The notes below the pieces were generated by a model. That model worked only from the letters and a program-made list of their open reading frames with translations. It ran no database searches and was not told the origin of the DNA. Made by a program: the position numbers and the translations under genes. From contig JBFLYH010000003.1 in NCBI GenBank assembly GCA_040756875.1, forward strand, positions 96,001-160,000: a stretch of DNA of 64,000 nucleotides, written 5' to 3'. The DNA is from a candidate division FCPU426 bacterium. Lineage in GTDB: Bacteria > Oederibacteriota > JAAXVQ01 > JAUVAV01. Positions 1 through 64,000 of this stretch are shown piece by piece (the stretch's first letter is position 1; the number at the start of each line of letters is the position of its first letter).

Positions 1-3000
1 GGATTGTCGTAGAACTGCGTCACGTCCTCGTTGGCATCCGTCCACATCCAGCCGTCAGACACTTTGTACCAGCTCTCCTCGCTGACGGTCCACTTGGTGC
101 TGTAGAGGATGGTCTCGGTCGTCCGGGGCGTGTACAGGGCCTTGCCGGTCGTGTCATACGCCTGCTGGTCGTGAATGACCTCCCGGTACTCGTTTTCCGG
201 CGTGGCCGGATCGTCCTGCTGCACGACCTCGACGTACACGGTCGTCTGTTGGCGACCCACTTCGACCTGTTCGGAACCGGTGACCTTGGTCACCTTGCCC
301 ACGTCGCCGGTGTAGAAAACGTTGTTGTACTTGCTCATGTCGCGGTAGTCGCCCACCGTGGGCTGGGTGTCCGAAACCACGGTGTAGGAGCGGCTGCTGG
401 AAGCCGGGCGGTAGCGGTTGCGTTTGGTGAACTGCGCCTCGGTGTAGCGGATGTTGCGGTACTCGGCCACGGCCGTGCCGTCCGCCTGCACCGTGACCAC
501 CACATCCGCGTAACCGGTCACATCCCCCGTGGAGAACTTGGCCAGCTTGTATTCCGCCAGGGTTTTGGGGGAGGCGGTTTCGCCCGGCGCCTTCCAGGTG
601 TAGGTTTCCTTTTCGGGATTGTGCTCCGCGATCAGCGTGCGGATCAGGTTGGCGGCCGCGTTCTTATCCATGGACACCAGGCCGTCCGCGGTCGGCGCGT
701 CCGCCTTGGCGTTCTGGGCCACCAGGGTCTCGCCGGCGAAATAGAAGCCTTTGGAAGCATACTGAATCGTGCCGTTCCAAACCGTCCCGTTCTTGTCCGT
801 AAAAGTCTCGGTGCCGCTGGTCACGTAGACCTTGTTCTTGGTGGTGGCGGTGTAACGGTGGACCACGCCCTGCGAATCCGTCCACTCCTGCACGTTCCAA
901 TACTGGTCCATCTTCACCTGCCCGCCGGCCGCGGTTTCGCCCTGGATCCCGACCAAAGCCGCCCCGGAATAGGTATAGGTAAAGGTGCCCAATCCGCCGG
1001 TGGTCGAAGTCCTGCGCTGCGTGGGCACGTCCCAGGTGGTGACGCCCTTGTCGTCCGCGCTGGCGGCGATCTCGTTCATGCCCGTATAGGAATAGGTGGT
1101 GGTCACGCCGTCTTCGCGCTGGCCGCTGGCCGTGGTCACGTAGGTGCCGTCGTTCTGGAACGTGATGTCTTCATCCCAGGTTTCGGTGTTGTTGAGCACC
1201 TGGTGGGTCAGAATGCCGGTGGTGGTGTAGGTTTCCATGCCCACGCCGTTGTGCAGGCCCATGTACAGCGTATAGCTGATGTCCGCCGAGGTGTGGAACG
1301 GACCGGTCGGCGTGTCGGTATACACCCAGGTAAAGGTGCTGCCGTCCTTGTTGACGCGGCTGCGGACCTGGATCGAAGACTGCTCGTAGCCGCCGTTGAT
1401 GGTCCAGACTTCGCTGCCTTGGTTGTCGGTGATGGTGGCGCTGATCGGCCCGTTGTCCGTCAGGTTGTAGATGACCGTGGCATTGGTGACGTAATTGCCG
1501 TAATCGTAGACCACCTCGGCCCAGCGGGGCATCGTGGTCAGGCGGTCCTGGTTTTCGTCCCGGGTGATGTCGTGCTGGATGATGGTCATGGTTTGGCCAT
1601 AGCCCGCGCCGCTGTAACTCACGGCCGCGGTGGTCGGATCGCCGTAATTGTCGTTGCCGTAGTAGTGGGTGACTTCCCGGACCTGTCCGCTGGGATACCA
1701 GCTGCTGTCGCCGTAGGAGCTGTTCTCCACCCCGTGGATGTCGTAAAAAACGGTCTTGTTCTGGCTGCCCCAGCGTACTTCCTTCTTCAACAGGCCGGTC
1801 CAGTTGTTGTAGCTGTAGGAGGAGTAATAGGTGTCGGTTGACTTTTTCTTTCCGCTGCCGACCGTTTGGCTGGTACTGGACGAACCCTTGCGGCCATGCG
1901 CATCGTAACTGCCGCCGGTATGGACGTAATCGTTTTTCCCGGTGGTGCGGGAATAATTGGTCATGCCCGTATAGGGATTGAAGCCCGTGGTCGTGGTGGT
2001 GACATCGCCTTTCCGGTTCCAGGCCTGCATATAGGTCGCCACGCCGAATTGCGGTTCGTAGGCCGAATACGTCTGGGCCGAACCGTAACGCACGCCCGGC
2101 GAACTGTATTTGTATTGCCAGGAAGAGGAATTCAAACCGGTATGGGGATTGACATTGTAGGAGGTGTAGGTCAGGGCGTCGCCCAACGCGCCGTACAAAT
2201 TGCCGGTCCAGCTGCCGGTGGTAAAACCGTTGGCGTCGTTATAGTTTTCGCTGACCGAGATGGCGGTCCGGGTGATCGTCTTCTTGGGGTTGCCGCTCCA
2301 GTGCAGGTCCTCGGCCCCGGAATCCGCGACTTCCGTGGTTTCGTAGTAGGCGCCTTCGGCCGCGCCGTAGAAACTTCGTTTCTCCTGGTAGACCCCGGCC
2401 CTGGGAACCCCGTGTTCATTGAACCAGGCGTGCGTTTGGTTCAGGCCGCTTTCCGAATAACTTTCCGTGCGGATGCCGGTATTTTCGCTGTAATTCACGG
2501 TCCAATCCGTGGTGGTCCGGCCGTTGTACGGCCCGATGTAGCTGTTGCTGATGGTTTTCAGGTCCACGCCCTTGGCATTGGACCAGGTCTGGCTGTTGGA
2601 CAGATCGCAGGTGGTGTAGGAGTAGGTTTTGACGCCGGTTTCGATATCGTTCGTCATGGTGGTGGTTTTAATCCGTCCGGCAAGCGGGCCGCTGAAACTG
2701 TGGTTCACGGCCTGCCAGGCCATGCCGTGCCCGTCATAATAGGTCGTGGTGCTGGACAAGGCATAATTGCTGTTGATGGCTGAATAGGCCGTGGCCACGG
2801 AAGAGGCGTTGAACCCGGTCTGCAGATCCGGGGTGTAGGTGGTGTAGGTCATATAGACGATGCCGTACAGCGAGTAGTTCCAGCTCTGGTTGATAAACCC
2901 GTTCTGGTCGTAGGTCGAATAAGTGGTGCTGAGATTGTTGACCGCCGTGGAGGCGGCCATGAGCCCGGTCCAGGAGTCCATGGTGTAATCGTTTAAAGTC

Positions 3001-6000
3001 CAGACCGCATAATTAAGGGTGATGCCCTCGTTCATCTTGGTCACGGCCGCATCCTGGAAACCGTTGCTGTCGTATGTGGTCCAGCTGTCGCTGAGCATGG
3101 AATGGCTGTAGGTGGCGCGGTTCAGCCCCGTGGTCTTGCTGGAATCGATAATGGTCTCCACGTGCCGTCCGAAGGTGGCGCCCCGATAGCTGTCCGAAAC
3201 GCTGCCCCGGGCATTGCCGCACAAGGTGTCGTATTCAGTGACCGTGCTGGACATGCCGTTGGTGGCCGAGGTCCAGTAATTGATTCCGGTCCAGCGGTTG
3301 GTGGTGAATACCGTGGTGGTCAGGCTGGCCAGGCGGGCGCCGTATTTGTTATCCGACACCGAATAGGTATTGATACCATACGTCGGATCATAATAGGTGG
3401 TCGTGACGGACAGGACCCGGTTGGGGTTGTTTTTATCGTGGGCCGTGCTGACGGTGTAGTTGTTCACGCCGGTGTTTTCATTGACATTGAACACCGTGGT
3501 GGTGTGGCGGCTGCCCAGGGCGCCGTAGTTATTATCCGCCACGCTGTAGTCAATGGAGCCGCTGCCCCACCACTTATAATAGGATTCCGTCCGGCCGTAC
3601 TGGTTGGTGGCCACGGTCGAGACGTTCTGGCCGGTGTAATCACTGGCATTGATATCGGTATGCGTACTCCGCACCGCGAGCAGTCCCCAGTATTGGATCG
3701 TATCCGAGGAAGTGGCTTTGCCCGTGTTCGTGCCGTCAAAACGCGTCACCGTGACGCTGTAGTCGTTAATGGCGACGCTGCTGTTGTTGAGGCCGTTGTC
3801 CTTGCGTGCGTCAAGAATGGTGTGCGTAATCCGGGTGGAAAGCAGGCCGTAATGCGTTTCCGCAAACGATTCATACGCCTGCCCGTAGTTTTGATCGTCA
3901 TACAGCGTAATGGTCGTGCCGTAGCCGTTCGTGGCCAAGGTCGCCTGGTTCAATCCGTTCCAGGGATTGATGTTGTTCACGGTGCGGGTGTTGCGGGTCA
4001 GGCCCAGTCCGAAATTATTCGCCGTGAGGTTGTAGAGTGCCAGGCCGGTGTCTTCGTCGTCAAAGACCGTAACGGTCCTGCCGTAGGCGTTTAGGGTTTC
4101 CGTCTCCTTGTTCAAACCGTTGAACTTGTTGACCACGGAACGGGTGGTCCAGGTTTCGCGGGCGGCGCCGAACCCGAAATTATTGCGTGTATAGGACCCG
4201 GTGACCGTGCCATAGCCGAGGTAGTCGTAATCGGTCCGGATAAAGGAATAAGCGCTCCAGGCTTCGGTCCGTATGTTCAGGCCCGTATCCGGGCTGCCTA
4301 TAATGTTGGTGGTGGTCACGCGGGTCGCCGCGAGGCCGAAATGATTGCTGGTGACGGAGGTGGTCGCGGTACCGTAGTTCGCACTGTCGAAATCCGTGAT
4401 CGTGGTGCCGTAAGAGGTATAGGCGACGCTGCGGATGTTCAGGCCGGAATAGGCGCTGGCCGTAATGTCGGATACATTGTCGCGGGTGGCGCCCAGGCCG
4501 TAATTATTGTGGGCCCGGGACCAATCCGGCACGCCGAAATTCTGGCTCTCGAAGAACGTTTCGGTCCAGCCGTAGTCATTGACGGCAAACGTCCGGGTAT
4601 TGAGTCCGTTCTTCAGGTTGACTTCGGAGTATGTTTGGGTCCGGCGCGCGGCGCCCAGCCCGTAATTGTTTTCCGCCATCGAACGGACAGTCACGCCGTA
4701 AGTGACGTCGTCGTAAAGGGTCGTGGTGCGGCCGTAGGCGTTGCTGGCCACGGTCTGCCGGTTCAAGCCGTTTTCCTGGTTGGCCGTGATGGTGGTATAG
4801 GTGCTGCGGCTGGCGCGGATGCCGAAATTGTTGTTGGCCAGCGAATACTGTGACACGCCGCTGCGCTGGTCGTCGTAACGGGTGTAGGTCGACCCGTAAG
4901 CATTCGCGGCGTTGGTCTCACGGTTCAGGCCGTTCCAGGTGTTGGCCGATACGCTGGTATACGTCTGCCGGGAGGCGACAATGCCGAAGTTGTTCGTGGT
5001 CCAGGATTCCCGGGTGACGCCGGTGGAGGTGTCGTCGAAATTCGTGATCACCGAACTATAGCGGCTGGCGGCCTGGGTCTGGCGGTTCAACCCGGTGGCC
5101 ACGTTGGCGTCGATGGTGGTCAAGGTCACGCGGGCGTCCTCAATGCCATAGTTGTTCCAGCTCAGGGAGGTTTCGGACGTGCCATAGTGCTCGTCGTCGT
5201 ATTGCGTCAGGGTGGTCCCGTAATTGTTGCAGCCGATGGTGTACTGGTTCAGGCCCGTGTCCGTATTGGCCACGATGGTGGTGTCGGTCTCTTTGGCGGC
5301 GCCCAGGCCGAAGTTGTTGGAGGAGCGCGAGAAGACCGAAACACCGTAATTGTCGTCGTCGAACTGGGTCACCGTGGTGCCGTAGGCATTGACGGCCCGG
5401 GTGGTCGTGTTCAAGCCGGTTTGCAGGTTGGCCGTGATCTCCGTCTCGGTCAGCCGCGAGGCGCCAATTCCGTATACGTTCTGGGCCAAGGAGCGTTCCG
5501 CCACGCCCGTGGAGGCCGCATCGTAATAGGTCCAGGTGGTGCCGTAGCCGTTGACCGCCTTGGTTTCGCGGTTCAAGCCGTTCCAGTCGCTGGCGTCGAT
5601 CTCCGTGCGCGTGGTGCGTGTGGTCAGCAGTCCGAAATAATTCACCGCGTTCGATTCGAGGGAAACGCCGGACCGCTGCTCGTCATAGCGCGTGACGGTT
5701 TCCCCGTACCGGTTCGTGGCCGTGGTGGAGCGGTTCAACCCGTTCCAGGTGTTGCAGACCATCTCGGTGTGCGTGTTCCGCGTGGCGCCCAGGCCGTAGC
5801 GGTTGAGGGCGTCCGAGTTGACGGCCGTGCCGTAGAACTGGTCGTCATAGCGCGTGACCGTGGTGCCGTAGTCGTTGACCGCCGAGGTCTCGCGGTTTAG
5901 GCCGTTCCAGACATTGGCCGTGACCGAAGTTTGGGTGATGCGCGTGGCGTACAAGCCGAAATTATTTTCCGCCAGCGAATGGGTGGCCACGCCCGCATCG

Positions 6001-9000
6001 CGGTCGTCATAGTTCGTGGTCGTACGGCCGTAGGCATTGATCGCCGTGGTGCGGGTGTTCAGCCCGCTGTAGGTGTTGGCGTCGATGTCCGTGAAAGTCA
6101 GGCGGCTCGCCCCCAGGCCGAAGTTGTTCTGGGCCAGGGACCATTCCGCCACGCCACTCTGCTGTTCGTCGAAGAACGTCCAGGTCGTGCCGTAGTCATT
6201 TTCCGCGCGGGTGCTGATGTTCAGGCCATTGTGCCGGCTGGCGTTGATTTCCGTGCGGGTCAAACGGGTGGAGCCGAGACCGAAATAATTTTCGGCAACG
6301 GACTCCTCGGCTTTGCCGGTTTCGGCTTCATCGTACTCGGTCCGGGTGAGCGAGTAGGCGTTCCGGGCCGTGGTGCGGATGTTCAGGCCGTTCCAGTCGT
6401 TCGCCTCGATGGCGGTCTCCGAGTACCGGCTGGCGCCCAGGCCGAAATTGTTCCACCCGAACGATTGCTGGGCGATGCCGGTGGACGCACTGTCGTACAG
6501 GGTCAAGGAGCGGCCGTAGGCATTGAGCGCGTCGGTCTGGATATTGAGGCCGTTCCAGGTGTTGGCCGTGACCACGGTATCCGTAAACTGGGAGGCGCCC
6601 AATCCGAAGTTGTTTTCCGCATGCGAGGCGACCGCCACGCCGCTGGCCGCGTGGTCGTATTCCGTGACCGTCCGGCTGTAATCATTGACTGCGATAGTGC
6701 TGCGGTTCAGGCCGGTGTCCGTGTCCGCCTGGATGGAGGAGTACGTGTGGCGCGTGTCGAGCAGCCCGTAGTTGTTGTCAGCCACGGACCAGCGCGCGGT
6801 CCCGAAATTTTCGTTGTCATACACCGTGTAGGTCTGGCCGTAATAATTTTCGGCCAGCGTGGTGTTGTTCAAGCCGTTTTCAATGTTGGCGTTGATGTGA
6901 GTGGCGGTCAGGCGCGTGGACTTCAGGCCGAAGTTGTTAAGCGCCAGGGTTTGCTCGGCCACGCCGTAATGGTCACCGTCGAAATCCGTGTACGTCCAGC
7001 CGTAATCCGAGTTCGCCAGGGTCCACTCATTGAGGCCGTTATAGGTGTTGGCTTCAATGTCTGTCTCGGTATGGCGGGTGGCCCCCAAGCCGAAGTTGTT
7101 GTCAGCGACTGAATTCAGCGCCACGCCGGTCTTCTGTTCTTCAAATTCGGTCTTGGTGGTGCTGTATCGGCTGGTGGCCAGGGTTTCCCGGTTCAGCCCG
7201 TTCCAGGTATTGGCCGAGATTTCCGTATGGGTCTGGCGGGCTGCGCCGATGCCGAAGTTATTGGCCGCTTCGGAGGTCTGCGCCACGCCGTAAACAGCGT
7301 CGTCGTAGCGCGTCAGGGTCTGGCCGTATTGGTTGGAGGCGAAGGTCTCGCGGTTCAAGCCGTTCCAATGGTTGGCCGCAACTTGGGTATGAGTGAACCG
7401 GGTGTCCATCAATCCGAAGTTGTTCAAAGTCAGGGATTGGACCGCCACTCCGGAATCCTCATTGTCAAACAGCGTCAGGGTATTGCCGTACTCGTTGGAG
7501 GCGAAAGTGTGATCGTTCAGGCCGTTGTCCAGATTGGCCGTGATCTTGGTCTGGGAGCGCAGGGTGGCGCCCAGCCCGAAGTTGTTTTGGGCGTAGCTGG
7601 CCGTGGCCACGCCGAATTCCTCGCTGTCATAGATGGTCCGCGTGGTCCCGTAGTCGTTGACCGCGTAGGTCTGCTCGTTGAGTCCGTTGTAGGTGTTGGC
7701 CTGGATATCCGTGAGCGTCTTGCGCGTGGCGCCCAGGCCGAAGTAGTTCAGGGCGAAGGATTGCAGGGACACTCCGCTGTGGACGTCGTCATACGAGGTG
7801 GTGGTCTCGCAGTAGGCGTTGCGCGCGAACGTCATCTGGTTGAGGCCGTTGTACGTGTTGGCCTGGATGTTGGTCTCGGTATTCCGGCTCGCGCCCAGGC
7901 CGTAGACGTTTTCGGCTTGGGAGCGTTCGGAAACGCCGTAGACCTCGTCGTCGTAATAGGTGGTGGTGGTGCCGTAATCATTGGCGGCCACGGTCGAACG
8001 GTTCAGGCCGTTCCAGACATTGGCATCGACGTCCGTGCCGGTTTTACGGCTCGCGCGGATGCCGAAGTTGTTGGCGGCGTCCGAATGCAGGGACACGCCG
8101 TACTCCCGGTCGTCGTAGTACGTGACCGTGGTCCCGTAGGCATTGGCGCCCGTGGTGACCGTATTCATGCCGTTGTACACATTCGCCAGGATGGCGGTGT
8201 GGGTCTGCAGCGTTGCGCCCAGCCCGAAGTTGTTTTCCACCCAGGATTCCACGGCCACGCCGTAGCTGTCGTCGTAGAACGAGGTGGTGGTGCCGTATTC
8301 GTTGACCGCCACGGTCTTTTCGTTCAAGCCCGTGTCATGGCTGGCGGTGATGACCGTGCGGGTCTGGCGGGTGGCGCCCAGGCCGAAATTATTGAACGCC
8401 ATGGATTCCTCCGCCACGCCGGATTTCTGATGGTCGTAGCGGGTCACGGTCATGCCGTAGGCGTTGCGGGCCACGGTCAGCTCGCTGAGACCGTTGTAAT
8501 GGTTGGAAGTGATCTTGGTCTTGTTTTCCCGGGTGGCGCCCAGGCCGAAATTATTGACGGCCAGGGATTCCTCGGCTGTGCCATATTTCAGGTCATCATA
8601 TTGGGTGGTGGTAACGCCGTACTCGTTCACAGCCACGGTTTCCTGGTTCAGGCCATTGTTGCGGTTGGCCTTGATCGCCGTGTGGGTTTGGCGGCCGGCG
8701 CCCAGGCCGTAGTTGTTGTCCGTGTCCGACGTCAGGGCCACGCCGCTGATCTGCTCGTCGTAGCGGGTCAGGGTGGTGCCGTAATCGTTCTTGGCCAGGG
8801 TTTCGCGGTTCAGGCCGTTGAAAATGTTGGCGGTAATCTGGGTGTGGGTCTTGAGCGTTTTGCCCAGGCCGAAGTTGTTGTCCGCGTCCGAGGTCAGGGC
8901 CACGCCGGTCTCTTCGCTTTCATAGCGCGTCACGGTGGTGCCGTACTCGTTGCGGGCCACGGTGACCTCATTGAGGCCGTTGAAGGTGTTCGCGCGGATG

Positions 9001-12000
9001 GCAGTCAAGGTTTCCTCGGTGGCGATCAGGCCGAAATTGTTGAGCGTATAGGAATGGGTGGCCACGCCGTAGCGGCCGCCCTCCAGGGCATCGTACTCGG
9101 TCAGGGTGAGGCCGTATTTGTTCTGCGCCTTGGTCCGCAGGTTCTGGCCGGTGTGGACATCCGCCTCGATCACGGTCGCGGTGTCCAGGGTGTACCCCAG
9201 CCCGAAGTTGTTGATGGAACGGCTCGAAACCGCCACGCCGTAAGGGCCTTCGCTCTCGGTGTCGAAATGGGTCAAGGTCCGGCCATAGGCGTTGTTGGCG
9301 ATGGTCTGCCGGGTCAGCCCGTGGCGGATGTCCAGGTCCACCTGGCTGTCCGTCAAACGCGTGGCCAGCAGGCCGAAATTATTCTCTGCAACCTGGCGGC
9401 TTTCCAGGCCGGTCACCGGATCGAAATTCAAGCTGGTGGTGGTGCCGTAGAGGCTGCGGGACACGCGGGAGGTGGTCATGCCCGTGTCCTTTTCGTACGT
9501 GGCCTGGGTGTAGGACTGGCGCGAGGCGCCCAATCCGATGGTGGCCTCCCGGTGGCTGCGGACCGCGTCGCCGTGGATGTCATAGTCGCTGGTGGTGGTG
9601 CCCAAATCGTCGGTGGTGATATTGCTCAGCAGGTGTCCTTCATTATCATATTCGAAGTCGTGGGACTCCTTGTAGCGCCCGTCCAATACCCCGTAATTGT
9701 CCTGTTGCTGCTGCACCTGGACCAGGGCGTCCCGGTCGAATTCCTTCTCCATGGTGGTCAGGAGGTTCTTGCTCCGGGCCTTGGTCATGAACCCTTCCCA
9801 ATCATATTCATTGAAGGTGACCGTATTGCGGCCGTACACCACTCCGTAATGGTCCAGGCGCAGGCTTTCCGTGGCCAGGGAGTCGCGGTTAAAGCGGGTG
9901 ACGGTCGCGCCTTTCAGGTCCGTTTCCTTGCTTACGGTCATGAAGCCTTCGTCATCGTACTCGTTGATCGACCACTGCTCACGGGCGTGCCCGTATTTGT
10001 TTTCCCGGTAGGAAACCGCGACCAGTTCGTCGATATTGTAGTAATTCTGGGTGAACCCGTTGATGTCGCGGGTTTCGCTGTAGGTCATGTAGCCGTTGCC
10101 GTCGTAATCGTAGGTGGAGTTTTCCACGCGGGGGAAACCGTATTTCTTGACGCGCTTGCTTTCCCGCATCAGGCCGTCTTCGTCGAATTTATTGTAGGAC
10201 GTGCCGCGCTGGTCGTCGGTCATGCTGGTTACCAGCTCGCCGGCCTCGTATTGATATGTCGTATATTTCCGCTTGGGGAACCCGTAAATGTCGATCCGTT
10301 CGCTGTCTTCCATCAGGCCGTCGCCGTCGTAATTGTTGCGGGTAAAGCCCCGGTTGTCGCGCTGGAAGCTCTTGGTCAGCTCGCCGCTGTCGTTGTAGAC
10401 GTTGCTGACCCAGTTCTCGCGGGGGAACCCATGGTGGTTGATGCGGTGCACGGTCTCGGACAGTTCGTAGGCATTGTAGGTGGTGATGCTTTTGCCTTTA
10501 ACGTCACGGGAAACGCTCTTGGAGAGGATGCCGTCGGTGTAGGTTCGTTCCTCCACCGAGCGGCGCGGGAAGCCGATCTGGTTGACCCTTGTGATCCGCA
10601 CTGGGTCCTCAAATTTGTTGTACTCCGTGCTGGTTTTGCCCTTGCGGTCCACCATCAGCGACAACGTCATGCGGCCGCGGGCGTACTGGTGGGTGGTTTC
10701 CTGAACCCGTCCCCATTTATCCTCCTGCAGGACGTGATAAGGCTTGCCGAACGCGTTATACAGGGTTTGCGAGGTGCCGTTCGGCCCGGTATCCTTGCTG
10801 GCCAGCAGGTGTTCCCCGACATATTCGTAGGTGGAAAGGGTTTGCAGGCCGTTGTTCTTGGTGAACACCACCTGCTCCGGCTGTTCGCTCTGGCCGCCGC
10901 GATAGGTCGTGGTGCGCACGCCGAAGGATTCCAACGTCTGGGAAATCCGGCGGCCCGTGCCGTCCAGCGAATAGCTGGTCGGCTCGACGATGCCGCTGTT
11001 CTTGACTTTCACTTTTTGGTCAGGCAGCTTGGTTTTGATGTCGAAATGGGTATAAGTCGTGCTCTTGTGGTCGATGGTCAGGCTGCTAATCAGGTTGTCC
11101 TGCTCGTCGTAGGCAAACAGCGACAGTTCATACTCGTTTTCGCTGCGGATGCGATTGCCCTTGGCGTCGTAGGTGTACTCCGTCCGCAGGCCGTCGTCGT
11201 CCGTCTTGGCGGTGACGCGGCCGTCGCGATCGTGCTCCTTGCGCACCTGCTGGGTGAAAGTCTGGGGGCCCACGGAGATGGTGATGGTTTCGAGAGAGGC
11301 CAGGATGTTGCCCTTGTCGTCCAGGACATAGGAGGTCTTGGTGTCCTGCCCCGCCTCCTTCACGCCGGTGATGCGCCCGGCCTCGTCGTAGTACGTGGTT
11401 TTTTCCTCGGGCTCGACGCCGGCTTCCTTTTTCACGGTCCGTTCGAACCGCGACCGGACCCGGCCGTTCTCGTCCACCGCATAGGTGTAGGTGTGGTCGC
11501 CGGTTTTGTCCTGCTGGCGGACCACGCGGCCGCTCTCGTCAAAGTCCTTGATCGTGACGTCCTCCACGGTGTGGCCGCCCTGGCCGCCGAGCAGTTTGCG
11601 TTCGGTCTTGCGGACCAGCTGGCCTTTGTCGTCGACCAGGTTCTGGTGCATAATGCGGACGCCGTCCTCCACGGATTCCACGACCTGGCCGTCCTTGAAT
11701 TGTTTTACCTTCACGTGGCCCCGGGTATCGCGCTCGGTGGTGGCCACGATGTCGCCCCGGGCGTCGCGTTCGTACTGGATATCGGTCCGCACTCCGTTTT
11801 CATCGACCTTGCTTTTAATGGAACCGGTGTCCGGTTCCAGGAACACCCGGAAGGTCTTGCCGGTCCCGAGCTCGCGTTCCACGTAGCTGGTGGTCTTGCC
11901 CTTGTGGTTTTTCTCGTACTGGCTGTAAAATTTGGTGCCCTGCGAGTTGGTGATCTGGATGATATTGCCCTGGGGGTCGAAGCTTTTGGTTTCCGTGCCG

Positions 12001-12422
12001 GCGCGGCCGGTTTTCACCAACTTAAGGATCGTCCCCTGGCTGGAGCGGAAATACTTCGTGCGCGAAATCAAGTCGCCGGCCGCATCGCGTTCCTCGACCG
12101 GCAATCCGTTTTCATACCGCGTGACTTTGCCGTCCTTGTCCTTGACTTCCTGCAGGCGTCCCTGACTGTCGTATTTCCTCGTCTCGCCGTCGGCAAGGAC
12201 CACGGTGACCACGGTTTGCCCTTCACCCAGGTCCATGACCTGGGTGCTCTTGATTTTTTTACCCATGTCGCGCAGCTGCTCGAGAATCGAACTCAGCAGC
12301 CGGTCGGACGCGGCTTGGGCAAAGGCCATGGGGCCCATCACCAGCCCAAAGACCAGCGCGCCTCCCAAGAGATAGCGCAGCATGCGCTTGGCGTCGAGTT
12401 GACTCGGATGATTGGAAGTCAT
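1..12422 (-). CDS. Giant secreted repeat protein (>4140 aa; 3' end beyond window): signal peptide, RHS/YD-like repeats, 54-aa repeat array
   Basis: ATG at 12422 with AGGAGG RBS. N-terminus MTSNHPSQLDAKRMLRYLLGGALVFGLVMGPMAFAQA is signal-peptide-like. The same frame still reads ...DANEDVTQFYDN at position 3. Absence from the ORF track implies no in-frame stop in the window, and the long + strand ORFs (171, 1866, 3102, 4341, 5187, 5931, 7227) all sit in its exact antisense frame. Confidence 0.92.
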   Translation of the reverse strand, partial: MTSNHPSQLDAKRMLRYLLGGALVFGLVMGPMAFAQAASDRLLSSILEQLRDMGKKIKSTQVMDLGEGQTVVTVVLADGETRKYDSQGRLQEVKDKDGKVTRYENGLPVEERDAAGDLISRTKYFRSSQGTILKLVKTGRAGTETKSFDPQGNIIQITNSQGTKFYSQYEKNHKGKTTSYVERELGTGKTFRVFLEPDTGSIKSKVDENGVRTDIQYERDARGDIVATTERDTRGHVKVKQFKDGQVVESVEDGVRIMHQNLVDDKGQLVRKTERKLLGGQGGHTVEDVTIKDFDESGRVVRQQDKTGDHTYTYAVDENGRVRSRFERTVKKEAGVEPEEKTTYYDEAGRITGVKEAGQDTKTSYVLDDKGNILASLETITISVGPQTFTQQVRKEHDRDGRVTAKTDDDGLRTEYTYDAKGNRIRSENEYELSLFAYDEQDNLISSLTIDHKSTTYTHFDIKTKLPDQKVKVKNSGIVEPTSYSLDGTGRRISQTLESFGVRTTTYRGGQSEQPEQVVFTKNNGLQTLSTYEYVGEHLLASKDTGPNGTSQTLYNAFGKPYHVLQEDKWGRVQETTHQYARGRMTLSLMVDRKGKTSTEYNKFEDPVRITRVNQIGFPRRSVEERTYTDGILSKSVSRDVKGKSITTYNAYELSETVHRINHHGFPRENWVSNVYNDSGELTKSFQRDNRGFTRNNYDGDGLMEDSERIDIYGFPKRKYTTYQYEAGELVTSMTDDQRGTSYNKFDEDGLMRESKRVKKYGFPRVENSTYDYDGNGYMTYSETRDINGFTQNYYNIDELVAVSYRENKYGHAREQWSINEYDDEGFMTVSKETDLKGATVTRFNRDSLATESLRLDHYGVVYGRNTVTFNEYDWEGFMTKARSKNLLTTMEKEFDRDALVQVQQQQDNYGVLDGRYKESHDFEYDNEGHLLSNITTDDLGTTTSDYDIHGDAVRSHREATIGLGASRQSYTQATYEKDTGMTTSRVSRSLYGTTTSLNFDPVTGLESRQVAENNFGLLATRLTDSQVDLDIRHGLTRQTIANNAYGRTLTHFDTESEGPYGVAVSSRSINNFGLGYTLDTATVIEADVHTGQNLRTKAQNKYGLTLTEYDALEGGRYGVATHSYTLNNFGLIATEETLTAIRANTFNGLNEVTVARNEYGTTVTRYESEETGVALTSDADNNFGLGKTLKTHTQITANIFNGLNRETLAKNDYGTTLTRYDEQISGVALTSDTDNNYGLGAGRQTHTAIKANRNNGLNQETVAVNEYGVTTTQYDDLKYGTAEESLAVNNFGLGATRENKTKITSNHYNGLSELTVARNAYGMTVTRYDHQKSGVAEESMAFNNFGLGATRQTRTVITASHDTGLNEKTVAVNEYGTTTSFYDDSYGVAVESWVENNFGLGATLQTHTAILANVYNGMNTVTTGANAYGTTVTYYDDREYGVSLHSDAANNFGIRASRKTGTDVDANVWNGLNRSTVAANDYGTTTTYYDDEVYGVSERSQAENVYGLGASRNTETNIQANTYNGLNQMTFARNAYCETTTSYDDVHSGVSLQSFALNYFGLGATRKTLTDIQANTYNGLNEQTYAVNDYGTTRTIYDSEEFGVATASYAQNNFGLGATLRSQTKITANLDNGLNDHTFASNEYGNTLTLFDNEDSGVAVQSLTLNNFGLMDTRFTHTQVAANHWNGLNRETFASNQYGQTLTRYDDAVYGVAQTSEAANNFGIGAARQTHTEISANTWNGLNRETLATSRYSTTKTEFEEQKTGVALNSVADNNFGLGATRHTETDIEANTYNGLNEWTLANSDYGWTYTDFDGDHYGVAEQTLALNNFGLKSTRLTATHINANIENGLNNTTLAENYYGQTYTVYDNENFGTARWSVADNNYGLLDTRHTYSSIQADTDTGLNRSTIAVNDYSRTVTEYDHAASGVAVASHAENNFGLGASQFTDTVVTANTWNGLNIQTDALNAYGRSLTLYDSASTGIAQQSFGWNNFGLGASRYSETAIEANDWNGLNIRTTARNAYSLTRTEYDEAETGKAEESVAENYFGLGSTRLTRTEINASRHNGLNISTRAENDYGTTWTFFDEQQSGVAEWSLAQNNFGLGASRLTFTDIDANTYSGLNTRTTAINAYGRTTTNYDDRDAGVATHSLAENNFGLYATRITQTSVTANVWNGLNRETSAVNDYGTTVTRYDDQFYGTAVNSDALNRYGLGATRNTHTEMVCNTWNGLNRSTTATNRYGETVTRYDEQRSGVSLESNAVNYFGLLTTRTTRTEIDASDWNGLNRETKAVNGYGTTWTYYDAASTGVAERSLAQNVYGIGASRLTETEITANLQTGLNTTTRAVNAYGTTVTQFDDDNYGVSVFSRSSNNFGLGAAKETDTTIVANTDTGLNQYTIGCNNYGTTLTQYDDEHYGTSETSLSWNNYGIEDARVTLTTIDANVATGLNRQTQAASRYSSVITNFDDTSTGVTRESWTTNNFGIVASRQTYTSVSANTWNGLNRETNAANAYGSTYTRYDDQRSGVSQYSLANNNFGIRASRSTYTTITANQENGLNRQTVASNAYGRTTTLYDDVTYGVTVRSMAENNYGLGAARRTQTYSEVNLKNGLNTRTFAVNDYGWTETFFESQNFGVPDWSRAHNNYGLGATRDNVSDITASAYSGLNIRSVAYTSYGTTITDFDSANYGTATTSVTSNHFGLAATRVTTTNIIGSPDTGLNIRTEAWSAYSFIRTDYDYLGYGTVTGSYTRNNFGFGAARETWTTRSVVNKFNGLNKETETLNAYGRTVTVFDDEDTGLALYNLTANNFGLGLTRNTRTVNNINPWNGLNQATLATNGYGTTITLYDDQNYGQAYESFAETHYGLLSTRITHTILDARKDNGLNNSSVAINDYSVTVTRFDGTNTGKATSSDTIQYWGLLAVRSTHTDINASDYTGQNVSTVATNQYGRTESYYKWWGSGSIDYSVADNNYGALGSRHTTTVFNVNENTGVNNYTVSTAHDKNNPNRVLSVTTTYYDPTYGINTYSVSDNKYGARLASLTTTVFTTNRWTGINYWTSATNGMSSTVTEYDTLCGNARGSVSDSYRGATFGRHVETIIDSSKTTGLNRATYSHSMLSDSWTTYDSNGFQDAAVTKMNEGITLNYAVWTLNDYTMDSWTGLMAASTAVNNLSTTYSTYDQNGFINQSWNYSLYGIVYMTYTTYTPDLQTGFNASSVATAYSAINSNYALSSTTTYYDGHGMAWQAVNHSFSGPLAGRIKTTTMTNDIETGVKTYSYTTCDLSNSQTWSNAKGVDLKTISNSYIGPYNGRTTTDWTVNYSENTGIRTESYSESGLNQTHAWFNEHGVPRAGVYQEKRSFYGAAEGAYYETTEVADSGAEDLHWSGNPKKTITRTAISVSENYNDANGFTTGSWTGNLYGALGDALTYTSYNVNPHTGLNSSSWQYKYSSPGVRYGSAQTYSAYEPQFGVATYMQAWNRKGDVTTTTTGFNPYTGMTNYSRTTGKNDYVHTGGSYDAHGRKGSSSTSQTVGSGKKKSTDTYYSSYSYNNWTGLLKKEVRWGSQNKTVFYDIHGVENSSYGDSSWYPSGQVREVTHYYGNDNYGDPTTAAVSYSGAGYGQTMTIIQHDITRDENQDRLTTMPRWAEVVYDYGNYVTNATVIYNLTDNGPISATITDNQGSEVWTINGGYEQSSIQVRSRVNKDGSTFTWVYTDTPTGPFHTSADISYTLYMGLHNGVGMETYTTTGILTHQVLNNTETWDEDITFQNDGTYVTTASGQREDGVTTTYSYTGMNEIAASADDKGVTTWDVPTQRRTSTTGGLGTFTYTYSGAALVGIQGETAAGGQVKMDQYWNVQEWTDSQGVVHRYTATTKNKVYVTSGTETFTDKNGTVWNGTIQYASKGFYFAGETLVAQNAKADAPTADGLVSMDKNAAANLIRTLIAEHNPEKETYTWKAPGETASPKTLAEYKLAKFSTGDVTGYADVVVTVQADGTAVAEYRNIRYTEAQFTKRNRYRPASSSRSYTVVSDTQPTVGDYRDMSKYNNVFYTGDVGKVTKVTGSEQVEVGRQQTTVYVEVVQQDDPATPENEYREVIHDQQAYDTTGKALYTPRTTETILYSTKWTVSEESWYKVSDGWMWTDANEDVTQFYDN
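3523..9400 (-). repeat. Tandem 54-aa (162-nt) coding repeat, consensus ~IxANxWNGLNxxTxAxNxYGxTxTxYDxxxxGVAxxSxAxNNFGLGATRxTxT
   Basis: NNFG/NNYG motif codons at 3523, 8869 and 9031 are separated by exact multiples of 162 nt (35 motif positions). Two 171-nt units follow (9202, 9373), and degenerate copies continue to ~3100. Confidence 0.9.
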
Positions 12423-12497
12423 ACTCGCTCCCTCCTCGATAACCCGGAAATTTACAAAAACGCAAATAAATGCGCGAATTTATTATCTTTCGACTGA

Positions 12498-12526
12498 AGT
12501 ATATCATAGGAAAAATGCCATTGCAA
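12498..12526 (-). promoter_or_regulatory. sigma70-type promoter of the giant gene
   Basis: TTGCAA (12526-12521) - 17 nt - TATACT (12503-12498), with extended -10 TG, ~75 nt upstream of the ATG. Confidence 0.65.
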
Positions 12527-12683
12527 ATCGGCGGATTAATTAAAACCCTTTAAAATGAAGGGTTTTCGTGGAACGCAGCCAAATTGACGCCACTTGTAAA
12601 AAACCGGGAATTCATCGGAAGAAATAATCCAAAAAAATGTTAGTTTCTTCGGAATCCCGGACTGACGGATGAAAAAAGGCGGG

Positions 12684-13238
12684 TTATTTGGACTTTTTTG
12701 GGGAACCGGAGGAATTGAATTGCACCAAAGACACTGCAAAGGCAGCCAGGCCTTCTTGGCGGCCCACAAACCCCAACCCCTCATTGGTCGTGGCTTTAAC
12801 CGCAACCTGGTCCGGGAGAATCCCCAGGGCTTTGGCCATACGTCGCCGCATGAGTGCAACCTTGCCGGCGATCTTGGGTGCCTCGGCCACCAGCGAGCAG
12901 TCCAGGTTGACGACACTCACGCCCCGCGCGCGCAATATCCCGCCGACCTGGCGGAGAAAATCCAGCGAATTGCGCCGGCGGTGGCGGGGGTCGGTGTTCG
13001 GAAACCAGGTGCCGATATCGGCAAAGCCCGAGGCGCCCAGCAGCGCGTCGCACGCCGCATGCAGCAGCACATCCGCGTCCGAGTGCCCTTCCAGGGAAAA
13101 ACCCGCGTTTGGAAACGCCACGCCGCCGAGCTTAAGGTCGCGGCCCGGCCGGGTCCGGTGCACGTCGTAGCCGAAGCCCACGCGGAACGCGGGCGCGGTC
13201 AGGGTTTGCAGTTTACTTTTTTGACGCCGATCCACCAT
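12684..13238 (-). CDS. ispF: 2-C-methyl-D-erythritol 2,4-cyclodiphosphate synthase
   Basis: RVGFGYDVH, GHSDADVLLHA, DIGTWFP and KATTNEGLGFVGR motifs; follows ispD with a 40-nt overlap. Confidence 0.95.
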   Translation of the reverse strand: MVDRRQKSKLQTLTAPAFRVGFGYDVHRTRPGRDLKLGGVAFPNAGFSLEGHSDADVLLHAACDALLGASGFADIGTWFPNTDPRHRRRNSLDFLRQVGGILRARGVSVVNLDCSLVAEAPKIAGKVALMRRRMAKALGILPDQVAVKATTNEGLGFVGRQEGLAAFAVSLVQFNSSGSPKKSK

Positions 13239-13906
13239 TCCGCCAACTCCAGGTCATGGGACCTTGTGATTTTAAAATTGATCGCTTCCCCCTCGACCAC
13301 GGACACGGGCTGCCCCGCCAATTCCACCAGTCCGGCGTCGTCGGTCGCGGCCAGGTTGTCCTTCCAGGCGTGCTGGTAAGCCTGGCGCAGCACGGCGCTT
13401 TGGAACCCCTGCGGCGTCTGCACGGCCACGAGGTTGCGCCGGTCCACCGTGCCTTCAATGCGCCCCTCGGCGCTCACGCGTTTGAGCGTATCCACGACCG
13501 GAAGCCCGGGCACGGACGCGCCGGTCCGCGCGGCGGCTTCGGCCACGCGGCGGATGAGCGCCGCGCTGGCGAACGGCCGGGCGGCGTCGTGAACCAGCAC
13601 CAACTCCGCGTCGCCGGACAGGGCGTCCATGCCGTTGCGCACGGAATCCTGGCGCCTGGGGCCCGCGTCCGCGATCTCGCGCACCTTGCCGTTGTCCGGA
13701 AGCTGCCTGACTTCCTTCCACGCCCGCTCCGCCTGGCCGGCCGGGACCACCAGGATCACGCCCGAAACTTCAGGCAGGCCGGCGAACGTCCTGAGGCTGT
13801 ACATATAGAGCGGCAGGCCTGCCAGGGCAAGAAACGCCTTGGGCTGCGGTTGTTGCATTCGCCGACCCTGCCCGCCGGCCACCAGGATCACTTCCCATTT
13901 CGCCAT
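13199..13906 (-). CDS. ispD: 2-C-methyl-D-erythritol 4-phosphate cytidylyltransferase
   Basis: AGGQGRRM, RQDSVRNG, LVHDAARP, QTPQGF, TDDA and NFKIT motifs. Confidence 0.95.
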   Translation of the reverse strand: MAKWEVILVAGGQGRRMQQPQPKAFLALAGLPLYMYSLRTFAGLPEVSGVILVVPAGQAERAWKEVRQLPDNGKVREIADAGPRRQDSVRNGMDALSGDAELVLVHDAARPFASAALIRRVAEAAARTGASVPGLPVVDTLKRVSAEGRIEGTVDRRNLVAVQTPQGFQSAVLRQAYQHAWKDNLAATDDAGLVELAGQPVSVVEGEAINFKITRSHDLELAEWWIGVKKVNCKP

Positions 13907-13926
13907 CGCAATGGCTCCTTCGCATT

Positions 13927-15297
13927 TCAGCCGCGGACCGCGGCCAGGGCTTCGGCCAGCGTGGCCACGCCCACGATATCCATACCCGGCGGCGTTTTCA
14001 GATCCGCAAGGTTCGGGCCGGGCACCAGGCAGCGCTGGAACCCCAGCTGCTGCGCCTCCCGGCAGCGCCGCTCGGCCTGGGACACGGCGCGAATGTCCCC
14101 GCCCAGGCTCACCTCGCCCATGACCGCCAGGGACGGTGGCAGCGGCTGGTCCTTGAGGCTCGACGCCACGGCCAGGGCCACGGCCAGATCCACGGCCGGC
14201 TCGGTGACCGAGAGGCCGCCGGCCACGGACAGAAAGACATCCTGGCCGCCGACCGAAATCCCGGCGCGCCGTTCCAGCACGGCCAAAAGCAGGCAGCAGC
14301 GGTTGTAATCCAGGCCCGAAACCCGGCGCTGCGGCATGCCGAAATACGCGGTCGCGGTCAGGGCTTGGATTTCCACCAAGAGCGGCCGGGTGCCTTCCAG
14401 GCTCACGGCCACGGCCGAACCCGCGGCGCCCGGATGGCGCTCCTTGAGCAGCCAGCGGGAGGGATCAGGCACGGCCTGGAGGCCGCTGGCCGTCATCTCG
14501 AACAAGCCGACTTCATTGGTGGAGCCAAAACGGTTCTTCACGGTCCGCAGCACGCGGTACCCCTGCTGGCGGTCGCCCTCGAAATACAGCACCGTATCCA
14601 CCAGGTGCTCCAGCACCCGCGGCCCGGCCAGCACGCCTTCCTTGGTCACGTGCCCGACCAGGAGGATGGCCGGCCCGTCGGCCTTGGCGCAGGCCAGCAG
14701 GGCCTGGCCGCATTCGCGGATTTGGCTCACGGACCCGGGCACTGCGCCCTGATCCGGATGGGTCAGGGTTTGAATGGAATCCACGACCACCACGGCCGGC
14801 CGCTGGGCCGCGATGGCGCCCAGGATCTCGTCCACCCGGGTTTCGCACAGAAGCCAGAGCGAATCCGGCGCCGAACCCAGCCGTCCGGCCCTCAGGCTGA
14901 TCTGGCCGGCTGATTCCTCGCCGCTCACGTACAGCACCGGCAGGCCGCTTTGGGCCAGGCTGAAAACCGCCTGGAGCAACAAAGTGGATTTGCCGATGCC
15001 CGGATCGCCGCCGATGAGGACCAAGGACCCCGGCACCAGCCCGCCGCCCAGCACCCGGTCGAATTCCTCGAGACCGGTCCGCAGGCGGCCGGTTTCCTGT
15101 CGCGACACCTCGTTCAAGCGCAGGGGCGGGCGGCTGGGTGCCGGCACGGCTGCGCTGGACGGCCGCGCGGCCTGGCGCTCCTCGGCGAACGAGTTCCACG
15201 CGCCGCAGGCCGGGCAGCGCCCCAGCCATTTGGGCGAAGGCTGCCCGCACGCCTGGCACACGAACTGGAGCTTGGCCTTGGCCTGCCGTGCGCTCAT
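13927..15297 (-). CDS. radA: DNA repair protein RadA/Sms
   Basis: C4 zinc finger CQACG...CPACG, Walker A GDPGIGKST, KNRFG motif; ATG at 15297 overlaps the mlaD stop (ATGA). Confidence 0.97.
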   Translation of the reverse strand: MSARQAKAKLQFVCQACGQPSPKWLGRCPACGAWNSFAEERQAARPSSAAVPAPSRPPLRLNEVSRQETGRLRTGLEEFDRVLGGGLVPGSLVLIGGDPGIGKSTLLLQAVFSLAQSGLPVLYVSGEESAGQISLRAGRLGSAPDSLWLLCETRVDEILGAIAAQRPAVVVVDSIQTLTHPDQGAVPGSVSQIRECGQALLACAKADGPAILLVGHVTKEGVLAGPRVLEHLVDTVLYFEGDRQQGYRVLRTVKNRFGSTNEVGLFEMTASGLQAVPDPSRWLLKERHPGAAGSAVAVSLEGTRPLLVEIQALTATAYFGMPQRRVSGLDYNRCCLLLAVLERRAGISVGGQDVFLSVAGGLSVTEPAVDLAVALAVASSLKDQPLPPSLAVMGEVSLGGDIRAVSQAERRCREAQQLGFQRCLVPGPNLADLKTPPGMDIVGVATLAEALAAVRG

Positions 15298-16160
15298 TGC
15301 TTCCACAGCAGTTTCCAGGGATTCTCCCGCAACTCCCGCACCAGGGCCTTCAAATTGTTGGCCATGTCCTTGTCGTTGAACAGCGCGCCCAGGGGCGTAT
15401 CGGTCTTTTCCATATTGGAGACCTGCGCGTCCAGGCGGCTGCTCAGGGACCGCAGCTTGTCCAGCGTCACTTCGATGTTTTTGCGGTTGTCTTCGGACAG
15501 CAGTTTTTCCAGTTCGCTGGTCACGTTCTCCATTTCCGCGGTCAGGCGGTTCACGGATTTCGCGGCCACGGTGAAATCGCCGACCGAACGGTTGATGTTC
15601 CGTTCGTTCACCTCGACCAGGCGGTCCAGACGCTTGGACAGGCTGCTGAAATTTTTCATCATGTCGCCGAACGAGGTTTTCAGCTCTGGATCGCCCAGGA
15701 GCATCTTGATCGAGTCCGCCACCTGGCCCAGGCGCTGAAAAGCCTTGTCAATATTGGTCGGTTCGACACCTTCGATCCGCGCGTTTTCCTCGATGTATTC
15801 GCCCGTGTCCTCCGCGGTCACGACGTTGAGGTACTTGTCGCCCATGAGCCCCTTGGAGAGGATTTGGAACCTGGCGCTGGTGGGGATCTTGACGTTGTGG
15901 TTGACCATGACCTTCAGCTGGATCCGCTCGCCCTGCACGTCGATGGCCTCCACGCTGCCGATCTTGACGCCGCCGCCGATCACCACGTCGGCCTGCGGTT
16001 TGATCGCGTCCACGAACTGGAAGGAGACGTAGATCGGATAGCCGGCCTTGCCGAAGCGGACTTTCTCGACCGTGAAAATGATGACCGCGAGCATGATCAG
16101 GGCGACCGCGGCTGTAATGCCGACCTTGAGCTCGAGGGCGGTGGTTTTTCTTTGCGGCAT
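15294..16160 (-). CDS. mlaD: MlaD/MCE-family lipid-binding subunit with helical C-terminal extension
   Basis: N-terminal TM (ELKVGITAAVALIML), MCE motifs GVKIGSV and GLMGDKYL; adjacent to mlaEF. Confidence 0.85.
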   Translation of the reverse strand: MPQRKTTALELKVGITAAVALIMLAVIIFTVEKVRFGKAGYPIYVSFQFVDAIKPQADVVIGGGVKIGSVEAIDVQGERIQLKVMVNHNVKIPTSARFQILSKGLMGDKYLNVVTAEDTGEYIEENARIEGVEPTNIDKAFQRLGQVADSIKMLLGDPELKTSFGDMMKNFSSLSKRLDRLVEVNERNINRSVGDFTVAAKSVNRLTAEMENVTSELEKLLSEDNRKNIEVTLDKLRSLSSRLDAQVSNMEKTDTPLGALFNDKDMANNLKALVRELRENPWKLLWKQ

Positions 16161-16170
16161 GGGAGTCCTC

Positions 16171-16950
16171 CTAGACCAACCGGATCGGGCCTTGGGCCGA
16201 ACCGGTGATGAATTGATGGATGAGGGGATTTTTGGACCGCCGGATCTGATCCGGCGTGCCCACGCCCACGATGCGCCCCTCGTGCAGCATCGCGATGCGG
16301 TCGGCGATTTTGTAGGCGCTGACCATGTCGTGCGTCACCACCAGGGACGTGACCGAGAGTTTCCGCTTCATCTCGATGATGAGGTCGTTGATGGCGTCCG
16401 CGGTGATGGGGTCCACGCCCGTGGTCGGCTCGTCGTAGAGGATGACCTCCGGGCTCATGGCCACGGCCCGCGCCAGGGCCACGCGCTTCTTCATGCCGCC
16501 CGAAAGCTCGGAGGGAAACTGCTCCTCGATGTTCTTCAGGCCCACCAGGGCGAGACGGTCGCGCACGATGTGCTTGATCTCCGCCTCGGACAGGGTCTTC
16601 ATGCGCCGCAACCCGAAGCTGACGTTGTCCTCCACGGACAGGGAGTCGAACAGGGCCGCGCCCTGAAAGAGCATGCCGAAGTGCTTGCGGAACTCCGCCT
16701 GCTCCGCAGGCGTGGCCGAGGTGATGTCGTGCTCCTCGTAGAACACCCGGCCGTCGTCCGGCTCGAGCAGGTTGAGGATGCACTTCAGGAGCACGCTCTT
16801 CCCGCCGCCCGAACGGCCAATGATCACCATGGTCTCGCCCTTGCGGATCTCCAGGTCGGCGCCGCGCAGGACATAGTTGCCGCCGAAGCGCTTGTGAAGA
16901 CCATCAATCCGGAGCAAGATCCGGTCGCGGGCGGATTCAGAAGATCGCAT
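16171..16950 (-). CDS. mlaF: MlaF-type ABC ATPase
   Basis: GRSGGGKS, GMLFQGAALFDSL, LSGGMKKRVALARA, YDEPTTG and VTHD motifs. Confidence 0.92.
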   Translation of the reverse strand: MRSSESARDRILLRIDGLHKRFGGNYVLRGADLEIRKGETMVIIGRSGGGKSVLLKCILNLLEPDDGRVFYEEHDITSATPAEQAEFRKHFGMLFQGAALFDSLSVEDNVSFGLRRMKTLSEAEIKHIVRDRLALVGLKNIEEQFPSELSGGMKKRVALARAVAMSPEVILYDEPTTGVDPITADAINDLIIEMKRKLSVTSLVVTHDMVSAYKIADRIAMLHEGRIVGVGTPDQIRRSKNPLIHQFITGSAQGPIRLV

Positions 16951-17764
16951 AGAGCTGGGTCAGGAAATAATCAGCGATCAGGATGGTGATCGAGGCGTTC
17001 ACCACCGCGCCGGTGGTCGCGCGCCCCACGCCCACGGCCCCGCCCTGGGTGTTGAATCCGCGGTAGAGCGCGAACAGGGCGAGGATGACGGCGAAGAAGA
17101 AACTCTTGGAAAGCCCTGAAAACACGTCGGAAAATTCAACCGTGCTGCGGGCGCCCTCCCAATAGACCGTGGAACTCAGCCCCAGGTGATATGAAGCCAC
17201 CAGCCAGCCGCCCATGGAGCCGAACACGTCCGCGAGGATCGTGAGCAGCGGGATCATGCACAACACGGCCACAAAGCGGGGCACGCCGATGTATTCCACC
17301 GGGTTGGCCGCCAGGGTCCTCAGGGCGTCGATCTGCTCCGTGATCTTCATGGAACCGATCTCGGCGGCCATGGCCGATCCCACGCGGCCCGTGACCAGGA
17401 TCGCGGTCAGGACCGGCCCCAGCTCGCGGATGAGGGAGAGGTTGACGATGTTGCCGATGAACACCGACGTGCCCTGGATCTTGGATTCCAGGGTGACGCC
17501 CGTCTGCAGGGCCAGCACCATGCCCGTGAACAACGCCGTGGTCAGGACCACGGGAATGGAGTCCACCCCCACCCGCACCATTTGTTCGAGCAGGGGCTGG
17601 TAGTAAAACCGCCTGAGCTTGCGCGGGTGCGAAAACAAGTTGAAGGTGGCGGCCAGAAGTTCACCCAGGAGGATGAAAAGCTGCCCGATCTCCTGGACGA
17701 CGGTGATGACGGGTTGGGAAAAGCGCTCGGAGAATTTCCAAACCCACAACAGGTTCCGGTTCAT
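16937..17764 (-). CDS. mlaE: MlaE-type ABC permease
   Basis: RELGPVLTAILVTGRVGSAMAAEIGSMKITEQIDAL signature. Real start MNRNLL at 17764 overlaps the alr stop; the ORF-track 5' extension lies inside alr. Confidence 0.92.
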   Translation of the reverse strand: MNRNLLWVWKFSERFSQPVITVVQEIGQLFILLGELLAATFNLFSHPRKLRRFYYQPLLEQMVRVGVDSIPVVLTTALFTGMVLALQTGVTLESKIQGTSVFIGNIVNLSLIRELGPVLTAILVTGRVGSAMAAEIGSMKITEQIDALRTLAANPVEYIGVPRFVAVLCMIPLLTILADVFGSMGGWLVASYHLGLSSTVYWEGARSTVEFSDVFSGLSKSFFFAVILALFALYRGFNTQGGAVGVGRATTGAVVNASITILIADYFLTQLYAIF

Positions 17765-18900
17765 ACCCGGCCTCCTTGAAAACGCCGCGGCACGCGGCTG
17801 CCGATCGTGCTCACGACCTCGTAGGAAATGGTCTTCAGGGTCCCGGCCATGCGTTCGGCGCCGAGCGTTTGCCGGCCCTGCCGGCCGATCAAGACCGCTT
17901 CTTCGCCGGCCTGCACCTCTCCCAGACCGGTGACGTCCGCCAGGCACATGTCCATGCACACGCGGCCCACCACCGGGCATTCCCGGCCGCGCACCAGCAC
18001 GGTCCCCCGGTTGGAGAGGCCGCGCGAGTATCCGTCCGCGTAACCCACGGGCAGGGTGGCGATGCGCGAGGGCCGGCGCGTGGTGAAAGTGTGGCCGTAG
18101 GAGAGCCCGGTGCCGGCCGGGACCTGCTTCACCTGGATGATCCGCGTGCGCCAGCTCAACACGGGCCGCAAGGCCGCCCGGCGGCGCAGGCGCGGCGCCG
18201 GATAGAGTCCGTACAGCATGAGCCCGGGCCGGACCATGTCCGCGTGCGCTTCGGGCGTCTCCATGACTGCGGCCGAATTGGCCATGTGCACCGCGAAGCC
18301 GCGGCCGCCCGCTTCCCGGGCTGCTTGGGCCGCGTCGCACTGCAACTTGATTTGCCGGCGCAGGAGGGTGCGGTCGCCTCCGTCCGCGTTGGCGAAATGG
18401 GTGAAGACGCCGGCCAGCGAAAGTCCGGGCTGGGTTAGCAGCCAGCGGACGAACGAGCCGGTTTCCTCCGGATGGATGCCGATCCGGCCCATGCCTGTGT
18501 CCACTTTAACGTGCACGCCCAGCCGCCGGCCCCGGCGCCGGGCCGCCTGGGCCAGGGCCCGCACCTGCACGGCCGAGACGACCGTCGGCGCCAGCCCGAG
18601 GCGCGCGACCTCGGCCGCCTCCTGGGGCTGGACCAGCCCGAACACCACCAGGGGCTTGCGGATTCCGGCCTCCCGCAGTTCTCGGCCCTCCTCCACCGTG
18701 GCCACGCCCAGCTGGTCCACTCCCGCGGCCGCGAGCACACGGGAGCAGGCCACGGCGCCGTGGCCGTAGGCATTGGCCTTGACCACGGCCAGGATGCGGG
18801 TCGTCCGGCCCACGAGTTTCCGGACCTGTCCGAAGTTCCAGCGCAGGGCCGCAAGATCGATCTCCGCCCAGGTGGGGCGGCCGGCGGGGAGGGCGCCCAT
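17761..18900 (-). CDS. alr: Alanine racemase
   Basis: AVVKANAYGHG (PLP lysine), HVKVDTGMGRIG, GYADG and GRVCMD motifs. Confidence 0.97.
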   Translation of the reverse strand: MGALPAGRPTWAEIDLAALRWNFGQVRKLVGRTTRILAVVKANAYGHGAVACSRVLAAAGVDQLGVATVEEGRELREAGIRKPLVVFGLVQPQEAAEVARLGLAPTVVSAVQVRALAQAARRRGRRLGVHVKVDTGMGRIGIHPEETGSFVRWLLTQPGLSLAGVFTHFANADGGDRTLLRRQIKLQCDAAQAAREAGGRGFAVHMANSAAVMETPEAHADMVRPGLMLYGLYPAPRLRRRAALRPVLSWRTRIIQVKQVPAGTGLSYGHTFTTRRPSRIATLPVGYADGYSRGLSNRGTVLVRGRECPVVGRVCMDMCLADVTGLGEVQAGEEAVLIGRQGRQTLGAERMAGTLKTISYEVVSTIGSRVPRRFQGGRV

Positions 18901-20258
18901 TACGCGACCCCCGCGGGCAGGCGGAAAGACATGCTGTCGAAGCGCGTGTACTGCTGGTTGAAGATCAGCTTGACCGTTCCGGTCGGCCCGTTGCGCTGCT
19001 TGGCTACGATGATTTCGGCAGTCTTGTCCTCGCGCTTGTCCTGGTTGTAGTAGGCTTCGCGGTAAATGAACGCCACCACGTCCGCGTCCTGTTCGATGGC
19101 GCCGGATTCGCGCAGGTCGGACAGCTGCGGCCGCCGGCCCTCGCCGCCGCGCGACTCGGGCGCGCGCGAAAGCTGCGACAGCACCAGCACGGGCACGCGC
19201 AGCTCCTTGGCCAGGCTTTTCAGGCTGCGGGAAATGCCGGCGATTTCCTGCTGGCGGTTGTCCGTTCGCCCCAGGCCGGGCATCATCTGGATGTAGTCGA
19301 TCATGATCAGGCCGACGTGCTGCTCGGCCTTGAGGCGCCGGGCCTTGGAACGGATCTCCAGCACGTTGCAGCTGGGCGAATCGTCGATGAACACGGGCGA
19401 GTCGAACAGGCGGCCGGCGGCCATGGACAAATGCCCCAGGTCGCCCTCGCCCAGCCGTCCGGTGCGCACGTTTTTCAGGTCCACCCGGGCCTCGGCGCAG
19501 AGCATGCGCGTGACCAGCGATTCCGAGCTCATTTCCATGGAAAACACCACCACCGGAATCTTGGCTTCCAGGGCCGCGTGGGCGGCGATGTTGAGCGCCA
19601 GCGCGGTCTTGCCCATGGAGGGGCGCGCGGCGAGGATGACCAGTTCCCCGGGCTGCAGCCCCGCGGTCATCTGGTCGAGTTCCGAAAAACCGGTGGGCAC
19701 GCCGGTAATGTGCGATTCATGTTTGGACAGGTTCTCCACCATCTCCATGGCGTCGTGGATCACGTCGCGGATGGCCAGAACCGAACCCCGCTGGCGGTCC
19801 TGGGAGAGGTCGAAGATCGCCTTCTCAGCTTGGTCCAGCAACTGGTCGGCGTTCTCCTCCTCGCCGTAGCAGCGGCCGACCACCTGCGTGGCCGTGCGGA
19901 TCAGGCTGCGCAGCAGGTACTTCTCCTTGACGATGCGGGCGTAATGCTCCACATGGGCCGTGGTCGGCACCAGGTCGGTCAGGCTGGTCAGGTACGCGGC
20001 GCCGCCGATCCGTTCCAGTTCGCCCCAGCGGGTCAGCAGGTCGGTCAGGGTGATGTAGTCCACGGGCTCGTTGCGGTTGTAAAGGTCGAGGATGGCGCGG
20101 AAGATGGTGCGGTGGGTTTCCTGATAAAAAGCGTCTTCCTTGAGCAGTTCCAGCACGCGGGCGATGGCCTCGGCGTCGAGCAGCATGGCGCCTAGCGTGG
20201 AACGCTCAGCTTCCAGGTTCTGCGGCGGTATTTTATCCGGGGCTGGAACAGACGTCAT
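18900..20258 (-). CDS. dnaB: Replicative DNA helicase
   Basis: PPQNLEAE, AARPSMGKT, IDYIQ, LSQLSR, SDLRESGAIEQDAD and KQRNGPTG motifs; no intein. Confidence 0.98.
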   Translation of the reverse strand: MTSVPAPDKIPPQNLEAERSTLGAMLLDAEAIARVLELLKEDAFYQETHRTIFRAILDLYNRNEPVDYITLTDLLTRWGELERIGGAAYLTSLTDLVPTTAHVEHYARIVKEKYLLRSLIRTATQVVGRCYGEEENADQLLDQAEKAIFDLSQDRQRGSVLAIRDVIHDAMEMVENLSKHESHITGVPTGFSELDQMTAGLQPGELVILAARPSMGKTALALNIAAHAALEAKIPVVVFSMEMSSESLVTRMLCAEARVDLKNVRTGRLGEGDLGHLSMAAGRLFDSPVFIDDSPSCNVLEIRSKARRLKAEQHVGLIMIDYIQMMPGLGRTDNRQQEIAGISRSLKSLAKELRVPVLVLSQLSRAPESRGGEGRRPQLSDLRESGAIEQDADVVAFIYREAYYNQDKREDKTAEIIVAKQRNGPTGTVKLIFNQQYTRFDSMSFRLPAGVA

Positions 20259-20412
20259 GCTGCCGCCTCACACAAGGACATGAAAAACTTTCGCTTCCCA
20301 CAGGACGGTCGCCGCTCCTGTCTGCGGGCGGCCCGAGCAGGGCGAAGACACTCAAATATTAATATATGGTGAAAAGCTTTGGCCACAAAAAAAGCGGATG
20401 TCGATGTCCGTT

Positions 20413-20895
20413 TCAGGCGGTTGCTTCAGGGGCCGGTTCGGCCGCCGGCGGCGTTTCAGATTGCACGACCACCGTCAACTCGGCTGCCACTTCCGGATGC
20501 AGTTTGACCTTTACTTTGAAGGTGCCGAGCGTCTTGATGGGCTCCTCCAGTTCGATTTTGCGTTTGTCCACTTCGAAACCGCGTTGGGCCAGTTTCTGCT
20601 CAATGTCCGAGGCCGTGACCGACCCGAACAATTTCCCGCCTTCGCCCGCGGTGGCGGTGAACACCAGCGGCTGTCCGGCCAGCTCTTCGGCCTGGTACTG
20701 CGCGTCGAGCTGCACCCGGCGTTCGCGGCCCTTTTTGCTGTTCAACTCCTGCTGCAGCCGCTTGAGATTGGAGGGCGTGGCCGCCACGGCCAGCTTTTTA
20801 GGCAGCAGGTAATTCCGGCCGTATCCCTCGGCGACCGTCACCGTGTCGCCGGCCCGGCCCAGGCTTTTTACGTCTTCGCGCAAAATGAGTTTCAT
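20413..20895 (-). CDS. rplI: 50S ribosomal protein L9
   Basis: MKLILREDVKSLGRAGD, GYGRNYLLP, GKLFGSVT and KLHPEV motifs. Confidence 0.97.
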   Translation of the reverse strand: MKLILREDVKSLGRAGDTVTVAEGYGRNYLLPKKLAVAATPSNLKRLQQELNSKKGRERRVQLDAQYQAEELAGQPLVFTATAGEGGKLFGSVTASDIEQKLAQRGFEVDKRKIELEEPIKTLGTFKVKVKLHPEVAAELTVVVQSETPPAAEPAPEATA

Positions 20896-20929
20896 GTGAA
20901 TCGCACTCCTTGGATGTTTCCGACGGCTT

Positions 20930-21694
20930 TCACGCCGTGCGTCCTTCGGCCTTCAGCCGCCGCCAGTCCCACCAGGTGTCCAGCACGCCCACCAGGGAGA
21001 GCAGCAGCCACAACGATGGCATCAGCGCCAGGGCCGCCAGGATCAAGACTTTGACCAGGCGGGGCACCTGTTTCCGCAACAGGTAATAAGCAACCACCGC
21101 CGCTCCGATCGTCAAATACAGGCAGGCCAGCACAATCAGCAGGTTGTATCCCGCCCAGGCGTACAGCGCGGGCAGCCGGCCGCTGAGAAGCTTCAGGACC
21201 AAACCGGCCAGCAACAACCAGACCACGTTGTCCGGCACCACCCATCTGCGGAAGGGCGTCCAGGCCATTTGCGCGCCCGGCAGTTTGGGGGCCGCTGTCC
21301 GGAAAACGCCGTAAACGGCAAGGGAAAAACCCATGGCCGCGGCGATCACCCAGCCCACGGCGCCGTCCCAAAAAACCTTCCTGACCATCCCCAGGGCCCG
21401 CTGCACTTCGGTTTCAGGCCAGCCCCATTGGCGGTAGAATTCCGCGGTCAGGTGAAGGCTGGTTTCAAACTCCTGGCGCCACCGGGCCAGCAGGCTCGCC
21501 GGATTCCATCCGCTGGCCAGCAGGCAGGCCGCAGCCAGCATGGCCAGCAACGCCAGCGTGCCCATGGCCACGCACTGTCCGGGCCGCTTCCCCATCTTCA
21601 ACCCCAGCCAGACGGCGCCGACCGCGCTTCCCGGAATTAGCCATCCGAACCAAAACCATAACGCCGGCGTCCATCCGAAATTCATACTCATCAA
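20930..21694 (-). CDS. YybS/DUF2232-family membrane protein
   Basis: Multi-TM protein ending LVGVLDTWWDWRR (G-x-x-D-x-x-x-D-x-R C-terminal pattern), located between rpsR and rplI. Start uncertain. Confidence 0.75.
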   Translation of the reverse strand: MMSMNFGWTPALWFWFGWLIPGSAVGAVWLGLKMGKRPGQCVAMGTLALLAMLAAACLLASGWNPASLLARWRQEFETSLHLTAEFYRQWGWPETEVQRALGMVRKVFWDGAVGWVIAAAMGFSLAVYGVFRTAAPKLPGAQMAWTPFRRWVVPDNVVWLLLAGLVLKLLSGRLPALYAWAGYNLLIVLACLYLTIGAAVVAYYLLRKQVPRLVKVLILAALALMPSLWLLLSLVGVLDTWWDWRRLKAEGRTA

Positions 21695-21769
21695 TCCTCG
21701 AGGGCCAACCGTGCAGCGGATGAAGAATCAAAAGGGGAGGCGGTCATGCAGAACGGCGGCAGCCGTCTG

Positions 21770-22060
21770 TTATCCGGCGGTGTACGGAAGCAGTGCCAGG
21801 ACACGGGCGCGTTTCAAGGCCACAGTCAGCGCGCGCTGATGTTTGGCGCAGTTGCCGGTAATCCGCCGGGGCATGATCTTTCCCCGTTCGCTGATGTAGG
21901 CCCTGAGCAAGTCCGCTTGTTTATAATCGATATGGCGCACCTTATCCGCGCAGAAACGGCAACTCTTGCGGTGCGGCCGCCGCTTGCGCGTCGGGTCCTT
22001 CGGTCTGCCGCCCTTGAAGGGTCCTGGTTTGGATGGTCTGCTTGCTCCGGTGTCATTCAT
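21770..22060 (-). CDS. rpsR: 30S ribosomal protein S18 (Zn-binding type)
   Basis: [28 protein letters not shown] and KRAR motifs. Confidence 0.97.
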
Positions 22061-22075
22061 GCTTTGCTGCCTCGC

Positions 22076-22510
22076 TTAAAAAGGAATGTCGTCTTCCGGC
22101 GCGGCCTCGCCGCCGCCGGCAACTGGTTCGTGTTCCGCGCCGCCCGGGCGTTCGCTGCGGCTTTCGCCGCCGGCCGAACGCTTTCGTTCCAGGAACTGGA
22201 CCCGGTCGGCCACGACTTCAATCGTGGAGCGTTTCTGGCCGTCGTCGGTTTCCCATTGGCGGCTTTGCAGCCGGCCTTCGACGAAGATCGAGCTGCCCTT
22301 GGCCAGGTACTCGGCGCAATTCTCCGCCTGTTTGCCCCACACCACCACGTTGACGTACGTCACTTCTTCCTTCAACTCCCCGGCCTGGTTCTTGTAGGAC
22401 CGGTTAACCGCCAGGCGCAAGTTGGTCACCGCTGATCCGTTGGGAATGTACCGCAGTTCAGGATCGCGCGTCAAATTGCCCATGAGCAGGACGCGATTGT
22501 AATTGGCCAC
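22076..22510 (-). CDS. ssb: Single-stranded DNA-binding protein
   Basis: NRVLLMGNLTRDPELRY, VEGRLQSRQW and C-terminal DDIPF. Confidence 0.97.
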   Translation of the reverse strand: MANYNRVLLMGNLTRDPELRYIPNGSAVTNLRLAVNRSYKNQAGELKEEVTYVNVVVWGKQAENCAEYLAKGSSIFVEGRLQSRQWETDDGQKRSTIEVVADRVQFLERKRSAGGESRSERPGGAEHEPVAGGGEAAPEDDIPF

Positions 22511-22514
22511 GGTT

Positions 22515-22934
22515 CTACTCCTGCGAAGCGCTCGTTGCGCCGCTCTCGGTCGGGTTCACGTCAACCACGGCGGCCGGTTCGCTGGCCACCGCCGGCGCGG
22601 CGGCCGGTTCGGGCCGCGGCCGGCGTTCCACGACCGGGGCCGGCTTGGTGGTGATTTTGGTGGAAAGATATTTCAGGACTTCGTCGCTGTTGCGGAGCAT
22701 GCGTTCCACTTCCTGGATCGTCTCCCCGCGCCCGCGGTACTGCAGCAGCACATAGTAGGCTGCGTTGAGTTTGTTCACTACGTAAGCGGTCTTGCGCACG
22801 CCCATCTTCTCGGCGGCCGTGACTTCTCCGTGCTTCTTCTCGATGCTCTCGCGCAGCCGTCCGAGAAATTCGTCGATCTTGTCCTCGGCCATGGTGGGCG
22901 GCAGCAAGAACATCGTTTCGTACGGGGTCTTCAT
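22515..22934 (-). CDS. rpsF: 30S ribosomal protein S6
   Basis: YETMFLL, GVRKTAY and EVLKYL motifs; GGAGG RBS before ATG 22934; heads the rpsF-ssb-rpsR operon. Confidence 0.93.
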   Translation of the reverse strand: MKTPYETMFLLPPTMAEDKIDEFLGRLRESIEKKHGEVTAAEKMGVRKTAYVVNKLNAAYYVLLQYRGRGETIQEVERMLRNSDEVLKYLSTKITTKPAPVVERRPRPEPAAAPAVASEPAAVVDVNPTESGATSASQE

Positions 22935-23025
22935 GCAACACCTCCGACTGTGGGCAACAGTCTCCAACCTGCTTTCCGGCTTGGAAAGCAAGCTATTTAA
23001 TTATTTTAATTATGGTAAAGCGGGA

Positions 23026-23054
23026 ATGATAGCATACTCGGTTTTCCGACGCAA
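23026..23054 (-). promoter_or_regulatory. sigma70 promoter of the rpsF operon
   Basis: TTGCGT (23054-23049) - 17 nt - TATCAT (23031-23026), with extended TG. Confidence 0.65.
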
Positions 23055-23148
23055 TCATTTTATTCACAGAAATCATGCAGCCTTCGGCTTGACGCAGCCG
23101 CATCCGTGCGGCCGGTCCCCTTTGTATTTTCCTTATATTTCAAGCCTT

Positions 23149-23802
23149 TTAACCGGCCGCGTCCCAAATGACCCGGCGCAGTTCCCGCACCCTGGCCGCC
23201 ACGTCGGGCGCCTGCGTGATTTCCGTGACCATGGCCACGCGGCGGCAGCCCAGGCGCACTACTGCTTCGAGATTGTCCGCATGAATGCCGCCCATGACCG
23301 TAAAGGGGATTTTCACCAGCGGCAGCAAGGCTTCCAGGCCCGCGAGGCCGAGCGCGGACATTCCCGGACCCTTGGTGGCGGTCGCAAACACCGGGCCCAG
23401 GTTGAGGTAGTCGGCGTCCTGCGTCTGGGCGCGCAGCACTTCCTCGCGGTTGTGCGTGGATTGCCCCAGGATCAGTTCGGGCGCCTGGCGCCGCGCTTCG
23501 GAAAGCGGCGTGTCCTCCTGGCCCAGGTGCACGCCGTCCGCGGCGCTGGCCAGGGCCAGGTCCACGTCGTCGTTCACGATGAACAGCGCCTGGTGCCGGT
23601 CGCACAAGCGCCGGAATTCCCGCGCCAAGGCCAGCAGCTCCTCCCTGCCCTTTCCCTTCTCGCGCAGCTGCACGATCCGCGCGCCGCCGGCCAGCGCCTG
23701 TTCCAGCACGTCCAAACTGGCGCGCCCGGCGCAGAAAGCCCCGGTGATCACCGGATAGACGTCCGCCGCTTCGAACCGCCGCTTCCGCTCCCCGCGGGTC
23801 AT
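23149..23802 (-). CDS. thiE: Thiamine-phosphate synthase
   Basis: VQLREK, FIVNDD, GVHLGQED, GQSTH and GPVFATATK motifs; ATG 23802 overlaps the thiH stop. Confidence 0.93.
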   Translation of the reverse strand: MTRGERKRRFEAADVYPVITGAFCAGRASLDVLEQALAGGARIVQLREKGKGREELLALAREFRRLCDRHQALFIVNDDVDLALASAADGVHLGQEDTPLSEARRQAPELILGQSTHNREEVLRAQTQDADYLNLGPVFATATKGPGMSALGLAGLEALLPLVKIPFTVMGGIHADNLEAVVRLGCRRVAMVTEITQAPDVAARVRELRRVIWDAAG

Positions 23803-24953
23803 GCTTCTGCTCCCGTCGCGGCGGCCGCGAATCCGGCGTCCCAATCCTTCCACACGGGCTCGAAACCCAGGCGCTCGAGGCCGGCCGCGATGTCCGCCGC
23901 GCTGCGCCGGTCCTCCACCGTAAACTGCGCGGCAGCCGGCCGTTCGCCCACTCCGGCGCTGATGGCCGGATACCCGCCGGGTTCGGTGCAGCTGCCCGCG
24001 CTCATCTGGGTGAACCCCAGGCCCAGCAGATGGTCGCGCAGGGACTCAGGCTCCCGGGTCGAGAGCGAGAACGGCGCGTCCGGCAGAAACAGCCGCAACG
24101 CCGCGACCAGTTGCACGAACTGGCGGTCGCTCACCGGCTGCGGCGGCGCATAACCGCCGGTCGCTGGCCGCAGGCGGGGAAACGAAAGGGCCACGTTTGT
24201 GCGCCAGTACTGTTTTTGCAGGCTGCGGGCGTGCAGCCCCAGGTAATAAGCGTCCAGACGGAAATCCGCGAGCCCGAGCAGCGCGCCCAGGGACACCTGC
24301 CTGAGGCCGGCCGCAGCCGCCAGTTGGGGCGCCAGCAGCCGCTTCCTGAAGTCCCGTTTTTCGCCGCTGGGATGCACGGCCGCGTAGACTTCGGGCTGGT
24401 ACGTCTCCTGGTACAAGGCCAGGCCGTAGAGCCCGGCCTCAGCCAGGCTGCGGTACTCTTCGGCTTCCAGTGGATAGACTTCGAGGCTCAGTTCCGGAAA
24501 GCGCGGCCCGAGCCGCAGCAGGCACTGGCGCAGATACTCCACGGGCACGGATTTCCGCGACTCGCCTGACACCAGCAGCAGGTTTTGAAAACCCTGGTCA
24601 GCCAGGAATCCGGCCTGGGCTTCCACTTCGCCGAGCGACAGGGTGCGGCGACGGATGTCATGGCTGCGGTTGAAGCCGCAATACACGCAGGCATTGGTGC
24701 ACTCGTTGGAAACATACAAGGGCGCGTACAGCTTCATGACCCGGCCGAAGCGCCGGCGCGTGAGCGCCTGGGCCTGGCGGGCCATGGTTTCCAAGAACGG
24801 CTCGGCTGCCGAAGAAAGCAGGGCCAGCAGGTCCTCCGCCTCGAGGCGCGGCTTGGACAGGCTGCGTTCCACCTCCGCAGCGGTCAGGCCCGCCAATTGG
24901 CCGGCCAGGGTCTGCGGTGAAGGCTGTTGCTCAGGGGAAAAGCAGGGGTGCAT
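23799..24953 (-). CDS. thiH: 2-iminoacetate synthase (radical SAM tyrosine lyase)
   Basis: YAPLYVSNECTNACVYCGF, YQETY, SFPRLRP and LSTRE motifs; next to thiG. Start 24953 or 24986. Confidence 0.92.
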   Translation of the reverse strand: MHPCFSPEQQPSPQTLAGQLAGLTAAEVERSLSKPRLEAEDLLALLSSAAEPFLETMARQAQALTRRRFGRVMKLYAPLYVSNECTNACVYCGFNRSHDIRRRTLSLGEVEAQAGFLADQGFQNLLLVSGESRKSVPVEYLRQCLLRLGPRFPELSLEVYPLEAEEYRSLAEAGLYGLALYQETYQPEVYAAVHPSGEKRDFRKRLLAPQLAAAAGLRQVSLGALLGLADFRLDAYYLGLHARSLQKQYWRTNVALSFPRLRPATGGYAPPQPVSDRQFVQLVAALRLFLPDAPFSLSTREPESLRDHLLGLGFTQMSAGSCTEPGGYPAISAGVGERPAAAQFTVEDRRSAADIAAGLERLGFEPVWKDWDAGFAAAATGAEA

Positions 24954-24971
24954 GGGATCAGCTTCCTTAAC

Positions 24972-24999
24972 GTAGGGAGCGGGCAAACCCGCTCCCTAC
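24972..24999. repeat. GTAG-type REP-like palindrome
   Basis: GTAGGGAGCGGG-CAAA-CCCGCTCCCTAC, a perfect 12-bp stem between thiG and thiH. Confidence 0.7.
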
Positions 25000-25011
25000 A
25001 TCATATATATA

Positions 25012-25812
25012 TCATTTCTTAGATTGATCTAAAAAACCGGTGAGGGGGCTGGAGGCTTCGGCCTGTCCCTGGACCGCGCCCAGTCCGGACAGGAATCCCT
25101 GCCGCCCCGCGGCCACGGCCCAGCCGAAGGCCTCGGCCATGCGGACCGGGTCCTGCGCCACGGCCAGGGCCGTGTTGACCAGCACCGCGTCCGCGCCCAT
25201 TTCCATGGCTTCAGCCGCGTGCGAGGGCGCGCCCAAGCCCGCGTCCACCACCACCGGCACCCGGGCGTCCGCGATGATGAGCCCCAGGCTGTCTTTGGTG
25301 CGCAGGCCCTGGTTCGTGCCGATGGGCGAACCCAGGGGCATGACCGTGGCGGTCCCGGCCTCTTCCAGGCGCTTGGCCAGCACCGGGTCCGCATTAATAT
25401 ACGGCAGCACCACAAAACCCTCGGCCACCAGGATCTCGGCGGCCTTGAGGGTCTCCACCGGGTCAGGCAGGAGGTTGCGCGGATCAGGCGTGACCTCGAG
25501 CTTGACCCAGGCGTTGCCCGAGAGCGCGCGGGCCAGCCGCGCGATGCGGACCGCTTCCTCGGCCGTGCGCGCGCCCGAGGTGTTGGGCAGGATCAGATAG
25601 CGCTGCGGATCCAGTGCCGCCAGGGTCGGGTCAGCCGGCTGCTTGAGGTCCACCCGCCGCAGGGCCACGGTCACCACTTCCGCGCCCGAAGCCTCCACGG
25701 CCGCAGCCATGACCGCGGGCGAGGAAAACTTTCCCGTGCCCACGAACAGCCGCGATTTGACCGCCCGGCCGGCGATGATCAGTTCATCCATGTGTTCCGT
25801 ATTTCCTTTCAT
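25012..25812 (-). CDS. thiG: Thiazole synthase
   Basis: [43 protein letters not shown] and VDAGLG motifs. Start 25812 or 25791. Confidence 0.96.
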
Positions 25813-25817
25813 GTCAT

Positions 25818-25845
25818 GTAGGGGCGTTCAAGCGAACGCCCCTAC
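25818..25845. repeat. GTAG-type REP-like palindrome
   Basis: GTAGGGGCGTTC-AAGC-GAACGCCCCTAC between thiS and thiG. Confidence 0.7.
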
Positions 25846-25880
25846 GCGATCTTGGGGCCTTGATTCGCTTCCGGAATGAT

Positions 25881-26081
25881 TTATCCGCCGCCCAAAAATT
25901 TCACGATCTCGACCACGTCGCCGGCCGACAAAACCGTGCCCGCAAAATCCGGCTGGCGCAAAATGGCGCCGTTGCGCTCCACGACCACCTGCTGCGGATC
26001 CACCCCGAGCCGGGCGAGCAGGTCCGAAAGCTTCAGTTGGTCGCCGACTTCACGCGGCTCTCCATTGACCGTCAGGCGCAT
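25881..26081 (-). CDS. thiS: Sulfur carrier protein ThiS
   Basis: 66 aa; VNGE...VVVERNG...VEIVKFLGGG with C-terminal Gly-Gly. Confidence 0.95.
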   Translation of the reverse strand: MRLTVNGEPREVGDQLKLSDLLARLGVDPQQVVVERNGAILRQPDFAGTVLSAGDVVEIVKFLGGG

Positions 26082-26117
26082 TCCTGGTTCCTTGTGAACG
26101 GAATTTCCGGCGAGCGG

Positions 26118-27614
26118 CTATTCCATCTCCAGCCGGGGCGGCGTGAACGAAAGCGTCGTTTGGGGCCGGAACGGCTCCACAGCCGGCAGATGCACGATGC
26201 CGACCGTGCGGCAGAGGCGTTCTTCCAGTTCCTCGCGCAACACCGAACCCCGCGACACCTGGCAGAACGAAGCGTACAACCCTTCGGAGGTGAGCAGGCC
26301 CAGGCGCATTTCCCTGGCCCGGGCCACGACTTCTGCCGGGAAAGCCGCGGGCCGCTCGCTGCTGGGGTCGTCCAGCCGGTAGTGGTTGAAAACCAGGACG
26401 CCTTTCCAAATGCGGCCGTCCTCCTCCTGGGCGAAAACCGCGTAGCGCAGCAGGAGCTGCAGGTCTTCCATTTCCGCGGGCCCGGACCGGCCGCTGGCGT
26501 CCATCAGCAGGTTGCCCAGGCGGGTTTCGACCACCAGCAGCGAGTGGTCCTGGGGGTAAGGCCGGACCGTGAATTGCATCCGCCCCAGCACGTCGGCCAC
26601 TTCGCGCCGGAGGTTGTCGCCGTGTTCGTACAGCAGGGACTTGGTCCGCTGCAGTTCGCGGTAGGTCTGGAAATATTTCCGCTGTTCGCGCTCCGCGGCC
26701 CGGATCCGGCGGTTGGCGTCCTCGATCCTCGCCTCCAGCTGCTCCTCGCCCGGCACGTGATAGAGCTCGGCCCAGTCCGGGGTCAGGGTCCGGGCCGGCA
26801 GGCCCTTGGCCTCCTCCACCAGGAGGTCAATGCCCTCCTCCAGGGTGCGTTTGGTGGGCGGCGGCAGCAGGTGCAGGAAATCGGAGATGAAGCGGATCTT
26901 GCCTTCCCCGCCCTGCGGGGCGGGCGCGTCGGCCTGGCGCACGCCGAAGCAGAGCGAGGCAGCCAGGGGTTTGCCGTACCGGTTCAGCGCCAGCGGGATG
27001 CTCTGCCAGAAGAGCTCGTCGCCGCCTTTGAGTTTGCCGTCCCGCCGCAGCCGCTCCTCCAGGTAGCCGAGCCCGGCCGTGGCGTTCAGGTAGCAGTCCC
27101 AACCCGCCACCTGGCGAAGGTATTCCTCGAACTTGACGTCGCTTTCGATCTGGACCGTCTCGCCGCGGATTTCGGTGAGGGAAAAAGCGATGGGCGACCA
27201 GTTGAGGTTGGACCACTCGGGCTCCATGGTGCCGTCCGCGAAATCCACGTAGGAGCCGAACGCCAGGAACGGCGCGAGGATGCAGTACACCTCGCCCCGC
27301 GACATCATCAGGTCGAACAGCTGCGCGCGCATGCGCCCCAGCCGTTCCTTGTCCACGCGCGACATTTTCACGAGGGTGACGCGGTCCAGGGCCGGCAGGT
27401 TGATGATGACCACGTCGAAATCGGCCAGGTCTGGCCAGGGGTCGAGCCAGCCCACGGTGGGCACGGTGCGGGACTGCTGGGAGCCGATGACCAGCACGCG
27501 GCGCTCGCGCGAATCGAGGCGGTAAAACTCGCGCACCATCTCCTCGGCGCGCGGTTCGGCTATCCGCTCGCCGCTCAGGTGAAACAGGTTTTGGTGCCGA
27601 ACGCGTCCGCGCAT
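26118..27614 (-). CDS. Hypothetical protein with coiled coil and C-terminal restriction-endonuclease-like (PD-(D/E)xK) domain, apparently degenerate
   Basis: ~498-aa ORF with coding-like composition. Coiled coil EEQLEARIEDANRRIRAAEREQ; C-terminus ...LLMDASG...DLQLL...WKGVLVFNHYRL...F. Start uncertain. Confidence 0.6.
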   Translation of the reverse strand: MRGRVRHQNLFHLSGERIAEPRAEEMVREFYRLDSRERRVLVIGSQQSRTVPTVGWLDPWPDLADFDVVIINLPALDRVTLVKMSRVDKERLGRMRAQLFDLMMSRGEVYCILAPFLAFGSYVDFADGTMEPEWSNLNWSPIAFSLTEIRGETVQIESDVKFEEYLRQVAGWDCYLNATAGLGYLEERLRRDGKLKGGDELFWQSIPLALNRYGKPLAASLCFGVRQADAPAPQGGEGKIRFISDFLHLLPPPTKRTLEEGIDLLVEEAKGLPARTLTPDWAELYHVPGEEQLEARIEDANRRIRAAEREQRKYFQTYRELQRTKSLLYEHGDNLRREVADVLGRMQFTVRPYPQDHSLLVVETRLGNLLMDASGRSGPAEMEDLQLLLRYAVFAQEEDGRIWKGVLVFNHYRLDDPSSERPAAFPAEVVARAREMRLGLLTSEGLYASFCQVSRGSVLREELEERLCRTVGIVHLPAVEPFRPQTTLSFTPPRLEME

Positions 27615-27642
27615 GCCTGCCTTGTTTTGATGACTTTTTCTC

Positions 27643-27794
27643 CACACGAGGGCGGTGGGGTGTGCCCGGAACCGGCCTCGCCAGCCTAAACAATAAAAAA
27701 TCTCGGTTTGGATTCGGGTTTGCTTTCCCGAATCCAAACTTAAAATGTCGAAGGCCTTGAGACGGCGAAGGGCGCGCCCCACCGCCCGACATGT
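27643..27794. ncRNA. Candidate structured RNA, 6S RNA-like rod with central bubble
   Basis: 18-bp closing inverted repeat (27650-27667 with 27770-27787), inner imperfect stem, AT-rich unpaired centre and a perfect 13-bp apical stem GTTTGGATTCGGG/CCCGAATCCAAAC. Fills the intergenic space downstream of argS. Confidence 0.4.
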
Positions 27795-29504
27795 TTACAT
27801 CGTTTGCGGGGCGCTGATGCCCAGTAGCGACAATCCGTTCTGCAGCACCTGACGAACGGCCTGCACCAGGGCCAGCCGGCTGCGGGAGGTTTCGGGATCG
27901 CCGGCGTCGAGTACGCGGCAGACCGTGTAGAAGCGGTGGAAAAGAGTCGCCAGGTCGCGCAGGTAAAACGCCAGGCCGTGCGGCTCCAGCGCGACGGCGC
28001 AGGCGGCCAGCGTCTCCGGGAAGGCGGCCAGCTCCCGGGCCAGGGCCAGTTCCTCGGCTGCAGGCGCGTGCCCCGCGAGCGCGGCCTGGTCCACGGCCGG
28101 CGCGGCCAGATTTTCGTCCGCCGCCTTGCTGAGTATACTACAAATCCTCGCGTAAGCATACTGCACATAATAGACGGGGTTGTCCTCGGTGTGCTTGCGC
28201 GCCAGGTCCAGGTCGAAATCCAGGTGGGCCGAGGTGGCGCGCATCAGGAAAAAGAAGCGGGCCACGTCCCGCCCCACCTCGCGCACCAGATCGGCCATGG
28301 TCACGAACTTGCCCGCGCGCTTGGACATGGCCACCGGCTGCCCGGCCTCAAACAGGTTCACCTGCTGGGCGATCAGCACGCGGAAAGCCTCCGGCGGATG
28401 GCCGAGGGCCTGCATGGCCGCTTTCATGCGCGGGATGTAGCCGTGGTGGTCCGGGCCCCAGATGTCCACCAGTTCGGCGTAGCCGCGGGCGTACTTATGG
28501 ACATGGTAGGCGATGTCCGTGGCCAGGTAGGTGAACGAACCGTCGCTTTTTTTCACCACCCGGTCCTTGTCGTCGCCGAAGGCCGTGGAACGGAACCACA
28601 GGGCCCCGTCCTGTTCGAAGAGGTGGCCCCGCGCCTGCAGGTCTTCGATCACCTCGCCGAACGTCCGGATGCCCGAGCCGTCCGGAGGGGTCACCAGGTG
28701 CTGTTCGCGGAACCAGGCGTCGAATTGGACCTCGAAGCTTTGCAGGTCGCGCTGGTGCCAGCCGACGATTTTGGAGATGCCCTGCTCCCGGAACAGCGCC
28801 AAGAGCCGCGCCTGCGGATTTTGGCCCGCCCGCGCGGCCTGGATCGCATCCGCCTGCTCGCGGGCGATCTCCCCCGCCAGTTCGGCGACGTACTCGCCCT
28901 GATAGCCTTCTTCCGGCACCTCGGCCGCCTCGCCCAGGGACTGGCGGTAGCGCGCCAGCAGGGACGCGCCCAGCAGCTGCGCCTGGTTGCCCGCGTCGTT
29001 GACGTAATATTCCGTCGCCACGTCCACGCCCTGGCTGCGCAGGATGCGCGCCAGCGAATCCCCGACCGCCGCGGCCCGGGCGGAGACGATGTTCAGGGGG
29101 CCGGTCGGATTGGCGGAAACGAACTCCAAGAGCAGGCGGCGTCCGCGTCCGGCGTCCGAACGGCCGTAGTCCGCGCCCAGCCGGCGGATGTGGTCGCACT
29201 CCGCCATGAGCACGCGGGGCGAGAGCCTCAGGTTGACAAACCCGGGCTTGACGCCTTCGGCGGATTCGATGTCCGGGTCCTGCCGCAGGAGGTCGGCCGC
29301 GGCCTGGGCCACGACCAGGGGCGGCTTTTTGGTCTGCTTGGCGTACCGCATGGCGAAGTTGCAGGAGAAATCGCCGAAAGCCGGATTGGCGGGGCGCTCC
29401 ACTTCAGGCCGGATATCCAGCCCGGCCGGAATCGCGCCGTCCGCTTCCAGGCGGGCGACGGTATTTTTGATTTTTTCCACGACCTGGTCGGCCAAATAGT
29501 TCAC
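27795..29504 (-). CDS. argS: Arginine--tRNA ligase
   Basis: FGDFSCN, EFVSANPTGPL, EYYVNDAGNQ, WGPDHHGY, MSKRAG and NPVYYVQYAYARI motifs. Confidence 0.97.
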   Translation of the reverse strand: MNYLADQVVEKIKNTVARLEADGAIPAGLDIRPEVERPANPAFGDFSCNFAMRYAKQTKKPPLVVAQAAADLLRQDPDIESAEGVKPGFVNLRLSPRVLMAECDHIRRLGADYGRSDAGRGRRLLLEFVSANPTGPLNIVSARAAAVGDSLARILRSQGVDVATEYYVNDAGNQAQLLGASLLARYRQSLGEAAEVPEEGYQGEYVAELAGEIAREQADAIQAARAGQNPQARLLALFREQGISKIVGWHQRDLQSFEVQFDAWFREQHLVTPPDGSGIRTFGEVIEDLQARGHLFEQDGALWFRSTAFGDDKDRVVKKSDGSFTYLATDIAYHVHKYARGYAELVDIWGPDHHGYIPRMKAAMQALGHPPEAFRVLIAQQVNLFEAGQPVAMSKRAGKFVTMADLVREVGRDVARFFFLMRATSAHLDFDLDLARKHTEDNPVYYVQYAYARICSILSKAADENLAAPAVDQAALAGHAPAAEELALARELAAFPETLAACAVALEPHGLAFYLRDLATLFHRFYTVCRVLDAGDPETSRSRLALVQAVRQVLQNGLSLLGISAPQTM

Positions 29505-29538
29505 TGCGACTGATCCTCGTTTCCCTCGCCATTCTTCG

Positions 29539-29566
29539 GTAGGGGCGTTTAATTAAACGCCCCTAC
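29539..29566. repeat. GTAG-type REP-like palindrome
   Basis: GTAGGGGCGTTT-AATT-AAACGCCCCTAC between the LCP gene and argS. Confidence 0.7.
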
Positions 29567-29582
29567 TCCGGGCGGAGAATTT

Positions 29583-30977
29583 TCATTTTAAATATTCCTG
29601 GTAATCGCCGCCGATCACGAGCGTGACCGAGGGATAGGCGATGTTTTTCGGGATCACCTGGATGCTGTCCTCGCCGAGCCCCAGGATTGTAGCAATTCGC
29701 CGGGCCCAGGGCAAGTTTTCCTGCCTGGTTTTGATAACCGTGCGGGCGAAATCAAAGGACGGCGCGTTGGTCACGTCGCTTTCGCGCGTGTGGATGTTTT
29801 TGGCCAGCAGCCGTTGCGTCACGCGGCTGGCCACGCCCTGCACCCCGCAGCCGTTGAGCACGCGGACCACGGGCTGGGGCCCGCTGGGCAATGGCGCCAG
29901 GCGCGGAGCCGGAGTGGGGGCCGGGGTCGGGGCGGGCGTGGGCAACTCGGCGGCGGGTTCAGCTTCGGAGGATCCGGCGGGTTCGGCTTTCGCGGCGGGA
30001 GCGTCCGTGGGCCGGGCTGCGGGTTCGGCCCGGCGCTTCGGCGGGTTCCCCAGTTCGGCCATCACCCGCCGCACTTCGACCGGATCGGACTCCCAATAAG
30101 AGCGCCCTTCCAGGTAAACCGCCCGGCCGGGCAGGATGGCCTGCCGCCAGGAACCGCCGGCCGCGGTTTTCAGCTCCCAGGCCAGAAACGTGGCCACCGG
30201 CCAGGTGAGGTTGGTCTCCACCTGTTTCATGAAAGTGAAAAACGCCCGGACTGTGCGGGGCAGGCGGGAGAAGCGGATCAACTGGCTGACACAGGCTTTC
30301 ATGAAATTCTGCTGCCGGCGGATGCGCCCCAGATCGCCCTCGCGGTCCTGGCGAAAGCGCACGTAATCCAGGGCCTGACGGCCGTCGAGCAGCTGATACC
30401 CCGGCTCCAGCTGGATGTTCACGCCGCCGGCCTGGTCCTGGTAGTGCATGGCCTTGTCCACGTACAGCGGGATCCCGCCCAGGGCGTCCACCACGCCGAT
30501 GAAATTGGTGTAGCGCAGATGCACGACATAATGCACCTTGACGCCGAGCAGGCTTTCCACGGCGGCGCGGGTCATGGCCAGGGCGTAGCGGCGCGTGCCC
30601 ACGGCGTTGCCGTAGGCGTAGACCGCGTTGATTTTCATGAGGCCGCGCTTGGGCAGGCGGATCAGCGTGTCGCGCGGGACCGAGAGCAGCGCCAGGCGGC
30701 GCGCCAGCGGCTTCCAGTGCATCAGCATGATGGTGTCCGTGTGCTTGGCGTAATCCACATCGTCCGTGCCCAGCACCAGAATATTCACGGATACGGTCGA
30801 AAGGTAGATCGCCCCGGCGGCCAGCAAGGCCAGCCCGGCCAGCCGCACCCCGGTCCGCCAGGCCGGATAATCCGACGCCTGGCTGTCAGCCGGCTGGTCC
30901 GGCACGCGCGCAGCCAGCCGCTGCTGGATGCGGCGGTTGCGTTGGAACCATTTGCGCGGCCGGTGGTGGAGCGGCAT
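29583..30977 (-). CDS. LCP (LytR-CpsA-Psr) family protein with C-terminal LytR_C domain
   Basis: Single TM; NILVLGTD, TDTIML, SVPRDT, KINAVY, YVRFR...GDLGRIRRQQ; C-terminal VRVLNGCGVQGVA...VTLVIGGDY. Start placed at MPLHH (30977). Confidence 0.9.
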   Translation of the reverse strand: MPLHHRPRKWFQRNRRIQQRLAARVPDQPADSQASDYPAWRTGVRLAGLALLAAGAIYLSTVSVNILVLGTDDVDYAKHTDTIMLMHWKPLARRLALLSVPRDTLIRLPKRGLMKINAVYAYGNAVGTRRYALAMTRAAVESLLGVKVHYVVHLRYTNFIGVVDALGGIPLYVDKAMHYQDQAGGVNIQLEPGYQLLDGRQALDYVRFRQDREGDLGRIRRQQNFMKACVSQLIRFSRLPRTVRAFFTFMKQVETNLTWPVATFLAWELKTAAGGSWRQAILPGRAVYLEGRSYWESDPVEVRRVMAELGNPPKRRAEPAARPTDAPAAKAEPAGSSEAEPAAELPTPAPTPAPTPAPRLAPLPSGPQPVVRVLNGCGVQGVASRVTQRLLAKNIHTRESDVTNAPSFDFARTVIKTRQENLPWARRIATILGLGEDSIQVIPKNIAYPSVTLVIGGDYQEYLK

Positions 30978-31159
30978 GGACACCCTTTCTTCCCGAAACC
31001 CGGCCGGATATGGAGGCCCGGGGTACCCATTCCTACCCTGCGTTTCTTGCAGGGTAGGCGGCGACATCCCCGCAGCAGAAGATCCGTATTCATCCCCGGC
31101 CATAGGCCGGGGTTTTCTGCGAAGGGGATAAAAAAATCCTCCGGCAGGAGGATGGCTTC

Positions 31160-31187
31160 ATTATAGTAAAGCCCATGAAAACTTCAA
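31160..31187 (-). promoter_or_regulatory. sigma70 promoter upstream of the LCP-argS genes
   Basis: TTGAAG (31187-31182) - 16 nt - TATAAT (31165-31160). Confidence 0.55.
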
Positions 31188-31266
31188 CCCTATTCCCTGG
31201 CCCCGCGCGCTGCCGGGGAAAATTCACGCTGCAATTCAGCGTTTTTCCGGCATTCCGACTTTTCGC

Positions 31267-31328
31267 TTGCATCCGGGGATTTACGCGGTAAAATCATTGT
31301 CAACCTTGGCCTGTCAAGAGGTGAACAT
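31267..31328 (+). promoter_or_regulatory. bio operon promoter with BirA-type operator
   Basis: TTGCAT (31267) - 16 nt - TAAAAT (31289), then TTGTCAACC-N14-GGTGAACAT (31297-31328), matching the TGTnAACC-N14-16-GGTTnACA BirA consensus. Confidence 0.75.
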
Positions 31329-31346
31329 TTCGGTTTGGAGGATTCC

Positions 31347-32372
31347 ATGACCATCAGCGCCGCCGTTCCCATCGGCCTGCATCCAAAGGTGCAGGCCGCA
31401 TACGATGTGCTGTCCGGCCGGCTCCTTGACCGCGACCTGGCCCTGAGCCTGGGCTGCCTGGAAGGCGCGGACATCCTCGACCTCGCCTCCCTCGCCCATA
31501 AAGTCAGGCTGGCTTTCGCGCCCCAGACCCGGCTGTGCACGATCCTGAACGCCAAATCCGGCGCCTGCTCGGAGGACTGCAAGTTCTGCGCCCAGTCCGG
31601 CCATCACTCGGCCGGCATCGAGGTCTATCCCCTGCTGTCTGAAAGCCGGATCCTCGAAGCCGCGGGTCAGGCCTACGACCAGGGCGTGCGCACTTTCGGC
31701 CTGGTCACCAGCGGCCGGGGCTGGGATCGCCTCTCGCCCGAAACGGAGACCGTGCTGGCCATGGTCCGGGCCCTGCGCGGCCGGTTTCCAGACCTGGAAA
31801 TCTGCGGTTCGTTCGGCATGCTGGGCGAGGACGTGGCGGCGGCCCTGGCCGCGGCCGGCGTCCGCCGTTACAATCTGAACCTGCAGGTGGCGCCCGGCCG
31901 CTACGCGGACCTGGTGTCATCCACCCACGCGGTTTCCGAACGCCTGGACACGATCAGGCTCCTGAAACGCCACGGCATCCAGACCTGCGTGGGCGGCATC
32001 ATCGGCCTGGGCGAAACCATGGCCGAGCGCATCGAACTGGCCCTGGCTCTGCGCGACCTGGACGTGGACGTGGTTCCCCTGAACGTGCTCCTGCCCCTGC
32101 CTGGCACGGCCCTGGAGCGCCAGCCGCCGGTGCCAATCGCGGACGTCGTCAAGACCTTCGCCCTTTTCCGCCTGCTCCTGCCCGGCAAGGTGATCAAGTT
32201 CGCGGCCGGCCGCGAAACCAAGCTCAAGGATTTCCAGGGCCTGCTGATGCTGTCCGGCGCGAGCGGTTTCTTGACCGGCGGGTATCTCACGACCCGTGGC
32301 CGCGACATCGCTGAGGACCAGGCCCTGGCGCGCGAACTGGCCGCGTTCGATAAAACCGGCAACCGCAATTGA
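31347..32372 (+). CDS. bioB: Biotin synthase
   Basis: NAKSGACSEDCKFCAQS, CVGGIIGLGET, VPLNVL and GGYLTTRGR motifs; GGAGG RBS. Confidence 0.95.
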   Translation: MTISAAVPIGLHPKVQAAYDVLSGRLLDRDLALSLGCLEGADILDLASLAHKVRLAFAPQTRLCTILNAKSGACSEDCKFCAQSGHHSAGIEVYPLLSESRILEAAGQAYDQGVRTFGLVTSGRGWDRLSPETETVLAMVRALRGRFPDLEICGSFGMLGEDVAAALAAAGVRRYNLNLQVAPGRYADLVSSTHAVSERLDTIRLLKRHGIQTCVGGIIGLGETMAERIELALALRDLDVDVVPLNVLLPLPGTALERQPPVPIADVVKTFALFRLLLPGKVIKFAAGRETKLKDFQGLLMLSGASGFLTGGYLTTRGRDIAEDQALARELAAFDKTGNRN

Positions 32373-32374
32373 TC

Positions 32375-32469
32375 CGCCACGAAGGACACGAAGGAAAGCC
32401 AAAGATAGTCCGGGGTTAAAAGCTTTAACCCCAATCCCTCTTCGTGTCAGCTTCGTTTTCTTCGTGGCG
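32375..32469. repeat. Intergenic nested inverted-repeat element (CCACGAAG..CACGAAG / CTTCGTG..CTTCGTGG type)
   Basis: CGCCACGAAG (32375) pairs with CTTCGTGGCG (32460-32469); internal hairpin GGGGTTAAA-AGC-TTTAACCCC. Confidence 0.55.
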
Positions 32470-32506
32470 ATATTTTTCAGGTCATGTTTCGACAGAGGAG
32501 ACGACC

Positions 32507-33889
32507 ATGTACGACAAAACCAAGACCCTGGACAGCGACCGCCGGCACCTGTGGCATCCGTACACGCAGATGCAGGATTACGCCGGGCGCGACCCGCTGG
32601 TCATCGTGCGCGCCGAAGGCCACAAACTTTTCGACGCCGACGGCCGGGAATATTTCGACACCCTTTCCTCCTGGTGGTGCAATCTCCTCGGCCACAACCA
32701 GCCGCGCCTCAACCAGGCCCTGATCGACCAGGTCGGCCGGCTGGAACACACGCTCTTCGCCGGCATCACGCACCCCTGGGCCGCCGAGGTGGCGGACCGC
32801 CTGAGCCGCCTGCTTCCGCCGGCTTTGGGCCGGTTTTTCTTCTCGGACAACGGCTCCACCGCCGTGGAAGTGGCGCTGAAGATGGCGTTCCAATACTGGC
32901 AGAACCGCGGGCAGCGCCGCAAAACCCGCTTCGTTTTCCTGGAGGATTCCTATCACGGCGACACGGTGGGCGCCATGAGCGTGGGCGGCATCGCGCTCTA
33001 CCACAAGCTCTACGCGCCCCTGCGCTTCAAATCCTTCCAGGCCCCGGCGCCGGCCTGCCTCCGCTGCCCCTACCGCCGCTCGCACTTCACCTATGACGCG
33101 CGCGACACGGGCTGCGGCCTGCAGTGCTTCGCGGGCATGGAGCGGATCCTGCGCGCGCAGCACCGCGACCTCGCGGCCGTGATCGTGGAGCCCCTGCTGC
33201 AGGGATCGGCCGGCATTTCCGTGTATCCGCCGGCCTACCTGGACCGCCTGCGGCAGCGCACCCGCGAACTGGACGTGCTCCTGGTTTGCGACGAGGTGGC
33301 CACGGGCTTCGGCCGCACGGGAACGCTGTTCGCCTTCCAGCAGACCCAGGCCGTGCCGGATTTCGTCTGCCTGTCCAAAAGCCTGACCGCGGGCTACCTG
33401 CCCCTGGCCCTCACCGCCACGCGCGAGGACATCTACCAGGCCTTCCTGGGCGACTACGCCTCCGGAAAAACTTTTTTCCACGGGCACACCTACACCGCCA
33501 ACCCCCTGGCCTGCGCCGTGGCCTGCGCGAACCTGGAACAGCTGGAAACGGACCGCCTGCCCGAAAGCCGGGCCAAAGTCGCGGAGTACTTCCGCAAGCG
33601 CCTGGCTGATTTCGAAGCCTTCGATTTCGTCGGCGACATCCGCCACCTCGGCTTCGTGGGCGCCGTGGACATCGTCAAAAGCCGGGCGGCCAAAAAAGCC
33701 TATGCCCCGCAAACCCGCATCGGCTTCAAAATTTATCTGGAGGGGCTGCAGCGCCAGGTGCTGCTGCGGCCGCTGGACAATACGATCTACTGGTTTCTGC
33801 CCCTCACCATCACGCCCGAGGAAATCGACCTGATTCTGGCCAACAGCCGCGAATCCATCCGCGCCGCCGTGGCCAACCTGGAGGCCTGA
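32507..33889 (+). CDS. bioA: Adenosylmethionine-8-amino-7-oxononanoate transaminase
   Basis: LWHPYTQM, SSWWCNLLGH, DNGSTAVEVALKMA, DEVATGFGRTG and FFHGHTYTANP motifs; GAGGAG RBS before ATG 32507. Confidence 0.96.
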   Translation: MYDKTKTLDSDRRHLWHPYTQMQDYAGRDPLVIVRAEGHKLFDADGREYFDTLSSWWCNLLGHNQPRLNQALIDQVGRLEHTLFAGITHPWAAEVADRLSRLLPPALGRFFFSDNGSTAVEVALKMAFQYWQNRGQRRKTRFVFLEDSYHGDTVGAMSVGGIALYHKLYAPLRFKSFQAPAPACLRCPYRRSHFTYDARDTGCGLQCFAGMERILRAQHRDLAAVIVEPLLQGSAGISVYPPAYLDRLRQRTRELDVLLVCDEVATGFGRTGTLFAFQQTQAVPDFVCLSKSLTAGYLPLALTATREDIYQAFLGDYASGKTFFHGHTYTANPLACAVACANLEQLETDRLPESRAKVAEYFRKRLADFEAFDFVGDIRHLGFVGAVDIVKSRAAKKAYAPQTRIGFKIYLEGLQRQVLLRPLDNTIYWFLPLTITPEEIDLILANSRESIRAAVANLEA

Positions 33890-33892
33890 AAC

Positions 33893-35071
33893 GTGCCCGC
33901 CTGGCCCGAACTGGCCGAGGAACTGAAGCAACTGGAGGCGGCCGGCGCGTTCCGTCGCCTGCGCGGCTTCGAACGCCGCGAAGGGCCTTATGTCTGGCTC
34001 GCAGGCCGGCGCCTGCTGAATCTCTCCTCCAACGATTATCTCGGCCTGGCCGGGGACCCCGAATGGCTGAGGGCCTTCCTGGCCCAGGCCGCGGACGCCG
34101 TTGACGTCGACCGTTCCGGCCTGGGCGCCACGGCCTCGCGCCTGCTGGCCGGCAACCATCCCGGCTACCAGAAGCTCGAGGAAAACCTGGCCCGCGCTTA
34201 CGGGCGCGAGGCCGCGCTGGTCGCCTCCTCCGGCTATCACGCCAACTGCGGGTTGCTGCCGGCGCTGGCCGGCCCCCAGGACGCGGTGTTTTCCGACCGG
34301 CTCAACCACGCCAGCCTGTGGGACGGCCTGCGCCTCTCCGGCGCGCAAAGCCACCGCTTCCGCCACCGCGATTACGGGCACCTGGAATCCCTGCTCGCGC
34401 GCCACCGCGGCCAGGCCCGGCGCGCCCTGATCGTGTCGGAAAGCGTGTTCAGCATGGACGGCGACCGCGCGGACCTGGACGCCCTGATCGCGCTCAAAAC
34501 GCGCTGGAACGCGCGCCTGATCCTGGACGAGGCGCACGCGGTGGGCGTGCTCGGCCCCACGGGCCTGGGGCTGGCCGAAGCGCAGGGCCGCATCGCGGAC
34601 GTGGACGTCCTGGTCGGCACGTTCGGCAAGGCCCTGGCCGGATTCGGCGCCTTCCTGGTGTCCGAGCGCGAACTGGCCGACTATCTTGTGAACAAAATGC
34701 GCACGCTGATTTTCACCACCGCGCTGCCGCCCCTGCAGGTGGCGTGGCTGGACTGGATGTGGTCGCGGCGCGGGGAGTGGGCCGGCCGCCGCGAACGCCT
34801 GGCCGCGCTGGCCGCCGGGCTGCGCCGGAGCCTGCAGGCCGAAGGGCTGGCGGTGCCCGGCGACACGCACATCGTGCCCGTGACGCTCGGCGAAAACGAG
34901 GCTGCGGTCCGGACCGCGGCCCTTCTGCAGGCCGAAGGCTTTTGGGTCCTGCCCATCCGGCCGCCGACCGTGCCGCAGGGTTCTGCCCGGGTGCGCCTGT
35001 CCCTGACCGCAGCCATGGACCCGGCTGACCTGGAGCGCGTGCCCGGGCTGATCCGCGCGGCGGCCGCATGA
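33893..35071 (+). CDS. bioF: 8-amino-7-oxononanoate synthase
   Basis: SSNDYLGL, SDRLNHASL, ESVFSMDGD, DEAHAVG, GTFGKA and IRPPTVP motifs. Confidence 0.95.
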   Translation: MPAWPELAEELKQLEAAGAFRRLRGFERREGPYVWLAGRRLLNLSSNDYLGLAGDPEWLRAFLAQAADAVDVDRSGLGATASRLLAGNHPGYQKLEENLARAYGREAALVASSGYHANCGLLPALAGPQDAVFSDRLNHASLWDGLRLSGAQSHRFRHRDYGHLESLLARHRGQARRALIVSESVFSMDGDRADLDALIALKTRWNARLILDEAHAVGVLGPTGLGLAEAQGRIADVDVLVGTFGKALAGFGAFLVSERELADYLVNKMRTLIFTTALPPLQVAWLDWMWSRRGEWAGRRERLAALAAGLRRSLQAEGLAVPGDTHIVPVTLGENEAAVRTAALLQAEGFWVLPIRPPTVPQGSARVRLSLTAAMDPADLERVPGLIRAAAA

Positions 35072-35748
35072 AGTCCCATTGGCTTTTTCAACAGGGCCGG
35101 CCCGAGCTGATTCTTTTTTTCAACGGCTGGGGCATGGACCCGCGGCCCCTGGGCCACCTGGCCTGCCGGGAGTACGACGTGCTGGAGCTGCACGGGTATG
35201 ATGCCCGCGACCTGCCGGCTTCGGCGCTCGCCGCCTGGCCGCGTTATGGCCGCATCCACGTGGCCGCCTGGTCCCTGGGCGTGTGGATGGCAGGCGCGGT
35301 CCGCGCCCAGCTTCCTTCCCACGCCCGCCTGGCCCTGGCCGTGAACGGCACCTTGCGGCCCGTGGACGGGCGTTACGGCATTGCGCCCGGCATTTTCCAG
35401 CAGACCCTGGAATCCTGGTCCCCTGAGGTGCGCGGGCAATTCTACGCCAATTGCTTCGACCGGCCCGAAGAAGCTGAACGCTTTTCGGCCTGCGCGCCGG
35501 AGCGGAGCGTCGAAGACCAGCAGCAGGAACTGGGCTGGCTGTGGTCCGGAATCCTGCGCGACCCCGAACCCGCCGCCGGCTTCGCGGCCGCGTTCATCGG
35601 CCGGCGGGATTTAATTTTCACGGCCAGGAACCAGCTCCGTTTCTGGCAGGACCGCTGTCCGCACCAGGCGCAGACATGCGGCCACTTCCCCTTTTTCGCC
35701 TGGTCAAGCTGGGAGGACGTGCTGAGGCTGACATGGACAAAACCCTGA
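35068..35748 (+). CDS. bioG: Pimeloyl-ACP methyl ester esterase, DUF452/BioG type
   Basis: LILFFNGWGMD, AWSLGVW nucleophile, AVNGT, D-LIF and GHFPF motifs; between bioF and bioC. Confidence 0.8.
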   Translation: MKSHWLFQQGRPELILFFNGWGMDPRPLGHLACREYDVLELHGYDARDLPASALAAWPRYGRIHVAAWSLGVWMAGAVRAQLPSHARLALAVNGTLRPVDGRYGIAPGIFQQTLESWSPEVRGQFYANCFDRPEEAERFSACAPERSVEDQQQELGWLWSGILRDPEPAAGFAAAFIGRRDLIFTARNQLRFWQDRCPHQAQTCGHFPFFAWSSWEDVLRLTWTKP

Positions 35749-36497
35749 TCCAAACCCGCTTTCGCCGCGCCCTGGACCACTATGACCAACACGCCGGCGT
35801 GCAGGCGGACGCGGCCAAGCGCCTGGTTGATTTAGTGCTGTCCCGGCTCGGCGCGGAGTTCCCGCGCGTGCTGGAGGTCGGCTGCGGCACCGGGCTGCTC
35901 ACGCGGCGCCTCATCGCCTCCCTGCGCATGCAGACTTTGTATGCGAATGACCTGGTCCCGGAATGCGGCCAGCGGCTCCCCGCGGTGCAGACGCCGCGTC
36001 TGGTTTTCCTTCCCGGCGACGCGGAGGCCGCGGCCGAGTGGCCGCCTGAACTGGACCTGGCCGTCTCGAACGCGGCGTTCCAATGGCTGCAAAACCCGGC
36101 GGCCCTGCTTGCGTCCCTGGCCGCGGCCCTGCGGCCCGGCGCCGGCCTGGCGTTCGCGGTTTTCGGTCCCGGGCACTGCCGCGAACTGCGCGACACGCTC
36201 GGCGTGGGCCTGGATTACCTCGGCCCGGCGCAGTGGCAGGAGCTGGCCGGGCGCGATTTCGAGTTCCTGTTCGCCGAAGAAGAGGAGCGCGCCCTCGTCT
36301 TCACCGGGCCGCGGGAGGTGCTCCGCCACCTGCGGGGCCTGGGCGCCACCGGCCTGGCCGGCTGGCGCTGGCGCAAGGAAAGCCTGCGCGCCTGGGAAAC
36401 CGAATACCGCCGGGCCCATGCGGCGCCCGGCGGGGTGCGCCTCAGCCAGCGCATCCTGTATCTGGTTTTCAAGAAACGCGGGGGGCTGGCGGCATGA
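35733..36497 (+). CDS. bioC: Malonyl-ACP O-methyltransferase
   Basis: RFRRALDHYDQHAGVQ, VLEVGCGTG and SNAAFQW motifs; start MDKTL at 35733. Confidence 0.9.
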   Translation: MDKTLIQTRFRRALDHYDQHAGVQADAAKRLVDLVLSRLGAEFPRVLEVGCGTGLLTRRLIASLRMQTLYANDLVPECGQRLPAVQTPRLVFLPGDAEAAAEWPPELDLAVSNAAFQWLQNPAALLASLAAALRPGAGLAFAVFGPGHCRELRDTLGVGLDYLGPAQWQELAGRDFEFLFAEEEERALVFTGPREVLRHLRGLGATGLAGWRWRKESLRAWETEYRRAHAAPGGVRLSQRILYLVFKKRGGLAA

Positions 36498-37174
36498 ACA
36501 TCGTCTTTGTCACGGGCATCGACACGGGCGTGGGCAAAACCGTGGTCACCGGTTTGTGGGCCCGCCGCCTGCTGGGCCAGGGCCGGCGCGTGCTCACCGC
36601 CAAACTGGTCCAGACCGGCGCCGCGCCGGGCGAAGTGGCCGAGGACATCCGCACGCACCGCCGCCTGATGGGCTTGCCGCTGTTGCCCTGCGACGAGCAG
36701 GGCTGGACCTGCCCGTATGTTTTCCGCTTCCCGGCTTCGCCGCACCTGGCCGGCCGCCTGGAAAACCGCAGCGTGGAGCCCGGAGTCCTGGACCGGTCCT
36801 GGCAGCGGCTCGCGGACCAGTGCGACTGGCTGCTGCTCGAGGGCGCGGGCGGGCTCGAAGTCCCGCTGCGAGGGGACCTGACGATTCTGGATTACGTGGC
36901 TGACCGCGGGTTCCCTGTCCTGGTGGTGACCGGCCCCCGCCTGGGCAGCCTGAACCACACCCTCCTGACCGTGTACGCGCTCCAAACCCGCGGCTTACGG
37001 GTGCTGGGCCTGGCCTACAACCTGGCGCTGGCCGCCGAGCCGGAAATCACGGCAGATACGCGGGCTTTTTTCAGGCAGCGCTGGCCCGGCCTGCCGCTGT
37101 GGGACGTGCCGGCCTGCGACCCTGCCCTGCCGGAGGCAGTTGATCTCCGGCAGGTTCCTGACTGGCTCCCCTGA
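36494..37174 (+). CDS. bioD: Dethiobiotin synthase
   Basis: FVTGIDTGVGKT, KLVQTG, ASPHLA, LEGAGG and LGSLNHT motifs; ATGA overlap with bioC. Confidence 0.95.
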   Translation: MNIVFVTGIDTGVGKTVVTGLWARRLLGQGRRVLTAKLVQTGAAPGEVAEDIRTHRRLMGLPLLPCDEQGWTCPYVFRFPASPHLAGRLENRSVEPGVLDRSWQRLADQCDWLLLEGAGGLEVPLRGDLTILDYVADRGFPVLVVTGPRLGSLNHTLLTVYALQTRGLRVLGLAYNLALAAEPEITADTRAFFRQRWPGLPLWDVPACDPALPEAVDLRQVPDWLP

Positions 37175-37223
37175 ACCGCCCTCCTGACATGCTGATAACT
37201 ATAGTCGATCGCGTTGCGTGGAA

Positions 37224-37258
37224 TGCCCCATGAAAAATCAGCGATTTTTCATGGGGTA
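37224..37258. terminator. Strong hairpin after bioD (terminator or RNA-stabilising stem)
   Basis: CCCCATGAAAAATC-AGC-GATTTTTCATGGGG, a perfect 14-bp stem, but with no U-tract. Confidence 0.4.
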
Positions 37259-37396
37259 GCAGGGCGCTAGCGGAATATATATGGTTTATTCAGCGCCCTG
37301 TTAACTTGTCTTTCCCCCCCGTGTGTTCTAAAATAAAAGCTCTGTTTCCTTTAACGGGCCGCTGATTCTGCCGTTGCTGTGGGGGAAGAGGTGCCT

Positions 37397-38413
37397 ATGG
37401 CTTTTCCGACGCCCGACCAATTCGAAGGCTGCCTGCTGGGGCAGGCCCTGGGCGACGCGGTGGGTTATCCGGTGGAAGGATACCCGCCGCTGATTTGCCA
37501 GCGGTACGTGGACGACATTCTCAACCGCGGACTGGCGGGAGAATGGTCCCATTACCCGTATCCCTTCGGCCAATACAGCGACGACACCCAGCTGGCCCGG
37601 GAACTGCTGCTGTCCCTCCTGCACAGCGAACGCTTCGAACCCGAGGACTTCGCGCAGCGCCTGTCGGGCCTGTTCAAAACCCATAAAATCGTCGGCCAGG
37701 GCAAAGCCACCGAGGCCGCGGCCAAGCGGCTGCTCCTGGGTTTTTCCTGGACCGATTCCGGCATCTACCCGCCCGCGGCCGGAAACGGCAGCGCCATGCG
37801 GGCCGCGCCCCTGGGGCTGTTTTACTTCGACCGGCCCGAGCAGCTGCAGCGGGCGGCTCATGACCAGGGCCGGATCACCCACCGCGACCCGCGCTGTTCA
37901 GCCGGCGCGGTGGCGATGGCCGGCGCCGTAACCCTGGCCTTGGACAACCAGCCGCCGGATCCCGAGGCCTTCGCCAACCAGTTGGCCCAGTGGATGGAAG
38001 CCTATGACCAGGACTTCGCCCGCCTGGTGAAACAGCTGCCCAACTGGGTTCCGCTTTCGATCGACGAGGCCTTTGCCGCGGTCTCGCCCCTGGGCGTGGA
38101 CCCGGAGTACCAGGGCATCTGGCAGGGCGTTTCGCCGTTCGTGGTCACCAGCGTGCTGTGGAGCCTGCTGTCCTTCCTGCGCACGCCCGAGGATTACTGG
38201 CAGACGATTTGCACCGCCATCCGGGTCGGCGGCGACGTGGACACCACCGCGGCCATGGCCGGCGCGGTGAGCGGCGCGCACCTGGGTTTCTCCGCCCTGC
38301 CCCAGCACCTGGTCAAGCGCCTGACCGACCAGGGCACGTGGAGCTTCGACCAGCTCCGCGGCCTGGCCCAAAAACTTCACGCCCTCAAAATACGCCTGCA
38401 GGAAGCCGCCTAA
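37397..38413 (+). CDS. ADP-ribosylglycohydrolase (DraG/ARH family)
   Basis: GCLLGQALGDAVG, YSDDTQL, GNGSAMR, ITH and GGDVDTTAAMAGA motifs. Confidence 0.92.
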   Translation: MAFPTPDQFEGCLLGQALGDAVGYPVEGYPPLICQRYVDDILNRGLAGEWSHYPYPFGQYSDDTQLARELLLSLLHSERFEPEDFAQRLSGLFKTHKIVGQGKATEAAAKRLLLGFSWTDSGIYPPAAGNGSAMRAAPLGLFYFDRPEQLQRAAHDQGRITHRDPRCSAGAVAMAGAVTLALDNQPPDPEAFANQLAQWMEAYDQDFARLVKQLPNWVPLSIDEAFAAVSPLGVDPEYQGIWQGVSPFVVTSVLWSLLSFLRTPEDYWQTICTAIRVGGDVDTTAAMAGAVSGAHLGFSALPQHLVKRLTDQGTWSFDQLRGLAQKLHALKIRLQEAA

Positions 38414-38450
38414 AAACCTGAGTTTTTAAACCCGGAGAGATGACTGTTTT

Positions 38451-39029
38451 TTAAGGATGGGATTGAACCGGCAGCCGGTAGTGCCTGGCCATTTGCCGGG
38501 TGTAAGGATGGAGGGCCAGGCCGGCTTTTCTCAGGTAGGCGAGTTTGGCCTGCAGCACCCGGCGCGCGGCCGCGTCCAAATCCTTCTCCGCCAGGCGGCG
38601 CAAGGCGGCCGTGCCTGGATAGGTCCGGCCGGGTTCGCTGTAGTCGGCGATGAAAATGAGCTTGTCCCAGGCCGTGGGCCGGGCCGCGCCCGTGGAATGC
38701 AAGGCAATGGCGCGGAGGAGCAAAGGATCGCGGAGTCCGAAACGGCGGCGGGCCAGATAAGCGCCCGCGGGGTTGTGCCAGAGGCGGGGGTTGGAGCGGG
38801 TGGCGGCCGGACAATGCCGGCCGCGGTAGCGCCGCAGGAGGCTGCGGAGTTCGCGTTCGGGCAGGTCGCGCGCCACGTCGTGCAGCCACCCAAGCGTTGA
38901 CGCGCGTTCAGGCGACAGGCCGTGCCGGCGCGCCAGCCGGGCCGCCAGCCCGGCGGTCCCGCGCGCGTGCGCGAAACGCCGGGAAGTCAGCCAGGGGCGG
39001 ACGCGGCGCGCCAGGGCCGCGCCGATCAC
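38451..39029 (-). CDS. yqeK: HD-domain protein, YqeK-type symmetrical Ap4A hydrolase
   Basis: RRFAH, WLHDVAR, LWHNPAGA, AIALHSTG and IFIADYSEPGR motifs. Confidence 0.85.
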   Translation of the reverse strand: MIGAALARRVRPWLTSRRFAHARGTAGLAARLARRHGLSPERASTLGWLHDVARDLPERELRSLLRRYRGRHCPAATRSNPRLWHNPAGAYLARRRFGLRDPLLLRAIALHSTGAARPTAWDKLIFIADYSEPGRTYPGTAALRRLAEKDLDAAARRVLQAKLAYLRKAGLALHPYTRQMARHYRLPVQSHP

Positions 39030-39205
39030 CGGCCCAGCGCCAGCCAGGCCAGGGCGAACATCAGGATTCCGGCCGCCACCCAGACGGCCAGGGTCCGCAA
39101 GGCCTCCCAGGGCGTGCCCGGAAGCGCCCGCAAGCGGGCGGCGTGTTCCGCCAGGTCCAGCTCCTGCTGCACGTCCTTGGCTTCCTGTCTCCTGCGTTTG
39201 GCCAT
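39026..39205 (-). CDS. Small (59 aa) membrane protein, C-terminal TM, coupled to yqeK
   Basis: GGAGG RBS, ATG 39205, hydrophobic C-terminus, stop overlaps the yqeK GTG; upstream TTGAAC-16-TAGATT. Confidence 0.6.
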   Translation of the reverse strand: MAKRRRQEAKDVQQELDLAEHAARLRALPGTPWEALRTLAVWVAAGILMFALAWLALGR

Positions 39206-39289
39206 GCCTGCCTCCAGTCGGGGGATAGTCGATCGCCTACAATCTACCACAGCGGCCGCAGAGTTCAAGCACGCATTTTGGGGAGGACG

Positions 39290-40180
39290 CTACACCTGCA
39301 GGCCGGTGAAGACCACGCCGCGGACGATGTATTTCTGGAAGGCGAAATACAGCAGAATCGTCGGCAGGGTGGTCAGGGTGACCACGGCCATGACGATGTT
39401 CCAGGGCTCGCCGGCTTCCACCATTTTCTGGACGCCCACCATCAGCGTGTACATCTTGGGGTCGTTGAGCACGATCAGCGGCCAGAAAAAGCTGTTCCAG
39501 GTGGTGATGAAACCGAAGATCCCGAGCACCACCAGGATGGGGCGCGAGATGGGGATCACGATTTTGCGGAAAATCATCCATTCCGAGCAACCGTCCAGGC
39601 GGCCGGCGTCGATCAAGTCGGTGGGCAGCCGCTCGAAGAAGCTCTTCATGATCAGGATGTTGAACGCCGAGACCACGGTCGGCAGGATCAGGCCCCAGAA
39701 GGTCGAGATCAGGTTCACGTTCGGCGTCTGGCTGGCCGGGAAATTCCTCATCACCAGGTACAGGGGGATCAGCAGGCTCTCGATCGGGATCATGAGCGTA
39801 AGCAGGAACAGGATGAGCAGGGTTTTTCCGAACGGCGGCTTGAGCTTGGCGAACGCGTACGCCGCCAGGGCGGAGATCAGCAGCTGGCCGATCACCACGC
39901 CGAAGCAGTGGATCAGGGAGTTGAAGATATAGGTGGCGAAAGGCACGTGCTGCCAGGCCACGAGATAGGAAGACCAGTCCAGCTGCCCGTAGAACCAGCG
40001 CGGCGGCCAGCTGAACATGGCCTGCGCCGGGGCCAGGGAGGTGGCCACCATCCACAGGAACGGCACCAGCACGAGCGCGGCCAGCAGGCAGGCGCCCAGG
40101 GTGCCGATCCACATGAAGGCGTTGACGCCCCAGTGCTTGCGGTCGGCCGAGGACAGCAACCCGCGCGGATAGATGATCAT
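39290..40180 (-). CDS. Carbohydrate ABC transporter permease (MalG-like)
   Basis: PFLWMVATSL, AAYAFAKL, LIDAGRLDG (EAA loop), WNSFFWPL and FQKYIVRG motifs. Confidence 0.93.
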   Translation of the reverse strand: MIIYPRGLLSSADRKHWGVNAFMWIGTLGACLLAALVLVPFLWMVATSLAPAQAMFSWPPRWFYGQLDWSSYLVAWQHVPFATYIFNSLIHCFGVVIGQLLISALAAYAFAKLKPPFGKTLLILFLLTLMIPIESLLIPLYLVMRNFPASQTPNVNLISTFWGLILPTVVSAFNILIMKSFFERLPTDLIDAGRLDGCSEWMIFRKIVIPISRPILVVLGIFGFITTWNSFFWPLIVLNDPKMYTLMVGVQKMVEAGEPWNIVMAVVTLTTLPTILLYFAFQKYIVRGVVFTGLQV

Positions 40181-40181
40181 T

Positions 40182-41993
40182 TCAGCCCACCTCCGGTTCC
40201 AGGCGGCGCAGCCTGAACAGCGTGATGAGCAGCAGCATCAAGAGCAGGAGCATGGACAGGGCGGCCGCGTACCCGATGTCCATGTAGAAGAAGGCCTGGC
40301 GGTAGATGTAGGTCGCGATCACCTCGGTGGAGTTGACCGGCCCGCCGTTGGTCATGATGTAAATTTCCGTGAACAGCTGCAGGGTGTTGATCACGGTGAT
40401 GATGAACATGACCGCGATCACCGTGCGCATGGCCGGCAGAGTGACGTGCCGCAGCTTGTCCCCCACGGTCGCGCCGTCGATTTCGGCCTCCTCGTACAGG
40501 GTCTCGTCGATGTTCCCGAGGGCGGCGGAATAGATCAGGATCGCCCAGCCGGTGTTCTTCCAGATGTACACCAGGGCGATCGAGACCAGCGCCAGGCGGG
40601 GGTCGGTCAGCCAGCCGATGTGGGGGTTGGGCAGGGAGAGGAACGCCAGCACCGCGTTGAGCAGCCCGAAGCCCTGGTCCATGATCCACTTCCAGAGAAT
40701 GGCCGCCGGAACGGTCGGCATGAGGAACGGCAGGAAAAATAGGAACTTCAGCATGCCCCGGCCGAGGCGCAGTTCGTGGATGAAGATCGACAGGATGATG
40801 GGCAGCCAGAAGCCGAGCGCCAGGACGATCAAGCAAAAACCGCCCGCGTGGAAGACCAGGGCGCGCCAGAACATTTCGTCCTGAAACGCCCGCACATAGT
40901 TGGCCACGCCCACGAAGACCGAAGGCCGGGTGGGCAGGTAGTTGAAGAACGAGATCAGCAGGCCCTTGAGCATGGGGTACCAGGAAAAGAGCGAAAACGC
41001 CAGAAACGCCGGCAACAGGAACACCAGGGCCGCGCGCTGGTACTTGGCCATGGGCACGCGTTCCTTCTGCGGCGCGGGCTCGCCGAACAGGCCCCGCATG
41101 CGGTCGGGCTTGGGAGGGGCGAAGGTGATGGGCGGCGTGTATTTCGCCAGTTTGGGCTGCTTGGGCTTGCGCTGGACCCGGCCCAGGCGGGCCAGAATCC
41201 GGCGCTTCAATATGTCCGTGTGGCTGATCTTCTCCTGGGCCGCGGCGGAAACCGGCGCCGGCGGTTCGGCGACCGGGATCGGGGAGGCGGGCGGCTCGGC
41301 GGCCGGTTCGGCATGGGCCGGCGCCATGAACGGTTCGAAGTCCTGCGCCATGGGGACCCATTCGATGTCCGGGGCGGACGGCTCGGCGGCCGGAGGGGCC
41401 GGCGCGACCGGTTCAGCCGGCGCAGCCGGCGGCGCAGGGGGAACCGGAGGGTGCGCGGCAGCCGGGGACAGGTCCGCCGGAACCGCGGGCCTGGGTTTGG
41501 GTTCTTTCACCGGCTGCGGCTTGGGTTCGGCCAGGAGCTCGGGCGGAACCTCCAGGGTCTCCCAGCTCTGCGGCTTCGCGACCGGGGGTTTCTGGGGCGG
41601 TTCGGCGACCGGCGTTTCGCTTCGGCCGCGGGACGCAGCGCCCGGAGCCGGCCGCTTGCCGCGGGACGCGGCGGCGGACTGCATGCGCGCGGTGCGCGGG
41701 ATCAGCCCGTCCAAATCGGATTCGCGTTCCTGGCCCGAGGGTTCGGCGTCGAGTTCCTCGTCCCGGGCCAGGATGGAGTCCTCGATTTTTTCGCGGTGGA
41801 AGCCGCGGCGGGGCGCCCGGCTGGACGGCGGCGCGGGGCGGTCCGCCTGGGCCGGCGGTTCCTCGACAGCCGGCGAAATCTGTTCGTCCACCAGCGAATT
41901 GAGGAGGTCGTTGATCTGGTCGTCCGTCTGGTTGGACAGCAGGCGGTCGAAGAAATCCGTGGGCAGCCGTTTGGGGCGTTGGGGCGGCATCAT
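40182..41993 (-). CDS. Carbohydrate ABC transporter permease (MalF-like) with ~310-aa Pro/Ala/Glu-rich N-terminal extension
   Basis: C-terminal half has FLLPA, FVGVANY, GLLNAVL, LYEEAEIDGA and MTNGGP; ATG 41993 overlaps the binding-protein stop. Confidence 0.88.
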   Translation of the reverse strand: MMPPQRPKRLPTDFFDRLLSNQTDDQINDLLNSLVDEQISPAVEEPPAQADRPAPPSSRAPRRGFHREKIEDSILARDEELDAEPSGQERESDLDGLIPRTARMQSAAASRGKRPAPGAASRGRSETPVAEPPQKPPVAKPQSWETLEVPPELLAEPKPQPVKEPKPRPAVPADLSPAAAHPPVPPAPPAAPAEPVAPAPPAAEPSAPDIEWVPMAQDFEPFMAPAHAEPAAEPPASPIPVAEPPAPVSAAAQEKISHTDILKRRILARLGRVQRKPKQPKLAKYTPPITFAPPKPDRMRGLFGEPAPQKERVPMAKYQRAALVFLLPAFLAFSLFSWYPMLKGLLISFFNYLPTRPSVFVGVANYVRAFQDEMFWRALVFHAGGFCLIVLALGFWLPIILSIFIHELRLGRGMLKFLFFLPFLMPTVPAAILWKWIMDQGFGLLNAVLAFLSLPNPHIGWLTDPRLALVSIALVYIWKNTGWAILIYSAALGNIDETLYEEAEIDGATVGDKLRHVTLPAMRTVIAVMFIITVINTLQLFTEIYIMTNGGPVNSTEVIATYIYRQAFFYMDIGYAAALSMLLLLMLLLITLFRLRRLEPEVG

Positions 41994-43309
41994 TCGCTCC
42001 GCTGCAGGGGGAAGAATTGTTCGTTCACCTTGAGGTTGAACGTCTGCACGTAGCTGTTCAGGTCCAGGGCCGGGTCCACCATCAGGGCCTGCAGCAGGTC
42101 GCGGTCCAGCGAGTCCTTGATCAGCGTCCACTCGGGAAAGAGCGGCTCATTGCGCACGTACTGCAGTTCCTCCTTCACCATGGCGAACTCGGGGAGGTTG
42201 AGCAGGTTGGTGGAGGCGGAAAAGGCGCCCGGAAAAATCGTCATCTTCAGTTCGTTCATGCGCACCCACTTCCACAGCTGGGTGGCCGGCGAGAGTTCGA
42301 AGCGGATGTATTTCCAGGCCGCGTCGCGCCGCGCCTTGGGAATCTGGGCGTTGATGATGTACACCTCGCCGCCCGCGTGGCAGGCCCGGACGCCGTCCGG
42401 CCCGGCCGGCAGGGGCGCCACGCCCGTGGCCGAAAAATCCAGGCCGTACTTGTTGATCAGCACAGGCAGCTGGATGGCCACGCCGGTCATCATGGCCACT
42501 TTGCCCAGCGCGAACATCTGCGAAATGTCCTCGTGGCTGGCCAGGGTGTTGGGCGGCAGGATGTGGTACTCGCGCCTGAGGTCGCGCCAGAACTGCAGGG
42601 TCTGGATGACTTCGGGCGAGGCCAGGTTGACCTGCCATTGCCCGCGCGGGTCGCGCTGCACCAGTTCCCCGCCGTTCTGCCACACGAAATCCATCAGGTC
42701 CCAGGTCGTGGAGGGCAGGCCCAGGCCGTACTGCCCTTTGGCGGGCACGGTGAGCAGCTTGGCGAACTCGACCAGCTCCTCCCAGTTCTTGGGCGGCTTT
42801 TCCGGGTCCAGCCCGGCTTCGCGGAACAGGTCCTTGCGGTAGAAGAGCACCGTGAAGTAGGTGTCGCGCGGCACGCCGTAGGTTTTGCCGTCGATCTGGG
42901 TGGGCTCCCAGACGCTTTTGGGAATATAGTCCCGCTGGTCCCAATCCACCAGGTAATCGTCCATGGGCGTGATGAACCCCTGCCGCGCCAGGATGGAAAG
43001 AGTGCCGACCCAGATGTGCATGACGTCCGGCCCCTTGCCGCCGGCCATGGCTGTGACGAACTCCTGGGGCGAAAACTCGCGCTCAATGCTGTTGATCTTG
43101 ATGTCCGGCTCTTCCTGCTCGAAGCGCAGGATATTTTCCTTCCACAATTGCGCTTCTTTTTCCTGGCGGGAGGGGGGTTTGTTCCAGACCTGGAGCGTCA
43201 GCCCCCGGGAGGTGACTTCGTTGACGAAATAATAATTTTGGAACCACACGGCCAGCATAAAGACACCCAGCAGGATGAAGAACAGGGTGCCGATGATTTT
43301 TCTCAGCAT
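41990..43309 (-). CDS. Sugar ABC transporter substrate-binding protein
   Basis: N-terminal hydrophobic anchor; GKGPDV, DGKTYGVP and LFYRKDLFREAGLDPEKPPKNWEEL motifs. Confidence 0.9.
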   Translation of the reverse strand: MLRKIIGTLFFILLGVFMLAVWFQNYYFVNEVTSRGLTLQVWNKPPSRQEKEAQLWKENILRFEQEEPDIKINSIEREFSPQEFVTAMAGGKGPDVMHIWVGTLSILARQGFITPMDDYLVDWDQRDYIPKSVWEPTQIDGKTYGVPRDTYFTVLFYRKDLFREAGLDPEKPPKNWEELVEFAKLLTVPAKGQYGLGLPSTTWDLMDFVWQNGGELVQRDPRGQWQVNLASPEVIQTLQFWRDLRREYHILPPNTLASHEDISQMFALGKVAMMTGVAIQLPVLINKYGLDFSATGVAPLPAGPDGVRACHAGGEVYIINAQIPKARRDAAWKYIRFELSPATQLWKWVRMNELKMTIFPGAFSASTNLLNLPEFAMVKEELQYVRNEPLFPEWTLIKDSLDRDLLQALMVDPALDLNSYVQTFNLKVNEQFFPLQRSE

Positions 43310-43343
43310 AAACTGCTCCTTGCGGCGCGCTTCCCTGCCGCCC

Positions 43344-43382
43344 GATCGTTACGATCATACAAGGGCCCGGCGCGGGTGTCAA
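43344..43382 (-). promoter_or_regulatory. sigma70 promoter plus overlapping palindromic operator for the sugar ABC operon
   Basis: TTGACA (43382-43377) - 17 nt - TATGAT (43359-43354); palindrome GATCGT-T-ACGATC at 43344-43356. Confidence 0.7.
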
Positions 43383-43425
43383 GCCGCCGGGCCCTGGCAT
43401 TCCTCGGAGATCGCCGCGGAAGGCT

Positions 43426-45726
43426 TTACTTCTGGATGATCAGCACGATTTCAGCCCGCCGGTTCTTGGCCCGGCCGGCCGGCGTGGTCTCCGGCGCCAA
43501 GGGGAGGCGGGCGCCGTAACCCACGATCTCCATCTTATCTGTCGGTATCTTGCAGGAATAATGTAGGTACTCTTTCACCTTGCGCGCCCGTTCCCAGGCC
43601 AGTTCCAGTTCCTGGCCCTTGGCTTCCTGGGTGTCGGTGTAGCCCTTGATCTGCAGCCGGTACTTGGTGGCGTATTTATTGACCGTCTCGGCCGCCTGCT
43701 GCAAGCGGCGGAAGTCGCCCACCTGGATGGTCGTCGAGCCGGAGGCGAAATTGACCAGCGTCAGGTGCAGGGCCAGGGCCCGGGCGGTTTCCTCCACGCC
43801 CACGTCCGTGCCCACGGCCAGCATGGGCCCGGTGAAGGCAAAGGCGCCGGCAAAGGTCACGGTGGCCTGGGTCTGGAAGTAGGAGCCCATGCCGACCACC
43901 TGGCCGTTTTGGTCGCGGCAGTTCCAGACCACGCGGGCCGGCGGAGAACCGGCGCCCGCCAGGCGGCGGACCAGGTTCTTGTCCTCGGCCCCGCGGATCT
44001 CGACCTTCCAGGAGGACACTTCCTCCTTGGGCGCGATGTTCAGGGTGAAGGTCACGGCCGCGCCGCCCTTGGCCTTGAGGTCCACCAGCCTGGGTGCGGC
44101 TTCCATGCGGATCTTCGGTTCGACCGGCACCACGGCAAAAGTCTGGCCCGCGCTCTGGGCCTGGCCCTGCTCGTCCGTGACCACCATCACCGCCTCGTAA
44201 CCGCCCTCGTCCAGGGTCCGGCCGGCCAGCACCGGCACCCAGGGAATTTCCCGAGGCACCTTGCCTTCGCCGCTGAAGGTCTGCAGTTCCCGGCCCTCGC
44301 GCGAACGCACGGACAGCGTCCAGCGCACGGGCGGCAGGTTCTCGGCCTGGCGCGTCCGGAAGTACAGGGTCTGGGGCTTGCGGTCCGCGAACACCAGCAG
44401 CCGCTTGGGCACCACCTGCAGGGCGATGCCGGGCAGGGCCGAGCGGATCAGGACCGCGGCCAAGGCCTGGCCCAGCAGCCCGTTCTGCGCGTCGAACAAC
44501 TCCAGGCGCGCCTGGTAGGTGCCTTCGGGGCACAGGCTGCCGGCCTGGTCTTTTCCGTCCCAGGGGAACTGCTCGGTGTATTCCTGGCCGGTCCATTCGC
44601 GGGCCACGGTCCCGTCCGACCGGGCGACGGTCAGCCGCCAGTGGTGGACCAGGCTCAGATCGCCTTCCATCAGCTTGAGCTGGAACACCACGGAATCCGT
44701 CAACGTGCCGCCGCGCGGCGAGAAGACCTCGGGCAGGGCCAGCAGCTCCAGCTTGATCTCCGGCCGGGCCGCCGGCGCGGCGGCTGGGGTCGGTTCGGGC
44801 GTGGGCGCAGGCGGCGCCAGCTGCGGCAGGCCGTAGCTGGCGGCCAGGCGGTGCGACCACCCCAGTTCCGCGATCTGCCCCACCAGCGAATACTGGATGT
44901 CCCAGTCCGCCACCCGCACGCCCGCGCCGAAAGTGAACGTGCTGGCGTAGGAACTGTTGACCATGTAGCCCGCGCGCACGCCCACGATGTCCTGGAACCA
45001 CCGCTCCACGCCCAGGCGCAGCAGGCGGGTTTCCCGGGCCTGCTGGCCGGAGCCGATCCACTCCAGGTCCACGGCCGCGACCGTGGAGGCGTCGGGCCGC
45101 CAGGCCGATCCCAGGACCGCGCTTTGCGGCACCTGTTCGCTGAACCCGTTGTTCCAGGCCAGGCGGGTGTCCAGGTCCGCGAGCGTCAGGGACACGGCCA
45201 GCTGCTGGCCCGGCGCCGGAGCCGGCAGTAGATAGCGCAGGCCCACGTCCACGCCCAGGCCCGAATAATTCAGCTCGGCCTTGGGGATGAACCCGAAGAG
45301 GAATTTCAGGCCCGCGCCCAGGCGCAGGCGCTCGTCCGGCGTGAACGGCAGGCTGCCGGCCAGGTGCAGGGCGTCGGCGTTGATCTCCGCGGCCTGGGAA
45401 AAATATTCGTGCTGCCAGTTGAAGCCGGCGGCCGCGCCCGCGGGCAGCGGCCCGCCGGCCGCGAAGTTCACCACCCGCAGCCGGCCGTCGTACAGGGACC
45501 CGAATGACGTCCCGAAGCGCCAGGCCGAAAGGTCGCCCAGGCCCGCGGGGTTCCACGCCACCGCGGTCTCGTCGCCGGCCACGGCCGTATAAGCGCCGGC
45601 CATGCCCATGGCGCGCGCGCCCAGGCCGTTGGCCCCGCCCTTCTCATACAGGCCCGCGTTCAGCGCCTGCGGCCACAGCAGGGCCGCGGCCAGCAGCCAT
45701 CCCCATCCGGAGCCGGGCCGCCTCAT
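43426..45726 (-). CDS. PorV/FadL-like beta-barrel fused to three FlgD-like Ig domains and a C-terminal OmpA peptidoglycan-binding domain
   Basis: Signal peptide; [28 protein letters not shown]; amphipathic strands ending [18 protein letters not shown]...WDGKDQAG...EGTY; C-terminal NFASGS...IKGYTD...RARKV...GYG...[10 protein letters not shown]. Confidence 0.8.
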
Positions 45727-48700
45727 CGCACCACCGCCAGCTTGAGGATCTGCCGTTCGGTCTGGCCGCTGGACGGATCGGTCGCCGTCACCACCACCAG
45801 GTAGACGCCGCTGGCCAGGCGCTCGCCGCGGGCGTTGGTCATGTTCCAGGTCAGCATGTCAGAGGAGCCGAAGTCCAGCTTGGCCAGCAGCTCGCCCGTG
45901 ATCGTGTACACCTTGGCCTTCACCTGCGCGCCGGCCAGTCGCGTGCGCACCCAGATGACGACCGTGTCGCGCGCCGGGTTGGGCGAGAGTTTCGCCGCGC
46001 TCACCACCCGGGCCGCGGACCGGATCACGGTCACGGCCTTGGTGACCACGGTGCGACGGTCCAGGCGGTCCGTGCTGATCGCCTGGATGTAATACTGGCC
46101 GCTCGCGACCAGCTGGTTCTCCTCGTTGGTCCCGTCCCAAGTGCCCTGGAACAGGTTGTCCGCCCAGATCTGCAGCTGCTCCCGGCCGTCGGCGTTCAGG
46201 AGCTCGCTGGAAAGCTGGAAGTCGTTGGCCGTCTGGATGATCGGCGTCTCCAGCAGGGTGCGGACGCGGGTGCCGGCCGTATCCAGCACCAGCAGCACCA
46301 GGCGCACGCCCGCGATCTCGGTCGGCGTGGGCGACGCCGTGGGCGAGGCCGTGATGGTCGGGGTGATGGTCGGCGTGGGCGTGATCGTGGGCGTGGGCGT
46401 GATGGTCGGCGTCGCGGTCGCCGTGGGCGTGACTGTGAAGGTCTGGGTCACGGTAAACGTTTCGGTGACGGTCGGTGTGTCCGTATCCGTCGGTGTGACC
46501 GTGGGCGTGGGCGTGACCGTGTACGTCGGCGTCTGGGTCGGGGTCTCGGTGTCCGTGGGGGTCGAGGTCAGGGTCGGTGTGACCGTATACGTCGGCGAAT
46601 CCGTGGGCGTGAAGGTGGATGTCGGCGTGTCCGTCGGCGTCATGGTGATGGTTTCCGTCTCGGTAATGGTCAGGGTCGGCGTGGACGTGGGCGTATCCGT
46701 GGAAGTCCAGGTGTCGGTCGGCGTGGCGGTCGAGGTCGCGGTGTCCGTGTCGGTCGGTGTGGCGGTCGAGGTCGAGGTTCCGGTCGGCGTCATGGTCGCG
46801 GTATCCGTGTCCGTGGGCGTGGCCGTGGGCGTCTGCGTGCAGGTGGCGGTGGCAGTGGGGGTATCCGTCGGCGTCATCGTATAGGTACCCGTATCCGTCG
46901 GCGTGACGGTGGAGGTCGGCGTGTCCGTCGGCGTCATGGTCGCCGTGGCCGTATCCGTCGGCGTGGCGGTGGAGGTCGGCGTGTCGGTCGGCGTCACGGT
47001 CACGGTATCCGTGTCCGTGGGCGTGGCCGTGTAGGTCGGCGTATCGGTCGGGGTCATGGTATCAGTTTCGGTCTCTGTGGGCGTAGCCGTAGACTCCGGC
47101 GTATCCGTCGGCGTGACGGTGTAAGTCGGCGTATCTGTCGGCGTCATGGTCACGGTATCCGTGTCCGTGGGCGTGGCCGTGTACGTCGGCGTGTCCGTCG
47201 GCGTCATGGTCACGGTGTCCGTGTCCGTGGGCGTGGCCGTGTACGTCGGCGTGTCCGTCGGCGTCATGGTCGGCGTGTCCGTGTCCGTGGGCGTGGCCGT
47301 GTACGTCGGCGTATCGGTCGGCGTCATGGTCGACGTGTCCGTGTCCGTGGGCGTGGCCGTGTACGTCGGCGTGTCCGTCGGCGTCATGGTCGACGTGTCC
47401 GTGTCCGTGGGCGTGGCCGTAGAGGTCGGCGTGTCCGTCGGCGTCATGGTCGACGTGTCTGTGTCCGTGGGCGTGGCTGTGGACGTCGGCGTGTCCGTCG
47501 GCGTCATGGTCGCGGTATCTGTATCCGTGGGCGTGGCTGTGTACGTCGGCGTGTCCGTCGGCGTCATGGTCGACGTGTCCGTATCCGTGGGCGTGGCCGT
47601 GTACGTCGGCGTGTCCGTCGGCGTCATGGTCGACGTGTCCGTATCCGTGGGCGTGGCCGTGTACGTCGGCGTGTCCGTCGGCGTCATGGTCACTGTGTCC
47701 GTATCCGTGGCTGTGGCCGTGTACGTCGGTGTGTCCGTCGGCGTCATGGTCACGGTGTCCGTGTCCGTGGCTGTGGCGGTGTAGGTCGGCGTGTCCGTGG
47801 GCGTCATGGTCGACGTGTCCGTGTCCGTGGCTGTGGCCGTATACGTCGGCGTGTCCGTGGGCGTCATGGTCGCGGTATCCGTGTCCGTGGGCGTCACGGT
47901 CGGCGTGGATGTGGAGGTGTCTGTATCCGTCGGCGTAGCCGTGAACGTCGGCGTATCGGTCGGCGTCACCGTAAACGTCGGGGTGTCCGTCGGCGTAGCC
48001 GTAGAGGTCGGCGTATCCGTCGGCGTTACCGTAAAGGTCGGCGTGTCCGTCGGGGTTACCGTAAAGGTCGGTGTGTCGGTCGGCGTCACTGTAAACGTCG
48101 GGGTGTCCGTCGGCGTAGCTGTAAAGGTCGGCGTGTCCGTCGGGGTTACCGTAAAGGTCGGCGTGTCCGTCGGCGTCACCGTGTCCGTCGGCGTGTCGGT
48201 CGGCGTCGCCGTAGAGGTCGGGGTGTCGGTCGGCGTGGTGGTAAACGTCGGCGTGTCCGTGGGCGTGATGGTCGCGGTATCCGTGTCCGTGGGCGTCGCC
48301 GTAGAGGTCGGGGTGTCGGTCGGCGTGGTGGTAAGCGTCGGCGTGTCCGTGGGCGTATCCGTGGGCGTGACCGTGGAGGTGTCGGTATCCGTCGGCGTGG
48401 CCGTGGACGTGGGCGTGTCCGTCGAAGTCGGCGTGAACGTGGGCGTGTCGGTACAGGTCGCGGTATCCGTATCCGTCGGCGTCACGGTATAGGTTCCCGT
48501 GTCCGTGGGTGTGACCGTGAAAGTCGGCGTATCCGTGGATGTTTCCGTAATGGTCGGGGTCGGGGTGTGGGTGACGGTGTTGGTGATCGTATCCTTCAGG
48601 GTCGGCGTATCCGTGGGCGTCTCGGTGTTCGTGGGCGAAATGGTCGAGGTGAGGGTAATGGTATCCGTAGGCGTGGCCGTGCTGGTGTCCGTATCCGTGG

Positions 48701-51700
48701 GCGTGACTGTATACGTCGGGGTGTGCGTGGGGGTATCCGTGGGTGAAGCCGTGGAGGTCCAGGTATCGGTCGGCGTCGCCGTAGAGGTCGGGGTGTCGGT
48801 CGGCGTCACGGTGTAAGTATCCGTGTCCGTGGGCGTGGCTGTGTACGTCGGCGTATCGGTCGGCGTCGCGGTACTGGTTGAAGTGTCAGTGGGCGTCACG
48901 GTAACGGTCAGCGTATCCGTCGGTGTCACGGTGAAAGTTGGCGTATCCGTCGGCGTTACGGTGTACGTACCCGTATCCGTGGGCGTCACCGTATAGGTCG
49001 GCGTGTCCGTGGGCGTCGTCGTATCCGTGGGCGTATCGGTTGGCGTGACGGTATAGGTCGGCGTGTCCGTCGGCGTCACGGTAAAGGTCGGCGTGTCCGT
49101 CGGCGTCACGGTAAAGGTCGGTGTATCCGTCGGCGTCACGGTGAAAGTTGGCGTATCCGTCGGGGTCACCGTATACGTCGGGGTGTCCGTCGGCGTCACG
49201 GTAAAGGTCGGGGTATCCGTCGGCGTCACCGTATACGTGGGGGTATCGGTCGGCGTCACGGTATACGTCGGGGTATCGGTCGGCGTCACCGTAAAAGTCG
49301 GCGTGTCCGTCGGGGTCGCTGTATACGTCGGCGTATCCGTGGGTGTCACGGTAAAGGTCGGCGTGTCCGTCGGCGTCACCGTATACGTCGGGGTATCGGT
49401 CGGCGTCACCGTAAAAGTCGGTGTGTCCGTCGGCGTCACCGTATACGTCGGGGTATCTGTCGGCGTTACCGTATACGTCGGGGTATCCGTTGGGGTCACG
49501 GTATAGGTCGGCGTGTCCGTCGGCGTCACCGTATACGTCGGTGTATCCGTCGGCGTCACGGTAAAAGTCGGGGTATCTGTCGGCGTCACCGTATACGTCG
49601 GTGTATCCGTCGGCGTCACCGTATACGTCGGTGTATCCGTCGGCGTCACGGTATACGTCGGTGTATCCGTCGGCGTTACGGTATACGTCGGTGTATCCGT
49701 CGGCGTCACCGTATACGTCGGTGTATCCGTCGGCGTCACGGTAAAAGTCGGGGTATCTGTCGGCGTCACCGTATACGTCGGTGTATCCGTCGGCGTCACC
49801 GTATACGTCGGGGTATCCGTTGGGGTCACGGTATAGGTCGGCGTGTCCGTCGGCGTCACCGTATACGTCGGTGTATCCGTCGGCGTCGCCGTAAAGGTCG
49901 GGGTGTCGGTCGGCGTGGTGGTAAACGTCGGCGTGTCGGTCGGCGTGGTGGTAAACGTCGGCGTATCCGTCGGCGTCACGGTATAGGTCGGCGTGTCCGT
50001 CGGGGTCACCGTGTAAGTCGGTGTGTCCGTCGGCGTTACCGTGTAGGTCGGCGTGTCGGTCGGCGTGGTGGTAAACGTCGGCGTGTCCGTCGGTGTCACC
50101 GTGAAGGTCGGCGTGTCGGTCGGCGTGGTGGTAAACGTCGGCGTATCCGTCGGCGTCGCCGTAAAGGTCGGGGTGTCGGTCGGCGTGGTGGTAAACGTCG
50201 GCGTGTCGGTCGGCGTGGTGGTAAACGTCGGCGTATCCGTCGGCGTCGCCGTAAAGGTCGGGGTGTCGGTCGGCGTGGTGGTAAACGTCGGCGTGTCGGT
50301 CGGCGTCGCCGTAAAAGTCGGGGTGTCGGTCGGCGTGGCGGTATCTGTCGGCGTGTCCGTGGGCGTGGTGGTGAAGGTCGGGGTGTCGGTCGGCGTGGCG
50401 GTATCTGTCGGCGTGTCCGTCGGCGTCATCGTACCGGTCGGCGAATCGGTCGGGGTCTCGCTGGCCGTGTTGGTCGGCGTCGGGGTGAAGGTAAACGTGC
50501 CGGTGGCAGAGGCGGTCGGCGTCGGCGTGGGCGTAAAGGTCCGGCTGGCCGAAGGCGAAGGCGTGATGGTGGGCGTCAAGGTCACCGTGGCTGTGGGCGG
50601 GTTGTTGCTCCAGGAAATAATGCCGGGAATATTGGCCGTCAAGGCCGGGAACCCGGCGCCGCTGGCGGTCACGGTGTTGGTTTCCGGATTTTCATTGTGC
50701 ACGAGCACTTGCGCCCAGCCGTTGGCGTCGGCCACGCCGGTCAGGCTGTTGAAATAATAGGCGCCGGGCCTCAGCAGCGTGCTGTCGATAAAGAAGCTGG
50801 TGCCCGTGGTGGTCACGGTCAGGACCGCGGCGGACGAGGTGACGTTGCCGTAGCGGTCCGTGATCTGCAGGTCCACGTAAGCCGGGTTGCTGGTCAGCAC
50901 GTATTGCAGGGCCGGCGTGGCCACCACGTGGTCAGGCGCGCCGGCGATGAAAAGCACGCTTTCCGGCACGTCGCGGTCCGGCACGGCCGTGGAGCCGGGC
51001 AGGGTGGCTGAATGCGGGGTGGCCCAGGCGGTTTCCGCGGTCTGGTCGGTGATGGTAATGGTCGCCGCGCCCGTGCCGGCTGTGGTGCCGGTCACGTAAT
51101 TGGTGCCCACCCCGGCCGGGCCGGTGAGCGACGTGGCCGTGAACCAGGCGTTGCCGCTGGCGGTCACGGTAATGGCCTGGGCGCTGGCCACGTTGTTGCC
51201 GTCCGCGTCCACCACCTGGATGTTCAACACCCGCGTGTTGCCGGCCGTGACCGGCGTGCCCGTGGGATCGGTGATCACCAGATGGTCCGCGCCGCCCGAG
51301 GCAAACACCACGGTCGCGGACACGTCCAGGGCGGGATTGCCCCACAAGCCGCTATTCGGGGTCACGGTCACGGTCTGCGCGACCAGGTCGCGCAGGTTCA
51401 GAACCGCCTGGCCGCTGGCATTGGTGAACCCGAACGCCAGGTTGGTGCCCGCGCCGGTCCAGCCGCCGGGCACGCTGGCGAAATAGGCCGAGCCGCTGGC
51501 CGTGACCGTCACCGGGTAGCTGGCGCCCACGGCCGCGCCCGTGCTGTCATAGAGTTGCAGGGTGATGTCCTCGCCCGGCCCGCCGGCGCCCACGGCCGCG
51601 CTGCCGTCCACCGCGGTGGCCACCGTGTACAGCGGCGGCCGGAACGTGGTCTGGGCCGTTACGTCCCGGCCGGGCGTGCCCCAGGCGTGAGAGGGCGAAA

Positions 51701-54700
51701 CGGTCACGGTTTCGGCTGCAGCGTCGGTCAGGGTCGCGGTTGCGGAACCGTCGCCGCCGGTGGTGACCGCGATCGGGTTGCCGGCCGCGGGCGCGGTGAA
51801 AGTGGCCGAACCGGTGGACGTCAGGTTGAAGGTCTGCACGCCGGACAACGAATTGCCCAGGCTGTCGAACACCTGGCAGGTGAAGACCCGGGAAGCGTTC
51901 ACGGGCTGGGCCGACGTGGCCGGGAACACCGCGACGTAGTCCGCGGCCATCACGTAAAACTCGTAGAACCGGTCCTGGGTCACGCCGTTGCTTTCCGTGG
52001 CGGTCACGAACGCCGCCCATTTCCCGGTCGGGCTGTTGGGGAAGGTGTAGTTGTAGCGGTACCAGCGCCACACGGCCGGGCTGCCGGAGTCCGTGGCCAG
52101 CAGGGTCATAGCCGCGTTCAGCACCCGGGTGGTCCCGGCTGAATCCACGATGGTGATGACCGCGCCGGTGATGTCGTAGGCGCCCAGGGGGTCGGAGATC
52201 CGCGCGCCGAACGAGCCGGCGTAGCCTCCGGCCTGGGCCGCGATGGATTGGCGGGTGTTGCCCGACGCGTCGAAAACCTGGATGGCGTCCACCCGGATGT
52301 AAGTGGTGGTCGTCATCTGAACGCGGGAGCGCTGGGTGGTGGAGTGATAGACCCGGAAATAACCGGTGGTGCTGCCGTAGCCCAGGTGCGTGAACCGCAT
52401 GGCCAGGGCGTACCCGGCCGGCACGGTGACCGGCGAAGCCACGGGAATGGTGAACGTCCGGGTGGCCGGCGTGCTGTTGGGAATCTGGATGGCCGTCAGC
52501 GTGGTTTCGCCGATCACCACGGTGTTGAAGCCATTGGTGTAAAAGAGCGTGACCGTGGCGTCCACGGAGCGGTTGTTGGTGGCGAGGATCAGCGGGATGG
52601 TCACGTTGGCCGTAATGGTGAAATCATCGGCCAGGGCCGGCTGCATGGACCAGGTTTGCTGGGAGAAAATCGGAATCAGCGTGTAGGTGCCGGTCGCGCT
52701 GGGGTCCGGCGTCGTGTCCAGGGAATAATTGGAAGCGCTGGGATGCAAATACAATGTCTTGGTTCTCGCGGCGGGCGCGAGCGATGTGGTGGTGAAGGTG
52801 GCGGTGCCCTGCAGGGACCCGCTTTGCTGCTGGGCGGTCAGGTGGATGACGTCCGTCACCCCGCCGCGTTCGCTGGCCGGGATGGACTTGCCCACCAGCA
52901 GGAACGTCGGCGTGCCGGCGGCCACGTTCACGTCCGGCCGGCTGTTGCCGTTGGTGTCATAGCCCCCCAGGACCCAATCCCAGGTGCCGTCGCCCGCCGC
53001 GTCCGCGGCAATGGTCACGCCCGCAGGCGTCAGCAAGTACGTGGCCCAGCCCGCGGTGGAGGGCGTGACCGTCAGGTCCCAGCGGTCCGTGACCGCGCTG
53101 CTGGTCAGGGACACCCCGTAATACACGGTCCGGCCCGGGTTGGCGGACGCGCTCCCGTCCGGCGCCAGGGAAAAGCCGCTGACCACGAAGGTCACGGTCC
53201 GGGAGTCGTTGCCCGTGTTCTGGTCCGTGTAGCCGGTGTCCGCGGCCAGGTTGGTGTACAGCTTGGCCGTGTAGGTGCCGGCCGGGACCGAGGAAATATC
53301 GAAGGCGCAGGTCACGGTCGCGGTCTCGGCGTCCGGCACGCTCAGGTCCACGGCCGTGAAGGTGACGTCTACGGGCGTGAAGGACGGGGCCGTGGACGTG
53401 ATCGAAATGTGCACCGGCAGGCCGAAGAAATCCTGCAGGCCGTACAGGGCTACCAGGCCCTGGATGTTGACCAGGGGGGTGACGCTGGGGTTGTACACCG
53501 TGCCGTCCGCCGGCGCGCTCAGGCTGTGGATGCCCGTGTCGTGCATCTTGCTCATGCCGTAGTCAATGCCGTCCTTCATGTCCTGGTAGGCCGTGCCGTT
53601 GGGCGTGTTGCTGTAGGACCAGACCACGGGCATGACCCAGGTGGACTGGGCGTTGAGGCTGGCGCGGTCCCAGGCCAGGGCTGTGCCCGCGTCGCCGAAA
53701 TAGTTGTTGTTGTTCTGCAGGTTGTCGTCGCGGATCCGCTGCCACATGGGAATGTACGCGGAGACGTCGTGCTGCGAGGAAGTTTCCCAGCCCCTGAATC
53801 CGCCGTAAGAAATCGGGCTGCCCGAGGGCTTGTAGCCGTACACGATGTCGTCCGTGGCGTTGTAGGCGCAGCTGTCGCCGGTGTTGTCGCCGCTGAAGTT
53901 CCAGTCCAGGCCCTGGAAGAACCTGAGGCTGGTTGCCTGCGTGCTGGCGTGGAGGTTTTTAATGTAATAGATGGCGGTGAACCACTTGAGGTTGCCGCGG
54001 ATGATGACCTTCTGGGTGATCGAGACCGGGACCGGCGCGCCCGCGGGCGCCGCCAATTCCGTGACAATGACCGATTCCAGCTTGCCGTTGGGCGTCTCGT
54101 GCAATTGCGTGTACGTCCGGGAAAGGTCGGTGAAATCGCCGTCGGCGCCGGTGTTGATGCCGCCGGGATTCCCGTACTGCCGGGTGAGGCCGCCGGCCGT
54201 GTAGCGCAGGGCGAGCTTGCTGCCGGCCATGTTGTCGTAGTTGGTGCCCAGGTTGTTGTCGCCCGTGCGGCCCAAGTGGTCGTCCGCGGCCGAGGGCATG
54301 CCGCCGTTGTAGGGCCAGATGATGGCCGAAATCTGGCCGCCGTAATCATTGCTGGCCGTGCCGGCGATCTCCACCATCAGGGAGTTGCTCGGCCCGGGGG
54401 GCGAAAGGAAGACCGTGTAGCCGGTGATCGGGTCGTCGTAGAAAACCAGCTGGCTGCCTTCCATGTACCACTGCAGGTTCTCGCCCTGGACCTTGCCGGT
54501 GGCGCGGTCCTGCGTGCCGCGGTTGGCGATTACCAGGCCGTCCGCGCGGCGGATCTCCCGCACGCGGTACCCGGCCGGGATGTCCGCGGTCAGGCGGTAC
54601 CACTGGCCCTCGAGCTTGTCGCTGAGCGTGAGTTCCAGGCAATTGTCCGCCAGGCGGTTGGCCTGGCGCAGGCGGGCGCGTTCCAGCCCGGCCGCGGGGC

Positions 54701-55100
54701 GCAGGGCGCCGCGGTAGCCGGACAGGTCCTGGTAGGCGTGCTCCACGTACAGCCGCCGGCCGGGCTTCAGCTGGCGGCCGCGGCCCAGGCGCAGGCCCGG
54801 GCGGAAGGCGCTGGTTTCCACCTGGCCTTCGCTCACGCTGCGCACGCGCACCGGCGTCAGGGCCCCCAGGCCCTGCGGCACCGCGGCGTCGGCGGCCACG
54901 CCCTGGCTGCGCAGCTGGCCGGGCTCGGGCGCCACGGCCTGGCGCACCACGTACTCGCGGCTGGCCGGGTCCCAGGCCAGCACCTGGTCCGGCGGCGCGG
55001 GCGCGTACGCGGCCTGGCTGGCCGCAGCCGCAGCTAGCAGCGCGATTACGCCGGCTGCCGAGGCCAGGAATCTGATTGTCGGTCGAACGTCACAGCTCAC
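45723..55100 (-). CDS. 3125-aa secreted surface protein: Ig-like N-terminal half, ~1420-aa Thr/Pro stalk, FlgD-like domain and T9SS-like C-terminal sorting domain
   Basis: GTG start with GGAGG RBS, Ala-rich signal peptide; TPTDTPT(F/Y)T(V/A/T) repeats; C-terminus SPNPARD...[10 protein letters not shown]...[19 protein letters not shown]...LKLAVVR. Confidence 0.9.
46321..50600 (-). repeat. 30-nt (10-aa) tandem coding repeat with 60-nt higher-order units
   Basis: Near-identical units such as gtatacgtcggtgtatccgtcggcgtcacc (~49000-50400) and 60-nt units encoding [20 protein letters not shown] (~47100-47900); roughly 140 decamers. Confidence 0.95.
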
Positions 55101-55147
55101 CGACGGCCCTCCGGAAAAATACGGTTAGCGTACAGGTCCCCCCTGCT

Positions 55148-55414
55148 TTAGTGCCTGGGGTTGGCGCACACGTGCTTGATCGCCTTGCTCAAGGCCACCA
55201 CCAGATCAGCCCCGAACTGCTGCTGCATCTCCGCCACGCGCGTGAAGGTGTGGCCCTTGTCGGTCACCACGTACTTGGGCGGCAGATGGTTCAGCGCGTG
55301 GGCCAGGATGTCCAGCCGGCACCGGCTGCACTTGCATACCTCGGGCCTGCGTTTTTCCAACAGCTCGTCCAGGGCGTTGCGTGCCGCGTCTTCCATATAA
55401 TTCTTCAGTCTCAT
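55148..55414 (-). CDS. ComFB-family protein (stand-alone; candidate cyclic-dinucleotide receptor)
   Basis: LKNYMEDA...CKCSRCRLDILAHALNHLPPKYVV...V..NPRH matches the ComFB pattern including the Zn-binding cysteines. Confidence 0.85.
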   Translation of the reverse strand: MRLKNYMEDAARNALDELLEKRRPEVCKCSRCRLDILAHALNHLPPKYVVTDKGHTFTRVAEMQQQFGADLVVALSKAIKHVCANPRH

Positions 55415-55662
55415 GCTGCTCCTCCGTTTTCGGGTTTGCCTACCGGTTCGGCGCCGTTTAAGCGCAGCAATTCCTTGATTCCTCGGATATGGATGCCGCG
55501 GCCCGAGTATTCCCTGATTTTTTTGAGCCGCTGCAGGTCATAGGTGGAATACACCCGCACCTGGCCGATGCGATTGGGCCGGATCAGGCCCTGGCGTTCC
55601 CAATTGCGGAGTGTCTGCGTGTGGACATTGAGCATTTTGGCCACTTCGCCGATGGATCTCAT
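55411..55662 (-). CDS. Small MerR-family HTH regulator (HspR/BldC-like, no effector domain)
   Basis: SIGEVAKMLNVHTQTLRNWERQGLIRP.R...RVYS..DL; AAGGAG RBS; stop overlaps the ComFB start (ATGA). Confidence 0.88.
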   Translation of the reverse strand: MRSIGEVAKMLNVHTQTLRNWERQGLIRPNRIGQVRVYSTYDLQRLKKIREYSGRGIHIRGIKELLRLNGAEPVGKPENGGAA

Positions 55663-55759
55663 GATCATCACTCCTTTTAAAATGATAATGAATAGTGTTT
55701 GTAATAAGCTTTTGGTATCAATAGTCTCGATTGTTTTTGTCAACAACTTAACAAAACTA

Positions 55760-55788
55760 ATTATATCAACTAACAGATTTTTTGTCAA
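55760..55788 (-). promoter_or_regulatory. Perfect-consensus sigma70 promoter for the MerR-ComFB-giant protein arm
   Basis: TTGACA (55788-55783) - 17 nt - TATAAT (55765-55760), with extended TG. Confidence 0.85.
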
Positions 55789-55985
55789 TTTTAGTGGAGT
55801 TATTTTAATCATTTGCTGCACCATTAAACCATTATTTTTAAAGGGTTTTTAGTAATCTCTTTTAAATCCAACAAAAAACCTGCTTCATACTTTATAGACT
55901 TTCTTTCCTACAATATAGGTTCCGGTTTTTCTTAACAAAACGCTTATCCTGCCGTAACTAATCCAGTGAATCCATAGGGAGACAA

Positions 55986-58328
55986 ATGCCCATGAAAAAA
56001 ACCTTATTGTTCTCGTTTCTATGCCTCCTGGCCTGGCAGCCTGCGCTGAGCCTGGCTTCCATGATCGACGCCCAGCCCCAGCCGGTCGGGTTCGACGGCC
56101 AGCGCTACAGCGCCTCGTCCCGCTACAATGTCGTGGCGCGCGTGGAACTGACTGCCGATGCCTCGGGCGGCACGCTCAATTCCATCTTCTTCTACAACGA
56201 CTTGCACGCCCTGGCGGCCGAGGAAGGCCTGGACATCGTGTCCGGCAGCACCCGGCTGTGGTACGCCTATCCGGACACCGGGAGCCTCAACACCACCACG
56301 GCCCAGCTGGTCGGGACCTTCACCTACTACTCCCCCACGTTCTGGGAGCTGGTGTCCCTGAACCAATGGGTCCGCGACAGCGGCTGCCTGTATGTGACCG
56401 TGGACATTACAGCCGGGCCGCGCGAGAACGCCATTTGCGCGTTCTACACCAAGGCCTACGAAATGGAATTCGACAATTATTCCTTCACCGCCCCCAGCAG
56501 CGACTCGCCCGCCTCTCCGCCCGCGATTTACCTCACCTCCTACACCGCGCCCACGCAGCTGGACGCTTCCGCAAGCAAGCTGCACCCCCCGACCGTGTCC
56601 ACGGGGCAGACCGCCACTTTCCTGGAATTCACGCTGGACAACGTGGGCGGCGGCCTGACCGGGCCCGTGTTTCTCAGCGGCCTGACCGTCACGGTGCGTG
56701 ACCAGGGCGGCGCCGTGCTCGCGCCCAACCAGCTGTTCGACAGCCTGGGCCTGCGCGACAGCGTGACCGACGCGGTGCTGTCCTTCGTGGCCGCGCCGCC
56801 GTCCGCAGCCACGGGCGTGTACTTCCCGCTCGCGGTCTCAATATCCGCGGCCGTGGACCGCAGGCTCAAGCTGTTCGGCACGGTCACGTCCAACACGGCC
56901 ACGGCCGTGGCGTTCCGCCTGGGCTGGGAGCAGGCGGCTGACGCCGACGCCCGGTACCTGTACACCGGCGCGCCGGTCACCGTGGCGCCGGCTTCGGGGT
57001 TCGCTTTCCCCCTGCAGACCGACCTGATCCCCGTGCAGCTGGCCGCCTCGCAGCTGCAGGTGTACCACACGCCGGGCCTGCCCGACCAAACCGTGGTCCT
57101 GCGCGGCGACACCAACGTCGCGCCCGTTTACTTCACGTTCCTCAATCCGGGCACCACCGGCACGTCGCGCGTGGATGTCACGCACCTGACCCTGACGGTC
57201 ACGGACGGGTCGGGCAACACCCTGTCGCCGGCCTCGGTCTTCACGCGCGTGGCCGTGACCGGCAGCCTGCTGTACGGCGAAATCACGTCCCTGCCCGCCA
57301 CGGGCAGCGACATCACCATTTCCCTGAGCAACAGCTACATCGGCGTGCCGGTGTACCAGCCGGTCACGGTCACCGTGCAGGCGGACATCCATCCCACGGC
57401 CAACACCGTGGCCTTCAGGCTGCAACTGGCCGGTTCCGGCGCCGTGGTGGCGCAGGACGCCAACACCCTGCAGGGCGTGCCCGTGGTGGCGGCGTTCGCC
57501 TCGGACCCGTTCCCCATGATCTCTCCCACCGTGCGCCTGGCCAGTTCTTTCCTGGTCACCAGCCAGTCCCTGGCGCCGGCCACGCTGTATCCCGGCCAGC
57601 AGACCGCCCTGCTGGACCTGACGTTCACGCATCCCGGGCCCGCGGACCTCGGGCCCCTGGTCCTGCTCGGCCTGACCCTGACCAGCCGGGACCAAAACCA
57701 GAACCCCGTGATCCTCTCGGCTGTGTGCAGCGAGGTCCTGCTGCGCGCGGCGGACAACACCCTCCTCGGCCAGGCGGCTCCGCCCGCGGCCGGGAGCCAG
57801 GTGTTCCTGGCCGTGCCCGCGCTGTCCGTGGCGCCCTTTGCCTCGGCGCGCGTCCGCGTGGAAGTGAAGCTGCTCAGCCAGCCGCAGGCCGGCACGTTCA
57901 GCCTGGGCCTGGAAGCCGCGGCCTCGGTCAGCGTCACCCAGCCGCTCGATCCCACGCGGCCGGTGTACGTGTCCGCTAGCTGGCCCCTGTTCTCCGCGGC
58001 GGCGGCCGTGGGCGGCGGCGAAGGCAGGCTGCGCCTGGCGAATTACCCCAATCCCTTCGGCGCGGGCCGGGAAAGCACGCGGATCGCGTATTACCTGGCC
58101 TCGCCTTCCACGGTCACGGCCGTGCTCTACACCCTGGCCGGCGACCAGGTCTGCACCCTGGCCCAGGGCGCCTACCAGGCGGCCGGCGAGCAGGTGCTGG
58201 TGTGGAACGGCCGCACGGCCAGCGGCGCGGTGGTGAGGAACGGCGTTTACCTTCTGCGCTTGGAGGCAGTGCCCGCGGCTGACGGCAGCGCGGTCATCCA
58301 AGTCCGCAAAGTGGCGGTGGTGAAATGA
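55986..58328 (+). CDS. Secreted beta-sandwich repeat protein with T9SS-like/FlgD-type C-terminal domain
   Basis: Signal peptide MKKTLLFSFLCLLAWQPALS; three to four similar ~170-aa Ig-like modules; C-terminus NYPNPF...TRIAYYL...LYTLAG...VWNGRTASG..VRNGVYLL...RKVAVVK. Confidence 0.85.
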   Translation: MPMKKTLLFSFLCLLAWQPALSLASMIDAQPQPVGFDGQRYSASSRYNVVARVELTADASGGTLNSIFFYNDLHALAAEEGLDIVSGSTRLWYAYPDTGSLNTTTAQLVGTFTYYSPTFWELVSLNQWVRDSGCLYVTVDITAGPRENAICAFYTKAYEMEFDNYSFTAPSSDSPASPPAIYLTSYTAPTQLDASASKLHPPTVSTGQTATFLEFTLDNVGGGLTGPVFLSGLTVTVRDQGGAVLAPNQLFDSLGLRDSVTDAVLSFVAAPPSAATGVYFPLAVSISAAVDRRLKLFGTVTSNTATAVAFRLGWEQAADADARYLYTGAPVTVAPASGFAFPLQTDLIPVQLAASQLQVYHTPGLPDQTVVLRGDTNVAPVYFTFLNPGTTGTSRVDVTHLTLTVTDGSGNTLSPASVFTRVAVTGSLLYGEITSLPATGSDITISLSNSYIGVPVYQPVTVTVQADIHPTANTVAFRLQLAGSGAVVAQDANTLQGVPVVAAFASDPFPMISPTVRLASSFLVTSQSLAPATLYPGQQTALLDLTFTHPGPADLGPLVLLGLTLTSRDQNQNPVILSAVCSEVLLRAADNTLLGQAAPPAAGSQVFLAVPALSVAPFASARVRVEVKLLSQPQAGTFSLGLEAAASVSVTQPLDPTRPVYVSASWPLFSAAAAVGGGEGRLRLANYPNPFGAGRESTRIAYYLASPSTVTAVLYTLAGDQVCTLAQGAYQAAGEQVLVWNGRTASGAVVRNGVYLLRLEAVPAADGSAVIQVRKVAVVK

Positions 58329-60055
58329 TGAAGCCTCTCCTTCTCATTGGTTTGGGCCTGGGATTGACGCTGGCCGCGCCGCAGGTTGCGCCTGCCGGCC
58401 AGGACGCGGGCAGCGACTCGGTGCTGGAAATGGGAGCCGGCGCGCGGGCCGTGGCCATGGGCCGCACGGGCGTGGTCGAGGACCAGTCCGCCTATGCCGC
58501 GCAGTGGAACCCCGGCAGCCTGGGCTTCCTGCCCAGGCCGGCGGCGGCCGTGCAGCACGCGGCCCTGTTCGGCGACGCCAGGCACGAAAGCCTGGCCGTG
58601 GTTTATCCCACCCTGGATTACGGCACGTTCTCCCTGATCCTCATGCGCCTGGACCTGGCCGGCGTCGAAGGCCGGGACGCGGACAACCTTCCGACCGGCG
58701 AATTTTCCTTCGTGGAGCAGCAGGCTTCCCTGGGCTACGGCTACCCGGTGTGGGGGCCCTTGTCCCTGGGCGCGGCGCTCAAGGTGCACGACCTGCGCCT
58801 GGCCGGTTACGCGGGCACGGGCGTGGGCGTGGATGCCGGCGCACTGGCCCGCTTCCCCCTGGAAACCGTGTGGCTCGAGGAAGTGGCCGTGGCCGCGGCC
58901 TGCCGCAACCTGGTCGGGCCGTCCCTGCGCCTGCACCAGGAAACCGATCGCCTGCCGGCCGGCTACCGCGCGGGCGCGGCTGCGCGCTTCTCGTTCATCG
59001 ACTCGATCCCCGACTCCCTGTGGGTGCGGGCCGAGGCGGAAAAAGGCGAGCAATCCGACTGGCGCCTGCACGCGGGCGTGGAGTACAGCCTGTACGACAG
59101 CGTGGCCGTGCGCGGCGGCTGGGACCAGGAATATTTTTCCGCCGGCGCAGGCGTGACCTACGCGGGCTTCAGCCTGGACTACGCGGTCAGCTTTCCGGTC
59201 CTGGGCCTGCGCCATTTGGTGACCCTGTCCGTGGCCCTGGGCAAGGACATGGCCGCCCAGCGCGCCGAGCGGACCTCGCAGGAAGAAAAGCGGCGCCAGG
59301 AAATCGTGGCCAACCTGCAGAAGAAGATCATTGCGGACTACCGGCGCCAGGCCCAGGCCAGCGCGGCCAAGCGCGACTTCAGCGAGGCGGCCAAGGGTTG
59401 GGAAAAGATCCTGGATTGGGACCCGAACGACGCCGAGGCCCGCGAGCAGCTGGCCGTGGCCCAGCGCGAAATCATCCGCCAGCAAAACGCGCAGGACATC
59501 CAGGACGCGCAGGAGCAAATGCGCAAGCAGGAGTACATCGACGTGCTGGTTTCCTGCCAGCAGGTGCTGGAGCGCGATCCTGAAAACGAAATCGCCAAGG
59601 CCCTGTACGACCAGGCCGAGAAAAAGGCCTCGCGCCTGGGCAGTTACTCCCTCAACACCAACTTCAAGCAGCTGGAAAACATCCGCGAGGAGTACCAGCT
59701 GGGCTTGAAGGCCTATACCCAGCGCCGGTTCAGCGAAGCCATCACGCACTGGGAAAAGGTCATCGAAACCACGCCCCTGCAGAAGCAGGTGTACCGCTAC
59801 CTGCAGAGCGCCCGGCAGCGCGTGCTCGCGGCCCAGGAGAAAAAGACCGCCCCAACCGCGCCGGCCGAGCCCACCAAGCAGCAGAAGCTGTACAAGGAAG
59901 CGGTCGAGCAGTCGCGCAACGGCAACCTGAAAGCCGCGGTGCGGACGTGGGAAAAACTGGTCAAGGAGAACCCCGAGGACCAGGACGCCAAGCAGAATTT
60001 CGAGGAGACGAGGAAGAACCTGATCGACAGCCAGAAGAAAGGGATCAGCTGGTAG
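58325..60055 (+). CDS. PorV/FadL-like beta-barrel fused to C-terminal TPR-like helical repeats
   Basis: Signal peptide; GAGARAVAMG...AQWNPGSLG; strands ending LDYAV...LGLRHLVTLSV; then repeats such as WEKILDWDPNDAEA, VLERDPENEIA and WEKLVKENPEDQDA. Confidence 0.8.
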   Translation: MMKPLLLIGLGLGLTLAAPQVAPAGQDAGSDSVLEMGAGARAVAMGRTGVVEDQSAYAAQWNPGSLGFLPRPAAAVQHAALFGDARHESLAVVYPTLDYGTFSLILMRLDLAGVEGRDADNLPTGEFSFVEQQASLGYGYPVWGPLSLGAALKVHDLRLAGYAGTGVGVDAGALARFPLETVWLEEVAVAAACRNLVGPSLRLHQETDRLPAGYRAGAAARFSFIDSIPDSLWVRAEAEKGEQSDWRLHAGVEYSLYDSVAVRGGWDQEYFSAGAGVTYAGFSLDYAVSFPVLGLRHLVTLSVALGKDMAAQRAERTSQEEKRRQEIVANLQKKIIADYRRQAQASAAKRDFSEAAKGWEKILDWDPNDAEAREQLAVAQREIIRQQNAQDIQDAQEQMRKQEYIDVLVSCQQVLERDPENEIAKALYDQAEKKASRLGSYSLNTNFKQLENIREEYQLGLKAYTQRRFSEAITHWEKVIETTPLQKQVYRYLQSARQRVLAAQEKKTAPTAPAEPTKQQKLYKEAVEQSRNGNLKAAVRTWEKLVKENPEDQDAKQNFEETRKNLIDSQKKGISW

Positions 60056-60071
60056 GAGGGTAGCAAAAACC

Positions 60072-60110
60072 AAAGGGGACAGCAGGCATTCAGCCTGCTG
60101 TCCCCTTTTT
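60072..60110. terminator. Intrinsic terminator between convergent genes
   Basis: AAAGGGGACAGCAGGC-ATTCA-GCCTGCTGTCCCCTTTTT. Confidence 0.85.
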
Positions 60111-60126
60111 CATTTCCCGGCCCGGT

Positions 60127-60537
60127 TCACAGCTTCGCGGCAAACTCCTCGAAGGCTGCGTCAGGCTGGGGCCCGCGAAATTTGAATATAGCGGCCACCC
60201 GGCCGCCGTGACTGGACACCGTCTCGGCCATTTTTTTCAGAGACGAGCCCACGGCCAGCTTGTAGGTGCAGAAGAGCGCCACCTTTTTCCCCGCCAGGTC
60301 AGGCAGGGTCCGGGCAAACTGCCGGAAGGGTTTGCTGGGCTGCTGCAAAATGATGAACAGCCCGCTGATCCAGCACCCCAGGAAAAGCATGTCCGCCCGC
60401 TTCAAGGCCGCGGGATCAGCGGCCTGCACGTCCACCGCTGAGCATTGATGGCCTTTAGCCTTCAGGATGTTGGCCATGGCTTCCGCGGCTTTTTTGGTGA
60501 TGCCGGTCTTGCTGTCGTACACGATCGAGATGTTCAT
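60127..60537 (-). CDS. Flavodoxin-family protein
   Basis: IVYDSKTGITKKAAEAM FMN loop, DMLFLGCW and GKKVALFCT motifs; GGAGG RBS. Confidence 0.8.
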   Translation of the reverse strand: MNISIVYDSKTGITKKAAEAMANILKAKGHQCSAVDVQAADPAALKRADMLFLGCWISGLFIILQQPSKPFRQFARTLPDLAGKKVALFCTYKLAVGSSLKKMAETVSSHGGRVAAIFKFRGPQPDAAFEEFAAKL

Positions 60538-60672
60538 GCGCAACCCCTCCTCCTGGTTTTAAGTGGGTTGTATTGTACCATAGTCCAGCCGGCTGGAAGG
60601 CAAGACTGCGCTTGGCCGTGCCATTCGGACATCCAACCAACGTCCCCCATTATTCCGGCCCCATGCGCCGGT

Positions 60673-61251
60673 TCAGAATTGCGCCTTGACCCTCCAGCGG
60701 GATTCCTGTTTCAGATGATAATCCCGCGGTGTTTCGATGGCCAGGATCTTCCCGCGGGCATACTCCACCAGCGCCGTAAAGTAGCCCGCCAGGTATTCCT
60801 TGCGCACCTCGCTGAATTCGGGGAAATCGCGCACCACAAAATCGCAGGTCATGAACCGGTTTTCCATTTTATAATTTTCAATCACGGCCACGCCCTGGTC
60901 ATTGTATTGGCGCCAGATTTTCGCCACGCGGTTGAGGACAAACTCCATGCTCGCCATGCGAAAAAATATTCTATACACGCCTTTGATTTCGCAATTGGCG
61001 ATGGCCTTGCCCAATTCCCTGACAGGCTTGGCGGCTTCTGGGAAGAGCATCCGGGCCGCGACATAAAAAATGCTTTTTTCGCCTGAACTGGTGTCATCTT
61101 CAACGCGCGTCACGGCCAGGGCGTTGAGATAGACCTCTTTTTCCTTGGGCAGCAATTTTTCCAAAAAAACCTGCTCGAACTCGGGACCGCGGGCCCGGAT
61201 CAATTCCCGCATGCTGACGAACGGCGCCCCTTTAAAGCTGGTCGCGGACAT
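60673..61251 (-). CDS. Hypothetical protein, DUF2378/V4R-like ligand-binding fold
   Basis: KG..F, LG..IA...IKGVYRIFFR...IWRQYNDQG and YLAGYF pattern; family call from memory only. Confidence 0.5.
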   Translation of the reverse strand: MSATSFKGAPFVSMRELIRARGPEFEQVFLEKLLPKEKEVYLNALAVTRVEDDTSSGEKSIFYVAARMLFPEAAKPVRELGKAIANCEIKGVYRIFFRMASMEFVLNRVAKIWRQYNDQGVAVIENYKMENRFMTCDFVVRDFPEFSEVRKEYLAGYFTALVEYARGKILAIETPRDYHLKQESRWRVKAQF

Positions 61252-61483
61252 GGCAGCTCCTCCCACCGGCAGATGGCGTTATTATACCACCAAACCCGCA
61301 AGGGATATGGATGTCTGCCATAAAGGAATGCGCCTCCGGCAGCAGGGATCACTGCAGGAGAAAAACCAATTGACGGTTGAAAAAGGCGGATATAGAATCG
61401 CATTGAAATTTGATTTTTATCAAGTGACCAGGCCCCTGAAGCGCCATTCACTAGTCTCACTTTAACGAAGGACTCTCATTATC

Positions 61484-62665
61484 ATGCTGCGGCTTATCGG
61501 GTGGTTCATCTACTATGTGCTGTTATGGCCGTGGCGCCTGGCAGGGCTTTTCGTCAAGTACCCCGACCTTTCCCGGCTCTATCGTTTCCCCTTCGGCGTC
61601 TTCGAGGCCCCTAATGTCGTGATCGAGCCCACCGCCGCATGCAATCTCAGGTGCGTGGACTGCTACCGGGGGAGCAACCTCCCGGACAAGCAGCATGCCG
61701 TGATGACCTTGCCGGAGATCAAAAAGTACGTCGACGACGCCCTGGCCCTCCGTAACTTCCATACCCTCTCCATCCTCGGCGGCGAACCGCTCCTCTACGA
61801 CCAGCTCGACGAAGTCATTGCCTATGCCGCGGGCAAGTGCGGCAGCGTGGGCATGTATACCAATGGCGTGCTGCTCGACGAGCAGCGGGCCCGGAAGCTC
61901 AAGGCGGCCGGGCTGGGCAGCTGTTACATCCACGTCGACCGGCATCAAGGCCGCGGGTCCGACGAGGATCAGATCATGCGCCTCCGGCAGCAGTACTGCG
62001 ACATGTTCCGCGCCCTGGGCGGCGTCAACCTCAGCCTCGGCGTCACCTTCCACCGGGAGGACTTGCCCTACCTCGATCAGATGGTCAGCCTGACGCGGCA
62101 AAACGCCGATGTGGTGAAAGTCGTGGGGCTCAGTTTGGTGGGGGCTTCTTATTTGCCGCGGTCCACGCAGCTGTCCACCTTCATCCATTTTCTCAAAGAG
62201 AGCGATCAGGTCGACCTCTTCCAGCGGCAGATGATCAAGCGCATCCAGGAGGCTTTTGGCATTGAATATTCCGCCTATTTGGGCAGCAAGTTCCGCCCGA
62301 AAGTGCCGGGCAAGATCGTGGCGCTCAGCGCCTACCGGCAGGGAAAGCTGCTCGGCTCAATGACAGGCGAGGAATTCAAGGCTGCCACTGACGCCTATTT
62401 CCAGGAACACGGCAAGTACCCCTACGTGCTGAGCCGCGAGGGGTTCAGCGCCATAGGGTCTCATTGCCGCCGGTTTGGCGACAATGTCGACTGGCAGTTA
62501 GTGGCGGTCTCGTTAAGCCCGCTTCTGCTGCCCGAACTGGCGGTGAATGTTTGCCATACGTGCATGGACTGCGTGCTCTATCAGGGCCATTTCGTCCCTA
62601 TGTGCGTGCTGGAGCATGTCAAACAGGACAATCCGGTGGTGCTTAACAGCGTGCGCTATTGGTGA
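61484..62665 (+). CDS. Radical SAM protein with hydrophobic N-terminus
   Basis: CNLRCVDC, LGGEPLL and YTNG motifs; C-terminal CHTCMDC...PMC cysteine cluster. Confidence 0.88.
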   Translation: MLRLIGWFIYYVLLWPWRLAGLFVKYPDLSRLYRFPFGVFEAPNVVIEPTAACNLRCVDCYRGSNLPDKQHAVMTLPEIKKYVDDALALRNFHTLSILGGEPLLYDQLDEVIAYAAGKCGSVGMYTNGVLLDEQRARKLKAAGLGSCYIHVDRHQGRGSDEDQIMRLRQQYCDMFRALGGVNLSLGVTFHREDLPYLDQMVSLTRQNADVVKVVGLSLVGASYLPRSTQLSTFIHFLKESDQVDLFQRQMIKRIQEAFGIEYSAYLGSKFRPKVPGKIVALSAYRQGKLLGSMTGEEFKAATDAYFQEHGKYPYVLSREGFSAIGSHCRRFGDNVDWQLVAVSLSPLLLPELAVNVCHTCMDCVLYQGHFVPMCVLEHVKQDNPVVLNSVRYW

Positions 62666-62674
62666 GGGGTCAGG

Positions 62675-62899
62675 CTATTTATAATAGGCGACATAATAGT
62701 CCAAAACCCTGCGGATCATCTTTTGGTAATGGAATCGTTTTTTCTTCGCATGCGCCTTAAAAAATTCCACACTGGCCTTGCTGAGCGTGATCGTCACCTT
62801 GACCTGGTCGGATTTTTCCGCCAGTTTTTCGGGCGGTGGCAGAAAATCATCCACCACTTTCAGCTTCATGGGCTCATGGGTATATTTTATTTTTTTCAT
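62675..62899 (-). CDS. BrnA/CopG-like ribbon-helix-helix antitoxin
   Basis: KIKYTHEP...VVDDFLPPPEKL...KVTITLSK..VEFFK...YQKMIRRVLDYY. Confidence 0.75.
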   Translation of the reverse strand: MKKIKYTHEPMKLKVVDDFLPPPEKLAEKSDQVKVTITLSKASVEFFKAHAKKKRFHYQKMIRRVLDYYVAYYK

Positions 62900-62963
62900 G
62901 ATACACCTTCCTTCCGCGCCTCCAGTATCCCGCTCCGATGATCCTGATTTTATGATTGCGGAT
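62874..62963 (-). pseudogene. 3' remnant of a BrnT-family toxin gene
   Basis: Reads IRNHKIRIIGAGYWRRGRKVYHEKNKIYP*, overlapping the antitoxin start. Upstream the frame meets TGA at ~63004 with no ATG/GTG/TTG start. Confidence 0.7.
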
Positions 62964-63073
62964 TGATAGTGTTTTATCGATTAGACCGGGTATATTGGAT
63001 TTTCATGCGGGGATTTTGTACTGGAAGGCCTTATAGAATGGTCATTTTGACATTTAAACAACGTCCCGGTTTA

Positions 63074-63325
63074 CTATTTACTTTTTTTTCGCGGCTTTTC
63101 GGACTTCTTTATGAGGGTTGACAGGTTGGTGCCTAAGGCTTTGGCAATAAGGTTGGCGACATGCAGCGATGGAATGCGCTTTTTACGTTCCAACAGCCCG
63201 ATGGTGGTCTTGTGCACCCCGGCTATTTGGGCCAGCTTTTCCCGGGTGATTCCCTTCTCTTCCCTGATTTCCTTGATAAGCGTTAAAAACGAGGATGTAA
63301 GCGGGTCCGTATTGGGCTGATCCAC
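63074..63325 (-). CDS. XRE-family HTH regulator (controller-protein/repressor-like)
   Basis: IKEIREEKGITREKLAQIAGVHKTTIGLLERKKRIPSL...IAKALG; GGAGG RBS, GTG start. Confidence 0.88.
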   Translation of the reverse strand: MDQPNTDPLTSSFLTLIKEIREEKGITREKLAQIAGVHKTTIGLLERKKRIPSLHVANLIAKALGTNLSTLIKKSEKPRKKSK

Positions 63326-63383
63326 AAGCTTTCCTCCGGGATTAGATAAACTTAGTAAATGCTTTTACCTGGCAAATTGCTAG

Positions 63384-63425
63384 TAGACTATTGTCTTTCT
63401 GTATGCTAGGTTGACTATAGTCTTT
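63384..63425. promoter_or_regulatory. Two palindromic operators flanking a + strand promoter
   Basis: AGACTATTGTCT (63385-63396) and TGACTATAGTCT (63412-63423), 27 bp apart; TAGACT-17-TAGGTT overlaps both. Confidence 0.6.
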
Positions 63426-63433
63426 CCCGGAGG

Positions 63434-63718
63434 ATGCCCTTGCCTTCCCAGCCCCTTCTCGATATCCATATCAGACCCGCCCCTGCCCCGGCCCCCTACA
63501 GAGCCGCTGTTGCGCAGGTGGTTTTATGTCAGAATATTTTTTTAAAGGAAATAGCGATTTTGAAATATAAGGAAGGGGTGTGGGTCCTGCTGCCAGAGCA
63601 GTTCGTAAATCGCTGCAGGAACCCAAGGGCGAAAAGGGTTTTAGAGGAGGTTGTTAGGGGGTTGGAGGGGGAGTTGAGGGAAGTAATAGTTAGCTATGTA
63701 TTTCAGGACTTCAGTTAA
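63434..63718 (+). CDS. Small protein, possibly SpoVG-like nucleic-acid-binding fold
   Basis: DIHIR...AAVAQVVL..NIFLKEIAI....EGVWVLLP...ELREVIVSYV parallels the SpoVG strand/helix pattern by eye; GGAGG directly precedes the ATG. Confidence 0.45.
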   Translation: MPLPSQPLLDIHIRPAPAPAPYRAAVAQVVLCQNIFLKEIAILKYKEGVWVLLPEQFVNRCRNPRAKRVLEEVVRGLEGELREVIVSYVFQDFS

Positions 63719-64000
63719 TTTTTCCGATGCAGCCTGACAGTTCGACCGGCAAGTGGAGTGATCGTCAGGTGAGTACCATCACTATAACCACCACTTCACA
63801 TTAGACTTAATGGGGAACATTACACAGTTCCGTTCAAACCGTTCACTTTACAAATAAAAAGCAGCCCGTCCCTGCCGCTTTTGTTTTATTCCCAATGTAT
63901 ATGAGAATAAAACCCATGCATGTGTGTGATTTTATTTTAGACGGAGCATGGTTTAATACACTTCTTGGCTTTTTTTAGCCTCGAGTTCTTTCCCAAAATC

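Follow-up and report, generated by a model that had tools for sequence, protein, structure and literature searches.

Two divergent cargo–barrel gene pairs of a candidate division FCPU426 bacterium as probable shuttle/anchor units of a genome-wide T9SS-like system

The window analyzed here is a 64,000-nucleotide stretch of a contig from a candidate division FCPU426 bacterium (JBFLYH010000003.1, assembly GCA_040756875.1). It contains two divergent arms, in each of which a gene for a secreted protein with a characteristic C-terminal domain (CTD) is directly followed by a gene for a PorV-like barrel. This raises the question of whether cargo and barrel form a dedicated pair for export or anchoring and, if so, whether such a pair acts alone or within a type 9-like secretion system (T9SS). 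The locus comprises the following features:

43426-45726, minus strand: P0001, PorV-family barrel with extra modules, 766 aa (ORF and domain matches)
45723-55100, minus strand: P0002, cargo, 3125 aa (ORF and domain matches)
45726-46001, minus strand: T9SS type A-like CTD of P0002, last 92 aa (TIGR04183, PorZ and PorU C-terminal regions, custom CTD HMM)
46319-50557, minus strand: repeat DNA encoding the stalk of P0002, TPTDTPT(F/Y)TV (repeat periods)
55148-55414, minus strand: ComFB-family small protein, 88 aa, upstream of P0002 (PF10719, 84 bits)
55411-55662, minus strand: MerR-type HTH regulator, 83 aa from the ATG at 55662 (PF13411, 65.4 bits)
55663-55985, no strand: AT-rich intergenic region between the divergent arms, putative promoter region of both (sequence reading)
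55986-58328, plus strand: P0003, cargo, 780 aa (ORF and domain matches)
58032-58325, plus strand: CTD of P0003, aa 683-780 (FlgD_ig 34.5 bits, CTD alignment, predicted docking on the P0004 barrel)
58325-60055, plus strand: P0004, PorV-family barrel with TPR-rich tail, 576 aa (ORF and domain matches)

An ATGA stop/start overlap joins P0002 to P0001 and P0003 to P0004; it is asserted for these two junctions only, not for the other pairs of the genome. Both barrels contain the motif GARA..M...WNP, and both cargo proteins end in the pattern PNP...G..V...W...G..VASGVY...K.AVV(K/R). The four genes, their divergent arrangement, the overlaps and both motifs were all found where the original prediction had placed them. 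Its mirror symmetry stands as far as the shared cargo-then-barrel layout is concerned, but not for the centre of the locus, where the ComFB and MerR-type HTH genes sit between the arms. Since P0001 and P0004 are 24% identical and are not nearest paralogues, the symmetry does not derive from a recent inverted duplication. This origin was rejected, neither pair being the nearest neighbour of the other.

The two barrel proteins differ in their tails. P0004 consists of a signal peptide, a barrel at aa 25-310 (58397-59254) and a TPR-rich tail of ~240 aa (~aa 335-575, 59327-60049). It scored 109.2 bits with PorV_fam (NCBIfam NF033709, curated cut-off 90 bits) and 35.9 bits with TPR_2, and its AF2 model reached a pLDDT of 92.4. 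P0001 consists of a signal peptide, a barrel (~aa 36-299), a Pro/Ala linker, three Ig-like beta-sandwich domains of the FlgD_ig type (~aa 325-659) and an OmpA peptidoglycan-binding domain (aa 660-756). It obtained 187 bits with our own barrel HMM, 51.8 with OmpA and 34.4 with FlgD_ig, and its AF2 model (pLDDT 77.5) contained the barrel, the linker, three beta-sandwich domains and the OmpA-like domain. The PorV_fam score of P0001, 56.8 bits, lies below the cut-off and is a point against the reading that we favour below. Neither protein has the barrel-only architecture of Bacteroidota PorV.

The closest solved structures, determined for the P0004 barrel only, were PorV chains 8gl6_F and 6h3i_F (Foldseek TMq 0.81 and 0.79), versus 0.59-0.68 for TbuX and FadL. 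A profile of 43 barrels, including P0001 and P0004, matched solved PorV at E 2e-41, TodX at 1.5e-7 and TbuX at ~1e-7. FadL/TodX transporter identity was rejected by sequence and by TMq, and the expectation that the barrels are PorV proteins rather than ordinary FadL transporters was borne out. No Omp85/POTRA (TpsB-type) Pfam domain was found in P0001 or P0004 at E 0.1; a two-partner secretion (TpsA/TpsB) identity was rejected on this ground. The PorP/SprF model TIGR03519 gave no match to either barrel at E 0.1, and its best score in the genome was 23.6 bits (cut-off 90.55).

P0002 is built of a signal peptide, an N-terminal passenger of ~1500 aa with Ig-like repeats, a Thr/Pro decapeptide stalk of ~1400 aa, a FlgD_ig-like domain and the terminal CTD. 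The stalk repeat has a 30-nt period in one part (84 copies, 76% matches, 47926-50457) and a 60-nt period in another (13 copies, 92% matches, 47100-47894). P0003 carries a signal peptide, repeated beta-sandwich modules as passenger and a terminal CTD. Against Pfam and NCBIfam the cargo passengers gave only a weak Big_1 match, and no family match was found for that of P0003; in the protein atlas, the P0003 passenger had Ig/CARDB-like look-alikes, all sub-threshold, and the P0002 head scored 0.76.

Both cargo tails match FlgD_ig. The P0002 tail exceeds the cut-off of TIGR04183 (27.5 bits, cut-off 23) but not that of PF18962 (24.4 bits, cut-off 27). At E 0.1, neither model matched the P0003 tail, which was recognised only by FlgD_ig and by the C-terminal parts of the PorU and M6i models; the missing match to a type A CTD model is a further point against the favoured reading. 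A profile of the genome's CTDs found its best match among solved chains in the PorU CTD (6za2_A, E 3.5e-10) and also matched PorZ (5m11_A, 1.3e-4). PorU and PorZ are the proteins whose CTDs stay on PorV and PorQ, respectively (PMC10202324). These matches agree with the original assignment of the cargo tails to T9SS-type CTDs.

Complex prediction supports docking of the P0003 CTD on the P0004 barrel. The median score was 0.87, compared with 0.01 for the best of three controls; contact agreement between runs was at least 97% and partner pLDDT at least 89. Of 157 solved complexes, 116 attain the score mark, as do 2 of 215 mismatched pairs; this calibration holds only roughly here because custom alignments were used. 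Furthermore, as a PorV-CTD complex has already been solved (8gl6), the score may reflect likeness to it rather than binding by P0003 and P0004.

Taken as a FadL-like fold, the barrels could also be read as channels for hydrophobic substrates, with the CTD proteins as surface capture partners in the manner of SusC/SusD. PorV itself has such a fold, TodX, TbuX and FadL were matched more weakly, and in one paralogue of this genome the barrel is joined to a solute-binding domain of the periplasmic kind (Phosphonate-bd). However, PorV is far ahead of these transporters in sequence as well as structural comparison, the partner carries a secretion-type CTD whose docking on the barrel is predicted, and tails of the OmpA and TPR kinds are usual in anchoring or scaffold proteins. 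In addition, the CTD-like domain lies at the extreme C-terminus in all 103 CTD proteins of the genome. We regard an uptake function of the pairs as most improbable.

The two arms are not isolated cases. The genome encodes 43 PorV-like barrel ORFs, 33 ORFs exceeding the PorV_fam cut-off, and the 103 CTD proteins. The search for further cargo–barrel pairs showed a CTD-ending ORF directly upstream on the same strand for 32 of the 43 barrels, where ~1.4 would be expected by chance (binomial P ~3e-38); in all, 36 barrels adjoin a CTD gene. C-terminal domains of the OmpA, Ig-like, TPR, fn3 or solute-binding type are present in about two-thirds of the barrels; among the 42 tails scanned, OmpA was found in 12 (six also with FlgD_ig) and TPR in eight. 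As originally proposed for the locus, both arms pair the cargo with a partner of its own, which is translationally coupled to it and bears additional modules (OmpA/Ig or TPR tails). The system is not one-to-one: no barrel adjoins 69 of the 103 CTD proteins, and seven of the 43 barrels adjoin no CTD gene, which counts against the favoured reading.

Barrel and CTD distances over the 32 pairs were correlated (Mantel r 0.278, reached in none of 5000 permutations), and in 10 of the 32 pairs barrel and CTD had a common nearest neighbour. Barrel-adjacent CTDs clustered on the CTD tree, with 16 changes versus 28.8 ± 2.1 after shuffling (0 of 1000 as low).

These signals could stem from duplication of whole operons without binding specificity. 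The barrels might accordingly be interchangeable PorV shuttles, redundant copies whose adjacency to cargo reflects operon duplication and co-expression rather than cognate recognition. All CTDs share one motif set, co-duplication could by itself yield the Mantel signal, and crosstalk among related type B shuttles is described for F. johnsoniae (PMC12618676). Yet the pairing has been kept between old and divergent paralogues (median identity 26% for barrels and 24% for CTDs) and across the families of the phylum, adjacency to a barrel is clustered on the CTD tree, and the stop/start overlap suggests stoichiometric co-production. Interchangeable shuttles are therefore, in our judgment, rather unlikely.

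The arms and their pairing are conserved in relatives, as the dedicated-partner reading would lead one to expect. A related MAG (L029) retains both arms at 73-75% identity, with orthologues of P0002 at 75% and of P0003 at 74%. Of 53 barrels from three further families of the phylum, 34 are paired, and each of the 41 relatives searched has 10-46 PorV-family matches. The cargo–barrel pattern is phylum-wide.

Other T9SS-like components are encoded outside the window, which, as originally noted, holds no sprA. A SprA/Sov homologue of 2149 aa scored 223.5 bits on TIGR04189 (cut-off 200). A PorU-like C25 protease of 1195 aa with its own terminal CTD scored 167 bits on Peptidase_C25, but only 84.4 on NF033707 (cut-off 420). 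A search of the 100%-complete genome for GldK/L/M/N (PorK/L/M/N), run without a positive control, gave no match; a T9SS is absent from all 14 control genomes, and divergent GldK/L/M/N might escape detection. Across the 41 phylum genomes, an SprA-like giant protein was present in 38 (E ≤ 0.001), and GldM matched none in a search that likewise had no positive control. A complete canonical T9SS, which could have accounted for the CTDs without a special system, was thus not found, GldK/L/M/N being undetected with this search.

The strongest form of the original idea, a minimal and self-contained two-partner system, does not survive the presence of the SprA/Sov homologue and of the C25 PorU-like protease with its CTD. 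Such a unit, in which the barrel alone would export or insert and anchor its cargo independently of SprA, would draw on the tight translational coupling, on the periplasmic modules that the barrels bear themselves, and on the undetected GldK/L/M/N here and GldM in the 41 phylum genomes (searches without a positive control). However, PorV/FadL-type barrels have ~14 strands and are too narrow for large folded passengers, far too narrow for one of 780 or 3125 aa. The SprA/Sov homologue is retained in this genome and in 38 of 41 relatives, neither barrel has an Omp85/POTRA domain (Pfam, E 0.1), and 69 of the 103 CTD proteins need a shared route because they have no barrel of their own. A self-sufficient unit is consequently very unlikely.

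The evidence is in keeping with the second option raised by the original prediction, a T9SS variant with cargo-specific adaptors. We consider it probable that each arm is an operon of a cargo and its dedicated PorV-family shuttle/anchor, belonging to a genome-wide T9SS-like system that uses a SprA-like pore. The cargo would first be exported by Sec, and the CTD would then carry it through the single SprA/Sov-like outer-membrane translocon of the genome. The co-translated barrel of the PorV/PorQ family would capture and retain the CTD, in the way modelled by PorQ-PorZ, PorV-PorU and the PorP/SprF-like barrels of type B CTD cargo. If the barrel keeps the CTD, it would therefore act both as shuttle and as permanent surface anchor, as we propose. 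Its C-terminal tail would face the periplasm and provide in cis what PorE provides in trans in Bacteroidota. In P0001, the OmpA domain on its three-Ig spacer may tie the complex to peptidoglycan, and in P0004 the TPR arm may reach a periplasmic partner. P0002 would form a long fibre, with an Ig-rich N-terminal head, the Thr/Pro stalk of ~1400 aa and its base at the barrel. To our knowledge, a SprA-type translocon without PorKLMN has no known energy source, which counts against this reading.

Among known systems, PorV (LptO) of F. johnsoniae, solved as SprA-PorV (6h3i) and SprA-PorV-RemA-CTD (8gl6), belongs to the same family as the barrels described here. Both systems combine a SprA homologue with a CTD partner, docking being predicted in our case. 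Where Bacteroidota rely on one barrel-only PorV shuttle for every type A cargo, the present genome has 43 paralogues; most of their genes immediately follow a single cargo gene, some two-thirds of the proteins have added C-terminal domains, and the PorKLMN motor was undetected (search without a positive control). The attachment complex of P. gingivalis offers a precedent for retention, as the barrel permanently holds an uncleaved CTD in PorZ-PorQ and PorU-PorV (PMC10202324), whose PorU and PorZ CTDs are the ones best matched by the CTD profile of this genome. Those two pairs belong to the secretion machinery itself and have a housekeeping role, whereas dozens of cargo proteins would be retained through their CTDs here.

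The gene order itself resembles that of type B CTD systems, in which the cargo gene is immediately followed by that of the cognate barrel, with PorE-like genes in the same operon (PMC12618676, PMC9143113). Examples are SprB-SprF, Fjoh_3952-3951-3950 and PG1035-PorP-PorE, with a PorP/SprF-like shuttle and, in some cases, a PorE-like protein. For such systems it has been proposed that the cognate partners are stoichiometric and not recycled. PorE combines TPR, propeller, CRD and OmpA_C modules (PMC5053529). Its TPR and OmpA_C modules belong to a separate protein in type B systems, but are fused to the barrels here. Unlike in type B pairs, the barrels are of the PorV/PorQ rather than the PorP/SprF family, and the CTDs are type A/FlgD_ig-like.

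In the accessible literature, T9SS is described as a machine of Bacteroidota and the FCB group that depends on the PorLM/PorKN motor and relies on a single general PorV shuttle for its type A cargo, and TXSScan (PMC4793230) reports T9SS in Bacteroidetes only. In the literature searched, no publication on cargo-paired PorV-family barrels or on a motor-less T9SS outside Bacteroidota was found. The present genome and its 41 relatives point to another economy, with one SprA-like pore, a motor undetected without a positive control, and dozens of cargo-paired PorV-family barrels bearing cell-wall-binding or TPR modules.

Confirmation would widen the cognate shuttle rule, demonstrated to date only for pairs of type B CTDs and PorP/SprF, so that it also covers the PorV family and type A-like CTDs. 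The natural fusions of barrels with PorE-like modules would reveal which parts cooperate, and the system would provide a test case for energising SprA-type translocation without PorLM. More tentatively, the whole phylum might practise type 9-like secretion without PorKLMN, based on the SprA-like pore, the C25 protease and PorV-type cargo-specific receptor/anchors that have absorbed the TPR and OmpA modules of PorE. The pair would then be the basic and perhaps ancestral unit, to which Bacteroidota later added a motor, and the drive might come from binding or folding at the barrel or from an unrecognised energiser acting through the TPR arms. We consider this extension rather less likely than not.

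A practical rule follows for annotating the surface proteins of uncultured phyla, namely to look for a CTD gene with the gene of a PorV-like barrel next downstream. Another family touched by these barrels is UPF0164, the treponemal FadL-like outer-membrane proteins, for which we know of no described link to CTD cargo. P0001 and P0004 gave no match to it at E 0.1; many of their paralogues in this genome exceed its gathering score (e.g., 47 bits versus 21.4).

All four open reading frames (ORFs) of the original prediction were recovered as ORF calls, and the motifs quoted for them are present in the translations of P0001–P0004. Each of the two divergent arms consists of a cargo gene, encoding a signal-peptide protein that ends in a T9SS-type C-terminal domain (CTD), followed by a gene for a PorV-like barrel. 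The arms and their neighbours are as follows:

40182–42131 (−), region containing a permease domain (ABC sugar-type transporter), downstream of P0001
41990–43309 (−), SBP_bac_1 gene (ABC sugar-type transporter), downstream of P0001
43426–45726 (−), barrel P0001, 766 aa
45723–55100 (−), cargo P0002, 3125 aa
55148–55414 (−), ComFB-family gene, between the arms
55411–55662 (−), MerR-type HTH gene, between the arms
55986–58328 (+), cargo P0003, 780 aa
58325–60055 (+), barrel P0004, 576 aa
60127–60543 (−), flavodoxin-like gene, right end of the window
61484–62665 (+), radical SAM gene, right end of the window

At both cargo/barrel junctions the cargo stop codon overlaps the barrel start codon by four bases (ATGA). 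The claimed mirror symmetry holds for the shared layout but is not exact, because the MerR-type HTH and ComFB-family genes lie between the arms, directly upstream of P0002 and on its strand; they may regulate the P0002 arm. The transporter genes at 40182–43309 (−) are probably neighbours unrelated to the arms. Beyond P0004, in the part of the window from 60001 to 64000 that carries the flavodoxin-like and radical SAM genes, the G+C content drops from ~0.68 to 0.50–0.57.

In Pfam/NCBIfam scans, P0004 scored 109.2 bits on the PorV_fam model NF033709 (cut-off 90) and showed several TPR matches at residues 335–575, while P0001 scored 56.8 bits, under the PorV_fam cut-off, with additional matches to FlgD_ig (34.4) and OmpA (51.8). 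The AF2 model of the P0004 barrel, built from an alignment of 43 barrel domains, had a pLDDT of 92.4 and a pTM of 0.88. A Foldseek search against the PDB placed PorV at the top (8gl6_F, TMq 0.81; 6h3i_F, 0.79), with TbuX, FadL and TodX ranking after it (TMq 0.58–0.68). The profile of the same alignment likewise matched PorV in the PDB with E 2e-41, TodX being next at 1.5e-7. In the model of mature P0001 (pLDDT 77.5), a disordered Pro/Ala linker joins the barrel to three beta-sandwich domains, which are followed by an alpha/beta domain resembling OmpA.

Tails were scanned in 42 of the genome's 43 barrels. OmpA tails were found in 12 of the 42 (six of these with FlgD_ig), TPR tails in eight, FlgD_ig alone in two, fn3 in two and a solute-binding domain in one; about 13 were barrel-only and a few carried a longer tail without a Pfam family. 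By this census, P0001 and P0004 therefore represent the two commonest architectures of the genome. Among the paralogues, one tail stands out: a solute-binding domain of the periplasmic phosphonate type (PF12974, 57 bits; contig 2, 864166–866349 (+)).

The CTDs of both cargo proteins matched FlgD_ig (43.1 for P0002 and 34.5 for P0003) in the same databases. For the P0002 tail, TIGR04183 also matched (27.5 against a cut-off of 23), as did the PorZ and PorU models at their C-terminal ends. The P0003 tail matched PorU and M6i, likewise at the C-terminal ends of these models, and gave no match to TIGR04183 or PF18962. In an alignment of 19 CTDs, the G, W, G, Y and K positions were invariant and the terminal motif was K-x-A/V-V-x-K/R. 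Against the PDB, the profile of this alignment retrieved the PorU CTD (6za2_A, residues 1057–1154; E 3.5e-10), FlgD Ig domains (~3e-5), PorZ (5m11_A, 1.3e-4) and a RemA-type CTD (8glj_D, 6.4e-3).

The P0003 passenger has the appearance of a chain of beta-sandwich modules and matched no family. P0002 consists of a ~1500-aa head with a weak Big_1 match, a long stalk, an FlgD_ig-like domain and the CTD. The stalk is built of TPTDTPT(F/Y)TV decapeptides (30-nt period, ~84 copies, 46319–50557 (−)), and its region holds an additional 60-nt array with 92% identity; the assembled length of the repeat is possibly unreliable. Were its CTD to anchor it at the barrel, P0002 would form a long surface fibre. 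Thr/Pro arrays such as its stalk are candidates for O-glycosylation.

The layout of the two arms recurs across the genome (3.22 Mb, 7 contigs, rated 100% complete). NF033709 gave 44 matches in 42 ORFs, 33 of them above the cut-off. Custom HMMs, built iteratively on all stop-to-stop ORFs, identified 43 ORFs for barrels and detected a CTD-like domain in 103 ORFs, in every case no more than 12 residues from the ORF end. A terminal-CTD ORF was located directly upstream on the same strand for 32 of the 43 barrels, with −12 to 238 nt separating the last cargo codon from the point at which the barrel match begins; ~1.4 such pairs are expected by chance with 103 CTD genes among ~3000 genes (P ~3e-38). 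For four further barrels, the gene immediately downstream encodes a CTD protein, bringing to 36 of 43 the barrels that adjoin a CTD gene. The pairing is not strictly one-to-one: 69 CTD proteins lack a neighbouring barrel, and seven barrels lack a neighbouring CTD gene.

Distance matrices of barrels and CTDs over the 32 pairs were correlated (Spearman r 0.278, reached by 0 of 5000 permutations), and barrel and CTD shared the same nearest neighbour in 10 pairs. Mapped on the tree of 103 CTDs, adjacency to a barrel required 16 changes versus 28.8 ± 2.1 after shuffling (0 of 1000 as low). Both results are as expected from operon co-duplication; cargo–barrel pairs therefore travel as units, from which co-adaptation of the partners does not follow.

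Three prediction runs on the complex of the P0003 CTD and the P0004 barrel gave a median score of 0.87, the best of three controls reaching 0.01. The runs had at least 97% of their contacts in common, and partner pLDDT was at least 89. Among solved complexes, 116 of 157 reach the mark for this score, and among mismatched pairs 2 of 215 do; these counts are only approximate here because our own alignments were fed to the prediction. Since a PorV–CTD complex is already solved, the prediction may express only likeness to that complex and is not proof of binding by P0003 and P0004. It carries no information on cognate specificity.

A 2149-aa ORF on contig 1 matched the SprA/Sov model TIGR04189 in five pieces and, taken as one protein, scored 223.5 bits (cut-off 200); a PMT_2 glycosyltransferase gene adjoins it (L027:14142–15683). 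The genome also encodes a 1195-aa PorU-like protease with a Peptidase_C25 match of 167 bits, a partial PorU match (84.4 bits, cut-off 420) and, by the custom HMM, its own terminal CTD:

contig 2, 430914–434498 (−) (L028:4914–8498), PorU-like C25 protease

No PorV-like barrel gene lies beside it, and the two adjoining ORFs (266 and 195 aa) matched no family. Models of GldK, GldL, GldM and GldN found no match in the genome, nor did GldM in 41 genomes of the phylum, negatives that have no positive control because all 14 control genomes are without T9SS. The top score for a PorP/SprF-family protein in the genome was 23.6 bits (cut-off 90.55). The SprA/Sov homologue and the C25 protease argue against the self-contained minimal two-partner system first proposed, which we reject; with GldK/L/M/N and PorP/SprF undetected, the system thus appears neither self-contained nor canonical. 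The other proposal, a T9SS variant with cargo-specific adaptors, is the best-supported reading, and we favour it with moderate confidence.

A separate four-gene run (contig 1, 1002063–1030323 (−); positions 1000001–1007300 form locus L123) encodes a CTD protein of 7689 aa; a PorV-like barrel of 325 aa, divergent and not recognized by NF033709; a 337-aa NHL beta-propeller; and a 1101-aa LysM protein with a weak SprA-like stretch (30.8 bits).

The arrangement follows the same logic of cargo plus partner barrel as the type B systems of F. johnsoniae, in which a gene resembling porP/sprF is reported to lie commonly directly after the type B CTD cargo gene and the cognate shuttle is needed for secretion (PMC12618676). 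However, the barrels here belong to the PorV/PorQ family rather than PorP/SprF, and the CTDs are type A/FlgD_ig-like rather than type B. Five such F. johnsoniae operons also contain a PorE homologue, and a static, cell-wall-anchored complex has been speculated by the authors, who also predicted CTD–barrel complexes in a matrix for type B pairs (PMC12618676); a PorE–PorP–PG1035 complex is described in P. gingivalis (PMC9143113). PorE comprises TPR, beta-propeller, CRD and OmpA_C domains (PMC5053529), whereas here PorE-type modules are fused to the barrel. According to one review, PorV and PorQ retain the CTDs of PorU and PorZ, and cognate PorV-like barrels are hypothesized to shield CTDs from cleavage (PMC10202324). 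Compared with known systems, the scale here is much larger and no motor is detectable. TXSScan reported T9SS in Bacteroidetes only (PMC4793230), and our literature search, limited in scope, found no description of such a PorV-family cargo–barrel system.

The observation that opened this analysis is thus confirmed and extends to the phylum: PorV_fam matches occurred in 41 of 41 genomes searched (14 families), 10 to 46 in each. A SprA-like giant was found in 38 of the 41 at E ≤ 0.001, typically with an open frame of 1700–2300 aa, and scored above the cut-off in seven with pieces summed. Both arms, with their divergent orientation, are also kept in a related MAG (L029). There the cargo shares 74% identity with P0003 and the barrel after it, again with overlapping stop and start, 73% with P0004; the opposite strand carries the head of a P0002 ortholog (75%). 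In three genomes from three other families, the 1 kb upstream was surveyed for 53 of 58 listed barrel matches, leaving out two second pieces of counted ORFs and three short matches (E 2.8e-4 to 5.1e-4). A terminal CTD ORF was present within this distance for 34 of the 53 barrels (25/35 in G018, 5/8 in G021 and 4/10 in G037).
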